A DNA stretch of 64,000 nucleotides, taken from NCBI GenBank assembly GCA_963750025.1, contig CAVVPF010000002.1, positions 20,081 to 84,080 on the forward strand, in the 5' to 3' direction. The position numbers and the translations under genes were made by a program. Below the pieces are notes generated by a model. That model did no database searches, had not been told where the DNA came from, and worked only from the letters and a program-made list of their open reading frames with translations. The DNA comes from an uncultured Chloroflexia bacterium. Lineage in GTDB: Bacteria > Chloroflexota > Limnocylindria > QHBO01. Position 1 is the first letter of the stretch. Every line of letters begins with the position of its first letter. This document shows positions 1 through 64,000 of this stretch, in pieces.

Positions 1-224
1 CGGGATCCAGGCGTTCTCGTCGTGACGCGCCGCGGGTGCACGGTGACGTCGCGCAGGGGCTCGGCCCCAGGGCGGACGCGCCGTTCGCCGAGGAGGTGCT
101 GCCCACCCGCCGGCGGGGCCGCGCACCGCGGCCCGGCCCCGCAGAAACCAACCCTCGTATACTGGATTCGACTCCCTGCCTCCGCGCCGCCGGACGGCGC
201 GGCAGGGCAGGCCGCGAGGGGCCC

Positions 225-2918
225 ATGAGCACCGTCCATCTCGAGCGGATCTTCCGTCCCCGCTCCGTCGCCGTTGTCGGCGCCAACAACCGGCCGCAGC
301 GCGTCGGCAACGTCATCATGCGCAACCTCCTCGCCGGCGGCTTCGACGGGCCGATCATGCCGGTGAACCCGCGCTACGACGCGGTCGCGGGCGTGCTCAC
401 CTATCCCGACGTCGCGAGCCTCCCGCGCACGCCCGATCTCGCGATCCTCTGCACGCCCCCGGACACCGATCCCGGACCTCGTGGACGAGCTCGGGGCGGT
501 CGGCACGCGGGCCGTCATGGTGGTGGCGCGCGGGCTCGGGACGCTGCGCGGCCCGGACGGACGGACCATCGAGGAGCGCACGCTCCTCACCGCCCGCCAG
601 CACGGCATCCGGATCGTGGGCGGCGGCACGCTCGGCATCCTGTCGCCGAACATCGGGCTGAACGCGAGCTTCGCGCGGGTCCCCGCGCTCCCCGGCAACC
701 TCGGCTTCGTCTCGCAATCGGACGCCGTCGGAACGCTCCTGCTCGACTGGGCGCACCCGCGGCGCGTCGGCTTCTCCCACTTCGTCTCGCTCGGCGACGC
801 CGCGGACGTCGGGTTCGGCGAGGTCCTCGACTACCTCGGGAGCGATCCGGACACGCGCGCGATCCTGCTGTACGTCGAGTCCCTGCGCGAGCGCCGGAGC
901 TTCATGGCGGCCGCGCGCGGCGCGGCGCGCAACAAGCCGGTCCTCGCCATCAAGGCCGGCCGCGGCGCCGCGCGGATTGGCGCGCCGTCCGCGATCTCCG
1001 CGGACACGCTCTCGCTCGTGGAGCCCGACGACGTCTTCGATGCCGCCCTCCGCCGCGCCGGCATCGTGCGGGTCCGCGACATCGGCGAGCTGTTCGACGC
1101 CGTCCAGACGCTCGCGCACGCGCGGCCGCTCTCCGGGGAGCGCCTCGCGGTCGTCAGCAACGGCGGCGGCGTCGGCCTCATCGTCGCGGACGAGCTCGAC
1201 GCCGGCGGCCTCGGGGTGGCGGGGCTTTCCCCCGCGCTCGTCTCTCGGCTCAGGCCGGTCATGCCTCCCGGCTGGGACGGGCGCGACCCGCTCGACATCC
1301 TGGTCGACGCGCCGGCGGACCGCTACGCGCGCCGTCCTCGAGGTCCTCCTCGACGAGCAAGGAGTTCGACGCGGTGCTCGCGATCCACACGCCGAGCACG
1401 CTCGCCAGCAGCACCGAGATCGCCCGCGCGGTCATCCGCACGATCGCGGCCGCCCGCGGCGGCAAGCGTCCTCGCCTCGTTCGGCGGCGGCGAGAGCGTC
1501 GCGGCCGGCGCGGCAGCTGCTGGTCGAGGCGGGCGTGCCCCTCTTCGACACGCCCGCCGAGGCCGCCCGCGCCTTCCGCACCATCGTGAACCATCGGCGC
1601 AGCTCGGAGGCGCTCATCCAGATCCCGCCCTCCGATCCCGGCGGAGTTCCAGGTCGATCGCGAGGCGGCCCGGCGGATCATCCGCGCCGCGCTCGACGAG
1701 GGGCGGGACTTCCTCAGGGTGATGGAGACGGTGGGGGTCCTGCGCGCCTACGGCATCCCGGTGTGCGAGATCCAGGTGGTCGAGACGCCGGAGCAGGCCG
1801 GGCGCGTCGCACGCACGCTCGGATTCCCCGTGGACCTCGCCATCCGCTCGCCCCAGATCCGGCGCAAGCGCGAGGTCGGCGGGACCGCCCGCTCGCTCGA
1901 GAGCGCGGAGGCGGTCGAGGAGGCGCGCGCGCAGCATGGTCGCGCGGGTGACCGAGTGGAGGCCCGACGCCCACGTGACCGGGTTCGCCGTGCAGCGCGT
2001 GCAGCCGCGGCGCTATGCCCGGGAGCTCTTCGTCGGCGCCGCCGTGGACCCGCTGTTCGGTCCCGTCATGCTGTTCGGCGAGGGCCGCGACACCGAGCTC
2101 CTCCGCGACTTCGCGGTCGGGCTGCCGCCGCTCAACCTGCACCTCGCGCGCGAGCTGGTGTCGCGCACGCGGGTCGCCGCGTTGCTGGAGGCGAGCCCGA
2201 ACCGGCCGGCCGCCGACGTGGACGCGATCTGCCTCACGCTGATGAAGCTGTCTCAGCTCGTCGCCGACGTCCCCGAGATTGTGCGAGATCGACGTGAACC
2301 CGCTCCTCGCCGACGAGCGCGGCGTGCTGGCCGTGGGGGGCTACATGGCGGTCGCCCGGGCGGCCGGGCGCGGCGCCGAGCGGCTCGCGATCCAGCCCTA
2401 CCCCGAGGGCCTCGAGGAGACGGTGTCGCTCAAGGACGGCACGGCCGTGACGCTGCGCCCGGTCCGGCCCGAGGACGAGCCCGCGCACAGCGAGTTCATC
2501 ACGCGCCTGTCGCCCGAGGACAGCCGCTTCCGCTTCTTCCACTACGTCCGCTCGATGCCGCACACGCAGCTCGCCCGGCTCACGCAGATCGACTACGACC
2601 GCGAGATGGCGTTCGTCGCGACGCGGCGCGGGCCAAAGGGCGAGGAGACGATCGGCGTCGTCCGGACCGTCGCCGACCCGGAGAACGAGACCGCCGAGCT
2701 GTCGATCGTGGTCCGCTCCGACCTCAAGCGGCGCGGCCTCGGCTCGCACCTCCTGCGCAAGGCCATCGAGTACTGCCGCAGCCGCGGCACGAAGGAGCTC
2801 GCTGGGGACGTCCTCGCCGGGAACGACGCGATGCTCGAGCTGGCGCAAGCGGTTCAAGGGCTTCACCCTGTCCGACTCGGACGAGGAAGGCATCGTCCGC
2901 ATCTCGCAAAAGCTGTGA
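225..2918 (+). pseudogene. Bifunctional ADP-forming acyl-CoA synthetase-like / GNAT protein acetyltransferase (Pat-type), broken by many frameshifts
   Basis: The CoA-binding N-terminus (MSTVHLERIFRPRSVAVVGAN), the ligase-CoA and ATP-grasp segments (GFVSQSDAVG, LYVESLRERRSF, VVSNGGGVGL, VLRAYGIPV) and the C-terminal GNAT (RRGLGSHLLRKAIEYCR ... RISQKL stop at 2916-2918) are scattered over all three + frames. They fall in ORFs 36-1589, 481-1722, 977-1951, 1719-2297, 1936-3180 and 2279-4093, which implies at least 8 frame switches. Confidence 0.7.
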
Positions 2919-2929
2919 GGAGGCACGCC

Positions 2930-4035
2930 ATGGCCGAGGCCTGGATCATCGACGCGGTGCGCACGCCCATCGGGCGCGTGGGCGGGCAGCTCGCCGGGCG
3001 TGCGTCCCGACGACCTCGCGGCCGTGCCGCTGCGGGCGGTGCTCGCCCGGTCCGGCGTGCCGGCGAGCGAGGTGGAGGACGTGCTGCTCGGCTGCGCGAA
3101 CCAGGGCGGCGAGGACAGCCGGAACGTGGCGCGCATGGCGGCGCTCCTGGCCGGCTACCCGGAGTCGGTGCCTGCCGTGACGGTGAACCGGCTGTGCGCC
3201 TCGGGGCTCGAGGCGGTCGCGCAGGCGGCGCGCGCGATCGTCGCCGGAGAGGGCCACGTGTTCGTGGCGGGAGGCGTCGAGTCGATGTCCCGCGCTCCGC
3301 TGGCGATGGCGAGGCCCGAGCGGGCCTACCCCCGCGGCAACGTCACGCTGTACGACACCGCCCTCGGCTGGCGCTGGACGAACCCTCGCCTCGAGGAGCT
3401 CGGGCACACCGACTCCCTCGGGCAGACCGCGGAGAACCTCGCGGTGGAGGGTCACATCGGCCGGGAGCAGCAGGACCGCTTCGCGCTCCAGAGCCACCGG
3501 AAGGCGATCGCGGCGCAGGACGCCGGTTCGTTCGAGGGCGAGCTCGTGCCGGTCGAGACCAAGGGCGGCAAGGTGATCGCGGACGAGTGCCCGCGGCGCG
3601 ACACCACCCTCGAGCGGCTCGGCAAGCTCGAGCCCGCCTTCGCGAAGGGCGGGACCGTCACGGCCGGCAACTCGAGCCCGCTCAACGACGGCGCGGCGGC
3701 GCTCCTCCTCACCTCCGACACCTACGCCCGCGCGCACGGGCTCGAGCCGCTCGCACGCGTCCGCGCGAGCGCCGTCGCCGGCGTCCCGCCGCGCATCATG
3801 GGCATCGGCCCGGTCCCTGCCGCCAGGAGCGCCCTCGCGCGGGCGCGGCTCGGCTTCGGCGACCTCGGGGTCATCGAGCTGAACGAGGCGTTCGCAGCGC
3901 AGTCGCTCGCGGTCCTCGCGGGGTGGGGGCTCACCTCCGACGACGCTCGGGTGAACCCGGACGGCGGCGCCATCGCGCTCGGACACCCGCTCGGTTGCTC
4001 GGGCGCACGCATCCTGACGACGCTCATCCAGCTCG
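2930..4035 (+). pseudogene. Acetyl-CoA C-acetyltransferase (thiolase), frameshift near 3000 and 3' end missing
   Basis: GAGGAGG SD then ATG at 2930 (MAEAWIIDAVRTPIGRVGG). It continues in another frame from about 3000 (RPDDLAAV..NRLCASGLEA..GNSSPLNDGAAA..NPDGGAIALGHPLGCSGARILTTLI). The usual last 25-30 residues, including the CIGGGQG-type motif, are absent. After about 4035 the frame reads antisense of the neighbouring ATPase gene. Confidence 0.8.
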
Positions 4036-4766
4036 AGGTTGCCGACCGACACATGCCGGAACATGCGCTCGGCATAGGTCCGCGCCCGCTTGAGATTGAG
4101 GCTCAGGGTGGGGAGCCCGCACAGGATGAGCCGCACGCGCTGATGCTCGCGCTGAACGGCGCCGAGCGCCGCCAGGAGCGTCGATAGCGGGAACCGCTCG
4201 CGGCCGCGGTCGTCGGCAAGCAGATGGGCCTCGTCGTACAGCAGGATGGCGCCGGGTCGCTCGGTATGGCTGAGCACCGAGTCGAGCTGACCGAAGGCGT
4301 TGCCCATGACGTCGGCCGCTGCGGGCGCGTCGTCGGTATACGACGGATCAATGCTCACTTGGCCGACGCGGATCCGCTTCGGTCGCAGCCAGCGCGCTCC
4401 GCGCTCGACCGCCTGTCCGACCGCTGCCAGCGCATCGGCACGCCCGATCAGAGCTTTGCAGTCTTCGGCGATGGCCTCGGCCAAGCGAACGTCATCACGG
4501 TGGCGGTCGCCCAGCTCACGCCGCAGGGTCAGCCAGCCGGCACGCTCCGAGCGAGTGGCGAACTCGCCGAGGAGCACCGTCTTGCCAGTGCCGCGCAGGC
4601 CGGTCAGCGCCCAGTTGGCATGCAGCGGTGGTTGCTCCAGCAGCCAGTCCTCGAAAGTGGCCAACAGCCAGTCACGGCCCGCCAGGTACGGCGGCGGAAC
4701 GCCGTTGCCGGGCCGGAACGGGTTGGGCAGCGGATTCGGTTGTCGGGCGAGCGCCGAACCGTTCAT
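4036..4766 (-). CDS. P-loop NTPase (AAA_16/Orc1-Cdc6/STAND-like ATP-binding protein), C-terminally truncated at the 4035 junction
   Basis: MNGSALARQ start at 4766. Walker A is GLRGTGKT and Walker B is ILLYDEAH, preceded by the LAGRDWLL helix typical of STAND/AAA_16 N-termini. The recognisable sequence stops at ..RMFRHVSVGNLE, where the ORF runs into antisense thiolase. Confidence 0.6.
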
Positions 4767-4857
4767 CGCATCGTCTCTCTTGTTGATTGGTTGGATCGGC
4801 CGGGGAGCGCCGCATGGCGCCTCCCCGGCCTGAGTCCTCACCTCATCGGTAACCGCC

Positions 4858-5552
4858 CTACGCCGCGGGCTGCCTCTGGCGGAACCACGAGCGCGATCTC
4901 ATCGCGTTCGCGATCACGTCGAGGTACACCTCGGAGTAGGCCACGCTGCCGCGCTCGAGCACCGCCCACAGGCAGTTGAGCATCGCGCTGGCGACCATCA
5001 GGTTGGTGACCACCAGCTGGGGTCGTTCCTCGGCCTGCCGCTCGCAGCCGTTGCGGGCCGCGAACTCGGCTTCGGTGGCCCGGCCGATCTCCACGTGGAT
5101 CTCGGCCAGGGACCGTCGACGAACTGACCACCCCGGCGGCGGACGAGTTGGACGTTGCCGTCGGTCTCGTCGTTGCCGCCGCTGATGAGGGTCACTTCCT
5201 GCAGACCGGCGAGATGCCGGTCGACCAGGAAGCGGCTCCAGTGGTTGTCGACCGCCAGCAGGACCAGGTCGCCGTCACGAATGATCTCCGCGACGTTCTC
5301 GTCCGTCAGGTAGTCGGCCACCGCCTGCACCGTCAGCCCCCGATACACCTCGGCCAAGGCCTCGGCCTTGTTCACACCGATGGCGCTCTCGGGGAAGACC
5401 TGCCGCGTCCGATTGCCGGGCTCGTAGGCGTCGCCGTCGACGAGCACCAGCAGCGGGCGCGGCTCTGGCCGAATGGCCAGGTAGCGGACCAGGCTCGGCA
5501 GCAGCTGAGAGCCGATGCCGCCCAGTCCTACCAGGACGATGCGCTCAGGCAT
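4858..5552 (-). CDS. ThiF/MoeB-family E1-like (ubiquitin-activating-like) protein, about 231 aa, one frameshift as sequenced near 5110
   Basis: AAAGGAGG SD then ATG at 5552. Rossmann motif is MPERIVLVGLGGIGSQ, followed by VDGDAYEPGNRTRQ. The C-terminal half (LAEIHVEIGRATEAEFAARNGCERQ...) is in ORF 4858-5094. One extra C in the CCC run (complement of GGG 5109-5111) would restore a single frame. Confidence 0.75.
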
Positions 5553-6396
5553 CGTGGGTTCCTCCTTTGGCAGCCGGCGTCGCGATCGGCGTCAGCTGGT
5601 ACATCAGGGACAGGCCCAGCTCGCTGGCGAGCTCGGTGGCGTCGCTCAGCAGGCCGTCCAGGAAGCCCTGGTCGGACCACCTCCACACCGGACGTGTCTT
5701 CGAGGACAACGCCCGGCCATCGGTTGGTCCGTGGCCGTTCGGCTTGGCCTTCGCCTGCTTCGGCTCGGCCACGATCGGCTTCACCCGCTCCAGCCAGTTG
5801 GCCGGAGGTGAGGTGAAGCGTCGTGGCCGCTGCAGCACCAGCGCGGTGCGGCAACCGAAGCGCCGGCTGTCGACGACGATCGCGGCCGAGTAGCTCGGCC
5901 GCCGCTGGTCGATGTCGCCGACCACGACGTGGATGCCGTCGAAGTCGGCCTCGTCGGCCTCGTCGGTCGCGCTCGCGAAGGCGCTCAGCGCGCCGTGGCT
6001 GTGGATCGAGCCGATGAGACGCACCCCGGCGGGCACGTCCTCCGACTTGAGCCGGTGCTTGACGGTGGCCATCCCGGCGCTCTGCTCCGGCACCACGAGT
6101 CCGAACGACTCGCCGTCCCAGGTCAGCAGCGCCAGCGCCTCCGAGCGCTGCCGCGACCAGATGGCGCGGAAGAAGCCGACCACCTGGGCCATCAGCGCAG
6201 CGGGCACCTTGGGGAGTGCGTACTCCAGGTACTCGCGCGCCGCCGGCAGGTGGGCGACGGTGTCGACGTGCGTTTGGCTCAGCCCCAGCAGGCTGCGCTT
6301 GCGCAGGTAGATCCCGTCGCGGGCCACCAGGAAGGCGGGGAGCGCCGGCTCCTCGGCGGCCGACTCGTCGACCGCCACGATCGGGAACAGGCTCAT
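5545..6396 (-). CDS. JAB/MPN (JAMM) metallopeptidase-domain protein, 283 aa
   Basis: JAMM motif HSH-GALSAFA-S-AT-D (HxHx7SxxD) within LIGSIHSHGALSAFASATDEADE. GGAGGTG SD then ATG at 6396, overlapping the upstream stop as ATGA. An approximately 120-aa C-terminal extension has no domain I recognise. Confidence 0.8.
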   Translation of the reverse strand: MSLFPIVAVDESAAEEPALPAFLVARDGIYLRKRSLLGLSQTHVDTVAHLPAAREYLEYALPKVPAALMAQVVGFFRAIWSRQRSEALALLTWDGESFGLVVPEQSAGMATVKHRLKSEDVPAGVRLIGSIHSHGALSAFASATDEADEADFDGIHVVVGDIDQRRPSYSAAIVVDSRRFGCRTALVLQRPRRFTSPPANWLERVKPIVAEPKQAKAKPNGHGPTDGRALSSKTRPVWRWSDQGFLDGLLSDATELASELGLSLMYQLTPIATPAAKGGTHDA

Positions 6397-6656
6397 GGCT
6401 CCACCTCCCGGTCCGGCAGCCACAGGACCATCCGCTCCAGGTGAGCGAAGCGCCGGAACTCGACCAGCCGCTCGTCGCGGAGGGGAAACCCTCCGTCCCG
6501 CAGCAGCTTGGCCGCCACGGCGAAGGCCGCGGAGGCCAGCTCGCCGGGGATCGAGCCATCGGTGGCGTACACCGCCCGGCGTGCGCCGAGCAATGTCGTC
6601 ACGCGAGTGCTCTCAACCGTCCGGCAGCGGACCATCGGCTCAAGCAGCCGCTGCAT
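6393..6656 (-). CDS. Small hypothetical protein (87 aa) embedded in the Ubl/E2/JAB/E1 cassette
   Basis: AAGGAGG SD 8 nt before ATG at 6656 (MQRLLEPMVRC...). The start lies inside the E2-like gene's last codons and the stop overlaps the JAB start (ATGA at 6393-6396). I recognise no motif. Confidence 0.55.
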   Translation of the reverse strand: MQRLLEPMVRCRTVESTRVTTLLGARRAVYATDGSIPGELASAAFAVAAKLLRDGGFPLRDERLVEFRRFAHLERMVLWLPDREVEP

Positions 6657-7416
6657 GGGAGTCACCTCCTTGCGGTTGCGGCGCCTGCTCCGGCGGCGGT
6701 GTCTCCACCGTCGCCTGGCCGCTGCCGATCGGCGCTCCCGGCAGGTCCTCGACCGTCATGCCGGCCGCCGCGGCCACCACTTGGCGCAGGGTGCGCCAGT
6801 AGCGGTCGTATGGGGCCGACAGGCCGGCCAGCGGATCCCGTCGCGAGCGCGACGCCCACGACCGGAAGCCACCGCTGAACGGCAGCGGGTGACGCCGGAT
6901 GTCGGCGTTGAAACGGCTCGACCAAAACGCTCCGATGAGCGCCTCGATCCGTTCGGCGCCGCTGTCGCCGGCCACGTGCACCGACCCCAGGCAGACGATG
7001 CCGTCGTCGGAGGTGTTGGGCAGGCAGCTGTGCTCGAGCGGATCGTCGAGCGATCGCAGCGGGCTGGTGCGGAAGAAGTTCATGACGCTCTCGATGCGGT
7101 CGGCCACACTCGAGACCACGAACACCACATACGGGAAGCTGAGCCGGTACTCGACCGGCTCTGAGCCGTAGCGTCGTGAGGCGTGGTACTCGATCTGGCG
7201 CCGCATCGGGAGCTGTTCGACCACGAACACCTCCCGCCCCTCGGGCGAGCGAACCCAGAAGCGGCAGCCGGCGGGCAGCAGACCGCTGCACGCCGACCGC
7301 TGCTCGGCCAGCCGGGACAGAAGGTCGTCGAGCGCGACTTCGCGTTCGGTTACCTCGGTCACCAGCGTGGCCAGGTCGCCCTCCATGCGCAGGTACTTGC
7401 GCGAATGCATGGACAT
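6640..7416 (-). CDS. UBC/E2-like protein (prokaryotic E2 family), 258 aa
   Basis: The segment HSCLPNTSDDGIVCLGSV has the Asn-to-Cys spacing and the G-x-(I/V)-C-L context of the eukaryotic E2 active site HPN-x7-C. GAGGAGAGGAG SD precedes ATG at 7416. It sits between Ubl-like and JAB/E1 genes. Confidence 0.7.
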   Translation of the reverse strand: MSMHSRKYLRMEGDLATLVTEVTEREVALDDLLSRLAEQRSACSGLLPAGCRFWVRSPEGREVFVVEQLPMRRQIEYHASRRYGSEPVEYRLSFPYVVFVVSSVADRIESVMNFFRTSPLRSLDDPLEHSCLPNTSDDGIVCLGSVHVAGDSGAERIEALIGAFWSSRFNADIRRHPLPFSGGFRSWASRSRRDPLAGLSAPYDRYWRTLRQVVAAAAGMTVEDLPGAPIGSGQATVETPPPEQAPQPQGGDSHAAAA

Positions 7417-7506
7417 CGTTGAGCTCCTCTCCTCTTGGAGCCTCGGGCGACCCGGAGCGCACCGCGTGGTACGCCCTGGATCGCCAGCGGCCCATCGGTC
7501 GGCGTC

Positions 7507-7743
7507 TCAGGCGGCGAGGCCCTTGACTCCGGCCGGCTTGAGGAACTCGATCTCGTCGCCGGCGCGCACGAGGTGGTCATCGGCCACCTTCTGGCCGTTG
7601 ACGCTGACCGTCGTCTCGCGCGGCAGGTTGAGCACCTGCTCCAGCATCTTCCAGATGCCGCGGATGCTCTTCCCTCCCAGATCGAGGCTGAGCTCGTTGA
7701 CGCCGTACACGACCTTGCAGGTCGTGTCCTCGTAGGTCTGCAC
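7507..7743 (-). CDS. Ubiquitin-like beta-grasp (ThiS/MoaD-like) protein, 78 aa
   Basis: AAGGAG-N7-GTG start at 7743. The sequence VQTYEDTTCKVVYGVNELSLDLGG...VSVNGQKVADDHLVRAGDEIEFLKPAGVKGLAA has the VNG...GDEIE pattern of ThiS/MoaD-fold proteins. The longer ORF-track start at 7824 has no SD. Confidence 0.65.
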   Translation of the reverse strand: MQTYEDTTCKVVYGVNELSLDLGGKSIRGIWKMLEQVLNLPRETTVSVNGQKVADDHLVRAGDEIEFLKPAGVKGLAA

Positions 7744-8438
7744 GATTGATCTCCTTGGTGCTTCACGGTGTCGCGAACACGAAGCAGGACCGGGCAGTCC
7801 ACGAGGTGCGTTCGCACGTGCCACCTCGCTCGCCGATGCCGCACGCCGTGCGGCCGAGCCCGGTCCGGAGCGCGTCCTTGAGGAACGATCAGCGGCGGGC
7901 GCTCACCGCCGGTGCCGATCGAGACAGCTGAGGGCATCCCTCCTTTCCTGGCGCGGAGACTTCCGCCGCCGATGGCGGAGCGAGCCCGGCTGTGATCGAT
8001 CGCACGAGCGAGAGAACGTCCCGATGTCCGAGACGGCCCGACGCACCCGCCCTCATCGAGAGCGAGCGCAGTCGAGCCGAAGCGAGACATCGAAAGGAGC
8101 GTTCCTCGCAGACATGCCGATCAGTCGACCGAGCCCGCCCCTGTCGGGGCGGAGGCGCCGTGGTGGTGCGTGCGCATCGCGCGTTCGAGGCGAAGCGCGA
8201 ATGGCAGCGTGTATGCGGTTGTTAAGGTGAGCTATCGTCTCCCGAGCCCGTATTCAGGCCCGACGCCGACACTGGTGGGATCGCGGCGGTTAGCCGCGGG
8301 AGTCCGTGGCGGGAGGCTCCGCCATCCTCGATCTGAGGTGTGGCGGCGGCCGGTCAACCCGCTGCTTTGAGAGAGCCAGCCTTGAGACCGGCCGCCGTGA
8401 TCGAGGTTAGCCCTCGTGAGCACCAGAATCAAGACCTA

Positions 8439-8462
8439 GTGTGTGAGGAAGTGTGTGAGGAA
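8439..8462. repeat. Perfect tandem duplication GTGTGTGAGGAA x2
   Basis: Read directly at 8439-8450 and 8451-8462. Confidence 0.9.
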
Positions 8463-8583
8463 TGAGCCTTTCGACGGGGAGCTCTCGTCAAGAGGTGTGG
8501 CGATTCCCTTCCGCACCTCGCTTGGCTCAAACGGCTGACACCTCCTCCACCGGCGGCACATACTCAGTTTGAGCGTGAAACGC

Positions 8584-8624
8584 GCGCCCGTAGCTCAGCG
8601 GACAGAGCGGGTGGCTTCGGACCA
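8584..8624 (+). pseudogene. 5' half of a tRNA-Arg(TCG) gene, truncated after the anticodon loop
   Basis: GCGCCCG-TA-GCTC-AGCGGACA-GAGC-G-GGTGG-CTTCGGA-CCA gives the acceptor 5' arm, a complete D-arm, the anticodon stem 5' arm and a loop with anticodon TCG. The 3' anticodon stem pairs for only 3 bp, and no T-arm (GGTTCGAATCC-like) follows. Confidence 0.5.
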
Positions 8625-8795
8625 GATACCCCGATGCGCTGTGGCTCCAGCGTGGCTCCCCGACCAAATGTGCCCGAGGTTTCCGCTGTCGGTAAGCTCC
8701 TTCGCCTCGCCACCCATCGCAGCCCGTGGCAGGGACGGATGGCGCACCGGGCGGCAGAGGCTCCAGGTGGTTAGTGCTGGGCTGGTAGCGGCTGC

Positions 8796-9143
8796 TCAGG
8801 TCCCGCTGCCCGGGTCGTACAGCTCGGCGGAGGCCAAGAAGGTGCCGTCACCGGGCTCGCCGCCCGCCACGAGCACCTTGCCGTCGGCTAGCAGCGTGGC
8901 CGTGTGGAGGGCGCGGGGCGTGACCATGTTCCCGGAGGCGGTCCAGGACCCGCTGTCCTGGTCGTGCAGCTCGGCCGAGACCAGCTCGCTGCCGCCCGCC
9001 ACCAGCACCTCGCCATCGGGCAGCAGCGTGGCCGTGTGACCTGAACGAGCCGCGGCCATGCTCCCGGTGGCGGTCCAGGACCCGCTGCTGGGGTCGTACA
9101 GCTCGGCGGAGGGCAGTAGGCCGCTGCTGGCGGCGCCCGCCAC
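8796..9143 (-). pseudogene. Kelch-repeat protein fragment (about 2.5 repeats, no N-terminus)
   Basis: Repeated units [36 protein letters not shown]. The ORF opens just after a TAG at 9144-9146 in mid-repeat and stops at DPGSGT in the first residues of another repeat. Confidence 0.6.
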
Positions 9144-9198
9144 CAGCCCTCGTGGGGGCTACTCCCAGGCTGGTGAGTGTGAAGTCCAGAAATGGGTC

Positions 9199-9238
9199 TT
9201 GACGAGAGCCTGAAATTGGTCTAGACCTTCCCCAACCC
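9199..9238 (+). promoter_or_regulatory. Promoter of the HutC/GntR gene with overlapping HutC-type operator
   Basis: TTGACG (9199-9204), a 17-nt spacer, then TAGACC. The perfect palindrome GGTCTAGACC (9218-9227) matches the core of HutC/DasR-type operators (tGGTCTAGACCa) and overlaps the -10. ATG is at 9239. Confidence 0.55.
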
Positions 9239-10021
9239 ATGGTGACGTCCGAGGACCGCTCCCCGCAGCACTCGCCAGATGGCGGCGACCTCGTGTCGAA
9301 TGGCGCTACGCGTGGTCTTGCAGCGTACCTCCAGATCGAAGATCAGCTGGCCGGTCGCATCGAGAGCGGGACGCTGGGGGTTGGGGAGCGCATCCCGCCT
9401 GAGCGCCAGCTGGCCGGGCAGATGGGGGTGAGCCGCATGACCGTTCGGCAGGCGCTGGCTCGTCTTGAGCACCGCGGTCTCGTCGTCCGCCAGCAGGGCC
9501 GCGGCACGTTCGTGTCCCAGCCCAAGCTCCACCACCGCGCGACTGTGCTGCGCGGCTTCTTCCAGGAGTCGGTCGGCCAGGGCGTGATGCCGGTGACGCG
9601 GACCATCGAACGGGGGCGGGTCTACGCCACCCGCGGACTCGCCGAGTCGCTGGGCCTTCGCCCGGGTGAGGAGACTTACAGGGTCGTGCGCCTGCGCTTC
9701 GCGCGCGGCGTGGCCACGGTTCTCGAGACATCGTTTTTCCCCGCCGAGCGGTTCCCCGGCCTGCTGGAGATGGATCTTGACCATGGGTCCATCTATCGGC
9801 TCATGGATCGACACTTCCACGCTCGCCCGGTGCGCGGCGTGCAGGCCATGGAATCGGTTGCCGCCGAGCGCGCCGAAGCCGAGCTGTTGGGGGTCCCGCT
9901 CGGCAGCCCGCTGATGCTCCTGGAGCGGACTGCCTGGGACGCCGACGGTCGCGCCGTCGAGCACGCGCGAGACCTGTATCGCGGAGATCGGAGCCGTTTC
10001 TTGACGGAGCTGAGGCTGTGA
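9239..10021 (+). CDS. GntR-family transcriptional regulator, HutC subfamily (UTRA effector domain)
   Basis: The winged HTH (RIPPERQLAGQMGVSRMTVRQALARLEHRGLVVRQQGRGTFV) is followed by a UTRA-like C-terminal half. Confidence 0.85.
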   Translation: MVTSEDRSPQHSPDGGDLVSNGATRGLAAYLQIEDQLAGRIESGTLGVGERIPPERQLAGQMGVSRMTVRQALARLEHRGLVVRQQGRGTFVSQPKLHHRATVLRGFFQESVGQGVMPVTRTIERGRVYATRGLAESLGLRPGEETYRVVRLRFARGVATVLETSFFPAERFPGLLEMDLDHGSIYRLMDRHFHARPVRGVQAMESVAAERAEAELLGVPLGSPLMLLERTAWDADGRAVEHARDLYRGDRSRFLTELRL

Positions 10022-12303
10022 ACCGGGCGTCCTCCGAGCGGGTCCAGGCGGTTGTCATCGGGGGAGGCGTGGTCGGGTGCGCCGTGCTGCGCGAGCTCGC
10101 CCAGCGCGGTGTGGAGGCGCTCCTCCTGGAGGCCGAGCCTTCGCTGTGCGAGGGCACCAGCAAGGCCAACAGTGCGATCGTTCACACCGGCTTCGACGCC
10201 CGGCCGGGCACCACCGAGGCGGCCATGCTGCGGCGAGCCGCGGCATTGTGGCCAGCCGTGATCGAGGAGCTGGGCGTGCCGTTCCTGGAGGTCGGCGCGC
10301 TGATGCTGGCCCGCGATGCCAGCGAGACCTCTCGACTACGCACGGAGGTCGCGGCGAATGCCACGGCCCTTGGCGTTGAGACCGAGCTGCTCGGACGCGA
10401 TGAGCTGCGCGAGGTCGCCCCATTCGTCAGCGACGGGGCCGTGGCCGCGCTCTCCGTTCCGGCAGAGGCGGTCATCGATCCCTTCTGGCTAACTCGCCGC
10501 TATGCCGAGGCCGGCATCGTGGGCGGAGCCCGTGTTCGGACGGATGCGCCGGTGGTGGGCCTGGAGGTTGGCCCACGGGGCGTGACGGTGCACACGCAAG
10601 GTGGCGGTTCGGTGGTCGCGGATCAGGTCTTCAACTGCGCGGGCCTGTGGGCCGACGCGGTGGCCGTCCTGGCCGGAGACGACAGCTTCAGCCTCCGTCC
10701 GCGGCGCGGGCAGTTCCTGGTCAGCGAAGAGACCTTCGGCGTGGACCGGATCGTGCTGCCGCTGCCCGGGCCGATGGGCAAGGGGATGCTGGTGACGCCG
10801 ATCGTCTTCGGCGGCGTACTGCTCGGGCCGACCGCCGAGGACTGCGCCGACAAGCAGGACCGATCGGTCGACCCCGAATCGCGCAGCCGCATCCTGGAGG
10901 CGTGTCGGGCGCTCGTGCCGGAGGTCGCGGAGATGATCCCGATCCGGCAGTTCAGCGGCCTGCGAGCGGTCTCCAGCACCGGCGACTACATCCTCCGACC
11001 CGCCACCAGCGGCGACCGGCTGTACCACGTCACCGGCATCCGCTCCACCGGGGTGAGCACGTCGCCGGCGGTCGCGGAGCAGGTGGTCGATGAAGCCTCT
11101 CGTCTGCGTGGCTGGCAGCGGAGAGCGTCGCCGGCGCGCGTGGCCGAGCCCACCTTCGTCGAGGCGGCGGGCGAGTTGGTGTGTCTGTGCCGCTCCGTCA
11201 GCCGAGGTGAGCTGGTCGGCGCCGTGCACGGGGTCGTGGGTGCCACCACGCTGGACGCCGCGAAGCGCGCGTGCGGCGTGACCTTCGGCGACTGCCAGGG
11301 CAACCTGTGCGCGGTCGATGTGGTGGAAAGGATCGCGAAGGAGACCGGGCGCACCGCAGATCAGGTTCTCAAGCACCGGGCAGGCTCGTGGCTGCTTGCC
11401 CCGGGAGGCCGGGGCGACACCCGTCGGCGTCCTGCAGGAGGCCGGCCAAACACCGTCGGAGCGCTGGACCTCGTCGTCGTCGGTGGTGGTCTGGCCGGCA
11501 TCGGCGCTGGGCTGGCGGCGATCGAGGCGGGAATGCGGGTCCTGGTCGTCGAGCGCCGCCATCGCTGGGGCGGTGCGCTCGGATCGTGGCCGGCGGGGCT
11601 GGAAGACGATGAGCGGCGAGCGCTCGAGACGTTCGTCGCGCAGGTGGCAGCGGGCGAGCTTTCGGGCTGGCTGGAGGCGACCGTGGCCGGCCTCCTGCCG
11701 GCGAATGACGGGTGGGCGATCCAGGTCCAGGCCGCGACCGGAGGCATCGAGCTCCAGGCGCGCTCCGTGGTGCTCGCCACCGGGGGCTACGTGGAGCCGC
11801 GTGAGCACCTGCCGATTGGGGGGCCCCGTGGGAGCGGGCTGGTCACCGCTGATTTCATCGAGGCGGCATTGGATGCCGGGTGGCTCCCCGGGCGGCGCGC
11901 GATCGTCGTGGGGCGGGGCCGGACCGCCGAGCACTCGACGCATCGCCTCCGTGAGGCCGGGGTGGCGGTCAACCACGTGGCCATCGCCGACCCCTCTGTC
12001 GTCCAGGCGGTACGTGGCGATCGGCGCCTGGAGGCCGCCCTGGTTGCGGGAGACTGGATCGCGGCCGACACGCTCGTCCTGGCGCACCGGCTCTTGCCGG
12101 CGGGATTCCTGCTGCGGTCGCTCGGGTTGCTCGACGGTCGACCCGGCATCGCGCCGCCGGCCGGACGCGACGGCCAGACCGAGCTTGCCGGTCTCTGGGT
12201 TGCCGGGACTTGCCGGCGACCCGATATCGATCATCGCGGCTCGCTGGCCGACGGCAGGTTGGTTACCGCGGCGCTGAGCAGCGGTGCTGGGGTGGTGCAG
12301 TGA
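10018..12303 (+). CDS. FAD-dependent glycerol-3-phosphate dehydrogenase (GlpA-like, BFD-type 2Fe-2S segment) fused to a second FAD/NAD(P)-binding oxidoreductase (GlpB-like)
   Basis: First dinucleotide fold is VVIGGGVVGCA. A Cys cluster CLCRSV...CGVTFGDCQGNLC follows. A second fold, LVVVGGGLAGIGAG, starts about residue 480. The gene is adjacent to glpK. Confidence 0.7.
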   Translation: MNRASSERVQAVVIGGGVVGCAVLRELAQRGVEALLLEAEPSLCEGTSKANSAIVHTGFDARPGTTEAAMLRRAAALWPAVIEELGVPFLEVGALMLARDASETSRLRTEVAANATALGVETELLGRDELREVAPFVSDGAVAALSVPAEAVIDPFWLTRRYAEAGIVGGARVRTDAPVVGLEVGPRGVTVHTQGGGSVVADQVFNCAGLWADAVAVLAGDDSFSLRPRRGQFLVSEETFGVDRIVLPLPGPMGKGMLVTPIVFGGVLLGPTAEDCADKQDRSVDPESRSRILEACRALVPEVAEMIPIRQFSGLRAVSSTGDYILRPATSGDRLYHVTGIRSTGVSTSPAVAEQVVDEASRLRGWQRRASPARVAEPTFVEAAGELVCLCRSVSRGELVGAVHGVVGATTLDAAKRACGVTFGDCQGNLCAVDVVERIAKETGRTADQVLKHRAGSWLLAPGGRGDTRRRPAGGRPNTVGALDLVVVGGGLAGIGAGLAAIEAGMRVLVVERRHRWGGALGSWPAGLEDDERRALETFVAQVAAGELSGWLEATVAGLLPANDGWAIQVQAATGGIELQARSVVLATGGYVEPREHLPIGGPRGSGLVTADFIEAALDAGWLPGRRAIVVGRGRTAEHSTHRLREAGVAVNHVAIADPSVVQAVRGDRRLEAALVAGDWIAADTLVLAHRLLPAGFLLRSLGLLDGRPGIAPPAGRDGQTELAGLWVAGTCRRPDIDHRGSLADGRLVTAALSSGAGVVQ

Positions 12304-12779
12304 AGCGGCTGCTCGAAGAGGTGCTCGTGGTCGATGCGCCCAGTGACCGGCTATGGGCGCTGCTCCACGATGTCGACGCCCTGAAGCGGATCCTCCCGGG
12401 CTGCGAAGAGCTGGTGGAGTTCGCCCCGGATCGCTACCGAGCGGTGATGCGCACCAAGCTGCAGTTCATCACCCTGAGGGTCGAGGGAACTGCGGAGCTG
12501 GCCGACCTGCACCCGCCAGATCATGTTCGCCTCGCCATCAGCGGCCGGCCGATTGGCCTGATTGGCTCATTCGTGGTCAGTGTGCCGATCGACGTTGACG
12601 AGATCGACGGCAAGACGCGTGGCAGCTACGCGGTTGACCTCCAGCTGACGGGGCGTCTCGCGGCGTTCGGGGCGCCGCTCCTCCGTTTCACCGTCAAGAG
12701 CCAGATCCGCGAGATGATGGCGAACCTGCAGCGCGAGCTGACTGGCGAGCGAGCCGGCGCCGAGCAGGCGGTTCCATGA
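12300..12779 (+). CDS. SRPBCC-fold protein, CoxG family
   Basis: The GTG at 12300 overlaps the upstream stop (GTGA). The sequence VKRLLEEVLVVDAPSDRLWALLHDVDALKRILPGCEEL...LTGRLAAFGAPLL is typical of the CoxG/SRPBCC family. Confidence 0.6.
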   Translation: MKRLLEEVLVVDAPSDRLWALLHDVDALKRILPGCEELVEFAPDRYRAVMRTKLQFITLRVEGTAELADLHPPDHVRLAISGRPIGLIGSFVVSVPIDVDEIDGKTRGSYAVDLQLTGRLAAFGAPLLRFTVKSQIREMMANLQRELTGERAGAEQAVP

Positions 12780-14290
12780 GCGCTGACCTGTTGCTGGCAA
12801 TCGACCAGGGCACCACCAGCACGCGGGCGATCGCATTCGACCGTGAGCTGCGCGTCGTGGCGACAGCATCGCAGCCGCTGCGCGTGAGCCACCCGCGCCC
12901 CGGATGGGTGGAGCAGGACCCCGACGAGATCCTTGAGTCGGTGGTCACCTGCACCGCCGAGGCGCTGGCGGGGTGCGGCGGCGCAGCGCGGATCGCCGGC
13001 GTTGGGATCGACAACCAGGGCGAGACGGTGATCGCCTGGGACGGCGAGACCGGAGCGGCGCTGGCGCCGGCCATCGTCTGGCAATGCCGCCGCAGCGGGC
13101 CGATCGTCGAGCGCCTCCGGGCGGCTGGGCAGGAGACGCGCATCCGCGGTCTGACCGGGTTGCCGCTGGATCCGTACTTCTCCGCGGGGAAGATGGCCTG
13201 GCTGCTGGAAGAGGTCCCGGCGGTACAGACCGCCGCCGACCGCGGGACCCTGCGGATGGGAACGGTTGACGCCTGGCTGACCTGGCATCTGGCCGGCGAG
13301 GCGCTGACCGACCCGTCGACGGCGTCGCGCACCCAACTGTTCGGGCTGGGCGCGCTGGCTTGGGATGACAGCCTGCTCGACACCTTTGGGGTTCCGCGCG
13401 GGGCGCTTCCGCGCATCGTCCCCAGCGCCGGGCCCGCCGGGGAGCTTCGGCATCGCCGCTGGAAGGGGGGCGCGCTCCCGCTGGCGGCGCTGATCTGTGA
13501 CCAGCAAGCCGCCCTCCTCGGGCATGGCTGTGTCGAGGCGGGCCAGATGAAGGGCACCTACGGGACGGGGGTCTTCGTGCTGGCAGTGGCCGGCGGCGAG
13601 CCGCCGGCACCCAGCGGCGAGCTGCTAGGAACGGTGGGCTGGCAGCTGGCCGATGGCGCGACCACCTACGCCCTCGACGGTGGGGTCTTCACCGCGGGGG
13701 CGCTGCTCAACTGGCTGCGCGACGGGCTGGGCGTATTGGCCGACCCGGCCGAGAGCGACGCGCTCGCGAGCAGCGTTCGGGATTCCGCCGGGGTCCGCAT
13801 CCTGCCGGCCCTTGCCGGCCTCGGCGCTCCGTGGTGGCGTCCGCGGGCCCGCGGGGTGATCGCGGGGCTGACCGCTGCCGCCACGCGCGCCCACGTGGCA
13901 CGGGCCGCACTGGACGGGATCGCGCACCGGGTCGCCGATGTTGTCGAGGCGATGGCAGCTGCCATGGATCGCCCCCCCACGTTCATGCGAGTCGATGGCG
14001 GGCTGACCGGCAACGGTTACCTGATGCAGCGCCAGGCGGATCTGCTAGGAATGCCGCTCGTGGTGGCATCCGCGACGGAGGCGACCGCGTTGGGGGCGGC
14101 CGCCCTGGCGGGCATCGGGCTGGGATGGATGGAGCCGCCGCAGATCGCGGCTGCCAATCCTCCCCTCCGCACGGTGCAGCCGACCATGGACGGGATCAAC
14201 CGACAGAACGAGCGCGCGGCCTGGCGACGCTTCGTCGCGGCCACCGCGGATCTTGGAAAGGAGGGTGAATCACCGGTCATCCCCGGATGA
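12776..14290 (+). CDS. glpK: Glycerol kinase
   Basis: LLAIDQGTTSTRAIAFD, GWVEQDP and IVWQCRR motifs. Length (504 aa) matches the FGGY family. Confidence 0.9.
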   Translation: MSADLLLAIDQGTTSTRAIAFDRELRVVATASQPLRVSHPRPGWVEQDPDEILESVVTCTAEALAGCGGAARIAGVGIDNQGETVIAWDGETGAALAPAIVWQCRRSGPIVERLRAAGQETRIRGLTGLPLDPYFSAGKMAWLLEEVPAVQTAADRGTLRMGTVDAWLTWHLAGEALTDPSTASRTQLFGLGALAWDDSLLDTFGVPRGALPRIVPSAGPAGELRHRRWKGGALPLAALICDQQAALLGHGCVEAGQMKGTYGTGVFVLAVAGGEPPAPSGELLGTVGWQLADGATTYALDGGVFTAGALLNWLRDGLGVLADPAESDALASSVRDSAGVRILPALAGLGAPWWRPRARGVIAGLTAAATRAHVARAALDGIAHRVADVVEAMAAAMDRPPTFMRVDGGLTGNGYLMQRQADLLGMPLVVASATEATALGAAALAGIGLGWMEPPQIAAANPPLRTVQPTMDGINRQNERAAWRRFVAATADLGKEGESPVIPG

Positions 14291-14342
14291 GGGCGCTCGA
14301 AGAAGGAGGAGTCATCGGGCGCACAAGGAGGAGGAAGTCTCT

Positions 14343-15953
14343 ATGACAGCCATGTCACCAACTGCTGGAGCGCCGCGCCTGTTCGTGCGGAAGACATCTG
14401 GTCTGATTCGCACCATCGGTGTGCGCGGGGCGCTCGTCTTCGGGGTGCACTGCATCTCGCTTTCGTCGTCGGGGATCCTGGTCTTCTACTCGGTGCCCGG
14501 CCTGTGGCCGGGCGCAAATATCCTCGTGGTGCTGACCTTGGCGGCGGTCCTGTGCGCCATGCACGCGTACACCTTCAGCCAGATCGGGGCCGCCGCGCCT
14601 CGTGCCGGTGCCGACTACACGCTGGCAAGCCGCACGCTGACACCGTGGCTGGCGTTTCCCGCCAGCTTCGCCCTGGTGCTCTTCAGCGGCCTGGTGGCGG
14701 GAAGCCTCATCGCCTGGATCCCGACCGTCGCCCTGCCCGCCGTGCTGCGCGCGTCAGGCGTGCTGTACAACGCCGCGTGGGCGACCAGCCTGGCTGACTT
14801 CAGCACCAGCACGTCCGGGATCCTGGTCTTCGGCACCGCCGGCGTGCTGATCACGCTGGTGACGCTGTTCTATCCGACCCGCACCGTCGTCAAGATGATG
14901 GGTATCGGCTTCGTGCTCGGTCTGGTCGCCTGGGCGGTCATCCTGTTCGCCTTTGCCAGCGGCAGCGAGCACAGCTTCCAGTCGGGCTGGAACCAGTACG
15001 TGCCATCGCTGCCGTACGACCAGGTCATCCCGACCGCGCAGTCGAACGGGATGGTGCTGGACACCAGCTTCGGAAACACGGCCATCGCCGGCCTGATCAT
15101 GGGCTTCTGGATCTTCTACGGCTACTACATCCCGACCTTCTTCGCCGGCGAGGTGAAGGAGGCGCCCCGTACCCTCTTGTTGGGGGCGTGGGGTTCGCTG
15201 GCGGTGACCTGGGCCATTTTCGCCGGCGGGATCGTGCTCTTCACCCGCTTCGTCCCGCAGGACTGGATGGCCGCCCAGGGCTACCTGTTCATCAATGGCC
15301 AGGAGGGCGCGAACCCGTTCGTGACCTTCTACGCCAGCGTTCTGCAGCCGAACGTCATCCTCTTCCTGCTGATGGCGGTCGGCTTCATCTACACGCTGAT
15401 CAACCTGGCGCAGACGTACTTCTTCTACGCCAGCCGCATCATGTTCGCGTGGGCCTTCGACCGGATCGTCCCGGAGTGGATCGCCGAGGTCCATCCCGAA
15501 ACGGGTAGCCCGCGGAACGCGGTGGTGGTCATCGCCCTGCTCGCCGAGCTGGGGGTGCTGGCGTCGGCCTTCTTCAGCGTGCTCTTCGTCCAGCTCAACT
15601 TCGTCTTCTACGCGGCCATCACCATGATCGTCCCGATCGTGGCGGCGATCGTCTACCCGTACCGCAAGCGCAGCCTCTGGGAGGCCGGCGCCGGGCACGT
15701 GCGGTCGATGATCTTCGGCTTGCCGAGCATGACCGTGGTGGGGATCGGGACGCTGGGCTTCATCCTGCTGCTGGTGGCCTCGCCGTTCATCTGGCCGGCG
15801 GTCGGCTTCGGCGAGCAGCAGGGCGCCGCGGTCGCCATCTTCGCGACGATCGTGGTCGTCGGCGTGGTGATCTTCGCGGTTGCGCGCTGGTATCGCCAAC
15901 GCCAGGAGGGTCTGGACATCATGGCCACCTTTGCGGAGATTCCGCCCGCCTAA
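14343..15953 (+). CDS. APC-superfamily permease (amino acid/polyamine/organocation type)
   Basis: AAGGAGGAGGAAG SD then ATG at 14343. About 12 hydrophobic segments span 536 aa. Substrate is not inferable. Confidence 0.7.
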   Translation: MTAMSPTAGAPRLFVRKTSGLIRTIGVRGALVFGVHCISLSSSGILVFYSVPGLWPGANILVVLTLAAVLCAMHAYTFSQIGAAAPRAGADYTLASRTLTPWLAFPASFALVLFSGLVAGSLIAWIPTVALPAVLRASGVLYNAAWATSLADFSTSTSGILVFGTAGVLITLVTLFYPTRTVVKMMGIGFVLGLVAWAVILFAFASGSEHSFQSGWNQYVPSLPYDQVIPTAQSNGMVLDTSFGNTAIAGLIMGFWIFYGYYIPTFFAGEVKEAPRTLLLGAWGSLAVTWAIFAGGIVLFTRFVPQDWMAAQGYLFINGQEGANPFVTFYASVLQPNVILFLLMAVGFIYTLINLAQTYFFYASRIMFAWAFDRIVPEWIAEVHPETGSPRNAVVVIALLAELGVLASAFFSVLFVQLNFVFYAAITMIVPIVAAIVYPYRKRSLWEAGAGHVRSMIFGLPSMTVVGIGTLGFILLLVASPFIWPAVGFGEQQGAAVAIFATIVVVGVVIFAVARWYRQRQEGLDIMATFAEIPPA

Positions 15954-16027
15954 GCGGTCAGACCGATGCGGCCGGGGCGAGCCCAGGGCTTGGCCCCGGC
16001 CGATTCACTCGCAGTCACGAGATTCAC

Positions 16028-17015
16028 ATGCCGCTCTTCTTCAAACGCTCCGAGACCCCGGGCTCCGGGTTCCTGCGCATCATCCAGGCGGCCGACTTCC
16101 ATGGCTCGACCATGGCCTGGCGCAAGTTCATGGCGGCCGCCAAGCAGCATCGGGTCCAGCATGCCATCGTCTCGGGCGACCTGACCGGCAAGGCGATCGT
16201 GCCGATCATTCGCCGCGTCCATGGATACGAAGGCTGGCTCTTCGGCAATCGCGAGCTGGCCGACACGGATGCGGAGCTGGCCGCCCTCAAGGCGAAGATC
16301 GAGAAGGTCGGCTTCTACGACCACGTGTGCGATCTCGATGAGGCCCGGGCGCTCGAGGCCGATTCGGATCGCCTGCATCGGCTCTTCGTCGAGAAGATGA
16401 ACGACCGCTTGCAGTCCTGGCTCGAGTTCGCGAGCGAGTATCTCCAGCCGCTGGACATCCCGCTATGGGTGATCCCGGGCAACGACGATGATCTGAGCGT
16501 TGATCCGATCCTGAACGCGGCCCAGTACGCCCGCAACGTCGACCACCAGGTGGTGGAGATCGATGAGCACCACGAGCTGGTCAGCATGGGCGACACCTCG
16601 ATGACCCCCTGGGAGTGCCCCCGCGACTACCCGGAGGAGCACATGCGGGTGGCGGTTCGCGACCTGGTGGAGCGGATCCGTAATCCGGCGGGTGCGATCT
16701 TCAACTTTCACTGTCCGCCGTTCAACACCAAGATCGATCAGGCTCCCGCGCTGAAGCCCAACCTGGAGATCGTCCACGAGGCGGGACAGGTGATGATGAC
16801 CTCGGCCGGCTCGTCTGCGATCCGCAAGGCGATCGAAGAGGTACAGCCGCTCCTGTCGCTGCACGGCCACATCCACGAGGCGCGCGGAGTCCAGAAGCTG
16901 GGTCGCACCGTGGCCCTCAATCCGGGCTCGGAGTACGCTGAGGGGGTCGTGAAGGCGGCCATCGTCAACCTTCGAGCCGGCCCGCGTGAAGGGCTACCTG
17001 CTGATCAGCGGATGA
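16028..17015 (+). CDS. Calcineurin-like metallophosphoesterase, frameshifted near 16970 as sequenced
   Basis: FLRIIQAADFHG, IVSGDLTGK, VIPGNDD and SLHGHIHE metal-binding motifs. The +1 frame reads ..NFEPARVKGYLLISG stop at 17013-15, giving an ATGA overlap with the next start. One extra C in AACC (about 16969) puts the gene in frame with its neighbour, producing the 581-aa track ORF. Confidence 0.7.
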
Positions 17016-17773
17016 GTGGCGAGGAGCCTCGCGGCTTCGAGGAACTCTGGGCCCACGCCGAGAGGCTGCTGTCGGCGGCTGAGCATGCGGGTGCCACGCT
17101 GCGGGCAATGGGTGGGATCGCCGTCCGCAGGAGGTCGGCCGACTTGGGAGGCCTCGATCCGGGGCGCCGTGTCTATCATGACATCGACCTGGTCGGGCGG
17201 CAGCGGGACATCCGCACGCTCGATGCCACGATCCTCAAGCTGGGCTACGAGCCCGACCGGGCAGTGAACACGCAGTTCGGGACCGTGCGCAGGGTCTACT
17301 ACCATCCCGACGGCTTCCACCTCGACCTGTTCTTTGAGCGCCTCGAGTTCTGCCACACCATCCTGCTGAATGAGCGCCTGCACCTGGTGGCACGCACCAT
17401 CCCGGCGGCCGACCTGCTCCTCCAGAAGCTGCAAATCGTGGAGCGCAACGAGAAGGACCTGATCGATGTCTTCTGGCTCCTGCTCAATCACGCGCTGCTC
17501 ACGGGCGAGCCGGAGCAGATCGAGATCGACCGGGTCGTCTCGCTGACGGGATCGGACTGGGGCTTCCACACCACCGCCACCGATTTCGTGGGCCATGCCC
17601 TCCAGCTCCTGCCCGAGCAGAACCTCGTACCCCAGGCTCGCGAGCTCATTGGTTCGCGGCTGATGGAGCTGCAGGCGGCCATCGATGCCGCTCCGAAGTC
17701 GCTGCGCTGGCGCGCCCGCGAGCGGGTCGGGCGCCGCGTGCGGTGGTATCGGGTGGTGGAAGAGGTCCTGTGA
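17012..17773 (+). CDS. Nucleotidyltransferase-like protein (uncharacterised NTase family)
   Basis: MSGEEPRGFEELW...LRAMGGIAVR...YHDIDLVG...GFHLDLFF resembles the G-[SG]/D-x-D pattern of minimal nucleotidyltransferases. The ATG at 17012 overlaps the inferred upstream stop. Confidence 0.5.
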   Translation: MSGEEPRGFEELWAHAERLLSAAEHAGATLRAMGGIAVRRRSADLGGLDPGRRVYHDIDLVGRQRDIRTLDATILKLGYEPDRAVNTQFGTVRRVYYHPDGFHLDLFFERLEFCHTILLNERLHLVARTIPAADLLLQKLQIVERNEKDLIDVFWLLLNHALLTGEPEQIEIDRVVSLTGSDWGFHTTATDFVGHALQLLPEQNLVPQARELIGSRLMELQAAIDAAPKSLRWRARERVGRRVRWYRVVEEVL

Positions 17774-17814
17774 CGGCGCACCACCGAGACGCGCGGTTTG
17801 CCCTCGGCCTCGGG

Positions 17815-18000
17815 CGTCAGGTGAGACGCCGTCGACGAACCTGGCTCCACCGAGGACCAGGGTCATGATCGTGAGGCCGCCGTGCAGCGGGCGCCACGAG
17901 TGCTCGAGGCGCTGGGCGATCTTGAAGACAAGGTAGAGCGGGGTCTCCCGGCGGCGCATGCGCTTGGCCATGGCTGAAGCGAGCCTGCGCCAGTCACTGC
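17815..18000 (-). mobile_element. C-terminal remnant of an IS256/Mutator-family transposase
   Basis: KRMRRRETPLYLVFKIAQRLEHSWRPLHGGLTIMTLVLGGARFVDGV resembles, from memory, the conserved C-terminus of IS256-family transposases (..AFKLIEAAQ.RWR.....LVALV.AGA.F.NG). No catalytic DDE region or inverted repeats are present. Confidence 0.35.
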
Positions 18001-18017
18001 CCCTGGCCGCATGATCG

Positions 18018-18896
18018 TCACTCGAGCGCCCCTTCCAGCTCCTCGCCACCACCGGAGGCCAGCAGTTCGAGCCACTCGGGACTGCCGACCGGTGTCCCAC
18101 ACTCCCGGCGGCGCGGATCGCTGAGGATGACCGATAGAGCGGTCGCCGGCTTGTCGCCGGCGATGGGCTGGAGCGGTGCCATCTGGCCGAGTCGGCGCAG
18201 CACCGCGAGGTCGACCAGCCACCCGGTCGTCCAGCCCCGCAGCTGCGGGATGCTGTTGGCCCGGCGCCGCAGCCAGCGGAGCCTCGCCAGCGACGGGACC
18301 ACGAAGAGCACGTGCCAGCCCGGACGCTCGGCGAGTGCTCGTCGGTAGGCGAGCAACTTCTGGCTCATGACGGGGAGATGCTGGGTGGCCTCGTCGGTCT
18401 CGATGCAGATCACGCCGGAGCCGGTCGCCAGCTGCAGGACCAGGATGCTGTCGGGCAGCGGCGCGGGTCCCAGCAGGCCGGCGGCCATCGACTCGGTCAG
18501 CCAGGCCTGCAGCGGGTAGCGGTCGGGTCCGCACGGACGCGCCAGGGCGCAGACGGCTTCGGCGGTGTCGAGCCGATGTTGCAGCTCGTTGCTACCGGCC
18601 ACGCGGCGGTCGTGGTAGCCGAGGCGACGGCGGGCGGGCGCCGAGAGTCGGTAGGCGTTCGGGCTACGGCCGCTGGAGGGCGGGGCGAGCGCCGTGCGTT
18701 CGAGGTGGCCGGCTTGCCACAGTAGGAGGGTGCGCTGCTGGATCTTGCGCAGGTGGGCGCGGGTCAGTTCGCTGAGCTGGCGGCAGGTGGCGGCCTTGCT
18801 GCGATTGAGGAGGCGCAGGATGGCCCGATCACGGGTCGTCAGGCTGCGTCGCTCCGGCCGCGACGGGCGCGGGTAGGTGTGGAAGCGGGTGCTCAT
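18018..18896 (-). CDS. Replication-relaxation family protein (plasmid/ICE-associated)
   Basis: SLTTRDRAILRLLNRSKAATCRQLSEL...LLLWQAGHLER, followed by ILVLQLATGSGVICIETDEATQ, fits the Replic_Relax family architecture as I recall it. Confidence 0.6.
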   Translation of the reverse strand: MSTRFHTYPRPSRPERRSLTTRDRAILRLLNRSKAATCRQLSELTRAHLRKIQQRTLLLWQAGHLERTALAPPSSGRSPNAYRLSAPARRRLGYHDRRVAGSNELQHRLDTAEAVCALARPCGPDRYPLQAWLTESMAAGLLGPAPLPDSILVLQLATGSGVICIETDEATQHLPVMSQKLLAYRRALAERPGWHVLFVVPSLARLRWLRRRANSIPQLRGWTTGWLVDLAVLRRLGQMAPLQPIAGDKPATALSVILSDPRRRECGTPVGSPEWLELLASGGGEELEGALE

Positions 18897-18912
18897 GGAG
18901 CACCTCCCGCCT

Positions 18913-19008
18913 GGCGAACATACGGATCACGCTCGCCGCCCGTTCGGATAGCCGTTCGCTGCGGCGAACGCCGAAACGAACACCGAAACGAACGGCTTGG
19001 CGAACGAT
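18913..19008. repeat. Iteron-like cluster of GAACG/CGTTC motifs, including the direct repeat CCGAAACGAAC x2
   Basis: Seven copies of a (C)GAAC(G)/(C)GTTC(G) core lie within about 95 bp immediately upstream of the replication-relaxation start. The direct 11-mers are at 18971-18981 and 18983-18993. Confidence 0.6.
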
Positions 19009-19421
19009 TGCGCGGCGCGCTCATTGGCCGTCCTGGCGGTCCTGCGCGCGAGCCTGCCTCGACGGCCTGGCTCGCGGCTGCTCGCCCGCCTTGGCCGGGA
19101 GTGGCGCAGTCCGGCCGGAGATCTCGGCGCGCACCTCAGCCAGTGGCCGGGCATCGCGGCGGTCGCTGTCGGCGATCAGCGCGGCGGCCTGCTGCGGGTC
19201 ACCCGCCCCTGGCAGCCAGACCCGGCCGCCGTACACGACCGATCGAGACCAGGTGCGGAGACGCCTCACCCGCCGGCTCGAAGCCCTCGGCTACACCGTC
19301 TCCTTGGGGTCGGCCGCCTGAGCTATTTACGAGGCAGGCAATCAGATTCCCGGCAGGTGGCCGAGGACCGAGCTCGACCGGGCGTCGGGAACAGCCCGTC
19401 TATCAACGCCACTGCTCGTGC

Positions 19422-19518
19422 TATGCTCATTGCCATGCAGCCTCGAGCCACGCGCGGCATCTATGACACGAGCCCAGCATGCTCGTGTCCCCAGGCGGGA
19501 GCCCACCGGCCCGCCTGA
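19422..19518 (+). promoter_or_regulatory. -10 box plus leaderless 27-codon uORF (MQPRATRGIYDTSPACSCPQAGAHRPA) upstream of the sulfur-carrier operon
   Basis: TATGCT (19422-27), 7 nt, then ATG at 19435, with stop at 19516-18. Two Cys codons lie in ACSC. Hairpins CACGAGC-N7-GCTCGTG and CAGGCGGG-N9-CCCGCCTG overlap the uORF. Confidence 0.45.
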
Positions 19519-19627
19519 GCGCCCTCGCTCGCTCCAGTCGATCCCCAGGTCGGTCTCTCCCGCACTCCCTGATCCGGCGCCGCTGCGCGCCGATTCATGC
19601 CCTACCCACGCTCTAGAGACCGACACC

Positions 19628-20338
19628 ATGGCACCCAACGTCCGAACCGCACATCCCTACCGCGACCTCGACGTGATCGACGCGCGGGCGCCGCGCTTCA
19701 ACCAGGCCAGCATCGGCGTCCTGTCCCTGATGGCGGTCGCCACCGGCTGGTGGCTGATCCTGGGTCTCCTCGCCGCGCAGCTCGCGATCGGGCTGCGCTT
19801 CGGCCGTCGCTACTGCCTGGCGTGCGTCGCCTACTTCGAGCTCGTCCAGCCTCGGATCGGCGAGGGCCCCATCGAGGACAGTCGCCCTCCGCGCTTCGCC
19901 AACCAGGTCGGCCTGGCCGTCCTTGGCTCCGCCACGGTCGCGTACGCGCTCGGTTGGACCGCGCTCGGCACCGCTCTCGGCCTCCTGGTGGCCGTCCTCG
20001 CCCTCCTTGCGGCGATCACCGGCTTCTGCGCCGGCTGCCAGATCTACCGGCTCGGCGCCCGCTTGCGCGGATTCCGCCCGCGGGCGCTGGACCGGATCGA
20101 GCTGGCCGAGATGGGCGTCCGCACGCCGCCCGACGGCGAGATGGTGGTGGCCTTCAGCCATCCGCTCTGCACCGATTGCCACCAGCTGCTCGCCAGCCTG
20201 GAGGCCGCCGGCCGCCGCTACGTCAGCGTCGACGTGCGCGCGCGGCCCGAGCTCGCCCGCAAGTATGGAATCGCGCTCGTGCCGACCGCGGTCGCCGTCG
20301 CCGTCGATGGCACGGTGACCGGCCGGCTCGCCGGGTAA
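19628..20338 (+). CDS. DUF4395-like membrane domain fused to a thioredoxin/glutaredoxin-like domain
   Basis: ATG at 19628. RFNQASIGVL plus 4 hydrophobic helices. The C-terminal HPLCTDC redox motif is followed by YGIALVPT. Confidence 0.6.
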   Translation: MAPNVRTAHPYRDLDVIDARAPRFNQASIGVLSLMAVATGWWLILGLLAAQLAIGLRFGRRYCLACVAYFELVQPRIGEGPIEDSRPPRFANQVGLAVLGSATVAYALGWTALGTALGLLVAVLALLAAITGFCAGCQIYRLGARLRGFRPRALDRIELAEMGVRTPPDGEMVVAFSHPLCTDCHQLLASLEAAGRRYVSVDVRARPELARKYGIALVPTAVAVAVDGTVTGRLAG

Positions 20339-20353
20339 AGGAGGAACCACCCC

Positions 20354-21475
20354 ATGAGCTTCCGTGAGGTCGACGCCGCCGAGGCGGTCGCGCTCGCCCG
20401 CCGCGGATACCGCGTCATCGACGTTCGTGAGCGGTCCGAGTGGGACGCCGGGCACGTCGTCGGCGCGACGCTCCTGCCGCTGGCGGACATCGAGCAGCGG
20501 GTCCGAGAGGTCGTCCCTGACACGGGCGCGCCGCTCCTGCTCCATTGCGCGGTCGGCGCGCGCTCGGGCCGCGCCGCCGGCCGGCTCGTTCAGCTCGGCT
20601 ACACCGATGTCGTGAACATGAAGGCGCCCATCAAGGAGTGGAGGGAGAAGGGCGGGGACTGGGAGGAGCCGATTGCGCTGCTGGATCCGGGAGAGCAGCG
20701 TCGCTACGCGCGCCAGCTGCTGATCCCCGAGGTCGGGCAGGAGGGCCAGCGCCGCCTGCTTGATGCCAGGGTACTGCTCATCGGCGCCGGCGGCCTCGGG
20801 TCGCCGATCGCGCTCTACCTCGCCGCGGCAGGAGTGGGGACGATCGGCCTGGTGGACGACGATGTCGTCGACGAGTCGAACCTCCAGCGCCAGGTGCTCC
20901 ACGGAGAGGACCGGCTCGGCATGCTCAAGGTCGAGTCGGCCGAGCTCACGCTGCGCGCCCTCAATTCGCGCACGCGGGTCGTGAAGCACGTCGAGCGCCT
21001 CGACGCCGACAACGTCGAGCGCCTCATCGCCGGCTACGACGTCATCGTCGACGGCACGGACAACTTCGACACCCGCTACCTGCTCAACGACGCGGCGGTC
21101 AAGCTGCGCAGGCCGGTCGTGCACGGCTCGATTTACCGATGGGACGGCCAGCTCACGACCTTCGTGCCGTTCGAGGGGCCGTGCTACCGCTGCATGTACC
21201 CGACCCAGCCGCCCGCCGAGCTGGCACCGGCGTGCAGCGTGGCCGGTGTCCTCGGCGTCCTCCCCGGCATCGTCGGCCTGCTCCAGGCGAACGAGGTCCT
21301 CAAGCTCGTCCTCGGGGTCGGCGATACGCTTGCCGGGCGGCTGCTCCTGTTCGACGCCATGGGCACCACCCTCGACGAGGTCAGGCTCTGGCGCGACCCG
21401 GCCTGCCCCGCCTGCGGCGAGGGCTCGCCGTGCGCATCGGTCCGCGAGCAGCCGGCGCAGCCGGCATCGGTGTAG
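20354..21475 (+). CDS. Rhodanese-MoeB/ThiF adenylyltransferase/sulfurtransferase (MoeZ-type, rhodanese N-terminal)
   Basis: Rhodanese loop HCAVGARSG. ThiF fold LLIGAGGLGSP. DDDVVDESNLQRQ. Zinc cysteines CYRC...CPAC. Confidence 0.85.
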   Translation: MSFREVDAAEAVALARRGYRVIDVRERSEWDAGHVVGATLLPLADIEQRVREVVPDTGAPLLLHCAVGARSGRAAGRLVQLGYTDVVNMKAPIKEWREKGGDWEEPIALLDPGEQRRYARQLLIPEVGQEGQRRLLDARVLLIGAGGLGSPIALYLAAAGVGTIGLVDDDVVDESNLQRQVLHGEDRLGMLKVESAELTLRALNSRTRVVKHVERLDADNVERLIAGYDVIVDGTDNFDTRYLLNDAAVKLRRPVVHGSIYRWDGQLTTFVPFEGPCYRCMYPTQPPAELAPACSVAGVLGVLPGIVGLLQANEVLKLVLGVGDTLAGRLLLFDAMGTTLDEVRLWRDPACPACGEGSPCASVREQPAQPASV

Positions 21476-21485
21476 AGGCGGAGCC

Positions 21486-21761
21486 GTGAGCACCATTCGG
21501 ATTCCGCCGGTGCTGCGCGAGAACGTCGGCGGCAGCCGCACGGTGGAGGTCACGGGCAGCACCGTGGCCGAGGCGATCGAGGACCTGCTGGCGAGGCATC
21601 CCTCGCTGCGCGACCGCATCACCGACGACGGCAAGCTGTCGGGGTTCATCAATGTCTACGTCAACGAGCGCGACGTGCGCTACCGCGACGGCCTCGAGAC
21701 GCCGGTCGGCGCCGACGACACGATCGTCCTCCTGCCGGCGATGGCCGGAGGCGCAGGCTAG
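21486..21761 (+). CDS. MoaD/ThiS-family sulfur-carrier protein (CysO-like) with a 2-residue tail after GG
   Basis: GTG at 21486. VSTIRIPPVLRENVGG...VYVNERDV...TIVLLPAMAGG-AG stop. It lies between the E1 and CysM genes. Confidence 0.8.
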   Translation: MSTIRIPPVLRENVGGSRTVEVTGSTVAEAIEDLLARHPSLRDRITDDGKLSGFINVYVNERDVRYRDGLETPVGADDTIVLLPAMAGGAG

Positions 21762-21765
21762 ACCG

Positions 21766-22718
21766 ATGCCGGCGATTGTCGGCGGGGCGACGCACGACAT
21801 TCTCAGCACGATCGGTGGGACGCCGATGGTCGAGCTGGCGCGGCTGGCTCCGCACCCGGGCGTCCGCCTGTACGCCAAGCTCGAGGGCGCGAACCCGAGC
21901 GGCAGCGTTAAGGATCGCATCGCGCTGGCCATGGTCGAGTCGGCGCGCGAGTCGGGCGCTCTGCGGCCCGGGCAGACGATCCTCAGCCGTCGAGCGGTAA
22001 TACCGGCATCAGCCTGGCCATGATCGGGCGTCTGCTAGGCCATCCGGTGCGGATCGTGCTGCCGGACAACACCACTCGCGAACGGGAGCAGCAGCTCCGC
22101 CTCCACGGCGCTGAGATCATCCACTCGCCAGGGGCGGACGGGACGAACGGCGCCATCCGGATGGCGCACTCGCTGGCCGAAGCCGATCCCCAGCTCTTCA
22201 TGCCGTACCAGTACGGAAACGAGGCCAACCCGCGCGCCCACGAGGCGACGACCGGTCCCGAGATCCTCGAGCAGGTGCCCGACATCGACGCCTTCGTGGC
22301 CGGCCTCGGGACGGGCGGGACACTCACCGGGGTGGGTCGCTTCCTGAAGCGCGCGAAGGGCGACGTCCGCGTCGCCGCCGCCGTCCCGCTCCCCGGCGAG
22401 CAGGTACAGGGGCTGCGCTCGCTCGAGGATGGCTTCGTACCACCCGTGCTCGACGAGTCGATCCTCGACGATCGGTACCTCGTCAGCAATCGTGATGCGC
22501 TGATCGGGGTACGGCGCCTCCTGCGTGAGGAGGCCATCTTCGCCGGCCTGTCGAGCGGCGCGGCGGTCGCGGTGGCGGTACGGGTGGCGCGCGAGATGGC
22601 GTCAGGCGCCGTGGTGGTGCTCCTCGCCGATGGTGGTTGGAAGTACCTCTCGGCCGACCTGTGGACCCGCAACCTCGACGAGCTGTCCGACGAGCTCGGA
22701 GGCTCTCTGCTGTGGTGA
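21766..22718 (+). CDS. cysM: Cysteine synthase CysM/CysK family (carrier-thiocarboxylate dependent by context), frameshift near 21984 as sequenced
   Basis: GGTPMVEL...LEGANPSGSVKDR is in one frame and GISLAMIG...GTGGTLTG in the next. The expected EPSSGNTG motif is restored by adding one G after ATCCTC at about 21984. Confidence 0.8.
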
Positions 22719-22894
22719 GCGCCGGCCTGACGATCTCGTCCATCCTAGCCGACGAGCTCCTGGCACACGCGCGAGCCGAGGTGCCGAACGAGGCATGCGG
22801 TCTCCTCTCCGGGACCTGGCCGGCGTACCGCAACGGCCTACCATCCCACGCGGAAGGAGCAACTACAAGGTCCATTTCGGTTCGGGCCGCCTGA
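22715..22894 (+). pseudogene. Mec-like JAMM/MPN peptidase, N-terminal about 45 residues only
   Basis: The GTG at 22715 overlaps the cysM stop. LADELLAHARAEVPNEACGLLSG is the typical MPN N-terminal Glu/Cys region. The HxH...S..D metal site never appears, and sequence composition changes after about 22830. Confidence 0.5.
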
Positions 22895-23070
22895 TGATCC
22901 GATGCAACACGAGGCCGAGCTGCGCACCTCGCGGCGTGGCTTCGTGCGCGTTGCATCGACCGGTGAGCTCCTGGCGGAGCTGGGTCCCGTCGCCGCCTCA
23001 TTCCCCGGCTCGGGCCGAGCGGTGGACGCCAGTCGTTGAGAGGGGCTTCAGGCACATAGGAGGTGTATTC

Positions 23071-23895
23071 GTGAGTAGCGAGCGAAGCGGTGTAAAGAAC
23101 GACTTCCTCAAGACTTATGGCCGGACAGAACAGGATCTTCTGGGGGCCGACCAGCTGCGTGCACCGGGCCTCTTCGCGGGGGAGACCGAGTTCATCGAGT
23201 TCGCCAACCGGGATTATGAGCGGGACAGGCACTGGGCGTTTGAACTCAAGCCCGAGGAGTCTGCGCTGATTGTGGTGGACATGCAGGAGGACTTCGTAAA
23301 CCCGAATAATCCGATGTGCGTCCCCGAAGCGTACCGCCAGGTCCCTCGCATCAAGACCCTCATCGAAGCCTGTCGTGAGATCGGAGTTCGGGTTATCTAC
23401 TCGGCCCATAACATCGCGGGCGACTGCTGCGCCGACTTCTATGAGTACTGGGACCCGGTCGCGGCCGGGGCCATCAAGGAAGGGAGCGAAGGCGCCGATA
23501 TCTACCACGAGATCTACCCGAAGCCCGGTGAGCGGGTAATCCGGGTCAAGCACACCTATGACTCGTTCGCGGGGACTGACCTTGATTACGTGCTGAGGGA
23601 CCAGGACATCAAGACGATCATCATCTGCGGGACGCTCACGAACTTCTGCTGCGAGTCCACAGCCCGCACCGGCTACTTCCTGAACTATCACGTCGTGTTC
23701 GGCAGCGATGTCAATGCGTCCGACAACGCCATGGCTCACCACGCGACGATGCGGACCATGCGCCGGGGATTCGCAAGGGTGATGGATCATCAGACGATCA
23801 TCGATGTGCTCCGCAACGGTGATCGCCTCTACCGGCAGGCGAGGGAGGAGCGGTCGAAGTCGCTGCCGAAGGCCGAGCCCATCGGCGGTAGGTGA
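23071..23895 (+). CDS. Isochorismatase-family cysteine hydrolase
   Basis: AGGAGGTGTATTC-GTG start. Catalytic Asp context is ALIVVDMQEDF, Lys is in RVKHTYDSF and Cys is in CGTLTNFCCEST. GC is visibly lower than in the flanks. Confidence 0.8.
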   Translation: MSSERSGVKNDFLKTYGRTEQDLLGADQLRAPGLFAGETEFIEFANRDYERDRHWAFELKPEESALIVVDMQEDFVNPNNPMCVPEAYRQVPRIKTLIEACREIGVRVIYSAHNIAGDCCADFYEYWDPVAAGAIKEGSEGADIYHEIYPKPGERVIRVKHTYDSFAGTDLDYVLRDQDIKTIIICGTLTNFCCESTARTGYFLNYHVVFGSDVNASDNAMAHHATMRTMRRGFARVMDHQTIIDVLRNGDRLYRQAREERSKSLPKAEPIGGR

Positions 23896-24666
23896 GTCGC
23901 GAGTGACGGGCCGGCTTGGGGCCCTCCGCTGCCGCGCCGGAGGCCCGAACCGCCCCACCTTGGGAAGCCGGAGGAGCAGCGTGCCGAAGCCGACTCGAGT
24001 CTGTCGATCTTGAAGCCACTCCCTGGACGCCGGAGGGAGTCGGGGGCCTGTGCGCGCGCGAGTCAGCACCAAGCGCTCCGGCGTGGGCTACATGGCATAA
24101 CTGAGCCCGATGCGCTCGTCGCAGGACGAAGGGAAACTCTTGCCCGGGCGGGGCACCTGACTCCCCGGGAACCCGAAGATGCGAAGACCCGGCAGCGGGC
24201 CGGTCAGAGCACGATCTCGGCTGCAAGCGGGCCCGCCGGCAGCCATCGGCGACCCTTGACTCTGGATCAGGTTCTCTTTCTACGCCGACTCTCAAGCAGC
24301 CCGCACCCACTCGTCGCGGCCGGCGAACGGGATGCGGATCAGGCGCTCACGATGGAGTGCGGTAACGCGGGTTTGAACCCGATCGGGCCCGCCATTCACC
24401 CCGAAGATGCTCTCTTCGTCCTGCGAGACGATCGCCTGCTCCAGCCTCGTGCGATCCAGCAGGTCTGGCGTCGCTCTGTAGGTCTCCTCGGCGACGACCT
24501 CCGAGCCATCCACCGCTGGGCCTCGTCAGTCGAACCTCTCGGGGCGGACGCCTCGCGTGACCCGGACGTAGTTCCATTGGGATGCGATCCGCCGGGGCAA
24601 TCCCAGAGTGACGCCCGGAGTCGGCCCGCTCCCACCGTCCGAGGCCGTGCAGAACCGAGGATCCGT

Positions 24667-25488
24667 TCAGTCGAGGCGCAGCTCGCGCAGGCGCCGGGCG
24701 ACGTCCTCGATCGTGTTCGTGAACGGCGGTAGCCGTGACGGATCCACCCACGACCCCATCGTCTCGTCCCAGGCCCGCTCGATGGCCTCGAGGTTCAGCC
24801 GCCACAGGCCGGACCGCCAGCGGCGGTGACGCGTCAGCGCCAGCTTCGCGTCGACCGCCCGGCGCAGATCAGCCGGATCGAGATGCCAGCCCGACTCGAT
24901 CAGGTACAGCCGCAGGTCGAAGAGGTCCCGGGGTTGGGCGCGCTGCACGAGCGTGCGCAGCTTCTCGGCGACCAGCTCGACCTCGGCCACGGCGGGCACC
25001 GAGAAGGGTGCGATGCCAAGCTCAGAGACGTCGAAGAGCGCATCGCGGACCGCGAAGACGAGGTCTTCGCGCACGCTCACCTCGAGCTTGGCGGTGCCCG
25101 CATCGGTGAGCGAATCGAAGTGGAAGTAGACGATCAGACCGCCCGGCGTGCGGTCGGGCTCGCCGTCGAGGCGCACGTTGAACACGCGACCGGCGCGCCG
25201 CAGATCGGCGATCACCCGCTCGGGGTCGATGCGGCGCTGGCGGCCGGTCGTCGCGTCGATGTCCGCCGATGACCGCGGGGAACGCAGCTCGCCGGCCATC
25301 AGGATGCCGCCCTTGAGCGCGACGCGATGGATGAAGCTGGCTGGCTCGACGGCGAGGCGCTCGAGGATGGCAAGCAGGACGAGGCAGGCCTCCTCGTTCT
25401 GAAAGCGACGCATGGCCGCCGCGTCGCTCGCCTCGCGGGCGGCCTGATAGTCGGCCGCGATCGCTTCGCGGCTGCGCGTCTCAGCCAT
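24667..25488 (-). CDS. AbiEii/AbiGii-family nucleotidyltransferase toxin (type IV TA / abortive infection)
   Basis: LKGGILMAG...SADIDAT NTase motif. 273 aa. The start ATG at 25488 overlaps the upstream antitoxin stop by 8 nt. Confidence 0.75.
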   Translation of the reverse strand: MAETRSREAIAADYQAAREASDAAAMRRFQNEEACLVLLAILERLAVEPASFIHRVALKGGILMAGELRSPRSSADIDATTGRQRRIDPERVIADLRRAGRVFNVRLDGEPDRTPGGLIVYFHFDSLTDAGTAKLEVSVREDLVFAVRDALFDVSELGIAPFSVPAVAEVELVAEKLRTLVQRAQPRDLFDLRLYLIESGWHLDPADLRRAVDAKLALTRHRRWRSGLWRLNLEAIERAWDETMGSWVDPSRLPPFTNTIEDVARRLRELRLD

Positions 25489-26224
25489 ACACCCGCCAGC
25501 GGGTGGAGTACGGGCCGCGACGCGTGTCTTTGGGCCGCAGGCGGACGGCGCGCAGCGGCCGCAGCTCCGCCAGCAGCTTCGGCGGTCGGCGTCCGGCCTC
25601 CTCGAGCAGGTACCCGAGGCGCTGGCCGGCAGCGGTCGATCGGGCCAGTGCACCGACCGCCGTTCGCTCCAGCTCATCGTCGGCGAAGACAGCCAGCACC
25701 TCGGCGAGCAGATCGCCATATACCATCCAGGCGGGCTCGGCCACGGCATCGACGACCGCCTGCTCGCGGCTCGCCAGCCGGACCGCGAAGCCGTCGGCGG
25801 TCGTCGCGTAGGCGTCGGCGGCTCGAAGGCGGTCCGCGCTGACGGTGACCGGGCGGACGACGGCCGGCCCGATGTCGATCGCCCGCCGGCTGCGGGAGAG
25901 CACGACCGTGATGGTTCGGATCGGCTGGTCGAGGAGGCCGTGGAAGGCGAGGGCCGCGTCGGTGGTCAGGTAGTGCGGCACCTCGCTGAACAGCGCGCTG
26001 GCGATCGCGGCGGCGGGGGTCTCGCGCACCGGATCGATCACGACGTAGAGGCCGCGTCCCACGCGCCGCAGGCGCCCTGCTCTGGCGAGCCGGCGCATGC
26101 ACTGGTCTGGCGCATAGCCGGGCGGGACGACCTCGGCCTGAGCGCGGCGCCAGGCAGCCGACCGCAGGTCGACGACGGCCATCCGATGGCGCAGATACCA
26201 GTCGGGAAGATCGGAGCAGCTCAT
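25481..26224 (-). CDS. AbiEi-family antitoxin / transcriptional regulator
   Basis: N-terminal wHTH (RRLARAGRLRRVGRGLYVV) plus a C-terminal domain. It lies immediately upstream of, and is translationally coupled to, the AbiEii-like gene. Confidence 0.75.
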   Translation of the reverse strand: MSCSDLPDWYLRHRMAVVDLRSAAWRRAQAEVVPPGYAPDQCMRRLARAGRLRRVGRGLYVVIDPVRETPAAAIASALFSEVPHYLTTDAALAFHGLLDQPIRTITVVLSRSRRAIDIGPAVVRPVTVSADRLRAADAYATTADGFAVRLASREQAVVDAVAEPAWMVYGDLLAEVLAVFADDELERTAVGALARSTAAGQRLGYLLEEAGRRPPKLLAELRPLRAVRLRPKDTRRGPYSTRWRVYG

Positions 26225-26244
26225 GGTGTCACCCGTTGGCTCAA

Positions 26245-26273
26245 ACCGTACATTCTTGTCGGGTTCAAGTCAA
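26245..26273 (-). promoter_or_regulatory. Candidate promoter of abiEi-abiEii
   Basis: Minus strand reads TTGACT (26273-68), a 17-nt spacer, then TACGGT (26250-45), 20 nt before the ATG at 26224. Confidence 0.45.
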
Positions 26274-26496
26274 TAGATGACACCGCACCCGTTGGGTGCT
26301 CGAGCGAGACATTGGGCCGGAGCTTGGTCAGCATCGACGGTGAACGACTCGTCGACGCCCGGCCACCTCGCCTCCGCGCGCTTGATCCCGTCACGTTTGG
26401 CTCGGGAGCGACAGGCCCGCAGAGCTACCAGGCGCGCCGGCTCCTCGGATGACGAGACATCCGTCATCCGGTCCGCTCGATAATGCCCGCCGGATC

Positions 26497-26838
26497 AGTC
26501 GTCGCCGGGCGTTCCGAGGAAGGTCGCGAACTCCAGGCGAAGCGCAGGGAGATCGACCGGTTGTCCTGCGATCGTGTCGAGCGCATCAGGCAACGGCCAC
26601 AGCAAGAGGCGTCCCTGCCGTGCCAGATACAGCCCGACGGACGTGACCTCGAACTCGCCCACCGCGTCGAGCAAGAGGTAGCCCAGCAGCAGCCGGATCC
26701 AGGCCCCGTCGATCCGCGGGTTGATCGTCGTCTTGATCTCAAGCAGCGTTCATGGAAATGTTCAACCACTGGACGCCGCGTCCACCGCGCCGTCGATCGC
26801 CCAGTGCGAGGCCGCGACCAGGTACTGCGAGCGCCTGC
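26497..26838 (-). pseudogene. PD-(D/E)XK nuclease-like gene remnant (no N-terminus, internal frameshift near 26765)
   Basis: ..QYLVAASHWAIDGAVDAASSG is in one frame. TLLEIKTTINPRIDGAWIRLLLGYLLLD...FLGTPGDD stop (26497-99) is in another. The D...E-x-K arrangement is nuclease-like. No start codon is available before the ORF runs into the argF 3' end. Confidence 0.35.
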
Positions 26839-27840
26839 TCAGCCCGCCGCGTAGGGTGCGGCCAGCAGCTCGACGAGCAGCGCCTGCTGCACGTACAGAC
26901 GGTTCTCCGCCTGGTCGAGCACGATGGACGCCGGCCCGTCGAGCACGCTGCCCGCGATCTCCTGGCCGCGGTGCGCCGGCAGGCAGTGCATCACCCGGGC
27001 CCCGGGTGCGGCGGCGAGCAGCTCATCGTTCACCTGGAAGCCGGCGAACGCCGCGCGCCGAGCCTCGGCCTCGGCCTCGGCTCCCATGCTCGTCCACGCG
27101 TCGGTGTACACCGCGTCCGCACCTCGCACCGCCGCGCGCGGATCGGTTCCGACCACGATGCGCCCTCCGCTCAGGCGGGCGAGGCGCTGTGCCTGGGCCA
27201 CGATCTGGGGGTCGGGCGCATAGCCGGCGGGGGTCGCCACCCGCACCTCGAGCCCGCACAGCGCTCCGCTGAGCAGCAGCGAGTGACAGACGTTGTTCCC
27301 GTCGCTGATGAAGGCCAGGACGCGGCCGAGCAGCGGTCCGAGATGCTGGCGCAGGGCCAGCATGTCCGCCAGCGCCTGACACGGGTGCTCGCGATCGTCG
27401 AGGGCATTCACCACCGGGACCGATGCCGCCGCCGCCATCTCGAGCAGGGTGGCATGGCTGGCCGTCCGCAGCACGATGGCGTCGACCCAGCGGGACAGGT
27501 TGCGGCCGACGTCGGCGGCCGTCTCGCGGCGGCCGACCTGCACCTCGTCCGGGCCGAGGTAGACGGCATGCCCGCCGAGGAGCTGGATCCCCACGTCGAA
27601 GCTGACGCGGGTCCGCAGGCTCGGTCGCTCGAAGAGCAGCGCGATCTGACGGCCGTCGAGCAGCCGTGGCACGCGGCCGCTTCGGCGGGCGGCACGCAGC
27701 GCCTCGGCTCGGGTGAGCAGTCGCTCGATGCCGAGCGGCTCGAAGTCGGCGGCGGACAGAAGGTGGAGAGGCGCCGCGGCAGCATCGTGGGCGGGGCTGC
27801 GGGTAGGCGAGGCTGGCCGCTGGGCGAGGGGGGCGGTCAC
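26839..27840 (-). CDS. argF: Ornithine carbamoyltransferase
   Basis: SLRTRVSF, HPCQALAD and HCLPAHRG motifs. The GTG at 27840 overlaps the argD stop (GTGA). Confidence 0.9.
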   Translation of the reverse strand: MTAPLAQRPASPTRSPAHDAAAAPLHLLSAADFEPLGIERLLTRAEALRAARRSGRVPRLLDGRQIALLFERPSLRTRVSFDVGIQLLGGHAVYLGPDEVQVGRRETAADVGRNLSRWVDAIVLRTASHATLLEMAAAASVPVVNALDDREHPCQALADMLALRQHLGPLLGRVLAFISDGNNVCHSLLLSGALCGLEVRVATPAGYAPDPQIVAQAQRLARLSGGRIVVGTDPRAAVRGADAVYTDAWTSMGAEAEAEARRAAFAGFQVNDELLAAAPGARVMHCLPAHRGQEIAGSVLDGPASIVLDQAENRLYVQQALLVELLAAPYAAG

Positions 27841-29041
27841 GCCACCGCCTCCAGCGCGCGCCCCAGCCGCGCGAGCGCCTCGTCGACCTCGGCGGCGCTG
27901 ATGGTGAGCGGTGGGACCAGGCGCAGGGTGGTATCGCCGGTGGCATTCACCAGCAGCCGCTGGTCGTCCCGGGCGACGGCGACCGCGTGCTTGGCCCACG
28001 GACCGGCCGTCTCCAGCCCGAGCAGCAGCCCGCGGCCACGAACCTCGGTCGCCAGCCCCTCAGCGACGAAGCGCGCCAGGCCGGCGGCGAGCTGTGCTCC
28101 GCGATCCCGGGCGTTCTCGACGAGCCGCTCGGCGTCGATCACCCCGAGCGTCGCCAGCGCGGCGGCGCAGGCCAGCGGGTTGCCACCCAGCGTTGTCCCG
28201 TGGTCGCCGAGCTGGAAGGCGGCCGCCGCTTCGCGGACCAGCAGCGCCCCGATGGGCACGCCACCGCCCAGCCCCTTGGCCAGGGTGACGGCATCGGGGG
28301 CGACGGGCGTCCCCTCGAAGGCGTAGAAGGTGCCGGTGCGGCCCATGCCGGTCTGCACCTCGTCGAAGATGAGCAGCGCTCCGGATCGGTCACAGGCGGC
28401 GCGGGCGGCCGCCAGGTAGGCGTCGTCGAGTGGCCGCACACCGGCCTCGCCCTGGATCGGCTCCAACAGGACGGCGCAGGTCGCGTCGGAGACGGCGGCC
28501 TCCAGGGCAGCGATGTCGTTGAGGGGGACGTGCGTGAACCCGCCGGGCAGTGGGGCGAACGGCTCGCTGTACTTCGGCTGGCCGGTGGCGGCCAGCGAGC
28601 CCAGGGTCCGGCCGTGGAACGAGCCGAGGAGGGATACCACCTCGGCTGCGTCGCGCGCCCGCCCGTGACGCCGCGCCAGCTTGATGGCGGCCTCGTTCGC
28701 CTCGGTCCCCGAGTTGACGAAGAAGGCGCGGTCGAACGGCGAGCGCTCAACCAGCCGCTCGGCCAGCTCGAGCTGCGGGAGGGTGTAGTACAGGTTCGAG
28801 ACCTGGAGCAGGGTGCGCGCCTGGGCGCTGATCGCCTCGGCCACCCTTGGATGCGCATGACCGAGGACGGCCACCGCGATGCCGGCCACGCAGTCGAGGT
28901 AGCGGTTGCCGGCTTCATCCCAGACCCAGCTTCCCACGCCGCGCACGATGGTGAGCGGCTGGCGCGGGTAGACCTGAAGGTGGACCCGGGCCTCGCGGCG
29001 CGCCGCATCGGTGCCGGTGCCGGCCGGCGCCATCGGTCCGG

Positions 29042-29045
<4 letters not shown>
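27837..29045 (-). CDS. argD: Acetylornithine aminotransferase
   Basis: Class-III aminotransferase motifs (FFVNSGTEANEAAIKLAR, IFDEVQTGMGRTG). ATG at 29045. Confidence 0.9.
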
Positions 29046-30837
<1,792 letters not shown>

Positions 30838-30841
<4 letters not shown>

Positions 30842-31341
30842 GCCGAGGTCCTCATCGGTTCAGCGGGATGCGAGGCGACGCCCCGCAGCGACTCGAACTG
30901 GGCGCGGAGCCTGTGGAGGGACGCGAGGTCGCGACAGGCGACGAAGATCGTGTCGTCGCCGGCGACCGTGCCGACCACGCCCGGCAGGAAGCCGAGGTCG
31001 ATCGCCGAGGCCATGACGTGGGCAGCACCGGGGGCGGTGCGCAGCACCAGCAGCGGCGGCGCCTCGTCGATGATCAGTGGCAGGTCGGCGATCAGGTGCC
31101 GCAGCCGGTCGAGGCCCGTCGCCTCCGGCACGCCCAGCACGTCGTCCGGCAGCAGGTAGGCGACCGACCCACCCCGCGTCCCGCGCAGCGCGCCCAGGGC
31201 CGCCAGGTCGCGCGAGACGGTGGCCTGGGTGGCGGTGATGCCTCGTTCCGCGAGCGCGGCGACAATTTCGGCCTGGGAGTGGAAGCGACCGGTGGCCACC
31301 AGTTGGCGGACCACCTCGCGACGGGTCGAGCTGCTGTTCAT
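30838..31341 (-). CDS. argR: Arginine repressor
   Basis: N-terminal wHTH is SQAEIVAALAERGITATQATVSRDL. The C-terminal oligomerisation domain contains GTVAGDDTIFV. Confidence 0.9.
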
Positions 31342-32117
31342 GAAACCTCCCTAACAGCGCCGGCGACACCTGGCGCCACGATGGCCGTTCCAACCGACCG
31401 GCCGATGAGGGCCGCCTCCACTTGCGCGGTGGACTGCCCATCGATGATGAGGACCTCGCATCCCGCCCGCGCCGCGGCGATGGCGGCGCGCAGCTTGGGG
31501 CGCATCCCGGCGTCTGCCTCGCCGCTGTCGAGCATCTGCTGCGCGGCGTCCAGGTCGAGCTCGCTCACCGGCCGGCCTCCGCGCTGGACGGCGGGCACAT
31601 TGGTACACAGCACCAGCCGCCCGCCGCGCGCGGCGGCGATGGCGCCGGCAACCGCGTCGCCGTTGACGTTGTAGAGGCTCCCAGCGATGGCCCCGATCGG
31701 TGCCACCACCGGCGTCAGGCCGCCCTCCAGCAGCGTGTCGAGCGGGCCGCTCTCGACCCGCACAACCTCCGCCACGCGGCCGAGCGAGGGGTCGGCCGGC
31801 CGCAGCTCGAGCAGCCCGCCAGCGGCCCCGGTCAGGCCGGCCGCCGGGCGGCCGGCAGCGGCCAGGTGCGCGACCAGGCGTGCGTTCACCAGCCCGGCCA
31901 GCACGGCAACGACGACGTCGAGCGTCTCGTCATCGGTCACGCGCAGGCCGTCGTGGAACCGCGGCTCGAGCCCCAGCCGCCGCGACCAGGTCCCGATCTC
32001 CTGACCGCCGCCGTGAACGATCACGCAGTCGCGGCCCGCCTGCGAGGCGATCAGGCCCAGCACGTCCAGCTGCCGACCGGCGCTCCCGCCGAGCTTGATG
32101 GTCAATGCGCCGCTCAT
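31338..32117 (-). CDS. argB: Acetylglutamate kinase
   Basis: IKLGGS, VIVHGGG and NVNGD motifs. Confidence 0.9.
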   Translation of the reverse strand: MSGALTIKLGGSAGRQLDVLGLIASQAGRDCVIVHGGGQEIGTWSRRLGLEPRFHDGLRVTDDETLDVVVAVLAGLVNARLVAHLAAAGRPAAGLTGAAGGLLELRPADPSLGRVAEVVRVESGPLDTLLEGGLTPVVAPIGAIAGSLYNVNGDAVAGAIAAARGGRLVLCTNVPAVQRGGRPVSELDLDAAQQMLDSGEADAGMRPKLRAAIAAARAGCEVLIIDGQSTAQVEAALIGRSVGTAIVAPGVAGAVREVS

Positions 32118-33346
32118 GTCCGGTACTCGCTGTTGATGGCGACATAGGCGGCCGACAGGTCGCAGCCCCAGGCCTCGCCGCGCCCGCTGCCGAGGTGCAG
32201 GTCGATCCCCAGCTGCACGACCTCGGCGAGCAGCGCCCGGCTGGCGCGCGCCTCATCGAACGGCTGCGGCTCGCCGTCGTAGACGAGCTGGTCGCCGATG
32301 CGGATCGCCAGGAGCTCGGGGTCGAGCCGGGCTCCCGATTGACCGGCGGCCGAGGCGATGCGTCCCCAGTTCGGGTCGCCGCCGTGCACCGCGGCTTTGA
32401 CGAGGTTCGAGGTGGCCACCGCCCTGGCCAGCAGCCGCGCCTCCTCGTCGCTGGCCGCGCCGTCGACCAGGACGTCGATGCGCGACCGGGCGCCCTCTCC
32501 ATCGGCGGCGATCTGCCGGGCCAGGCTGCGGCAGACCGCCGCCACGCCGTCACCCAGGGCGTCTGCCGCCTCGCTGACCGGATCGACCGGACTCCCAGGG
32601 GCCGCCCCGCTGGCGAGCAGGAAGACCGCATCGTTGGTCGAGGTGTCGCCGTCGACGCTGACCTGGTTGAAGCTGCGGTCGACCGCCTCGCGCAGCAGCT
32701 GGCCCAGGAGCGCGGGCGTCGCCTGCGCATCGGTCGTCAGCAGGGCCAGCATGGTGGCCATCCGCGGGTGGATCATGCCGGCCCCCTTCGCCATGCCGCC
32801 CACCGTCAGCGTCCGCCCGTCGGCGAGCTCCACCCGGACGGCAGCCTGCTTCGGCCGCGTGTCGGTGGTCATGATCGCCGTCGCGGCGGCCAACCCGGAT
32901 GCGGCGTCGGCCCCCAGCTCGAGAGCGGGGATGGCCGCCTCGATGCGGTCCACCTGGAGCCGCGACCCGATGAGGCCGGTCGAGGCCGGCAGCACCTGGC
33001 CGGGGTCGCAGCCGATGGCCCGCGCTACGGCCGCCGTCACGCACCGCGCGTCGTCGATGCCGGCGCGGGCGGTCCCGGCGTTCGCGCAGCCGGCGTTGAT
33101 CACCACCGCCCGCGCGCGTCCGGCGCTCTCGGCCAGCACCTCGCGCGCCACGAGCACCGGGGCGGCGGCGAAACGGTTGGTGGTGAAGACGGCGGCGGCC
33201 GCGGCGGCGTCGCCGCTGGTGGCAACCACCGCGAGGTCGGGGGCCGGTCGCGTGCGCAGACCGGCGGTGGCGGCCCCCGCCACGAACCCGGCCGCGGCGG
33301 TCACGCCGCCCTCGATCGGTGTCACGCTGAACGGCCTCACGCTCAT
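32114..33346 (-). CDS. argJ: Bifunctional ornithine acetyltransferase / N-acetylglutamate synthase
   Basis: GFVAGAATAGL, the autoprocessing site region MLALLTTDA and the C-terminal YVAINSEYRT. Confidence 0.9.
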   Translation of the reverse strand: MSVRPFSVTPIEGGVTAAAGFVAGAATAGLRTRPAPDLAVVATSGDAAAAAAVFTTNRFAAAPVLVAREVLAESAGRARAVVINAGCANAGTARAGIDDARCVTAAVARAIGCDPGQVLPASTGLIGSRLQVDRIEAAIPALELGADAASGLAAATAIMTTDTRPKQAAVRVELADGRTLTVGGMAKGAGMIHPRMATMLALLTTDAQATPALLGQLLREAVDRSFNQVSVDGDTSTNDAVFLLASGAAPGSPVDPVSEAADALGDGVAAVCRSLARQIAADGEGARSRIDVLVDGAASDEEARLLARAVATSNLVKAAVHGGDPNWGRIASAAGQSGARLDPELLAIRIGDQLVYDGEPQPFDEARASRALLAEVVQLGIDLHLGSGRGEAWGCDLSAAYVAINSEYRT

Positions 33347-34368
33347 GGGTGCACCGCCACGCCCTCGAGACCGGCCGTCTCCGGCAGGCCCAGGGCCAGG
33401 TTCATGTTCTGGATCGCCTGGCCGGCGGCGCCCTTGCCCATGTTGTCGATCGCCGCCAGCACCACCGCCCGTCGCGGCCCGATGCGGACCGCATGGAGGA
33501 AGGCGTAATTCGTGCCCCAGGTGAGCTTCGACGAGGGCGAGACGTCGAGGACATGGACGAACGGCGCCTGCGCGTAGGCGTCACACAGGAGTGCGGTCAA
33601 CGCGTCCGAGCTGGTCTCCTCGGCGAGCTCCACGTGGCAGGTGGCCAGGATCCCGCGCAGCTGCGGCACCAGGTGCGGCACGAACGTGACCGATGGCTCC
33701 GCCCCGCCGGCGGCCTGCAGCCCCTGCACGAGCTCGGGCAGGTGCCGATGGCCGTCCAGCCCGTAGGCCCGCGTCCCGCCGTCGAGCTCGGTGAAGAGGA
33801 ACGCGTCGCCGGCGCCGCGGCCGGCGCCGCTGATCCCGGACTTGGCGTCGACGACCACGTGCCCGCCGATCAGCCCGGCCGCGGCCAGCGGCGCCAGGGC
33901 GAGCAGCGCGGCGGTCGGGTAGCAGCCGGGGTTGGCGATCAGCGTCGCCCCCGGCAGCGCGTCGCGCGCCCATTCGCTCAGCCCGTACACGGCGCGCGCC
34001 AGCGCGGACGGCGCCGGGTGCTCGAAGCCGTACCAGGTCGGGTAGGCCGATGGGTCGCGCAGCCGGAGGTCGGAGCCGATGTCGACCACCGTCGTGCCGC
34101 CGGCCTCCAGCCGCACCGCCAGCTCCGCTGAATGGCCGGCAGGGAGCGCCAGGAAGGCCACCTCCACGCCCGGCGCCGGATCGCCGCCGGAGAACACCAG
34201 GCCCAGTGGGGCGAGATGCGGGAATGTGGCGGCCAGCGGCAAGCCCTCGCGGTCACGGGCGTGCAGCGAGGCGATCTCCACCTGCGGGTGGGCCGAGAGC
34301 AGGCGGACGAGCTCGCCGCCCGCGTAGCCGCTGGCGCCGACGACCGCAGCCGAGATGCGCCGCGTCAT
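33343..34368 (-). CDS. argC: N-acetyl-gamma-glutamyl-phosphate reductase
   Basis: VVGASGYAGGELVRLL and active-site NPGCYPTA. ATG at 34368. Confidence 0.9.
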   Translation of the reverse strand: MTRRISAAVVGASGYAGGELVRLLSAHPQVEIASLHARDREGLPLAATFPHLAPLGLVFSGGDPAPGVEVAFLALPAGHSAELAVRLEAGGTTVVDIGSDLRLRDPSAYPTWYGFEHPAPSALARAVYGLSEWARDALPGATLIANPGCYPTAALLALAPLAAAGLIGGHVVVDAKSGISGAGRGAGDAFLFTELDGGTRAYGLDGHRHLPELVQGLQAAGGAEPSVTFVPHLVPQLRGILATCHVELAEETSSDALTALLCDAYAQAPFVHVLDVSPSSKLTWGTNYAFLHAVRIGPRRAVVLAAIDNMGKGAAGQAIQNMNLALGLPETAGLEGVAVHP

Positions 34369-35786
34369 GCCCCCGCTCCGGCCACGACCTCGGATGCGAT
34401 GGCGAGGCGCTCCGCGGCCGCCTGGACTGCGCCGCGCACCCGCGCTGGCGCCGTCCCGCCGATGAGGTCGGCCGCCGCCAGCGCCTCCTCGACGGTGGGG
34501 ACGATCGTCGGTCGATCGCCAAGCTCCGGCAGCGCGGCCCGCAGCTCGGCGTCGGGCAGCTCCGCGACGTCGAGCCCACGCGCCTCGGCCTCCGCCACCA
34601 GCTCGCCGACCCGCCGGTGCGCGGCCCGGAATGGCACGCCCGCGGCGAGCAGACGCTCGGCGAGGCTTACCGCCAGCCCGTGACCGGCGGTCGCCGCCCG
34701 CCGCATGGCCGCCCGGTCGAAGGCGACGTCGGCGAACATGGCGTCCATCGCGGCGACGCTGAGCGCCAGCGAGCTCGCCGCCTCGAGCATCGGCCCGCGC
34801 GACTCCTGGAAGTCGCGGTGGTAGGCCAGCGGCAGCCCATCGGTCAGGGCCAGCAGGGAGGTGACGGCTGCCTGGCAGCGGGCCGCCCTGGCGCGCACCA
34901 GCTCGGCAGCGTCGGGGTTGCGCTTGTTGGGCAGCATCGAGCTGCCGGAGACGAAGCCATCGGCCAGGCGGGCGAAGCCCAGGTAGGGGGTGACCCACAG
35001 CACCAGCTCGCCGGCCAGGCGGGAGAGGTGCCCGGCCGCGATGGCGCAGGCCGCGACCAGCTCGACCGCGTAGTCGCGATCGGCGACCGCGTCGAGCGAG
35101 TTGGCGGTCGGGGCGGAGAAGCCCAGGCGCTGGGCGACGCGCTGGCGGTCGATCGGCAGGCCGCTGCCGACGGCCGCCCCGGAGCCGGCCGGACAGCGGT
35201 CGGCGCGTGACGCGAGGTCGGCGAGGCGGCCGCGGTCGCGGTCGAGCATCTCGACGTAGGCGAGCAGGTGATGGGCCAGCAGCACGGGCTGCGCCGGCTG
35301 CGTATGGGTATGCGCCGGGAGCACGGTCTCCAGCTCCTCCGCCGCCCGGCGCACCAGCGTGCGCTGGAGGGAGAGCAGCAGGCCGTCGAGTTCGGCCACC
35401 GCGCCGCGCAGCCAGAGCCGCTCGTCGGTGACGATCTCCTCGTTGCGGCTGCGCCCGGCTTGGAGCTGCCCGGCCAGCTCGGCGCCGACCTCGTCGCGCA
35501 CGGCCGCCTCGACGTTCATGTGGATGTCCTCGTCGAGAGCGCTCCAGGCGAACGTGCCGCCCGCGATCCGGTCACCGACCGAGCGCAGGGCGCGGTCGAG
35601 CGTCTCGCGTCCGCCGGCATCAAGCAGGCCCAGGTGCTCGAGCTCGGCCACGTGCGCCCGCGACGCCTCGATGTCGAATGCGGCGAGCGGCAGGTCGACG
35701 CTGGCCGACCCCGAAAGCTGGAGAAGCAGCTCGCTGGGTCCGCCTGGCGTCCGGCCGGCGAGGAGCCCGCGCTGGGAATCTGGCAT
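34365..35786 (-). CDS. argH: Argininosuccinate lyase
   Basis: HTHTQPAQP and GSSMLPNKRNPD signature. The start is taken at MPDSQRG (35786). In-frame ATGs at 35810, 35858 and 35882 are alternatives. Confidence 0.85.
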   Translation of the reverse strand: MPDSQRGLLAGRTPGGPSELLLQLSGSASVDLPLAAFDIEASRAHVAELEHLGLLDAGGRETLDRALRSVGDRIAGGTFAWSALDEDIHMNVEAAVRDEVGAELAGQLQAGRSRNEEIVTDERLWLRGAVAELDGLLLSLQRTLVRRAAEELETVLPAHTHTQPAQPVLLAHHLLAYVEMLDRDRGRLADLASRADRCPAGSGAAVGSGLPIDRQRVAQRLGFSAPTANSLDAVADRDYAVELVAACAIAAGHLSRLAGELVLWVTPYLGFARLADGFVSGSSMLPNKRNPDAAELVRARAARCQAAVTSLLALTDGLPLAYHRDFQESRGPMLEAASSLALSVAAMDAMFADVAFDRAAMRRAATAGHGLAVSLAERLLAAGVPFRAAHRRVGELVAEAEARGLDVAELPDAELRAALPELGDRPTIVPTVEEALAAADLIGGTAPARVRGAVQAAAERLAIASEVVAGAGA

Positions 35787-35878
35787 GGGTGCATACAAAT
35801 ACCATGCCATGCCTATCCATGCAAGCTCGGCGTTGGCCGAATTGAGGGGAGCGCTCATGGCGTGACCGGGCCTGGTGC

Positions 35879-37153
35879 TCATGCCCAGTTCGGCAGGCGC
35901 TGAGCGGTGAGCAGCTCCTCGGGCTCGACGCGTCGGCGGATCAGCTCCGCCCGCCCTGCGCGGACAGCCACCTCGGCCGGGGTGGGGTGCGACAGGAAGG
36001 CAGGCATCGCCTCACTGAAGCCGTAAGCGCCCAGGTCGCAGACGGCGACCAGGTCGCCGGGCTCGGGCACGAGGTCGATGCCGCCGGGGAAGACGTCGAG
36101 CCCAGTGCACAACGGGCCGGCGACCAGCACCGGGTCACCGGTGGCGGCCGGCCGCCGCCCGGCGCGCAGCAGTCGCAGCCGATGCCCGTCGCCGACCAGG
36201 ACCGGGCGCAGGGCGTGGTGGATGCCGGCGTCGAGGACGGCGACCTCCCGACCGCCGACCCGCTTGCGGTCGAGCACCCGGGCCAGCAGCAGGCCGCACG
36301 GCGCGGTCAGGTAGCGGCCCGGCTCGAGCAGGACCGGCAGCTCGGCGAGGTCGGGGTCGGCCGCCCAGCCGGCGGCCAGGACCGCCAGCCGCTGGCCCAG
36401 CCGATCCAGGTCGAGCGGCGGCTCGCCGTCCCGATATGGCACCCCCAGGCCGCCGCCGACGTCGACCAGGCGCAGCCCGAAGCCCACCCGGCGGGCAAGG
36501 GCGACGGCGGCATCCATCGTGCGGGCCACGTGGGCCGCGATGGCGTCCGCATCGGTGACGTTCGAGGCGCCGAAGGCGTGCAGCCCGAGCAGGTCGAGCC
36601 ACGGCGAGGCGCACGCGCGCCGAGCCACGCTCTCCAGCTCGCCCGGGTCGATCCCGAACTTGCGCCACCCCCCGCCCAAGATGGGGGTCGCCTCCGCCCC
36701 GCCGTCGACCGCCATCCGCAGCAGGATCGCCACGACCCGGCCGGCGTCCGCCGCAGCGCGCTCGAGCCGGGCCAGCTCGCCGGCCGACTCGACGGTCACG
36801 GCCCGCAGCCCGGCAGCGACCGCGGCGGCCAGCTCGGCGTCGCGCTTGCCTGGCCCGGTGAACACGATCCGCCCGGGGGCGATCCCGACGCGCGACGCGG
36901 CGTGCAGCTCGCCGCCGGATGCGACGTCGAGCCCCAGGCCCAGCCGGCTCATCAGCGCCAGCACCGCCAGGGCAGGATTGGCCTTGGCGGCGTAAGCCAG
37001 CTCGAAGGTCGGCGGCAGCGCGGCGCGCAGCGTGGCCACCCGGGCAGCGACCGCGTCCAGGTCGTAGACGTAGAGCGGGGTGCCGAACTCCGCGGCCAGC
37101 GCCTCGGCCTCGAGGCCGGCGATGTGCCCGTCGCCGACGGCGATGACGGTCAT
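35879..37153 (-). CDS. lysA: Diaminopimelate decarboxylase
   Basis: YAAKANP, GGGLGVPY and CDLGAYG motifs. ATG at 37153 overlaps the dapD stop. Confidence 0.9.
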   Translation of the reverse strand: MTVIAVGDGHIAGLEAEALAAEFGTPLYVYDLDAVAARVATLRAALPPTFELAYAAKANPALAVLALMSRLGLGLDVASGGELHAASRVGIAPGRIVFTGPGKRDAELAAAVAAGLRAVTVESAGELARLERAAADAGRVVAILLRMAVDGGAEATPILGGGWRKFGIDPGELESVARRACASPWLDLLGLHAFGASNVTDADAIAAHVARTMDAAVALARRVGFGLRLVDVGGGLGVPYRDGEPPLDLDRLGQRLAVLAAGWAADPDLAELPVLLEPGRYLTAPCGLLLARVLDRKRVGGREVAVLDAGIHHALRPVLVGDGHRLRLLRAGRRPAATGDPVLVAGPLCTGLDVFPGGIDLVPEPGDLVAVCDLGAYGFSEAMPAFLSHPTPAEVAVRAGRAELIRRRVEPEELLTAQRLPNWA

Positions 37154-37914
37154 CGCAGCGCCGTCTCGAGTGCCACTCGGGCATCGGTCCGTGCATCGCG
37201 CCGCTTGGCGATGATGGCGGTGGCCACGCCGAGGCCGTGCTCGGCGGCGAAGCTGCCGGCCAGGGCCCGGGTGCCGGGCACCAGCACCGCGCCGGCCGGC
37301 ACCACCAGCGGCGCCTCGGGGCTGCCGACCGCGACGCGCTCGGCGACGAGGTCGTACAGGCGGCTGGTGCCGGTCAGCATCACCCCTGCCGCCAGCACCG
37401 CCCCGCGCTGGACGAGGACGCCTTCGAACAGCCCGCAGCCGGCGCCGATGAAGGCCTGGTCCTCGACGATCACCGGCCGCGCCCCGGGCGGCTCCAGTAC
37501 GCCGCCGATCTGGACCCCCGCCGCCAGGTGCACCCGCTCTCCGATCTGGGCGCACGAGCCGACCAGCACGTGCGAGTCGATCATCGTGCCCGCCCCGATC
37601 CAGGCCCCGATGTTCACGAACGAGGGTGGCATGACCACCACCTCGCGGCCGAGATGGGCGCCCGCCCGGATGCTGCTGCCACCGGGCACGACCCGCACGC
37701 CGTCCAGGCTGGCGCGGGTCGGCAGCGCGGCGCGGTCCCGAAAGCGGAGCAGGCCGCCGAGCTCCCAGTCACGGTGGTCGGGCTGCCCGAATAGGTCGAG
37801 GATGGCGCGCTTCACGTCTGGGTCGATCCGCCAGCCGTCCGGCGCGGCGGGGTCCGGCCAGGCCGCCCGGCGGCGGCCCGCCTCGAGCTCGGCCAGCAGC
37901 TCGACCCCGCTCAT
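37150..37914 (-). CDS. dapD: Tetrahydrodipicolinate N-acyltransferase (DapD/DapH family, hexapeptide repeats)
   Basis: Left-handed beta-helix hexapeptide repeats (IGAWIGAGTMIDSHVLVGSCAQIGERVHLAAGVQIGG). It lies between dapA and lysA. Succinyl versus acetyl specificity is not determinable here. Confidence 0.75.
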   Translation of the reverse strand: MSGVELLAELEAGRRRAAWPDPAAPDGWRIDPDVKRAILDLFGQPDHRDWELGGLLRFRDRAALPTRASLDGVRVVPGGSSIRAGAHLGREVVVMPPSFVNIGAWIGAGTMIDSHVLVGSCAQIGERVHLAAGVQIGGVLEPPGARPVIVEDQAFIGAGCGLFEGVLVQRGAVLAAGVMLTGTSRLYDLVAERVAVGSPEAPLVVPAGAVLVPGTRALAGSFAAEHGLGVATAIIAKRRDARTDARVALETALR

Positions 37915-38891
37915 GCCGATCCTCCGGCCACGGCGAGCGCTGGCTGCGGAGCGAGCGCCAGGCCCGCCTCGCGCAGCACGCCGGCCAGGCGCACCCGGTC
38001 GCCCTCCTCCAGCGGCAGCAGCGGCAGGCGCAACGTGTCGGTGGCAAGGCCCATCAGCCCCAGGGCGGCCTTGACCGGCACCGGGTTCGGGCCGCCGGCG
38101 AAGTTGGCGCGGAAGAGCGGCAACCAGCGGGCGTGGATCGCCCGCGCCCGGTCCCAATCACCGGCGGCGCCGGCGTCGCACAGCGCCACCATCTCGGTCG
38201 GGATCTCGTTGCTGGCGACCGACACCACCCCGTCGCCGCCGAGGGCCAGTAGCGGCAGCGTCCAGAGGTCGTCGCCGGCGAGCACCGCGAAGCCCGACGG
38301 CCGCTCGCGCAGCACGAGCGCGATCTGGTCGAGGCTGTTCGAGGCCTCCTTGACGCCCACGACGCGCGGGTGCTCGGCGAGCCGCAGCAGGGTCGCCGCC
38401 TCGATGTTCGAGGCCGTCCGCGACGGGACGTTGTAGACGACGATCGGCAGGTCGCCCTCGTCGGCGACGGCCCGGTAGTGGGCCTCGAGCATGGCCTGGT
38501 TGGGGCGGTTGTAGTAGGGGGCCACGACGAGTGCCGCGTCGGCCCCCAACTCCGCGGCCCGCCGCGTGGCGCGGATGGTGGCGGCGGTATCGTTGGTGCC
38601 GGTGCCGGCCAGCACGGTGGGGTGGGCCGCACCACTGCTGGCCGCGGCCAGCTCAACCGTCACGCGGATCAGCCGCTCGCGCTCGGCGGCCGACAGGGTC
38701 GGCGACTCGCCGGTGGTGCCGCATGGCACCAGGCCACTGATGCCGGCCGCCACCTGGCGCTCGACCAGGCGCCGGAAGGCCGCCTCGTCGAGCGCGCCGT
38801 CGGCGGTGAAGGGCGTCACCAGGGCGGTGAAGGCCCCCGACAGGTGGGTGCCGCCGGGAGTGACCGGCAGGCAGGGGGGATGGATGGTCAT
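37911..38891 (-). CDS. dapA: 4-hydroxy-tetrahydrodipicolinate synthase
   Basis: VPCGTTGES, YNVPSRT and VGVKEAS motifs. Confidence 0.9.
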   Translation of the reverse strand: MTIHPPCLPVTPGGTHLSGAFTALVTPFTADGALDEAAFRRLVERQVAAGISGLVPCGTTGESPTLSAAERERLIRVTVELAAASSGAAHPTVLAGTGTNDTAATIRATRRAAELGADAALVVAPYYNRPNQAMLEAHYRAVADEGDLPIVVYNVPSRTASNIEAATLLRLAEHPRVVGVKEASNSLDQIALVLRERPSGFAVLAGDDLWTLPLLALGGDGVVSVASNEIPTEMVALCDAGAAGDWDRARAIHARWLPLFRANFAGGPNPVPVKAALGLMGLATDTLRLPLLPLEEGDRVRLAGVLREAGLALAPQPALAVAGGSA

Positions 38892-38916
38892 CGGTGTCTC
38901 CTTTGTGTGCGCCGGC

Positions 38917-47965: not shown

Positions 47966-48840
47966 CAGCGCACCACCTTCTCGATCGGCACCACCAGGAT
48001 GTCGCGCGCGCCGACCGCCTTGAGGGCCGGGATGAGGCGCCAGAGCGAGGCGCGCTCGACGACCGTGTGGATGGCGATCATGTCCGGGTTGGCGAGCGGC
48101 ATGACGGTCGGCCCGGAGAGGCCGGGGATGAGCGCCCGGATCTGGTCGAGGGAGGCGGCCGGGGCGTTCATCATCATGTACTCCCTGCCCCGGGCGTCGA
48201 GCACGCTGCGGAGCATCCCGACCAGCGGCTGCCACGGCTCGGTCGGCTCCGCGGCGCGCGTGACGAGCACCGCCTGGGACTCCAGGAGGGTGGCGATCGG
48301 GCGCAGCCCGTTCAGGCGCAGCGTGGAACCGGTGGCAACCAGGTCGACGACCGCATCGGACACGCCCAGCTGCGGCGTGACCTCGACCGCACCGCGCACC
48401 TCGATCACCTGCGCCTCGATCCCTTCCGCCTCGAGGTAGGCGCGGGTCAAGCGGGGGAAGGCGGTCGCGACCCGGCAGCCATTGAGCTGCAGCGGCTCCG
48501 TGACCGATCCGCTGCGCGGGACCGCCAGCGTCAGCGTGCAGGCCCCGAAGCCGAGCTCCAGGACCGGGCGAAGCTCGGCCGGGTCCTGGGGTGCGCGCTC
48601 GGCGACCAGGTCTTGCCCTGTTACCCCGGCATCGACCAGACCGTCCGCCACGTACTCCGGCACGTCCTCCGCCCGCACGAAGAGGAGGTCGAGCTCGTAG
48701 TTGCGCGCCGATGCAGTGAGGCTGTGCTCGCTGACCTCCACCTCGAGCCCGGCGTCGCGCAGGAGCCGCAGGGCGGGCTCGGCCAGCCGCCCCTTGTTCG
48801 GCAGCGCCAGGCGCAGGGCGTCACCGCCGTTGAGGCTCAT
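47965..48840 (-). CDS. hisG: ATP phosphoribosyltransferase, long form
   Basis: LRLALPNKGRL, DLVATGSTL and a C-terminal regulatory domain. Confidence 0.9.
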   Translation of the reverse strand: MSLNGGDALRLALPNKGRLAEPALRLLRDAGLEVEVSEHSLTASARNYELDLLFVRAEDVPEYVADGLVDAGVTGQDLVAERAPQDPAELRPVLELGFGACTLTLAVPRSGSVTEPLQLNGCRVATAFPRLTRAYLEAEGIEAQVIEVRGAVEVTPQLGVSDAVVDLVATGSTLRLNGLRPIATLLESQAVLVTRAAEPTEPWQPLVGMLRSVLDARGREYMMMNAPAASLDQIRALIPGLSGPTVMPLANPDMIAIHTVVERASLWRLIPALKAVGARDILVVPIEKVVR

Positions 48841-49172
48841 GGCTCCCCTTCGGCCAGGCGATCCAGCAGGAGCCGATAGCCACCGCGCCCGTAGCGCAGC
48901 CACTGGTTGACGCGGCTGATCGTGGCGCTCGATGCGCCGGTCTGCTGGCTGATCTCGTGGTAGGGGACGCCGTGCTCGAGGAGGCGCGCGACCTGCCAGC
49001 GATGGCCGAACTCCTGGAGCTCACGGATGGTGCACAGGTCACGCAGGAAGCGGAGGGCCTCGTCCTCGTCACGCAGCGCGGCGACCGCACGGGCCAGGTC
49101 CGCCGTGTTGGCGGTCATCCAGGCATCGGCTGGTTCAGTCGGAACGGCTGGGTTGAGTGCGGCCTCTTTCAT
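48837..49172 (-). CDS. TrpR-like YerC/YecD-family DNA-binding protein
   Basis: FLRDLCTIRELQEFGHRWQVARLL..G.PYHEISQQTGASSATISRVNQWL matches the YerC/YecD family as I recall it. It is the first gene of the his operon. Confidence 0.75.
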   Translation of the reverse strand: MKEAALNPAVPTEPADAWMTANTADLARAVAALRDEDEALRFLRDLCTIRELQEFGHRWQVARLLEHGVPYHEISQQTGASSATISRVNQWLRYGRGGYRLLLDRLAEGEP

Positions 49173-49180
49173 GCTTTAGC

Positions 49181-49209
49181 ACGCTAATGCAGCAGCACGG
49201 GTCTGTCAA
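49181..49209 (-). promoter_or_regulatory. Canonical promoter of the yerC-his operon, near-leaderless
   Basis: Minus strand reads TTGACA (49209-04), a 17-nt spacer, TAGCGT (49186-81), 8 nt, then ATG at 49172. Confidence 0.55.
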
Positions 49210-49324
49210 CCGTCATGCGCCGGACTAGGACTGCCGCGCGCGACGGCGACATCGGTCCCGAGGCCGTACAGGAGGTGGGCGAGGTTGTAAGTGAACGAGT
49301 CGTAGTTGTCGAGCAGGAAGACCC

Positions 49325-50770
49325 TCACCTCGTACCTCCCAGCGCGGCGCGCATGGCCTCGGCCTTGGCGTCGACCTCGGCGGCCTCACGCGCGCGCTGC
49401 GAGTCCGCGACGATCCCGGCCCCGGCGTGCACGTGGGCCGCCTCCGGACCGATGACGGCGCTGCGGATGGTGATGGCTGCCTCCAGGTCGTCCGGCGCGA
49501 AGAAGCCGATGGCGCCGCCGTACGGCCCTCGCCGCTCGCCCTCCAGCCCGGCGATGGCCTGCATGGCCCGCACCTTCGGCGCGCCGCTGACGGTGCCCGC
49601 CGGGAAGGCGGCCCTGAGGGCGTCGAAGGCGTCGTGCTGCGGGGCAAGGCGGCCGCGGACCTCGCTGACAAGGTGCATGACGTGGCTGTAGCGCTCCACT
49701 GCTCGGAGCGTGGGTACCGTCACGCTGGCCGGCTCCGCGACCCGACCCACGTCGTTACGCGCCAGGTCGACGAGCATGGCGTGCTCGGCCAGCTCCTTCT
49801 CGTCGTGTTTCAGCTCCTCCTCGAGCGCGGCGTCCTGGAGCGGCTCGTCGTGGCGCGGCCGGGTGCCGGCGATGGGCCGCGTGACAACCTCGCCGTCGCG
49901 CACGCGCACCAGGAGCTCCGGCGACGCCCCAACCAGGGCCGATCCGCCACCCTCGCCGGCGAGGTCGACGTAGAAGAGGTACGGCGAGGGGTTGATGCGC
50001 CGCAGCGCGCGGTACACGGCGAACGGGTCGTACCTGCCGGGAAGCGTGAAGCGGCGGGCGAGCACCGCCTGCAGCATTTCGCCGGCCCGGATCTCCTCCA
50101 CGAACTTCGCGACCCCGGCCTCGAACCGCTCGCGGGCCGCCGGGTCCTCCAGCGAGAGGGCTGGTGCAGCGCGCTGCACCCTTCGCGGGCGCTCGTGGTC
50201 GCTCGGTTGCTCCAGGAGCGCCGCCACGGCGTTCAGCCGGCCGGTGGCTTCAGTGCCGTCGCCGGGCTCGCCAAGGGTCGCCAGCCGTGCCACCTGCCCG
50301 AGGTGGTCGAAGACGATCATCGCCGCCGGGATGTGGAAGACCGCTTCCGGCAGGCCTACCGGATCGGCCTCGGGCACCGGCAGCCGCTCCCAGCGGGCGG
50401 CGACCTCGTACGCCAGGTAGCCGACGCCCGCGGCCAGGGGGATCGGCAGCCGGCCGTCCGGGGCGGCTGGCGGCAGGACAGCGCGCAGCGCCTCGAGGGG
50501 ATCTGAGGCCTCGAAGCGGCGGAGCTCCGCGCCGTCGGCGTCTCGCAGGACCGCGTGGGAGCCCCGTACAGACAGCACCTGGCCGCGCGCGCCAACCAGC
50601 GAATGCCGACCATCGCGCACCCCGCCCTCGACGCTCTCGAGCAGGAAGGCGAGCCGCTCGCCGAGCCGCAGCGCGGCGCCGACCGGGGTCAGGGTATCGG
50701 CATTCAGCTCGAACGAGACAACCTCTGCGGTGGCTGCCTGCGGAGCCGGGCTGGTGGCTGTGGGCGGCAT
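49325..50770 (-). CDS. trpE: Anthranilate synthase component I
   Basis: LLESVEGG, INPSPYLFY, GTRPR and FPAGTVSGAPKVRAM motifs. The start is uncertain. The SD released by the T-box sequestrator points to ATG 50798, which is out of frame by one base. In-frame ATGs are at 50812 and 50770. Confidence 0.85.
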   Translation of the reverse strand: MPPTATSPAPQAATAEVVSFELNADTLTPVGAALRLGERLAFLLESVEGGVRDGRHSLVGARGQVLSVRGSHAVLRDADGAELRRFEASDPLEALRAVLPPAAPDGRLPIPLAAGVGYLAYEVAARWERLPVPEADPVGLPEAVFHIPAAMIVFDHLGQVARLATLGEPGDGTEATGRLNAVAALLEQPSDHERPRRVQRAAPALSLEDPAARERFEAGVAKFVEEIRAGEMLQAVLARRFTLPGRYDPFAVYRALRRINPSPYLFYVDLAGEGGGSALVGASPELLVRVRDGEVVTRPIAGTRPRHDEPLQDAALEEELKHDEKELAEHAMLVDLARNDVGRVAEPASVTVPTLRAVERYSHVMHLVSEVRGRLAPQHDAFDALRAAFPAGTVSGAPKVRAMQAIAGLEGERRGPYGGAIGFFAPDDLEAAITIRSAVIGPEAAHVHAGAGIVADSQRAREAAEVDAKAEAMRAALGGTR

Positions 50771-50798
50771 CGGTCTGGCCTGGGCGTCCTCGCGGCAT

Positions 50799-51080
50799 GG
50801 CAACGCCTCCATCCTGTCAGGGACGGAGGCGTATTCCGCGGTGCCACCCTTGTTCGGACCGATTGGTCCGCACTCGTCACGCACCGGCCCTCGATTGGAC
50901 CGATGCGCCAGGCCGTGGTAACGGGACCTTCCGTCGCCGCCTACTGCCGCTGCGCCTTCGCGCGAGCGGGTTCGGGGCGAGGCTCGCGGGTCCATTCGCT
51001 CGTCGGTGCCACGCCGGCTTGCACCATCCCGGCTCGCTGGAGAGTTGCCTGCTGACGAGGTACTGGTCCCGGTCGACGCC
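50799..51080 (-). promoter_or_regulatory. T-box leader, Trp specifier (UGG), SD-sequestering type
   Basis: Minus strand has AGGGTGGCACCGCGG (50851-50836), matching the T-box core AGGGUGGNACCGCG. The specifier context GAA-TGG-A places the codon at 50994-50992. A Stem-I helix CTCGTC...GACGAG has a GGTGCAA distal loop. The hairpin CGCCTCC-N14-GGAGGCG (50831-50804) sequesters the GGAGG SD. Confidence 0.7.
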
Positions 51081-51139
51081 GTCTTCGATTGGAAGCGCAT
51101 CGTAGGCGGCAGAGGGCGTGGTGGTCAAGCCCGACTCCG

Positions 51140-51556
51140 TCAACCCAACAGCAGGTCAATCGCCTGCAGGTAGCCCTGCCAGCCCTGCCCGATGACCTGG
51201 TGCCCCACGGCCGGTTCCAGCACCGAGGCGTGTCGCCACGCCTCGCGGGAAAAGACGTCGCTGATGTGCACCTCGACCGCGAGGCGCCCACAGGCGACCA
51301 GGGCATCGTGCAGCGCGCGGCTGGTGTGCGACAGGGCCCCGGCGTTGATGATCACCGCGTCGTAATCGAGCACCTCCAGCCGGTCGATGAGTGCGCCCTC
51401 GTGGTTGGACTGGAGGTGCTCGAGCGTCGACCCGCGCTCCTCCGCGTGGGCGCATGCCGCATCGACGATCTCGGCCAGGGTCATCGTTCCGTAGATCTCG
51501 GGCTGGCGACGCCCCAGGGTGCCGAGGTTCGGGCCGTTGAGCAGCAGGATCCGCAT
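51140..51556 (-). CDS. aroQ: Type II 3-dehydroquinate dehydratase
   Basis: LLLNGPNLG..G.R.P.IYG, QSNHEG and HISD motifs. Confidence 0.9.
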   Translation of the reverse strand: MRILLLNGPNLGTLGRRQPEIYGTMTLAEIVDAACAHAEERGSTLEHLQSNHEGALIDRLEVLDYDAVIINAGALSHTSRALHDALVACGRLAVEVHISDVFSREAWRHASVLEPAVGHQVIGQGWQGYLQAIDLLLG

Positions 51557-51559
51557 CGG

Positions 51560-53149
51560 TCAATCCTGGGCGACGGCGCGCAGCGCCGTCGCCAGCTCGG
51601 CATCCGTCACATCGTCGACCTCAACCGTCTGACCGATCGCCATCGGCAGGATCCAACGCTGGCGGCCGCGCTCGCGCTTCTTGTCGAGATCGAGGGCGGC
51701 GCGCACGCGCGCCGGGTCGAGCGCCATTCGCTGACGATAGCCAAGCTGGATCAGGAGCGCATCCAGGCGTGGCGCGAGCTCCTCGTCGCCGCCGCGCCTC
51801 GCCGCCAGATTCGCGGCCGCCCGTAGACCGATGGCGACCGCCGCGCCATGCGCCAGGCGGTAGCCGCTCGCCACCTCGAGCGCATGTCCGATCGTGTGGC
51901 CCAGGTTGAGGTTGCGTCGCTCGCCGGCCTCGAACGGGTCACGCTCGACGATCGCCAGCTTGACCCGGACGGCGCGTTCAGTGATGGCGTAGCGGACCTC
52001 CTCATCGCCGCGCAGCGCCGCCTTGCCGCGTCGCTCGATCAGCCGCCACAGCTCCGGATCGCCGATCATCGCGACCTTGATCGCCTCGGCCATGCCCTCG
52101 CGCAGCCGAGGGCGGGGGAGCGTACGCAGGGCGGCGAGATCCTCGACGACCGCGACGGGGGGCCAGAAGGCGCCGACCAGGTTCTTGGCCGCCGACAGGT
52201 CGACGGCGACCTTGCCGCCGATCGCCGCGTCGACCTGGGCCAGCCAGCTGGTGGGGACCTGGACGAGGGGCAGGCCCCGCGCGTAGAGGGCCGCCGCCAG
52301 CCCAGCGAGGTCGCCCAGCGTGCCGCCCCCGAAGGCCACGAGCGGGGTGCCGCGCTCGGTCCGCTGCCCTGCCAGCCACTCGAGGATGTGCTCAAGGCGA
52401 CGCAGTCGCTTGCTGCGCTCGCCGGCGGTGAGCTCAAGGCGCGGACCGGCAGGGAGTGCCGCGACGAGGGCCGGCAGCGCCCCGGCTGCCCGCCGGTCGG
52501 CCACGATCACGGGCTCACGCTCGACGATTCCGGCGTAGACCCCGTCCGGCAGGTCCACCCCGAGGACGATGCGCGCGGTGGCGGGGCCGATCGGGTGGTG
52601 GCGAGGGACCTCTGCGTCGAAGAGCCTCCCGGTCCGGGGCGTCGCCACCAGGCGGGCCGCGAGATCGTCCGCGACCTGCACCATCGGATGAGTGGCATCT
52701 ACCCACACGTCGGCGGCGCGGTAGAACGGTTCGCGCTGGGTCGCCAGGGCAAGCAGACGAGCGGTGGCGTCGGCGTCGAGCAGCGGGCGGGGCACGCCAT
52801 CGGTCTCGAGGCGTCGCGCGAGTTCGTCGACCGGCGCCTGGAGCCAGACCAGGCGGCCGTGCCGGCGGAGGGCCCATCGGTTCAGTGGGTCGTTCAGCGC
52901 ACCCGCTCCGGTCGCGATCACCGAGCCCGGCATGGCGCAGGCGCGGAGCAGCGCGTCGCGCTCGAGCTCTCGGAAGCTCGCCTCGCCGTCATGACGCAAG
53001 ATCGCGGGGACAGCGCGACCGGTGGCCTGCTCGACCAGCTCGTCCGTGTCGCACAGCTGCCGGCCCAGGCGCTGCGCAAGGACGCGCCCGACCGCTGTCT
53101 TCCCGCTTCCGGACAGCCCGACCAGCGCGATCCCGGCGGCCTCAGGCAT
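51560..53149 (-). CDS. aroK/aroB: Shikimate kinase fused to 3-dehydroquinate synthase
   Basis: The N-terminal P-loop is LVGLSGSGKTAVG. The DHQS body has GGGTLGDLAG and NLGHTIGHALE. ATG at 53149. Confidence 0.85.
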   Translation of the reverse strand: MPEAAGIALVGLSGSGKTAVGRVLAQRLGRQLCDTDELVEQATGRAVPAILRHDGEASFRELERDALLRACAMPGSVIATGAGALNDPLNRWALRRHGRLVWLQAPVDELARRLETDGVPRPLLDADATARLLALATQREPFYRAADVWVDATHPMVQVADDLAARLVATPRTGRLFDAEVPRHHPIGPATARIVLGVDLPDGVYAGIVEREPVIVADRRAAGALPALVAALPAGPRLELTAGERSKRLRRLEHILEWLAGQRTERGTPLVAFGGGTLGDLAGLAAALYARGLPLVQVPTSWLAQVDAAIGGKVAVDLSAAKNLVGAFWPPVAVVEDLAALRTLPRPRLREGMAEAIKVAMIGDPELWRLIERRGKAALRGDEEVRYAITERAVRVKLAIVERDPFEAGERRNLNLGHTIGHALEVASGYRLAHGAAVAIGLRAAANLAARRGGDEELAPRLDALLIQLGYRQRMALDPARVRAALDLDKKRERGRQRWILPMAIGQTVEVDDVTDAELATALRAVAQD

Positions 53150-53936
53150 ATGGCGACCCGTGAAGCTCGGCACCCAGCGCCTCGCGCATGACCTCGACCG
53201 GCGCGGGTGTGCCGGTCCACAGCTCGAAGCTCGCCGCAGCCTGGCGCAGCAGCATCCCGGCGCCGCCACGGGCCTGCGCGCCGGCCCCCAGCGCATCGCG
53301 AACCAGGCGCGTCGGGCTCGGCCGATAGACGAGGTCGAACACGGCGAGGTCGGAGCGGAGCAGCTCCGCGTGGACCGGGGTGGCGTCCGACGCCGTGCCG
53401 ACCGGCGTCGCGTTGACGAGCAGCTGCGCCTGGGCCAGGAGCGCCGGCATCTCGTCCCATCGGTCGCGGCCGACCAGCGTCACATCCGGGACTCCCGCAT
53501 CGGTCAGCGCGGAGAGCGCCGCACGAGCCGCGCCCCCGGCGCCCAGCACGATCGCGCGCGTGACCGATGCCTCCCGCTCGGCGAGCAGCTCGCCGAGCAG
53601 CTCGCCCAGCTCGGCTGCGAGGGCGGGCATGTCGGTGTTGTGCCCCGCCAGCTTGTCGCCGTCGCGCACGATCGTGTTCACGGCCCCGAGCCGGGCCGCC
53701 AGCGGCTCCAGCACATCGAGCAGTGCAGGAACGGCGAGCTTGTGGGGGATCGTCACGTTGGCCCCGTGCCGGTCCGGGCCGCGCAGCTCCGCGACCGCCC
53801 CCGACAGGGCATCGGGCGGAACGTCACGCAGGGTGTAGCGCCAGTCGAGGCCCGTCGCTGCGAAGGCGGCATCCTGCATCGCCGGCGACGCCGAATAACC
53901 GATCTGGTGGCCGAGCAGCACGACCTCGCCGCTCAT
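53142..53936 (-). CDS. aroE: Shikimate dehydrogenase
   Basis: SASPAMQDAAF, NVTIPHK, NTD and GAGGAARA motifs. Confidence 0.85.
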   Translation of the reverse strand: MSGEVVLLGHQIGYSASPAMQDAAFAATGLDWRYTLRDVPPDALSGAVAELRGPDRHGANVTIPHKLAVPALLDVLEPLAARLGAVNTIVRDGDKLAGHNTDMPALAAELGELLGELLAEREASVTRAIVLGAGGAARAALSALTDAGVPDVTLVGRDRWDEMPALLAQAQLLVNATPVGTASDATPVHAELLRSDLAVFDLVYRPSPTRLVRDALGAGAQARGGAGMLLRQAAASFELWTGTPAPVEVMREALGAELHGSPYA

Positions 53937-55135
53937 GCGTCCACCGCGACAGGCCGGCGCGATCGGCGCGTTCGCCGCCGCAACGCCGCCCGCAGGTCGC
54001 CGACCGTGTCGCCGCCGAGCGTCGCCAACAGCTCGTCCGCGAGCACCAGCGCGACCATCGCCTCGCCGACCACGGCGGCCCGCGGCAGGATCGTGATGTC
54101 GCTGCGCTCGATGTGCGCCCGCCCCACCTCCCCATCCGCCAGGTCGACGCTTGGCAGCGGCTTGCGCAGCGAGGAGATTGGCTTGACGGCGGCTCTCACC
54201 ACAACAGGTTCGCCGTTGCTGATGCCGCCCTCGATGCCGCCGGCCCGGTTCGTCAGGCGTCCCCAACCGGCCGCCGCCGGGTCGACGACATCATGCACCT
54301 GGCTGCCGCGCCGGTCGACGACGCCGAAGCCCAGGCCGATCTCGACCCCTTTTACGGCTGGGATGGCCATCACCGCGCCTGCCAGCAGCCCGTCCAGCCG
54401 GGTGTCCCACTCCGACGACGATCCCAGCCCCGTCGGCAGCCGCTCGGCGACGACCACGAACGAGCCGCCGATGGAGTCGCCCGCCTCGCGGACCGCATCG
54501 ATCTCAGCCAGCATCGCGCGCTCCGCCTCAGGGTCCGGGCAGCGCAGTGGGGATGGGCGTCGCAGGTCGGCGGCTGGCCAGCCGTCCGGCACGCTGCGCA
54601 CGACGTCGTCGGCTGCGGGGAAGGCGCGAATCGGCCCAACCTGGTCGACGAAGCTCCAGATGCGCACCCCGGCGACGCGCAGGAGTTGTCGCGCCAGCGA
54701 GCCGCCCACCACGCGCACCGCCGTCGAACGCGCCGAGGCACGCTCGAGGACGTCGCGAATGTCGTTGGCGTCGTACTTGATGGCGCCGGCCAGGTCCACG
54801 TGGCCCGGGCGTGCCAGGGTGATCGGTCGTGGCCGGTCCTCCGCGGCGGAGGCCTCGACCGCCATGCGGGCCTGCCAGTTCTGCCAGTCGAGGTTGTCGA
54901 CCCCGAAGCCGATCGGCGAGCCGAGCGTCCGCCCGAACCGGATTCCGCCGGTCCAGCGCACGCGGTCACGCTCGATCTGCATCCGGCGCCCGCTGCCGTA
55001 GCCATGCTGCCGGCGGCGCAGGTCGCGGTTCACGATCGCGGTCGAGACCGTGAGCCCGGCCGGCATCCCCTCCAGCACGCCGATCAGCCCCGGCCCATGC
55101 GACTCGCCGGCGGTTAGCAGGCGCAGCCGCCTCAT
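53933..55135 (-). CDS. aroC: Chorismate synthase
   Basis: LTAGESHG start and RPGHVDLAG. 400 aa. Confidence 0.9.
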   Translation of the reverse strand: MRRLRLLTAGESHGPGLIGVLEGMPAGLTVSTAIVNRDLRRRQHGYGSGRRMQIERDRVRWTGGIRFGRTLGSPIGFGVDNLDWQNWQARMAVEASAAEDRPRPITLARPGHVDLAGAIKYDANDIRDVLERASARSTAVRVVGGSLARQLLRVAGVRIWSFVDQVGPIRAFPAADDVVRSVPDGWPAADLRRPSPLRCPDPEAERAMLAEIDAVREAGDSIGGSFVVVAERLPTGLGSSSEWDTRLDGLLAGAVMAIPAVKGVEIGLGFGVVDRRGSQVHDVVDPAAAGWGRLTNRAGGIEGGISNGEPVVVRAAVKPISSLRKPLPSVDLADGEVGRAHIERSDITILPRAAVVGEAMVALVLADELLATLGGDTVGDLRAALRRRTRRSRRPVAVDA

Positions 55136-56439
55136 CGGTCCATCCCGGTGAGCGCGGCCAGGTCTTCGAAGAAGCCGGGGTAGGAGATGGCCACGCAGTC
55201 GGCGTCGTCGAGATGGACCGATGCGGCGACCCCCGTCGCCGCGGCAAGCGCGAAGGCGATCGCGACGCGGTGGTCTCCGTGGGAGCTGATGGCCGCATCT
55301 CGCGGCTCGCCACGCTGCACGCGCCAGCCGTCGGGCAGCTCCTCGACGTGCGCGCCGATCGCCGCCAGCCCGGCCACGACGGCCGCGATGCGGTCCGACT
55401 CTTTGACGCGCAGCTCGGCAGCGCCGCGCAGCTCGCTGATGCCGTCGGCGGCGGCCATGGCCACCGCCAGCAGCGGCAGCTCGTCGATCAGCCCGGGCAC
55501 GTCGTCCGCGCCCAGCTGGATGGCGTGCAGCCGGCCACCGCCGCGCACCGTGATCTCTCCGACCGGCTCCGGGCCGTCGGTGGCCACCTCGTGCACCTCG
55601 ATCCGGGCGCCCATGGCGCGCAGGACATCCACGCTGGCCAGGCGGGTCGGGTTGAGGCAGACGCCCTCCAGCCGCAGCTCGGCGTCGGGGTGGAGTGCCC
55701 CGGCCACGAGCCAGGCGGCGGCCGACGACGGATCACCGGGCACCTCGAACGATCGGGCCGTGAGGCGGGTCGGTCCGCGCACGGTGGTCGTCAGCCCGTC
55801 GCGCGCGATGTCGGCGCCCATCCACGCCAACAGCCGCTCGGTGTGGTCGCGCACCGCGGCGGGCGAGTGGATGACGGTCATGCCGTTGGCCGAGAGGGCC
55901 GCGCAGGCGATCGCGCCGAGCAGCTGGGCGCTGGGCACCGCCAGGTGGTGCTCGAGCGCGGTGAGCGGGGTCCGGCCGCTGATGCGCAGCGGGGCGTGGC
56001 CATCATCGGTATCGACCTGGGCGCCCATCGCGCGCAGCGGTGCCGCCACCCGCTCCATCGGGCGCCGACTCAGGGAGGCGTCGCCGTCCAGGATGGCGAA
56101 GAGCGGCTGGCCGGCGAGCGCGCCGGCCAGGAGTCGCATGGTGGTGCCGGAGTTTCCGCAGTCGAGCGGCTGGTCCGGCGTACGCCACTCCCCACCCCGG
56201 ATGTGGGCGACCATCGGCTCACCGTCGAGGACCTGGAGCTGCGCGCCGAGCCCGCGAAGACAGCCGATCGTGCTCCACACATCTAGGCCTGGCCGGTTCA
56301 GCCTCACCTCTGCCGTCCCATCTGCCAGGGCATTGGCGAGCAGCGCGCGATGGGTGATCGACTTGTCAGAGGGCAGCCGCAGCCGGCCATCCAGCCGAGC
56401 AGCCGGCCGAATCGGATGCGGCTTGACCGTCGCCGTCAC
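55132..56439 (-). CDS. aroA: 3-phosphoshikimate 1-carboxyvinyltransferase (EPSP synthase)
   Basis: LPSDKSITHRAL, NSGTTMRLL and KESDR motifs. Confidence 0.9.
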   Translation of the reverse strand: MTATVKPHPIRPAARLDGRLRLPSDKSITHRALLANALADGTAEVRLNRPGLDVWSTIGCLRGLGAQLQVLDGEPMVAHIRGGEWRTPDQPLDCGNSGTTMRLLAGALAGQPLFAILDGDASLSRRPMERVAAPLRAMGAQVDTDDGHAPLRISGRTPLTALEHHLAVPSAQLLGAIACAALSANGMTVIHSPAAVRDHTERLLAWMGADIARDGLTTTVRGPTRLTARSFEVPGDPSSAAAWLVAGALHPDAELRLEGVCLNPTRLASVDVLRAMGARIEVHEVATDGPEPVGEITVRGGGRLHAIQLGADDVPGLIDELPLLAVAMAAADGISELRGAAELRVKESDRIAAVVAGLAAIGAHVEELPDGWRVQRGEPRDAAISSHGDHRVAIAFALAAATGVAASVHLDDADCVAISYPGFFEDLAALTGMDR

Positions 56440-57782
56440 GCCCGCCCCTCGATCCCGTTGGCGACACCGGTGCTTGCCTGCCGTCGCTGGGCGGCGCGCG
56501 AGACCCGCACCACGGCGCTGAAGACGGTGGTCAGCTCCTCCGGCGTGAGGGGCCCGGCCTCGCCGCGCGCCGCGCGCTCGAGCAGCTCGCGTTCGCGCGC
56601 CACGTCGTGGCCGTGGCTGTCCAGCCCGCGAATCCGTTGGACTTGGAGCGCCAGGATGGCCCGTTCCTGGAGCAGGGCGGCCAGGCGTTCGTCCAGCCCA
56701 TCGATCTGCTCGCGCAGTGCCGTGAGATCGCGACTGCCCGAATTAGCAGGTGCCGGCTGGGCGGCCTCGGCATGGGTGCCATCGCGCACGAACTGGAGGC
56801 GACGCAGCTCGTCCATCAGATCGCCGAACTCGTCGAAGCTGAGTGACTGGTCGCCATCGGACTTCGCATTCGGCGGGTCCGGATGGACCTCGATCAGCAG
56901 CCCGTCCGCGCCGACGGCGGCGGCGCCCAGTGCCATCGGTCCAACCAGCGAGCGCTGCCCGGTGCCGTGCGAGGGATCGACCACGATCGGCAAGTGCGTC
57001 TGACCCCGGAGCACCGGCACCGCCGACAGGTCGAGGGTGTTGCGGGTGGCCGTCTCGAACGTGCGAATCCCGCGCTCGCAGAGGATCACGTTCGGGTTGC
57101 CGCTGGACAGGATGTACTCGGCGGCCAGCAGCCACTCGTCGATGGTCGCGCTCAGGCCGCGCTTGAGCAGGGCCGGCTTGCGGCTCTGGCCAACAGCCCG
57201 CAGCAGGACGAAGTTGTGCATGTTCCGGGCGCCGACCTGGAGGAGGTCGACGTGCTCGTCGAAGGCCTCCACCTGCGAGGCGTCGACCACCTCGCTGACG
57301 ACCGGCAGGCCGGTCTCGGCGCGCGCCTCGGACAGCAGCTGGAGGGCCGGCATGCCCAGGCCCTGGAAGGAGTACGGTGAGCTGCGCGGCTTGAAGGCCC
57401 CGCCGCGCAGGATGCGGGCGCCTTCGCGTCGCACCCAATGCGCGGTCTGGAGCAGCTGGTCTCTCGACTCGACGGCGCACGGCCCGGCCATGATCACCAG
57501 CCCTCCGCCGTTGCCGACGCTGACCTCACCTACGCGGACGCGCGTGCGCTCGTGGTGGTGCTCGACGCTGGCCAGCTTGTACGGCTGCGTGATGCGCACA
57601 ACCTGCTCGACCCCCTCGAGCGTTCCGAGGTGGGCGACCCGCTCGAGATCGGTCCCGACCACACCGATGACGGTCCGCTCCTCGCCCTCGCTCACGAATG
57701 CGTCCAGGCCGTGCTCCTCGACGGCGTGCTGAACCTGCGCGATCTGCTCGCGCGTTGCTCCTGGACGCATGACCACGATCAT
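56436..57782 (-). CDS. Type I-beta DAHP synthase with an N-terminal ACT/ferredoxin-like domain and a C-terminal chorismate mutase domain
   Basis: AGGAG-N9-ATG at 57782. The N-terminal approximately 75 aa are MIVVMRPGATREQI... The catalytic barrel has MAGPCAVES, KPRSSPYSFQG and DPSHG. The C-terminal LREQIDGLDERLAALLQERA... is AroQ-type CM-like. Confidence 0.8.
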   Translation of the reverse strand: MIVVMRPGATREQIAQVQHAVEEHGLDAFVSEGEERTVIGVVGTDLERVAHLGTLEGVEQVVRITQPYKLASVEHHHERTRVRVGEVSVGNGGGLVIMAGPCAVESRDQLLQTAHWVRREGARILRGGAFKPRSSPYSFQGLGMPALQLLSEARAETGLPVVSEVVDASQVEAFDEHVDLLQVGARNMHNFVLLRAVGQSRKPALLKRGLSATIDEWLLAAEYILSSGNPNVILCERGIRTFETATRNTLDLSAVPVLRGQTHLPIVVDPSHGTGQRSLVGPMALGAAAVGADGLLIEVHPDPPNAKSDGDQSLSFDEFGDLMDELRRLQFVRDGTHAEAAQPAPANSGSRDLTALREQIDGLDERLAALLQERAILALQVQRIRGLDSHGHDVARERELLERAARGEAGPLTPEELTTVFSAVVRVSRAAQRRQASTGVANGIEGRA

Positions 57783-57812
57783 TGCCGCAATCTCCTGGGG
57801 CCCCTGGCGGGG

Positions 57813-57837
57813 AAACAAAAAACGCAGGGGTCCTGCG
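57813..57837 (-). terminator. Intrinsic terminator of the aro leader (attenuator)
   Basis: Minus strand reads CGCAGG-ACC-CCTGCG followed by TTTTTTGTTT, about 30 nt before the DAHP synthase start. An upstream CGCAG copy offers an alternative pairing. Confidence 0.6.
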
Positions 57838-57901
57838 ACCTCTGCGTTCTGCGGGCACGAGTGCCTTCGCTGGCGAGTACTACTCGCCTGCCTCGTGCCC
57901 G

Positions 57902-57928
57902 CTACGCGTAAAACCAGTTCTGGAACAT
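57902..57928 (-). promoter_or_regulatory. Leader peptide ORF MFQNWFYA (aromatic-codon attenuator)
   Basis: ATG TTC CAG AAC TGG TTT TAC GCG TAG lies 12 nt after the -10 box. Four of its eight codons are Phe, Trp or Tyr. It is followed by a 9-bp hairpin (GGGCACGAG..CTCGTGCCC) and the terminator. Confidence 0.65.
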
Positions 57929-57940
57929 GGGTTGAGCGGC

Positions 57941-57969
57941 AGCCTAGCCCGTGCCTCGCACCGTGTCAA
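57941..57969 (-). promoter_or_regulatory. Canonical promoter of the aro operon
   Basis: Minus strand reads TTGACA (57969-64), a 17-nt spacer, then TAGGCT (57946-41). Confidence 0.6.
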
Positions 57970-58083
57970 TGCTGGAGACCCCGTTTCGGCTCGCCGGGGC
58001 GCGCCGGGCATGGCAGTCCCGGGCTGACGCGGCTGCCCCGGCGGCGATGCGACCGTCGACGACGGTGATCCCCTGCGTGCCTG

Positions 58084-58803
58084 TCAGCCATTCCGGAGCG
58101 CATCCGCAGCGGCAAAGACGCTCCGACCACCGTCGACGCGGACGACCGAGCCGGTGACGTAGGTGGCGTCTGGACCCAGCAGCCACCCAATCGCGCCGGC
58201 CACCTCCTCCGCGCTACCCATGCGGCCCAGTGGAACGTCCGCCCGCGCATCGGGCGGGAGGAGCGGCTCGTCGAAGGTCGTCTCGATCGGTCCGGGTGCA
58301 ACCACGTTCACGCGCACGCCATCTGGACCGCCGACCAGCGCCGCCGAGCGGGCGAGCCCTTCCAGACCGGCCTTGGCGGCGGCGTAGCCGGCCGAGCGCG
58401 GCGAGCCCTCGACGGTGCCAACGATTGAGCCGATGAGGACCACGGAGCCTCTGGCCGCGCGGAGCGCTGGCCAGGCGAGGCGCACGGCGGTGAACGGAGC
58501 GGAGAGGTCGACCCGGATGGCCTCCTCCCATCGGGCCGGGTCATCCCACGGGCCGCGTGGGGGGACGCCGGCCGCGCAAATCAGGCCATCGAGCCGGCCG
58601 CCGGCCGCCTCGACGGCGCGCGTCAGCAGCGACGGGTCGCCGGCGTCGCCGATGAGAAGCTCACCTCTCGGCAGCGAAGCATCGACCAGGTCGATCCCGA
58701 TGACCCGCCAGCCATCGGCCATCAGTCGTTCGGAGATCGCCCGACCGATGCCGGAGGCGGCGCCGGTGACGATCGCCGTGCGTTGGGCTTGCTCGGTCGC
58801 CAT
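58084..58803 (-). CDS. Short-chain dehydrogenase/reductase (SDR) family oxidoreductase
   Basis: TGAASGIGRA cofactor motif and YAAAKAG catalytic motif. Confidence 0.85.
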   Translation of the reverse strand: MATEQAQRTAIVTGAASGIGRAISERLMADGWRVIGIDLVDASLPRGELLIGDAGDPSLLTRAVEAAGGRLDGLICAAGVPPRGPWDDPARWEEAIRVDLSAPFTAVRLAWPALRAARGSVVLIGSIVGTVEGSPRSAGYAAAKAGLEGLARSAALVGGPDGVRVNVVAPGPIETTFDEPLLPPDARADVPLGRMGSAEEVAGAIGWLLGPDATYVTGSVVRVDGGRSVFAAADALRNG

Positions 58804-58823
58804 CGGTCAAGGATGGCACATGG

Positions 58824-59729
58824 TCAGGGCCGCGCCGCATCAGGCGAGGGGAAGGAGCCGAGCAAGCGGACCGCGTGCGCGCGCTGACCCAGGTCCGCCA
58901 GGGCGGCACGCGCGGGCTCAGTCGCGGCGTCGCCGTCGAGCTGGACGAGGAAGCGGTACTCCCAGGAGGCGCGCCGTGTCGGACGCGACTCGATCCGGGT
59001 GAGGTTGACGCCGGCATCGGCGAAGGCGCCCAGGGCTGCATGGAGGGCGCCGGGGCGGTGCTGGGTCTCGAAGAGCACGAGCGTCGAGCGCGGGGCATTG
59101 GCGGGCGGGGCGAGCGGACCGTCGGCCGGAGGCGCGCTCGAACCGGGACGAACCACGATCGCGAAGCGCGTGAGGTTGTCCGCGGCAGCAAGGTCATCGG
59201 CCAGGATGGCCAGGCCGTAGCGCTCGGCGGCGCGCGCGGAGGCGATGACTGCCAGCGTCAGGTCATCGGCCTCGGAGAGGGCGCGGGCCGCCCCCGCCGT
59301 GTCCTCGGCAGGGACGAGCTGCCAGCCGTGGCTGGCCAGATACGCCTCGCACTGCGCCAGCGCCTGGGGATGGCTGGCCACCCGGCGGATTCCGGCCAGG
59401 TCCGCGCCGGCCCGGCCCAGCAGCCGGTGACGCACTGGCAGGAGCAGCTCGCCAATGACGATGAGCTCTGACTCGCCCAGCGCGTCCAGCGCCTCACCCA
59501 CGCTGCCGGCGAGCGAGTTCTCGGTCGGAATGACCGCGGCGGCGAGCGCACCCGCCTCGACTGCAGCGCAGACGGCGCGGAAGGTCGGCATCGGGTGCGG
59601 CTCGACGGCTGGCCCGAAGTAGCCGACCACCGCCTCCTCGCTGTAGGCGCCGATCTCGCCCTGGAAGCCGATTGGTGGCGCATGGCTGATGATCTGCTGC
59701 CTCCGCTCCGCTGCGACCTCGTTGCCCAT
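58824..59729 (-). CDS. pheA: Prephenate dehydratase
   Basis: FQGEIGAYSE, PTENSLAGSV, TRF and ESRP in a C-terminal ACT domain. Confidence 0.85.
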   Translation of the reverse strand: MGNEVAAERRQQIISHAPPIGFQGEIGAYSEEAVVGYFGPAVEPHPMPTFRAVCAAVEAGALAAAVIPTENSLAGSVGEALDALGESELIVIGELLLPVRHRLLGRAGADLAGIRRVASHPQALAQCEAYLASHGWQLVPAEDTAGAARALSEADDLTLAVIASARAAERYGLAILADDLAAADNLTRFAIVVRPGSSAPPADGPLAPPANAPRSTLVLFETQHRPGALHAALGAFADAGVNLTRIESRPTRRASWEYRFLVQLDGDAATEPARAALADLGQRAHAVRLLGSFPSPDAARP

Positions 59730-59754
59730 CCGTCAGACTCGCCCGGTGCAACTC

Positions 59755-60385
59755 TCAGGCGTCGGCGCGCGCCAGCGTCGAGATCGAGCTGGGATGCGAG
59801 GCCTCCCAAGCTGAGATCTCCTCCCCGAGCGAGAGGAGGTATCCGAGCTCATCGGCTCCAGATAGCAGCAGCGTGCGCGAAAAGGGATCCAGCGGAAACG
59901 GGAGCTTCGCGCCATCCGGCAGGCCAAGTCGCTGCCCATCCAGGTCGACCGTCAACGCGGCGGAGGGATCGGCCGCCAGCACCGCGGCCACCTGCTGGAG
60001 CCCTTCAACTCCCAGCTCCACCGGCAACAGCCCGTTCTTCAGGGCGTTGCCGCGGAAGATGTCCGCGAACGACGAGGCGACCACCGCCCGGAAGCCGCCG
60101 GCCACCAACGCCCAGGCGGCGTGCTCGCGCGACGACCCGGAGCCGAAGTTCGCTCCTGCCACCATGATCTGCCGCCCGGCCATGTCGGGGTCGTTCAGCA
60201 CGAACTCGGGCCGCTCGGCGCCGGCGTCGTCGAATCGCCAGTCCGCAAAGAGGCCGACGGCCAACCCATCACGCGAGACCGTCTTCAGGAAGCGCGCCGG
60301 GAATGATCTGGTCGGTGTCGACGTCGTCGCGCAACAGGAGCACCGCCGCCGCCGAGAAGACCTCGAACGGCGTCCGCCCGGTCAT
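59755..60385 (-). CDS. leuD: 3-isopropylmalate dehydratase small subunit, frameshift near 60298 as sequenced
   Basis: MTGRTPF...[10 protein letters not shown] is in ORF 60269-60598. [22 protein letters not shown]...[13 protein letters not shown] is in ORF 59755-60264. An extra G in CCCGGCGCGC explains the shift. The ATG at 60385 overlaps the leuC stop. Confidence 0.8.
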
Positions 60386-61818
60386 GCGGGAGCCTCGACT
60401 GGGTGGAGCAACCGCGCATCCGCCACGCGGCCGGCGATCGCGGAGGCGGCGGCAGTCGCCGGAGAGGCCAGAAAGGTCCGGCCACCCGGGCCCTGCCGCC
60501 CCTCGAAGTTGCGGTTCGAGGTGCTGACCGCGTACTGCCCGGGATCGAGCTGATCGCCGTTCATGGCCAGGCACATCGAGCAGCCCGCCTCGCGCCACTC
60601 GGCGCCGGCGGCGCGGAAGACCTCGTCCAGCCCCTCGGCCTCGGCTTGGCGCTTCACCTCGCCCGAGCCTGGCACGACCAGCACCCGCATCCCCTCCTGC
60701 ACCCGGCGTCCACGCAGCAGGCGCGCAGCCTCGCGGAGATCAGAGAGTCGCGAGTTCGTGCACGAACCGATGAAGACCACGTCGATCGGGTGCCCCAGGA
60801 TCGGCTCGCCGGGCCGCAGGTCCATGTACGCCAACGCCCGCGACAGGCTGGCGCGCCGGGAGGCGTCGCCGATCGTCGCCGGGTCGGGCACCCGGCCGCT
60901 GACCGGGAATCCCATGCCGGGGTTGGTGCCGTAGGTGATCATCGGCTCAAGCTCAGAGGCGTCCAGGCTCACGGACGTGTCGTAGGTGGCGCCGGCTTCG
61001 GTGGGCAGCCTGCGCCATCGGTCCAACGCCGCATCCCAGGTTGCGCCGGTCGGCGCATGCGGCCGCCCGGCGAGGTACTCGAAGGTCGTCTCGTCCGGGC
61101 CGATCAGGCCCGCCCGCGCGCCGCCCTCGATGCTCATGTTGCAGACCGTCATCCGCTGCTCCATGGCCAGGCCGCGGATCGCCGAGCCGGTGTACTCGAA
61201 GACGTGCCCGACGCCCGCGCTGACCCCGATCTTCGACAGCAGCGCCAGGATCAGGTCCTTGGCGCTGACGCCCGGGGCGAGGGTCCCCTCCACCCGCACC
61301 TCGAAGGTCTTGGGCCGATGCTGGAGCAGGCACTGGGTCGCCAGCACGTGCTCGACCTCGCTGGTGCCGATGCCGAATGCCAGTGCCCCAAACGCGCCGT
61401 GGGTGGCGGTATGGCTGTCGCCGCAGACGATCGTCATCCCCGGCTGGGTCAATCCCAGCTCAGGACCGATGACGTGGACGATGCCTTGGTGCGGGCTTCC
61501 CATGCCGTGCAGCGGGATGCCGAACTCGGTGCAGTTCTCCTCGATGCGCCGGATCTGGATGGCGGCCTGCTGGTCGAGGATCGGGAGGGTGCGGTCCGTG
61601 GTGGGGATCGAGTGGTCGACGGTGGCCAGGGTCAGGTCGGGGCGCCGAACGCGAAGACCCCGCGCCCGCAGGCCGTCGAACGCCTGCGGCGAGGTGACCT
61701 CGTGGATGAGGTGCAGGTCGACCGCCAGCGCGCTCGGCATGCCGAGCGCGACGTGCACCTCGTGCGCGTCCCAGATCTTGTCGACGATGGTTCGTGGTCG
61801 GACCGACGGGCTGGTCAT
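60382..61818 (-). CDS. leuC: 3-isopropylmalate dehydratase large subunit
   Basis: [16 protein letters not shown] and GSCTNSR aconitase-family motifs. The start appears leaderless at ATG 61818. Confidence 0.9.
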
Positions 61819-61826
61819 GGGCTGGC

Positions 61827-61845
61827 ACCCTAACCCATGCGTCAA
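61827..61845 (-). promoter_or_regulatory. leuC promoter motif TTGACG-N7-TAGGGT, 8 nt before the ATG
   Basis: Minus strand reads TTGACG (61845-40), catgggt, TAGGGT (61832-27), gccagccc, then ATG at 61818. Confidence 0.45.
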
Positions 61846-61939
61846 GGGCGCGCCGTCGGACGCACGAATGAACCGTGCCGTGGGCTCAGTCGCTGTTCGT
61901 CCCTGCGCGCTGGACATCCCGCGTAGACTCGCGGGCACC

Positions 61940-63626
61940 GTGAGCGAGACCTCGTCGCACGACCCCCGCGAGCACAGCCGCGTCCTCCTCGACGGTCCGG
62001 ACCGGGCGCCGTCGCGCGCGATGCTCAAGGCCATCGGCTTCACGGACGAGGATCTCTCGCGCCCGCTCATCGGCGTCGCCACGAGCTGGATCGAGACCAT
62101 GCCGTGCAACTACAACCAGCGCCGCCTGGCCGAGTTCGTCAAGCAGGGCATCCGCGCGGCCGGCGGCACGCCGATGGAGTTCAACACCATCTCCGTCAGC
62201 GATGGCGTGAGCATGGGCGTCGAGGGCATGAAGGCCTCGCTGGTCAGCCGCGAGGTGATCGCCGATTCGATCGAGCTCGTCGCCTTTGGCCACCACTTCG
62301 ACGGGCTCGTGTGTCTCGTCGGCTGCGACAAGACGATCCCGGCCGCGGTCATGGCGTTGGCGCGGCTGGATCGGCCGGGGCTGGTCCTCTACAACGGCAC
62401 GATCTACCCCGGCGTCTACCGCGGCAAGCGGAACCTGACCGTCGTGAACGTCTTCGAGGCGGTTGGCGCCTATCGGGCCGGGAAGATCAGTCTGGACGAG
62501 CTGCGCGAGATCGAGAACGCCGCCTGCCCAGGCGCGGGCGCCTGCGGCGGGCAGTTTACCGCCAACACCATGAGCACCGCCCTCGAGTTCCTGGGCATCT
62601 CGCCGGGCGGGCTGAACGCCATCCCGGCGGAGGATCCGGCCAAGGACGACGCTGCGCGTCTGGCGGGTGAGCTTGCTATGCGACTGGTGACCGATGGAAC
62701 CCGCCCATCGGCGATCATCGACCGGCGCGCGATCGAGAACGCGATTGCCTCGGTGGCGGCCACCGGCGGCTCGACGAACGCGGTGCTGCACCTGCTGGCC
62801 ATCGCGCACGAGTTCGGGATCCCGCTCGAGCTCGACGACTTCGAGCGGATCGCCGAACGGACGCCGATCGTCGCCGACCTCTCCCCTGGCGGCCGTTACA
62901 ACGCGCTCGACATCTACGAGGCGGGAGGCATCGGTCTTGTCGCTCGTGAGCTGCTACGCGGGGGCCTCGTCCATGGCGACACGCCGAATGTCGACGGCCG
63001 GACGCTGGCGGCGGTCGCCGCGGCTGCCGTGGAGAAGCCGGGTCAGGATGTGGTGCTGCCGCTCGATCGGCCGCTGAAGCCCACCGGTGGGCTGGCAATC
63101 CTGCGCGGCTCGTTGGCGCCCGATGGCTGCGTCGTGAAGCTGGCCGGCCACGAGCGCCGATTCCATCGTGGCCCGGCGCGCGTCTTCGACTCGGAGGCGG
63201 CCTGCTTCGAGGCGGTGCGCGCTCAGCAGATCGTCGCCGGCGACGTTGTCGTCATCCGCTATGAGGGCCCGGTCGGCGGTCCCGGCATGCAGGAGATGCT
63301 CTCGGTCACCGCCGCGCTGGTCGGGGAGGGTTTGGGGTCGGAGGTGGCCCTGCTCACTGACGGCCGCTTCTCCGGCGGCACGCATGGGCTGATGATCGGG
63401 CACGTCGCGCCGGAGGCGGCGCTGGGTGGACCGATCGCCGTGGTCGCAGGAGGGCGACTCGATCGTGATCGACGTCGACGCCCGCCGCCTCGACCTGGAC
63501 GTCCCGGCCGACGAGGTCGCGCGGCGGCTCTCCTCCTGGAGCGAGCCAGCGCCTCGCTACGCGAGCGGGGTCATGTCCAAATATGCACGACTGGTGTCAT
63601 CGGCCTCCAAGGGCGCCGTCACCTGA
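61940..63626 (+). CDS. ilvD: Dihydroxy-acid dehydratase, frameshift near 63446 as sequenced
   Basis: GTG at 61940. [16 protein letters not shown] and TDGRFSGGT motifs. The last about 60 residues ([16 protein letters not shown]...SKGAVT stop 63626) are in ORF 63426-63626. One extra G in GTCGCAGGAG causes the shift. Confidence 0.85.
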
Positions 63627-63736
63627 GGCGGCGATATGAAGCGCAAGTTTCACGGGGTGGTCCTAACGACGAACCTTGGCGGGGATTGGGCCGACAGTCG
63701 TGGCTGCCATGCCGCGGATAGTCCTGTGGCAGGGGG

Positions 63737-63755
63737 TTGACACGGCTGGTACGGT
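63737..63755 (+). promoter_or_regulatory. Promoter motif GGTTGACACGGCTGGTACGGT
   Basis: TTGACA (63737-42), a 7-nt spacer, TACGGT (63750-55), 10 nt, then ATG at 63766. This is the same architecture as leaders A and B. Confidence 0.4.
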
Positions 63756-63765
63756 CCCGAAACAC

Positions 63766-63897
63766 ATGAACCGATCGGTTCGTCACGACCCGGCGCAGCG
63801 GCTCGCCCTCGGTGAGTCGCTCGTCGTGCTCGTAATCGGCATTCTCAGCCTCGTCCTCCTAATTGGATGGCGGGATCGCGGGAGTGCCCCCGGCTAG
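63766..63897 (+). CDS. Small predicted membrane protein (43 aa)
   Basis: MNRSVRHDPAQRLALGESLVVLVIGILSLVLLIGWRDRGSAPG has one hydrophobic helix. The call rests on the promoter motif just upstream. Confidence 0.35.
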   Translation: MNRSVRHDPAQRLALGESLVVLVIGILSLVLLIGWRDRGSAPG

Positions 63898-64000
63898 AGC
63901 CGACACAGCACAGCAAACCCACGAATCCCGCCGAAGGACCGGCGGGATTCTTGGTTGTACGGAGGATTCGATGAGCGCACTCAGGCTTCCCGATCCGGCG

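What the first reader, a model, noticed from the sequence alone, without database searches (positions are those of the whole stretch)
4036..7743. Ubiquitin-like conjugation cassette (Ubl - E2-like - small ORF - JAB - E1-like) beside a STAND-type ATPase
Seen in sequence:
- Five co-directional minus-strand genes each have a strong Shine-Dalgarno: AAGGAG before GTG 7743, GAGGAGAGGAG before 7416, AAGGAGG before 6656, GGAGGTG before 6396 and AAAGGAGG before 5552.
- Their junctions are tightly coupled: a 17-nt overlap at 6640-6656, ATGA at 6393-6396 and an 8-nt overlap at 5545-5552.
- The products are a 78-aa beta-grasp-like protein, a 258-aa protein with a UBC-type LPN-x7-C site, an 87-aa unknown, a JAMM (HSHx7SxxD) protein and a short ThiF-type E1.
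- A P-loop ATPase follows after a 91-nt gap.

Established knowledge:
- Ubl+E2+E1+JAB operons were predicted computationally by Iyer, Burroughs and Aravind.
- One version is the TIGRFAMs PRTRC cassette of plasmids and ICEs, whose function is unknown.
- Another version is the Bil antiphage system (BilA Ubl, BilB E2, BilC JAB, BilD E1).

Inference:
- The E2 implies protein conjugation rather than sulfur transfer. The two MoaD/ThiF sulfur-carrier sets in this same window (19628-22894 and 39925-41820) have no E2.
- As far as I recall, the short E1, the large E2 and large JAB, the extra coupled small ORF and the neighbouring ATPase differ from characterised Bil operons and fit PRTRC-like proteins better. 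No ParB gene is present.
- The cassette sits in a decayed accessory patch, consistent with a defence or mobile-element function that has not been worked out experimentally.
Basis: partly seen in the sequence, partly recalled or inferred. Interest (0 to 1): 0.9.

Follow-up and report, generated by a model that had tools for sequence, protein, structure and literature searches.

The report
Decayed ICE-borne ubiquitin-like conjugation cassette
This is a broken copy of a six-gene ubiquitin-like protein-tagging module (tag, E2-like, small helical protein, JAB peptidase, E1, ATPase) that intact relatives carry on integrative and conjugative elements of Chloroflexota; it belongs to the one class of bacterial ubiquitin-like operons whose function nobody has tested.

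Summary
They are conserved in that order in about 80 metagenomic and MAG loci, all named ones being Chloroflexota.

Three corrections apply.
- The "short E1" is a frameshifted 231-aa ThiF-type E1.
- The ATPase keeps only about 265 of about 430 residues. A deletion junction at 4025-4036 also clipped a thiolase gene and removed the recombinase found in relatives.
- The cassette is a module of integrative, often conjugative, elements. T4SS, coupling-protein and Replic_Relax genes lie upstream. Tyrosine or serine recombinases and tRNA genes lie downstream.

A conserved promoter with two direct repeats and a roughly 640-nt covarying structured leader precede the Ubl gene.

By HMM, motifs and gene content the cassette is a distant, minimal relative of PRTRC, which I equate with Iyer-Burroughs-Aravind class 6d. 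It is not Bil.

The E2 assignment rests on a borderline Prok-E2_D hit and the LPNx7C motif. A structure search did not confirm a UBC fold.

The inferred mechanism is JAB-processed Ubl conjugation through E1 and E2. The biological role is untested and is probably conflict between mobile elements or element establishment.

I rate it a new variant of a known kind. The window copy is probably inactive.

The parts
8439..8460 (-). Two direct repeats CCTCACACAC (8460-8451 and 8448-8439), 12-nt period, at the upstream (window high-coordinate) edge of the conserved block. Putative operator or recombinase-binding sites.
   Evidence: Read. The position is conserved in 45 unique loci, but the repeat sequence differs by clade (CGTACACA or TTGTACA in clade B). 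Function is inferred.
8404..8432 (-). Sigma-70-like promoter: -35 TTGATT (8432-8427), 17-nt spacer, -10 TAACCT (8409-8404).
   Evidence: Read. TTGAyn and TAnnnT boxes are aligned in the 45-locus alignment A8. The consensus scanner did not call it. It is inferred from conservation.
7760..8397 (-). Conserved non-coding structured leader of about 640 nt between the promoter and the Ubl ribosome-binding site.
   Evidence: Conserved in 45 unique loci with weak 3-periodicity and non-triplet indels. MFE z-score is -9.0. RNAalifold gives 66 pairs, 28 with compensatory changes. Covariation is 0.301, against 0.195 when shuffled and 0.06-0.10 when slid. G-U pairs fit the operon-sense strand. No Rfam family matches.
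7507..7743 (-). Pro-Ubl, 78 aa, single beta-grasp. It ends ...AGVKG-LAA.
   Evidence: Pfam ThiS hit, E 2.2e-5, 25.3 bits, above the cut-off of 22.5. In 71 homologues AGVKG is invariant and is followed by 1-3 variable residues.
6640..7416 (-). E2-like protein, 258 aa, motif LPNTSDDGIVC(142)LG. His176 is invariant.
   Evidence: Prok-E2_D E 2.2e-5, 24.7 bits against a cut-off of 25; PRTRC_B 2.9e-4. Many homologues carry precomputed PF14460. hhalign places the motif on the HPN...C of canonical E2s, but with only 3.9% probability. Foldseek finds no UBC hit.
6393..6656 (-). Protein X, 87 aa, fast-diverging helical bundle, always between the E2 and JAB genes.
   Evidence: Present at this position in about 47 loci, 16-28% identical between clades. 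It has 200 homologues of 85-91 aa with no Pfam hit. The AF2 model has pLDDT 70 and 4-5 helices, with no PDB fold match.
5545..6396 (-). JAB-N + JAMM peptidase, 283 aa, with a C-terminal extension of about 100 aa.
   Evidence: PRTRC_A E 1.8e-12 over residues 3-175; Prok-JAB 2.5e-5. Glu86, His132-Ser-His134, Ser142 and Asp145 are at least 90% conserved. The best PDB sequence hits are AfJAMM 1R5X and 1OI0, aligned over the motif at E 1.4.
4858..5552 (-). ThiF-type E1, frameshifted at 5114-5106. The N-part runs 5552 to about 5112 and the C-part is in another frame, ending at the stop codon 4860-4858.
   Evidence: ThiF 7.8e-19; PRTRC_ThiF 1.4e-10. The gene is intact at 230-234 aa in 21 relatives.
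4030..4766 (-). 5' remnant of an AAA_16/ATPase_2-type P-loop NTPase gene, about 245 of 405-439 codons (ATG 4766). The wHTH C-terminus is lost.
   Evidence: AAA_16 3.5e-7. Full-length relatives carry a MarR-like wHTH. The alignment stops at window 4026.
4025..4036 (.). Deletion or recombination junction. Homology to intact elements ends here, and the plus-strand thiolase gene (3000 to about 4032) also loses its 3' end here.
   Evidence: blastn ends at 4025-4032. Thiolase_C matches profile positions 2-95 of 123 only.
8563..8689 (+). Repeat unit that starts with the 5' 41 nt of a tRNA-Arg(TCG) gene (8584-8624). It lies just outside the conserved block.
   Evidence: 96% identical to the 5' part of the L005 tRNA-Arg. 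L005 holds four further copies. ARAGORN and Rfam do not call a tRNA here.
18018..19245 (-). Replic_Relax gene (18018-18896) and a 3' remnant of a coupling-protein (T4CP) gene (19102-19245). These are remains of the conjugation module of the same element family, collinear with the cassette.
   Evidence: PF13814 E 1.1e-11. tblastn gives 59% identity to the L003 Replic_Relax and a match to T4CP residues 718-765.

Best explanation
Window 4025-8460 is a recently inactivated copy of a six-gene module carried by integrative and conjugative elements of Chloroflexota.

In intact relatives one operon runs in this order:
- a promoter with two direct repeats;
- a structured leader of about 640 nt;
- a 78-aa pro-Ubl;
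- an E2-like protein;
- an 87-aa helical protein;
- a JAB-N/JAMM peptidase;
- a 231-aa ThiF-type E1;
- an AAA_16 + wHTH NTPase.

A site-specific recombinase usually follows, often next to a tRNA gene.

Inferred mechanism:
- The JAMM peptidase trims the 1-3 residues after the invariant AGVKG to expose Gly75.
- The E1 dimer adenylates Gly75.
- The Ubl passes as a thioester, possibly via the conserved E1 Cys170, to E2 Cys142 and then onto lysines of target proteins.
- The peptidase also reverses the conjugation.
- The NTPase, which comes in two interchangeable types, probably supplies DNA binding, sensing or specificity.

The system is a minimal, divergent relative of the PRTRC / class 6d operons. 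It most likely serves the mobile element in conflict with other elements or phages, or in establishment after transfer.

In this window the E1 is frameshifted, the NTPase is truncated and the recombinase is deleted. The copy is therefore most likely non-functional.
For: Shown here:
- Gene order and coupling are as described.
- Co-occurrence where the contig covers the position is Ubl 72/72, JAB 46/49, E1 29/32 and NTPase 21/23.
- Catalytic motifs are conserved.
- The Ubl tail pattern is invariant AGVKG plus 1-3 variable residues.
- L010 is 94% identical in DNA and has an intact E1, a full NTPase and an integrase.
- Recombinases downstream are XerC-like tyrosine in L002, L006-9, L010 and L057; Xis + tyrosine integrase next to tRNA-Ala or tRNA-Asn in L024 and L046; and serine recombinase in L003 and L005.
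- VirB4, M23/SLT hydrolase, T4CP and Replic_Relax lie upstream in 9 loci, and remnants are present in the window.
- NTPase type and cassette clade are shuffled relative to each other.
- The leader is structured and shows covariation.
- A canonical PRTRC locus on a conjugative plasmid has the same E2-JAB-ThiF order.
- The class 6d description matches: Ubl, JAB with JAB-N, E1, E2 lacking the His, and a fast-diverging helical protein (PMC1779556).

Inferred, not shown: every biochemical step, the targets and the biological role.
Against: - The UBC fold of the E2-like protein was not confirmed. The AF2 model has mean pLDDT 62.7, Foldseek finds no PDB hit with E below 0.1, a profile search of PDB sequences finds nothing, and hhalign probability is 3.9%.
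- All PRTRC hits are far below NCBIfam cut-offs.
- No PADLOC defence model matches the Ubl, E2, JAB or NTPase.
- No phage or viral-contig copy was found.
- No experiment exists for any 6d/PRTRC system.
- Twelve loci with at least 6 kb of upstream sequence show no conjugation genes.
- The E1 frameshift could be an assembly error. That cannot be checked without reads.
Confidence: 0.6

Rival explanations
1. The cassette is an establishment or anti-defence module of the conjugative element. It would be expressed early after transfer to tag or neutralise recipient proteins, with the structured leader controlling or enabling that early expression.
For: - The cassette sits directly downstream of the T4CP and Replic_Relax genes on the same strand in 9 loci.
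- A long conserved structured element precedes it.
- Canonical PRTRC lies beside ParB and near an N6-methylase on a conjugative plasmid.
- Leading regions of plasmids are known to hold anti-defence genes and structured ssDNA promoters (PMC11541004).
Against: - That paper's main text does not mention ThiF, JAB, ubiquitin or PRTRC.
- oriT and the transfer direction are unknown here.
- The conserved structure starts just after an ordinary -35/-10 promoter and leaves the promoter unpaired, unlike Frpo.
- If oriT lies between Replic_Relax and the cassette, the transferred strand would be the sense strand.
Confidence: 0.2
2. The cassette is a host-protective antiphage defence system. The Ubl would be conjugated to phage proteins, as in Bil, and the system merely rides on mobile elements.
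For: - Three sister classes are defence systems or are named as such: Type II CBASS (6b), Type II Bil (6c) and 6A-MBL (6a) (PMC10557695; the NCBIfam name).
- The two NTPase types are swapped between cassettes like sensor modules.
- An AbiEi gene lies next to the cassette in L031.
Against: - There is no PADLOC hit apart from generic ThiF similarity.
- Neighbours are conjugation genes, recombinases and metal-resistance genes rather than defence islands.
- The NTPase lacks sensor repeats.
Confidence: 0.2
3. It is a sulfur-carrier or cofactor pathway of the ThiS/MoaD-ThiF kind and not a protein-conjugation system.
For: - Pfam gives a ThiS hit and a short single-domain ThiF.
- The E2 fold is unconfirmed.
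- The same window has genuine sulfur-carrier genes: rhodanese-ThiF at 20354-21475, and ThiS at 39925-40269 with PALP at 40513-41820.
Against: - The conserved cassette contains no rhodanese, desulfurase or biosynthetic enzyme.
- A JAMM peptidase and a protein with an invariant LPNx7C motif are always present.
- The Ubl carries a removable tail after a single Gly.
- The cassette lies on mobile elements.
Confidence: 0.07
4. The window copy is functional as it stands. Either the short E1 suffices or the frameshift is a sequencing error, and the truncated NTPase is dispensable.
For: - The five upstream genes and the leader are intact and 96-98% identical in protein to L010.
- The window has other split genes that could reflect assembly errors.
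Against: - The frameshift is a complex change (CAGC to TCC), not a homopolymer slip.
- The lost E1 C-part holds conserved residues, including the GC and RPQL..TN motifs.
- The NTPase truncation coincides with the end of homology and with a clipped thiolase gene, so it is structural.
- Long neighbouring ORFs (10018-17773) are intact, which argues against a generally error-ridden sequence.
Confidence: 0.1

Closest known systems
PRTRC cassette (NCBIfam TIGR03734-03742) of plasmids and ICEs. I equate it with Iyer-Burroughs-Aravind 2006 class '6d'.
   Same: - A small Ubl with a conserved C-terminal Gly.
- An E2-like protein that lacks the canonical His and has a conserved His after the Cys (His176 here).
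- A JAB with an N-terminal JAB-N domain (PRTRC_A E 1.8e-12).
- A short single-domain ThiF of about 230-250 aa.
- A fast-diverging helical protein.
- The gene order E2-JAB-ThiF with overlapping junctions.
- Residence on conjugative elements.
   Different: - All scores are far below the NCBIfam cut-offs: 47 against 102, 20 against 131 and 41 against 145 bits.
- There is no ParB, no PRTRC_E and no 315-aa protein.
- The helical protein is 87 aa and lies between E2 and JAB.
- An AAA_16 + wHTH NTPase and a recombinase are appended.
- A long structured leader precedes the operon.
- The hosts are Chloroflexota.
[quoted passage not shown]
   Same: - The gene logic Ubl - E2 - JAB - E1.
- A Ubl with a conserved Gly followed by a short non-conserved tail that must be removed (PMC10557695).
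   Different: - There is no BilA, BilB or BilC HMM hit. BilD matches only at 2.3e-4 over the shared ThiF core.
- Bil E1s have tandem inactive and active adenylation domains (PMC11601596; the PADLOC BilD model is 453 positions long). This E1 is 231 aa.
- This cassette has an extra helical protein, an NTPase and a leader.
Bub (6E/DUF6527) and Type II CBASS Cap2/Cap3 (6b)
   Same: They are bacterial E1/E2/peptidase conjugation machinery of the same superfamilies, and are sparsely distributed.
   Different: - Bub uses oxyester chemistry with Tyr and Ser and has BubE (PMC11601596).
- Cap2 is an E2-E1 fusion that conjugates a CD-NTase.
- Neither has a JAB-N domain or a Prok-E2_D-type E2.
ThiS/MoaD-ThiF/MoeB sulfur-carrier pairs
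   Same: A beta-grasp protein plus a homodimer-type adenylating enzyme, with Pfam ThiS and ThiF hits.
   Different: Sulfur-carrier pairs have no E2-like protein and no dedicated JAMM peptidase with JAB-N, they are not carried on mobile elements, and the carrier ends in GG without a tail.
T4SS-type ICEs of Gram-positive lineages (VirB4, cell-wall hydrolase, T4CP, Replic_Relax, recombinase at a tRNA)
   Same: The larger element around the cassette in relatives has exactly these parts.
   Different: I found no published description of such elements in Chloroflexota or of this cassette as their module. I did not search the literature for this specifically.

Membership tests
PRTRC system (NCBIfam) | PRTRC_A (JAB) scores above the curated cut-off of 101.8 bits | tested here: not met
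   47.2 bits, E 1.8e-12, aligned over 173 residues. This is homology without membership.
PRTRC system (NCBIfam) | PRTRC_B (E2) scores above 131.45 bits and PRTRC_ThiF above 144.75 bits | tested here: not met
   20.3 bits and 40.9 bits.
PRTRC system (NCBIfam) | A ParB-family protein and PRTRC proteins C, D, E and F in the cassette | tested here: not met
   No ParB, E or large hypothetical protein is present in the window or in about 20 long relatives. Compare the canonical locus. The D and F models gave no hit to any cassette protein.
Iyer-Burroughs-Aravind class 6d operon | Ubl + JAB + E1 + E2 + fast-diverging alpha-helical protein in one operon | tested here: met
   description in PMC1779556.
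Iyer-Burroughs-Aravind class 6d operon | The E2 lacks the canonical His before PN and has a conserved His C-terminal to the Cys | tested here: met
   The motif is LPN rather than HPN. Cys142 is at least 90% conserved and His176 is invariant in 79 sequences.
Iyer-Burroughs-Aravind class 6d operon | The JAB carries an N-terminal alpha+beta JAB-N domain with a conserved Arg and Trp | tested here: inconclusive
   An N-terminal domain of about 80 aa is present and is covered by the PRTRC_A alignment. Arg32, Arg77 and Trp93 are at least 90% conserved. I could not map them onto the published alignment.
UBC/E2 superfamily | UBC fold: an alpha/beta core with a four-strand meander and an active-site Cys loop | tested here: inconclusive
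   The AF2 model has a helix, then six strands, then the Cys loop, then helices, at pLDDT 62.7. Foldseek finds no UBC hit. Prok-E2_D scores 24.7 bits against a cut-off of 25. hhalign aligns the motif at 3.9% probability.
JAMM/JAB metallopeptidase | The E...HxHx7Sx2D metal-binding and catalytic motif | tested here: met
   Glu86 and HSHGALSAFASATD are conserved in 22 sequences. The motif aligns to AfJAMM.
Bil (Type I/II) | BilA, BilB and BilC homology, and an E1 with tandem inactive and active adenylation domains | tested here: not met
   There are no PADLOC BilA, BilB or BilC hits. BilD scores E 2.3e-4 over the ThiF core only. This E1 is 231 aa with a single domain.
STAND NTPase | A NACHT/NB-ARC-type NTPase with a helical/wH arm and C-terminal sensor repeats | tested here: not met
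   The hits are AAA_16, AAA_22, ATPase_2 and weak nSTAND1/nSTAND6, plus a MarR-like wHTH. The protein is 399-439 aa with no repeat domain. It resembles the NTPase-wH core only.
Integrative (conjugative) element | A site-specific recombinase at the element end, next to a tRNA or att site | tested here: met
   This is met in relatives: tyrosine or serine recombinases, Xis, and tRNA-Ala, tRNA-Asn or tRNA-Arg. It is not met in the window, where the recombinase is deleted and only a tRNA-Arg 5' fragment remains.
Integrative (conjugative) element | A T4SS ATPase, coupling protein and relaxase-like protein | tested here: met
   Nine relatives carry them. The window has Replic_Relax and a T4CP remnant only.
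Integrative (conjugative) element | Flanking direct repeats (attL/attR) and demonstrated excision or transfer | tested here: inconclusive
   Only an 11-bp repeat in L006 was found, and nothing consistent elsewhere. Excision and transfer cannot be tested with these tools.

The most novel reading that the evidence does not exclude
The class 6d / PRTRC-type ubiquitin-like systems are establishment or conflict modules of conjugative elements. On this reading, the Chloroflexota version is controlled by, or works with, a previously undescribed large structured RNA of about 640 nt and a swappable DNA-binding NTPase. It would tag recipient-cell or rival-element proteins with a JAB-matured Ubl soon after the element enters a cell.
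Probability: 0.2. Interest if true: 0.8.

Novelty: new variant of a known kind. Interest (0 to 1): 0.5.

Why it matters
Four of the five bacterial E1/E2/JAB operon classes predicted in 2006 now have experimental work or a defence name: CBASS, Bil, Bub and 6A-MBL. I found no functional study of class 6d / PRTRC.

This family offers a compact, self-contained six-gene version with a defined promoter, leader and partner NTPase. It has hundreds of natural variants for covariation and specificity analysis, and a clear home on ICEs. That sharpens the question to what a conjugative element gains from tagging proteins.

The structured leader is also a candidate new large RNA.

For annotating this genome, the practical message is that the locus is a dead remnant. 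The E1 and the ATPase should be marked as pseudogenes.

Tried and rejected
- **E2 fold.** Foldseek of the AF2 E2 model against PDB gave no UBC or any significant match. A profile of 79 E2 homologues against PDB sequences found nothing.
- **Protein X.** Foldseek of the model found no match.
- **Defence models.** PADLOC had no system-specific hit for any cassette protein.
- **Known RNA families.** Rfam scans of the leader in the window and in L006 returned only noise.
- **Viral links.** IMG/VR contigs and GenBank phages hold no copy.
- **att repeats.** Repeat searches around elements with an integrase found nothing consistent. There is only a tentative 11-bp repeat in L006 and a weak similarity between the L002 integrase-distal end and the tRNA-like repeat.
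- **Small ORF in the leader.** Rejected because of non-triplet indels and weak periodicity.
- **Intrinsic terminator before the Ubl.** The scanner did not call one, and the U-rich tract is not conserved in clade B.
- **Remote E2 relatives.** None meets PRTRC_B.
- **L077.** This 30%-identity hit is a scrambled contig with inverted degraded copies and was not informative.
- **One literature search** (Prok-E2 / integrase / ubiquitin-like) returned only HIV papers.

Full report
**1. Observation**

The five minus-strand genes exist as described. I read the Shine-Dalgarno sequences and start codons directly:
- AAGGAG before GTG 7743.
- GAGGAGAGGAG before ATG 7416.
- AAGGAGG before ATG 6656.
- GGAGGTG before ATG 6396.
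- AAAGGAGG before ATG 5552.

The couplings are also as stated: a 17-nt overlap at 6640-6656, ATGA at 6393-6396 and an 8-nt overlap at 5545-5552. The motifs LPNTSDDGIVC (LPN-x7-C) and HSHGALSAFASATD (HSHx7SxxD) are present. These are real genes. Substitutions among 34 relatives show strong 3-periodicity in the Ubl and E2 genes, and the gene order recurs in about 80 loci.

**2.

The E1 is frameshifted.
- The ORF from 5552 leaves the ThiF alignment near codon 148 and ends at 4998. The conserved C-terminus is in another frame (4858-5094).
- In five genome loci and many metagenome loci the E1 is one 230-234-aa frame.
- Relatives read GGCAGCCTGG where the window reads GGTCCCTGG at 5114-5106.

The ATPase is truncated.
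- It aligns to residues 5-265 of a protein of about 430 aa and stops at window 4026.
- There all homology to intact elements ends (4025-4032).
- The plus-strand thiolase gene loses its last 28 or so profile positions at the same place. So 4025-4036 is a deletion junction.

The nearest relative is L010, with 94% DNA identity and 96-98% protein identity. It has an intact E1, a 405-aa ATPase and an integrase. The decay here is therefore recent. I cannot exclude that the frameshift is an assembly error. It is not a homopolymer slip, however, and the neighbouring long ORFs are intact.

**3. Family assignments**

- **Ubl:** Pfam ThiS above threshold.
- **JAB:** PRTRC_A E 1.8e-12 over residues 3-175 and Prok-JAB 2.5e-5. 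The catalytic Glu86, His-x-His, Ser and Asp are at least 90% conserved. The best PDB sequence matches are AfJAMM, aligned over the motif.
- **E1:** ThiF 7.8e-19 and PRTRC_ThiF 1.4e-10. GxGGIGS, RQ, NKAEALA, LLAVDNH and a Gly-Cys170 are conserved.
- **E2-like:** Prok-E2_D at E 2.2e-5, 24.7 bits against a cut-off of 25. Many homologues carry PF14460. PRTRC_B scores 2.9e-4.
- **Protein X:** no family. It is an 87-aa helical bundle (pLDDT 70) with no fold match. It is always between E2 and JAB and is only 16-28% identical between clades.

The E2 fold test was not passed.
- The AF2 model from a 79-sequence alignment reached only pLDDT 62.7.
- Foldseek found no UBC structure, and a profile search of PDB sequences found nothing.
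- hhalign against four canonical E2s put LPNTSDDGIVCLG onto HPNIxxxGxICL, at 3.9% probability.

The E2 call is therefore supported at the level of the Pfam family and the motif, and is not confirmed structurally.

**4. The Ubl is a precursor**

In 71 homologues the C-terminus is an invariant AGVKG followed by 1-3 variable residues such as LAA, LGA, QAI, QSI or R. The same logic was shown for Type II Bil, where a conserved Gly is followed by a removable tail that blocks adenylation (PMC10557695). Trimming by the JAB protein is inferred.

**5. What surrounds the cassette in relatives**

- **NTPase.** It follows the E1 in 21 of 23 covered loci. It is AAA_16/AAA_22/ATPase_2-like with a C-terminal MarR-like wHTH, 399-439 aa, with no sensor repeats and no PADLOC hit. 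Two types, about 27% identical, are shuffled relative to the cassette clades.
- **Recombinase.** Directly downstream lies one of three kinds:
  - a XerC-like tyrosine integrase whose start overlaps the NTPase stop (L002, L006-9, L010, L057);
  - Xis (HTH_17) plus a 400-aa tyrosine integrase abutting tRNA-Ala or tRNA-Asn (L024, L046);
  - a large serine recombinase (L003, and L005 next to tRNA-Arg).
- **Conjugation genes.** Upstream, on the same strand, nine loci carry VirB4-like ATPase, M23/SLT hydrolase, coupling protein and Replic_Relax. Their DNA divergence between loci is about the same as that of the cassette. Twelve loci with at least 6 kb of upstream sequence lack these genes.
- **The window.** It keeps a Replic_Relax gene (18018-18896) and a coupling-protein remnant (19102-19245). 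These are collinear with the cassette but separated from it by a 9.3-kb metabolic block.
- **tRNA fragment.** A fragment holding the 5' 41 nt of tRNA-Arg(TCG) sits just outside the conserved block at 8563-8689. L005 has a real tRNA-Arg plus four more such repeats.

Window 4025-19245 therefore looks like the wreck of an ICE.

**6. A conserved promoter and structured leader**

About 720 nt upstream of the Ubl gene are conserved in 45 unique loci, yet they show weak codon periodicity and non-triplet indels.
- At the 5' end are two direct repeats (window CCTCACACAC twice with a 12-nt period; CGTACACA or TTGTACA in other clades).
- They are followed by a -35 TTGATT, a 17-nt spacer and a -10 TAACCT (8432-8404).
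- The remaining 640 nt or so fold far better than shuffles (z = -9.0).
- RNAalifold finds 66 pairs, 28 with compensatory changes.
- On my count, 95.5% of cells pair. There are 211 double-change cells against 74 ± 7 when shuffled. The covariation score is 0.301, against 0.195 shuffled and 0.06-0.10 slid.
- Frequent G-U alternations fit the operon-sense strand.
- Relatedness inflates such numbers, and only a few deep clades contribute. Several helices nevertheless show three pair types.
- No Rfam family matches.

I treat this as a candidate new cis-acting leader RNA. Its function is unknown.

**7. Comparison with known systems**

- **Class 6d.** The description of class "6d" in Iyer, Burroughs and Aravind 2006 fits point by point: a Ubl with a conserved terminal Gly, a JAB with a JAB-N domain, an E1, an E2 lacking the canonical His but with a conserved downstream His, and a rapidly diverging helical protein (PMC1779556).
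- **PRTRC.** I equate 6d with PRTRC by inference, from the NCBIfam hits and from a canonical locus on a conjugative Sphingobium plasmid. That locus runs ParB-E-C-74aa-315aa-B-A-ThiF. By NCBIfam thresholds the window proteins are not PRTRC members, and ParB and other PRTRC genes are absent.
- **Bil.** It is not Bil. There are no BilA, BilB or BilC hits, and the E1 has a single domain where Bil has tandem domains.
- **Other classes.** 6b is Type II CBASS, 6c is Type II Bil and 6E is Bub. 6A-MBL is named anti-phage by NCBIfam.
- **Literature.** I found no functional study of PRTRC or 6d.
- **Size of the E2-like family.** It has 1683 clusters at E ≤ 1e-3, many as domains of 450-790-aa proteins.

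**8. Mechanism and role**

- Shown: gene content, motifs, linkage and mobility context.
- Inferred: JAB maturation of the Ubl, adenylation by the E1, thioester transfer to E2 Cys142, conjugation to lysines and reversal by JAB. A DNA-binding or specificity role for the NTPase is also inferred.

The role is open. I favour a function for the mobile element in conflict or establishment. Host antiphage defence and regulation of the element's own transfer remain live alternatives. A sulfur-carrier role is unlikely.

**9. Verdict**

The annotation is largely right and the classification as PRTRC-like is right. The claimed peculiarities ("short E1", ATPase neighbour) are partly artefacts of decay. I rate this a new variant of a known but uncharacterised kind. 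The copy in this window is probably dead.

Noticed in passing
window 8563-8689 (+); L005 14583-14658 and four repeats at 15924-19727: A repeat unit of about 128 nt begins with a promoter-like box and the first 41 nt of tRNA-Arg(TCG), then diverges inside the anticodon stem. There is one copy in the window and four more in L005 beside a real tRNA-Arg, spaced 0.9-1.4 kb apart. It may be scars of serial integrations or a tRNA-derived repeat. This is unresolved.
   Followed up: partly
window 225-2990 (+): A Pat-like gene for an NDP-forming acyl-CoA synthetase fused to a GNAT acetyltransferase (CoA_binding_2, Succ_CoA_lig, ATP-grasp_5, GNAT) is split over at least four reading frames. It is either a pseudogene or a locally poor assembly.
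   Followed up: partly
window 3000-4040 (+): A thiolase gene lacks its 3' end (Thiolase_C profile positions 2-95 of 123). It stops at the same junction as the truncated ATPase.
   Followed up: yes
window 21652-22718 (+), next to 20354-21475: A PALP (cysteine-synthase-like) gene is split into two ORFs (profile positions 2-59 and 72-292). It lies beside an N-terminal rhodanese + ThiF gene. This is a second apparent frameshift in the window.
   Followed up: no
window 39925-40269 (-) and 40513-41820 (-): A ThiS-family protein (E 1.7e-13) lies next to a 435-aa PALP enzyme, a CysO/CysM-like sulfur-carrier pair with no E2 or JAB.
   Followed up: partly
window 8796-9143 (-): A 115-aa Kelch-repeat fragment lies just beyond the tRNA-like repeat. 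It is probably another gene remnant.
   Followed up: no
window 9239-17773 (+): A 9.3-kb block of intact genes lies between the cassette and the Replic_Relax gene. It holds a GntR/UTRA regulator, a DAO + Pyr_redox_2 flavoprotein of 761 aa, an FGGY sugar kinase, a permease and a 581-aa unknown. It is either cargo or an insertion.
   Followed up: no
L001 12843-13139; L029 11801-12136; L031 11059-11490: In loci where no recombinase gene follows the ATPase directly, a conserved small ORF follows the ATPase gene (…RFDPR..ALRGRIGA…RRAHYARLARLSA…). It has no convincing Pfam hit.
   Followed up: no
L031 11494-12150: An AbiEi antitoxin-type regulator lies between the truncated ATPase gene and tRNA-Ala.
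   Followed up: no
leader, window ~7925-7940 (-); alignment A8 columns 826-843: A conserved GGAGGTGAT-like box (window GGAAAGGAGGGATGCC) is nearly complementary to the 16S rRNA 3' end (from my knowledge of that sequence). It sits about 190 nt upstream of the Ubl start and is predicted to be base-paired (helix 11). No conserved ORF follows it.
   Followed up: partly
L005 10001-10844; L009 2949-5120; L056 10606-11782: Other relatives also carry frame disruptions: the JAB in L005; the Ubl and JAB in L009, with the E1 ORF also interrupted (83 aa); and the ATPase in L056. Decay of this cassette is therefore recurrent, or some of these assemblies are error-prone.
   Followed up: no
L077 1-3881: This contig has two inverted, heavily degraded copies of the Ubl-E2 region. 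It is probably a chimeric or collapsed assembly.
   Followed up: no
L006 8893-8903 and 14771-14781: An 11-bp direct repeat, CGGCCGCGAAT, brackets the leader-to-integrase block of about 5.9 kb. It may be an att core, but no equivalent was found in other loci.
   Followed up: partly

What the first reader, a model, noticed from the sequence alone, without database searches (positions are those of the whole stretch)
57813..57969. Classical ribosome-mediated attenuator with an all-aromatic leader peptide (MFQNWFYA) controlling the common aromatic pathway operon
A textbook TTGACA-N17-TAGGCT promoter is followed 12 nt later by ATG TTC CAG AAC TGG TTT TAC GCG TAG. Next come a 9-bp hairpin starting 1 nt after the stop, an inner 6-bp hairpin, duplicated CGCAG segments allowing alternative pairing, and an intrinsic terminator (CGCAGG-ACC-CCTGCG plus T6). 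The terminator lies about 30 nt before the DAHP synthase/chorismate mutase gene. Leader peptides usually sense one amino acid. This one mixes Phe, Trp and Tyr codons in an 8-codon peptide, matching the fact that the operon makes the shared precursor chorismate. The branch gene trpE has its own Trp T-box.
Basis: partly seen in the sequence, partly recalled or inferred. Interest (0 to 1): 0.7.

Follow-up and report, generated by a model that had tools for sequence, protein, structure and literature searches.

The report
Aromatic leader-peptide attenuator before aro operon
A tiny 8-codon gene rich in Phe, Trp and Tyr codons, followed by a folded RNA and a transcription stop signal, sits in front of the whole shared aromatic amino-acid pathway of an uncultured soil Chloroflexota bacterium; it is very probably a ribosome-read supply gauge of a known kind, but its RNA switch is built unusually.

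Summary
It comprises a TTGACA-N17-TAGGCT promoter, ATG TTC CAG AAC TGG TTT TAC GCG TAG, an 11-bp outer helix enclosing a 7-bp hairpin, and the only hairpin+T-run terminator found in the 64-kb window, 30 nt before an FXD-DAHPS-chorismate mutase gene. That gene heads aroA-aroC-aroE-aroKB-aroQ.

About 30 related Limnocylindria leaders keep the promoter, frame, stop, helices and terminator. Their N-terminal codons drift, but three consecutive aromatic codons always begin 14, 11 and 8 nt before the outer helix. Aromatic mini-ORFs with a T-run precede 38 of 75 aroF-type genes across phyla (antisense 5, shuffled 2.5).

So a leader-peptide attenuator is well supported. Corynebacterium glutamicum aroR-aroF (Phe-Tyr-Phe) is a precedent, so mixing aromatic codons is not unprecedented.

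The switch itself is unresolved. The terminator is never lost in window/group-1 equilibrium folds. The best candidate antiterminator (outer 3' arm with terminator 5' arm) is weak and shows no covariation. The CGCAG repeats are not conserved.

The scaffold reciprocally matches Rfam 'sRNA' Atu_C8, which I find is the Rhizobiales ilvIH leader. The Trp T-box before trpE exists, below Rfam's cut-off.

It is a new variant of a known kind, of moderate interest.

The parts
57964..57969 (-). -35 box TTGACA
   Evidence: Read directly. TTGAC(A/T) is present at the same relative place in all 28 leaders found by pattern, plus L003, L018 and L029.
57941..57946 (-). -10 box TAGGCT, 17 nt after the -35 box; the transcription start is inferred about 7 nt downstream, giving a 5' UTR of only about 4-6 nt
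   Evidence: Relatives have TAnnnT or CAnnnT with a 16-18 nt spacer, and the ATG lies 9-13 nt after it. The consensus scanner did not call it. No Shine-Dalgarno sequence lies before the ATG.
57902..57928 (-). Leader ORF ATG TTC CAG AAC TGG TTT TAC GCG TAG (MFQNWFYA, stop included)
   Evidence: Homologous 8-9 codon ORFs occur in 11 relatives of group 1: MTFQWFYG, MTYQWFYG, MSYMWFYV, MSQMWFYG, MNKFWFYV, MTRYWYFS, MTKYWYFS, MHQYWYFS, MNTFFWYYT, MTTFFWYYT. Metagenome contig ends indicate two further variants, whose ATG-proximal codons read MNS- and MNAF- and then join the window's W-F-Y codons.
57908..57916 (-). Core aromatic triplet TGG TTT TAC. The codons start 14, 11 and 8 nt before the outer helix. 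A further Phe codon TTC lies at 57925-57923.
   Evidence: The same 14/11/8 spacing is seen in group 1, in most group-2 leaders (FYF) and in the S. meliloti ilvIH leader for its last Val codon. The Phe codon inside the triplet is always the rare TTT, whereas Phe codons outside it are TTC.
57892..57902 (-). S1: 5' arm of the outer helix, GCGGGCACGAG; its first base is the G of the TAG stop
   Evidence: It pairs with 57861-57851. All 11 pairs are kept in 11 distinct group-1 sequences, but almost without variation.
57872..57888 (-). Inner hairpin GGCGAGU-AGU-ACUCGCC (S2:S3); the loop holds a UAG in the +1 frame
   Evidence: Two pairs show compensatory changes among relatives (GC/CG and AU/GC). A metagenome variant changes A-U to G-C (57884 with 57876).
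57863..57870 (-). Mini-hairpin GC-GAAG-GC, followed by GCAC (segment S4)
   Evidence: It aligns with GGC-GAAA-GCC plus GCAC of Rfam Atu_C8 and of the Rhizobium ilvIH leader. Most group-1 relatives have GCAGAGGCAC here.
57851..57861 (-). S5: 3' arm of the outer helix, CUCGUGCCCGC. It is also the candidate 5' strand of an antiterminator with 57845-57837.
   Evidence: The alternative pairing GGCaCUCgUGC with GCAGAGGUC has 9 bp and 2 bulges, -9.0 kcal/mol. It is the minimum-energy fold when S1 is masked and the terminator 3' arm is not yet made. Its core 5 pairs are invariant and show no covariation.
57823..57847 (-). Intrinsic terminator hairpin ACGCAG-A-GGUC-GCAG-GACC-C-CUGCG (or the shorter CGCAGG-ACC-CCUGCG)
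   Evidence: The distal stem covaries among relatives (4 pairs with changes on both sides); the proximal CGCAG/CUGCG is invariant.
57813..57822 (-). U-tract T6GTTT
   Evidence: TTTTTTGTTT is kept in nearly all group-1 and group-2 leaders. It belongs to the only hairpin+T5 site found in the 64-kb window.
56436..57782 (-). First controlled gene: DAHP synthase with an N-terminal ferredoxin-like domain and a C-terminal chorismate mutase
   Evidence: Pfam DAHP_snth_FXD, DAHP_synth_1 and CM_2. GGAG lies 8 nt before the ATG at 57782.
51140..56439 (-). Rest of the operon: aroA, aroC, aroE, aroK-aroB fusion, aroQ
   Evidence: Pfam EPSP_synthase, Chorismate_synt, Shikimate_dh_N/SDH_C, SKI+DHQ_synthase and DHquinase_II. 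The genes overlap or abut, and no other terminator was found.

Best explanation
This is a ribosome-mediated transcription attenuator of the operon that makes chorismate.

Parts and sequence of events:
- Transcription starts a few bases before an 8-codon ORF that has no Shine-Dalgarno sequence.
- The RNA then forms a three-way-junction hairpin: outer helix S1:S5, an inner hairpin and a mini-hairpin.
- Four bases later comes an intrinsic terminator (S6:S7 plus U6GUUU).
- By default the terminator stops most transcripts about 115 nt from the start.
- The speed at which a ribosome decodes the Phe, Trp, Phe and Tyr codons reports the supply of charged aromatic tRNAs and changes how often RNA polymerase reads through into aroF-CM-aroA-aroC-aroE-aroKB-aroQ.

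Most likely wiring (inferred; roughly 40% of the total confidence):
- S1 acts as region 1, S5 as region 2, the terminator 5' arm S6 as region 3 and S7 as region 4.
- A ribosome held at the end of the aromatic triplet covers the first bases of S1. These form the GCGGG:CCCGC nucleation site of the outer helix.
- S5 then pairs with S6 before S7 is made, which delays the terminator.
- A ribosome that has finished and left lets S1 recapture S5, so the terminator forms.
- Because all four aromatic codons delay arrival and departure, all three amino acids can contribute.

Shown: the sequence elements, their conservation, covariation in two helices, and the gene content.
Inferred: translation of the ORF, termination, the direction of the response, and the pairing scheme.
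For: Anatomy and stability. The fold has z = -4.4.

This is the only hairpin+T-run terminator found in the 64-kb window, and it lies between a conserved promoter and the first pathway gene.

Conservation:
- 12 group-1 and 18 group-2 Limnocylindria leaders keep ATG, frame, stop and three consecutive aromatic codons at a fixed distance from S1. Other codons vary, and F/Y/W replace one another.
- On the group-1 alignment, 98.7% of cells are paired against 32-45% in slid controls, and 6 pairs show compensatory change.
- Aromatic mini-ORFs with a T-run lie upstream of 38 of 75 aroF-type genes from many phyla, against 5 antisense, 2.5 shuffled and 0 inside genes.

Experimental precedent: the C. glutamicum aroR-aroF leader, with Phe-Tyr-Phe, is induced by Phe limitation.

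Wiring:
- With S1 masked and S7 not yet made, S5 pairs with S6 in the minimum-energy fold of all five group-1 subtypes.
- In the window, the Tyr-stall fold (-22.1 kcal/mol, S7 absent) and the S5:S6-paired fold obtained under the stop mask (-21.9) are nearly isoenergetic.
- The share of S6 sequestered before S7 emerges rises from 0.04 (ribosome at Trp) to 0.34-0.70 (at Tyr and beyond).
- In group 2 the equivalent pairing is kept in 91% of cells against 25-56% in slid controls. It explains conserved terminator-loop bases.
- In L019 this pairing replaces the terminator in the equilibrium fold when the ribosome sits at the last Phe codon, but not when it sits at the stop.
Against: - There are no transcript, ribosome or reporter data. 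Only DNA metagenomes, plus one oligo-dT RNA run holding 5% of the sampled words, contain the sequence.
- In the window, the terminator is favoured at equilibrium in every ribosome state.
- S5:S6 is weak (-9 kcal/mol, two bulges) and leaves the third CGCAGG copy free to form the short terminator.
- Both strands of S5:S6 are invariant, so there is no covariation.
- With a standard footprint (A site + 13 nt), only the last aromatic codon reaches S1. A ribosome stalled at the invariant Trp codon leaves the outer helix intact and predicts maximal termination.
- In group 1 a ribosome waiting at the stop codon covers S1 just as a stalled one does, so low expression in plenty requires fast release.
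- Ribosome-free, truncated transcripts instead pair the aromatic codons themselves with the terminator 5' arm. The scheme does not use that pairing.
- The -10 box is weak, and translation with a 5' UTR of about 5 nt is assumed, not shown.
Confidence: 0.7

Rival explanations
1. The parts are the same but the read-out is inverted and non-classical. The three-way-junction hairpin must stay folded for read-through.

- A ribosome stalled anywhere in the aromatic codons stops just short of S1 and leaves the hairpin intact.
- A ribosome that passes them reaches the stop at the foot of S1 and melts the hairpin. In group 2, in L028 and in the Rhizobiales ilvIH leader it runs on into the inner loop.
- Only then does the terminator work.

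The folded hairpin would suppress termination without pairing to the terminator. It might act sterically, because it lies 1-4 nt from the terminator stem and abuts the stalled ribosome. Or it might act on RNA polymerase, as the HK022 put RNA does (from my own knowledge).
For: - All aromatic codons, including Phe-2 and the invariant Trp at -14, would then be productive.
- The stop codon always sits at or inside S1.
- In 15 of 18 group-2 leaders an AUG overlapping the UGA (AUGA) opens a 6-codon frame. It ends at UAG, UAA or UGA in the inner loop, which would carry a finishing ribosome further into the hairpin.
- The ilvIH leader ORF ends in the same loop.
- The Rokubacteria leader L024 has a five-segment chain whose parity only makes sense if the stalled ribosome leaves the first helix free.
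- The linker between hairpin and terminator is always short.
- The unpaired GCAC and mini-hairpin motif is conserved across phyla.
Against: - No RNA pairing explains how a folded hairpin would block the adjacent terminator.
- I know of no precedent for steric or put-like antitermination inside a leader-peptide attenuator.
- In L019 the classical three-state switch works on paper.
- The second mini-ORF may be a by-product of the helix sequence GGCAUGA and of purine-rich loops.
Confidence: 0.15
2. The structured RNA is the sensor, and the short ORF is secondary. On this reading the three-way junction binds a protein or small molecule, and the aromatic codons are kept mainly because the pyrimidine-rich tract pairs with the purine-rich terminator 5' arm.
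For: - S1, S5 and the mini-hairpin/GCAC motif are conserved in sequence without covariation.
- The aromatic tract pairs with the linker and terminator 5' arm in ribosome-free truncated folds of most group-2 leaders.
- In L025 the ORF holds a near-copy of the terminator 3' arm, GACCUCUUC against GACCUCUGC.
Against: - Tyr UAC introduces an A-C mismatch into that helix and is nevertheless invariant.
- F, Y and W codons replace one another, and TAC/TAT vary, while ATG, frame and stop are always kept.
- The same scaffold carries Val/Ile/Leu codons before ilvIH and aromatic codons before aroF. That is the signature of codon sensing.
- No riboswitch family matches.
Confidence: 0.07
3. The aromatic nascent peptide, not tRNA charging, is what is sensed. 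On this reading MFQNWFYA arrests its ribosome at the stop codon when free aromatic amino acids are abundant, in the manner of TnaC (from my own knowledge). The arrested ribosome holds S1 open.
For: - The stop always follows the aromatic run by one codon in group 1.
- UAG-C is a poor termination context in E. coli (from my own knowledge).
Against: - The peptides are only 8-11 residues long and variable apart from the aromatic run.
- In group 2, four further residues intervene.
- A ribosome held on S1 favours S5:S6 pairing in the folds, which means more read-through in plenty. That is the wrong direction.
Confidence: 0.04
4. Chance ORF. On this reading the hairpins and T-run simply terminate the upstream pheA-SDR transcript, and aroF is read from a promoter not recognised here.
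For: The upstream genes are co-directional and end 115 nt before the -35 box.
Against: - A promoter, ORF and terminator in this order are conserved next to aroF in about 30 leaders whose upstream neighbours differ: tRNA genes, transposase-like and other genes.
- There is no room for a promoter in the 30 nt between the T-run and the aroF ATG.
- The enrichment over controls is strong.
Confidence: 0.03

Closest known systems
Corynebacterium glutamicum aroR-aroF leader-peptide attenuator (Mentz et al. 2013, PMC4046766; Neshat et al. 2014, as summarised in PMC11802643)
   Same: - A short leader ORF with mixed aromatic codons (Phe-Tyr-Phe) directly upstream of a DAHP synthase operon.
- Reported induction under Phe limitation.
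- Leader peptides in that organism are translated without a ribosome-binding site (Morbach 2000, cited in PMC4046766).
- Group-2 relatives of the window carry the very same F-Y-F motif.
   Different: - The phylum differs (Actinomycetota against Chloroflexota).
- The DAHP synthase here is the type I-beta enzyme fused to FXD and chorismate mutase, and it heads the whole seven-step pathway.
- The window's leader adds Trp.
- I could not read the aroR RNA structure, so likeness of the switch is untested, and no sequence comparison was made.
Enterobacterial pheL-pheA and trpL-trpEDCBA attenuators (Rfam Phe_leader, Trp_leader)
   Same: The logic of promoter, short ORF with cognate codons, alternative RNA pairings and an intrinsic terminator before a biosynthetic operon.
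   Different: - There is no Rfam match at any threshold used.
- The enterobacterial leaders have 14-15 codons, a Shine-Dalgarno sequence, a single amino acid sensed, regulatory codons inside region 1 and a strong nested antiterminator.
- Here there are 8 codons and a near-leaderless start. The codons lie 8-14 nt before the first helix, a 30-nt structured insert sits between regions 1 and 2, and the antiterminator is weak.
Rhizobiales ilvIH leader, filed in Rfam as 'sRNA' Atu_C8 (RF02502)
   Same: Reciprocal similarity:
- Atu_C8 is the only notable Rfam match of the window's leader (33 bits, E 3.5e-5, full length) and of L001 and L005 (31.6 and 36.5 bits).
- A model built from group 1 hits the Rhizobium lusitanum copy at 33.4 bits, E 6e-8, as well as it hits Limnocylindria group 2.

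Shared architecture:
- regulatory codons about 8 nt before a long helix;
- an inner hairpin;
- a GC-GAAA-GC mini-hairpin followed by GCAC;
- a short linker, then a terminator.
   Different: - The match is below the family's gathering score (50).
- The regulatory codons are Val/Ile/Leu (MKNFAVILVVGRRMGRMV) and the gene controlled is acetolactate synthase.
- Its ORF runs through S1 and S2 and stops in the inner loop.
- Common descent against convergence is undecided.
Leaderless Cys-codon short ORFs of mycobacteria (Canestrari et al. 2020; from my own knowledge, not read here)
   Same: Very short, leaderless or near-leaderless ORFs rich in the cognate codon, upstream of the matching biosynthetic operon in a high-G+C bacterium.
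   Different: As I recall, those act without a canonical intrinsic terminator. Here a canonical hairpin plus U-tract is the conserved output element.

Membership tests
Leader-peptide (ribosome-mediated) transcription attenuators | A short ORF enriched in codons for the end product(s) of the controlled operon | tested here: met
   4 of 7 sense codons after the ATG are Phe/Trp/Tyr. This is conserved in about 30 relatives with aromatic-for-aromatic replacement. The enrichment is 38 of 75 against 5, 2.5 and 0 in controls.
Leader-peptide (ribosome-mediated) transcription attenuators | An intrinsic terminator between the ORF and the first structural gene, downstream of the operon promoter | tested here: met
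   Hairpin plus T6GTTT at 57847-57813, 30 nt before aroF. It is the only such site found in the window. Promoter boxes are conserved upstream.
Leader-peptide (ribosome-mediated) transcription attenuators | A mutually exclusive antiterminator pairing whose formation depends on ribosome position | tested here: inconclusive
   - A candidate S5:S6 pairing exists. It is the minimum-energy fold when S1 is masked and S7 is absent, and it is conserved in 78% (group 1) and 91% (group 2) of cells.
- It is weak, shows no covariation, and never displaces the window's terminator at equilibrium.
- The same procedure gives clear switching in the Syntrophia leaders.
Leader-peptide (ribosome-mediated) transcription attenuators | The ORF is translated; a short terminated transcript exists; read-through rises on starvation for the cognate amino acid | not testable with these tools
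   The lineage appears to be known only from metagenome-assembled genomes. Only DNA metagenomes hold the sequence; one oligo-dT RNA run holds 5% of the sampled words.
Rfam RF02502 Atu_C8 (here shown to be the Rhizobiales ilvIH leader) | Score at or above the curated gathering threshold (50 bits) | tested here: not met
   33.0 bits for the window and 31.6-36.5 bits for L001 and L005. The reciprocal hit is 33.4 bits. This is a likeness of scaffold, not family membership.
Rfam Phe_leader / Trp_leader / other curated leader families | Any match at the gathering threshold or at E <= 10 | tested here: not met
   There is no such match in the whole window at gathering level, nor in 57600-58200 at E <= 10.
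T-box leaders (considered for the aroF leader itself) | Stem I with a specifier loop, and the conserved T-box sequence | tested here: not met
   There is no T-box match in 57600-58200. The window's T-box lies before trpE at 51085-50816.

The most novel reading that the evidence does not exclude
The window's leader and the Rhizobiales ilvIH leader (Rfam 'sRNA' Atu_C8) may be two members of one widespread attenuator scaffold. Only the regulatory codons would be exchanged to suit the operon.

The scaffold consists of:
- a very short ORF;
- regulatory codons ending 8 nt before a three-way-junction hairpin;
- a terminator 1-4 nt after that hairpin.

On this reading the scaffold does not work through a classical antiterminator. 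The intact hairpin, abutted by the stalled ribosome, would itself prevent the adjacent terminator from acting, either sterically or through RNA polymerase. A ribosome that runs into the hairpin would switch termination on.
Probability: 0.15. Interest if true: 0.8.

Novelty: new variant of a known kind. Interest (0 to 1): 0.5.

Why it matters
- It places leader-peptide attenuation of the entry into aromatic amino-acid synthesis in Chloroflexota (class Limnocylindria), an abundant soil and freshwater lineage that seems to be known only from metagenomes.
- It adds to evidence that mixed Phe/Tyr/Trp leaders before aroF-type DAHP synthases are widespread, not a Corynebacterium peculiarity.
- One ribosome-read gauge for the shared trunk pathway, plus a Trp T-box on the trpE branch in the same gene array, is a tidy two-tier design.
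- The ultra-short, near-leaderless ORF and the hairpin geometry do not fit the textbook four-region model well. The same scaffold appears before ilvIH in Rhizobiales under an 'sRNA' label. The locus is therefore a compact test case for how minimal attenuators couple ribosome position to termination.
- It also gives annotators a rule for finding such unannotated leaders.

Tried and rejected
The window's own genome and close relatives could not be searched, so relatives came from the search for related loci and one metagenome pattern scan.
- The pattern scan was mostly chance hits. Only 5 of the fetched loci were true leaders.
- Equilibrium folding with ribosome masks did not reveal an antiterminator in the window.
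- I looked for upstream partners of each terminator arm.
  - The internal-loop segment GGCAGAGGCA pairs with the terminator 3' arm in most of group 1 (a pseudoknot idea). It is lost in the window itself (AGCGAAGGCA) and shows no covariation, so I dropped it as the conserved switch.
  - Pairing of the stop codon plus S1 with the terminator 3' arm (-11.5 kcal/mol) occurs only in the window and L136.
  - The CGCAG repeats are not conserved.
- A +1-frame stop in the inner loop of group 1 has no consistent start codon. I found no convincing frameshift site, and reading through UAG gives an open frame no longer than chance allows at 72% G+C.
- A possible GUG-initiated ORF across the terminator (57858..57526) is not kept in group 2.
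- Literature searches for Atu_C8 found nothing relevant. No paper was found describing mixed aromatic leaders before DAHP synthase outside Corynebacterium.
- RNA runs were sought without useful result.
Full report
**What is there.**

The feature lies on the minus strand.
- TTGACA (57969-57964), a 17-nt spacer and TAGGCT (57946-57941) are followed after 12 nt by ATG TTC CAG AAC TGG TTT TAC GCG TAG (57928-57902; MFQNWFYA).
- The G of the stop opens an 11-bp outer helix, S1 57902-57892 with S5 57861-57851.
- That helix encloses a 7-bp hairpin (57888-57872) and a GC-GAAG-GC mini-hairpin (57870-57863).
- Four bases later comes a terminator hairpin (57847-57823) and T6GTTT (57822-57813), 30 nt before the ATG of the next gene (57782).
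- The 131-nt RNA folds at -61.9 kcal/mol, z = -4.4.
- The terminator scanner calls the site. The promoter scanner does not, because TAGGCT matches TATAAT at only three positions.
- A scan of my own finds this to be the only hairpin+T5 site on either strand of the 64-kb, 72% G+C window.

**Context.**

- The gene behind the leader has a ferredoxin-like domain, a type I DAHP synthase core and a chorismate mutase domain.
- It is followed, abutting or overlapping, by EPSP synthase, chorismate synthase, shikimate dehydrogenase, a shikimate kinase/dehydroquinate synthase fusion and type II dehydroquinase. Together these are all seven steps to chorismate plus chorismate mutase.
- Then comes a full-length T-box (51085-50816; 78.3 bits, below Rfam's gathering score of 93; E 1.4e-16; specifier GAA-UGG-A) and trpE.
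- Upstream, co-directional, are leuCD, pheA and a short-chain dehydrogenase.
- The closest DAHP synthase relatives are metagenome-assembled Chloroflexota of the class Limnocylindria.

**Conservation.**

Upstream of the homologous gene in about 30 Limnocylindria loci I find the same order of parts: TTGACA, 16-18 nt, TAnnnT, 9-13 nt, a short ORF, a long hairpin, a terminator and T6GTTT.
- Group 1 contains the window and 11 others, whose enzymes carry the chorismate mutase fusion. Their 8-9 codon ORFs end in TAG at the foot of the helix: MTFQWFYG, MTYQWFYG, MSYMWFYV, MSQMWFYG, MNKFWFYV, MT(R/K)YWYFS, MHQYWYFS, M(N/T)TFFWYYT.
- Group 2 (18 loci) has M-x-x-x-F-Y-F-R-(C/R)-P-A with TGA inside the 5' arm of the helix.
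- The N-terminal codons drift freely. ATG, frame and stop are always kept. F, Y and W replace one another, and TAC/TAT alternate.
- Three consecutive aromatic codons always start 14, 11 and 8 nt before the helix.
- The Phe codon inside that triplet is always the rare TTT; Phe codons outside it are TTC.
- Metagenome contigs add two variants whose ATG-proximal codons read MNS- and MNAF- before joining the window's W-F-Y codons. They also show an A-U to G-C exchange in the inner hairpin.
- On the group-1 alignment the drawn structure is paired in 98.7% of cells, against 32-45% for slid controls. Six pairs show compensatory change, all in the inner hairpin and the distal terminator. S1, S5 and the proximal terminator are invariant in both groups.

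**Breadth and chance.**

- Among 75 aroF-type loci from many phyla with enough upstream sequence, 38 have a 5-35 codon ORF in the sense upstream 300 nt with at least 3 aromatic residues in 5, followed by a T-run.
- The controls give 5 (antisense), 2.5 (shuffled) and 0 (inside the gene).
- Examples are Syntrophia (..FYGYWFYTYF..), Acidobacteriota (..SYFWFRFW..), Gemmatimonadota, Methylomirabilota/Rokubacteria and Verrucomicrobiia.
- Earlier notes of this scan report similar leaders in cyanobacteria, Patescibacteria and Woesearchaeota. I treat these as leads only.
- The published precedent is C. glutamicum, whose aroF leader (aroR) has Phe-Tyr-Phe and raises transcription under Phe limitation.
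It is unusual against E. coli, but not new.

**How it may work.**

That this is a leader-peptide attenuator rests on anatomy, conservation and precedent. No transcript data exist for this lineage. The wiring is the weak point.

I imposed ribosome footprints (A site + 13 nt) at every codon.
- The Syntrophia leaders switch cleanly between antiterminator and terminator, so the method can see a classical switch.
- In the window and group 1 the terminator survives in every state at equilibrium.

Three alternative pairings emerged.
1. **S5 with the terminator 5' arm S6.**
   - In the window it has 9 bp and two bulges, -9.0 kcal/mol.
   - It is the minimum-energy fold in all five group-1 subtypes when S1 is masked and the terminator 3' arm is not yet made.
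   - Its core is invariant but shows no covariation: 78% of cells paired against 30-59% in slid controls.
   - In group 2 the equivalent pairing (GGGUCgUGCC with the distal 5' arm, loop and proximal 3' arm) is kept in 91% of cells against 25-56%. It explains conserved loop bases.
   - In L019 it displaces the terminator at equilibrium when the ribosome is at the last Phe codon. A ribosome at the stop frees the inner 3' arm to capture S5 and restores the terminator.
2. **A local hairpin between the GCAC segment and S5**.
3. **The aromatic codons themselves with the linker and S6.** In ribosome-free truncated transcripts this pairing extends the long hairpin, in most of group 2 and part of group 1.

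The share of S6 sequestered before the 3' arm emerges is therefore high without a ribosome. It falls to near zero with a ribosome on the first codons and on Trp (0.04 in the window). It rises again (0.34-0.70) from the last aromatic codon to the stop.

**Best reading.**

S1, S5, S6 and S7 act as regions 1-4. The ribosome must cover the first bases of S1, which are the GCGGG:CCCGC nucleation site left free by S5:S6, at the moment S5 and S6 emerge. The structured 30-nt insert then works as a delay. A fast ribosome has finished and left. One slowed at any of the four aromatic codons is still on the last codons or the stop.

This accounts for the fixed 8-nt spacing, the rare TTT codon and the mixed codons. 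It has three weaknesses:
- it relies on kinetic trapping by a weak helix;
- it leaves the short CGCAGG-ACC-CCUGCG terminator unblocked in the window;
- it predicts no induction from a hard stall at Trp.

**Main rival.**

The inverse logic holds that the hairpin must stay folded for read-through and that a finishing ribosome melts it. Several observations fit this better:
- the stop codon always sits at or inside S1;
- 15 of 18 group-2 leaders have a second 6-codon frame that starts at the AUGA overlap and ends at UAG, UAA or UGA in the inner loop;
- the five-segment chain of the Rokubacteria leader L024 has the matching parity.

However, this rival has no pairing that would block the terminator.

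**An unexpected relative.**

- The only notable Rfam match of the leader is the 'Rhizobiales sRNA' Atu_C8: 33 bits for the window, and 31.6 and 36.5 bits for L001 and L005, all full length and below the gathering score of 50.
- Blasting the Atu_C8 consensus against PLSDB places it 52 nt upstream of acetolactate synthase large subunit and ilvN in S. meliloti.
- It contains the ORFs MKNFAVILVVGRRMGRMV and, in R. lusitanum, MKITMVLAVVIGRMGGMV. Each stop lies in the inner hairpin loop, and in S. meliloti the last Val codon starts 8 nt before the outer helix.
- Atu_C8 is therefore the ilvIH attenuator leader.
- A covariance model built from group 1 hits the R. lusitanum copy at 33.4 bits (E 6e-8 in 317 kb). 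That is within the range of the Limnocylindria group-2 leaders (17-46 bits). It aligns the GC-GAAA-GC mini-hairpin and the GCAC motif.
- Whether this reflects common descent, transfer or convergence cannot be told from these data.

**Verdict.**

- The interpretation as a leader-peptide attenuator of the common aromatic operon is well supported by comparative evidence.
- 'Classical' and the CGCAG pairing idea are not supported.
- It is a new variant of a known kind: a near-leaderless 8-codon ORF, a three-way-junction spacer and a weak or non-classical antiterminator, in a new phylum.
- Interest is moderate.

Noticed in passing
window 50816-51085 (-): A full-length T-box leader lies directly before trpE, with a Trp specifier context GAA-UGG-A. 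It scores 78.3 bits, E 1.4e-16, below Rfam's gathering score of 93, so the default search misses it. No T-run terminator follows it.
   Followed up: partly
L201 2501-2600 (S. meliloti) and L202 2501-2620 (R. lusitanum): Rfam family RF02502 'Rhizobiales sRNA Atu_C8' lies about 50 nt upstream of acetolactate synthase (ilvI/ilvN). It encodes an 18-codon Val/Ile/Leu-rich ORF, so it is the ilvIH attenuator leader rather than a free-standing sRNA gene.
   Followed up: partly
L007, L009, L018, L019, L021, L025, L029, L030, L039, L046, L052, L056, L058, L065, L068 (leader regions about 100-150 nt before the aroF match): In group-2 leaders an AUG overlapping the leader's UGA stop (AUGA) opens a second 6-codon frame (for example MNVSGR, MTDPGA, MKAPGP). 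It ends at UAG, UAA or UGA in the loop of the inner hairpin in 15 of 18 sequences. This may be a re-initiation frame that carries the ribosome further into the hairpin, or a by-product of the helix sequence.
   Followed up: partly
L008, L016, L020, L024, L026, L027, L033, L055, L059-L061, L072, L075, L079 (upstream of the aroF match): Longer aromatic-rich leader ORFs (20-31 codons) with terminators precede aroF-type DAHP synthase in Syntrophia, Rokubacteria/Methylomirabilota, Gemmatimonadota, Acidobacteriota and Verrucomicrobiia. The Syntrophia ones fold as textbook 1:2/2:3/3:4 switches.
   Followed up: partly
L062 (Pseudomonadota MAG), about 120-390 nt upstream of the aroF match: Two short ORFs with W-R-W-W-W runs (Trp-type leaders) lie upstream of an aroF-type gene, instead of a mixed aromatic leader.
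   Followed up: no
window, whole 64 kb: Only one hairpin followed by five or more T was found on either strand. This 72% G+C genome seems to use canonical intrinsic terminators very rarely, and the one instance is inside a regulatory leader.
   Followed up: partly
window 56436-57782 (-): The DAHP synthase carries both an N-terminal ferredoxin-like regulatory domain and a C-terminal chorismate mutase domain. The close relatives L001-L006 share the full-length match; more distant ones match only through the DAHPS core.
   Followed up: no
window 57908-57916 and the homologous codons in L001-L068: The Phe codon inside the three-codon aromatic core is TTT in every leader seen, although Phe codons elsewhere in the same leaders are TTC and the genome is 72% G+C.
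   Followed up: partly
window 57879-57881 (-) and group-1 relatives: The inner hairpin loop of 8 of 12 group-1 leaders holds UAG or UAA in the +1 frame, 22 nt after the leader's stop. Only L001, L002 and L178 have an AUG in that frame.
   Followed up: partly
window 45533-48235 (-) and 51560-53296 (-): Long ORFs combine two enzymes: histidinol dehydrogenase with a class I/II aminotransferase, and shikimate kinase with dehydroquinate synthase. The first may be an over-extended ORF call rather than a true fusion.
   Followed up: no
window 29042-34998 (-): An arginine cluster (argC, argJ, argB, argR, argG) lies here. The argG ORF runs on into a GNAT acetyltransferase domain.
   Followed up: no
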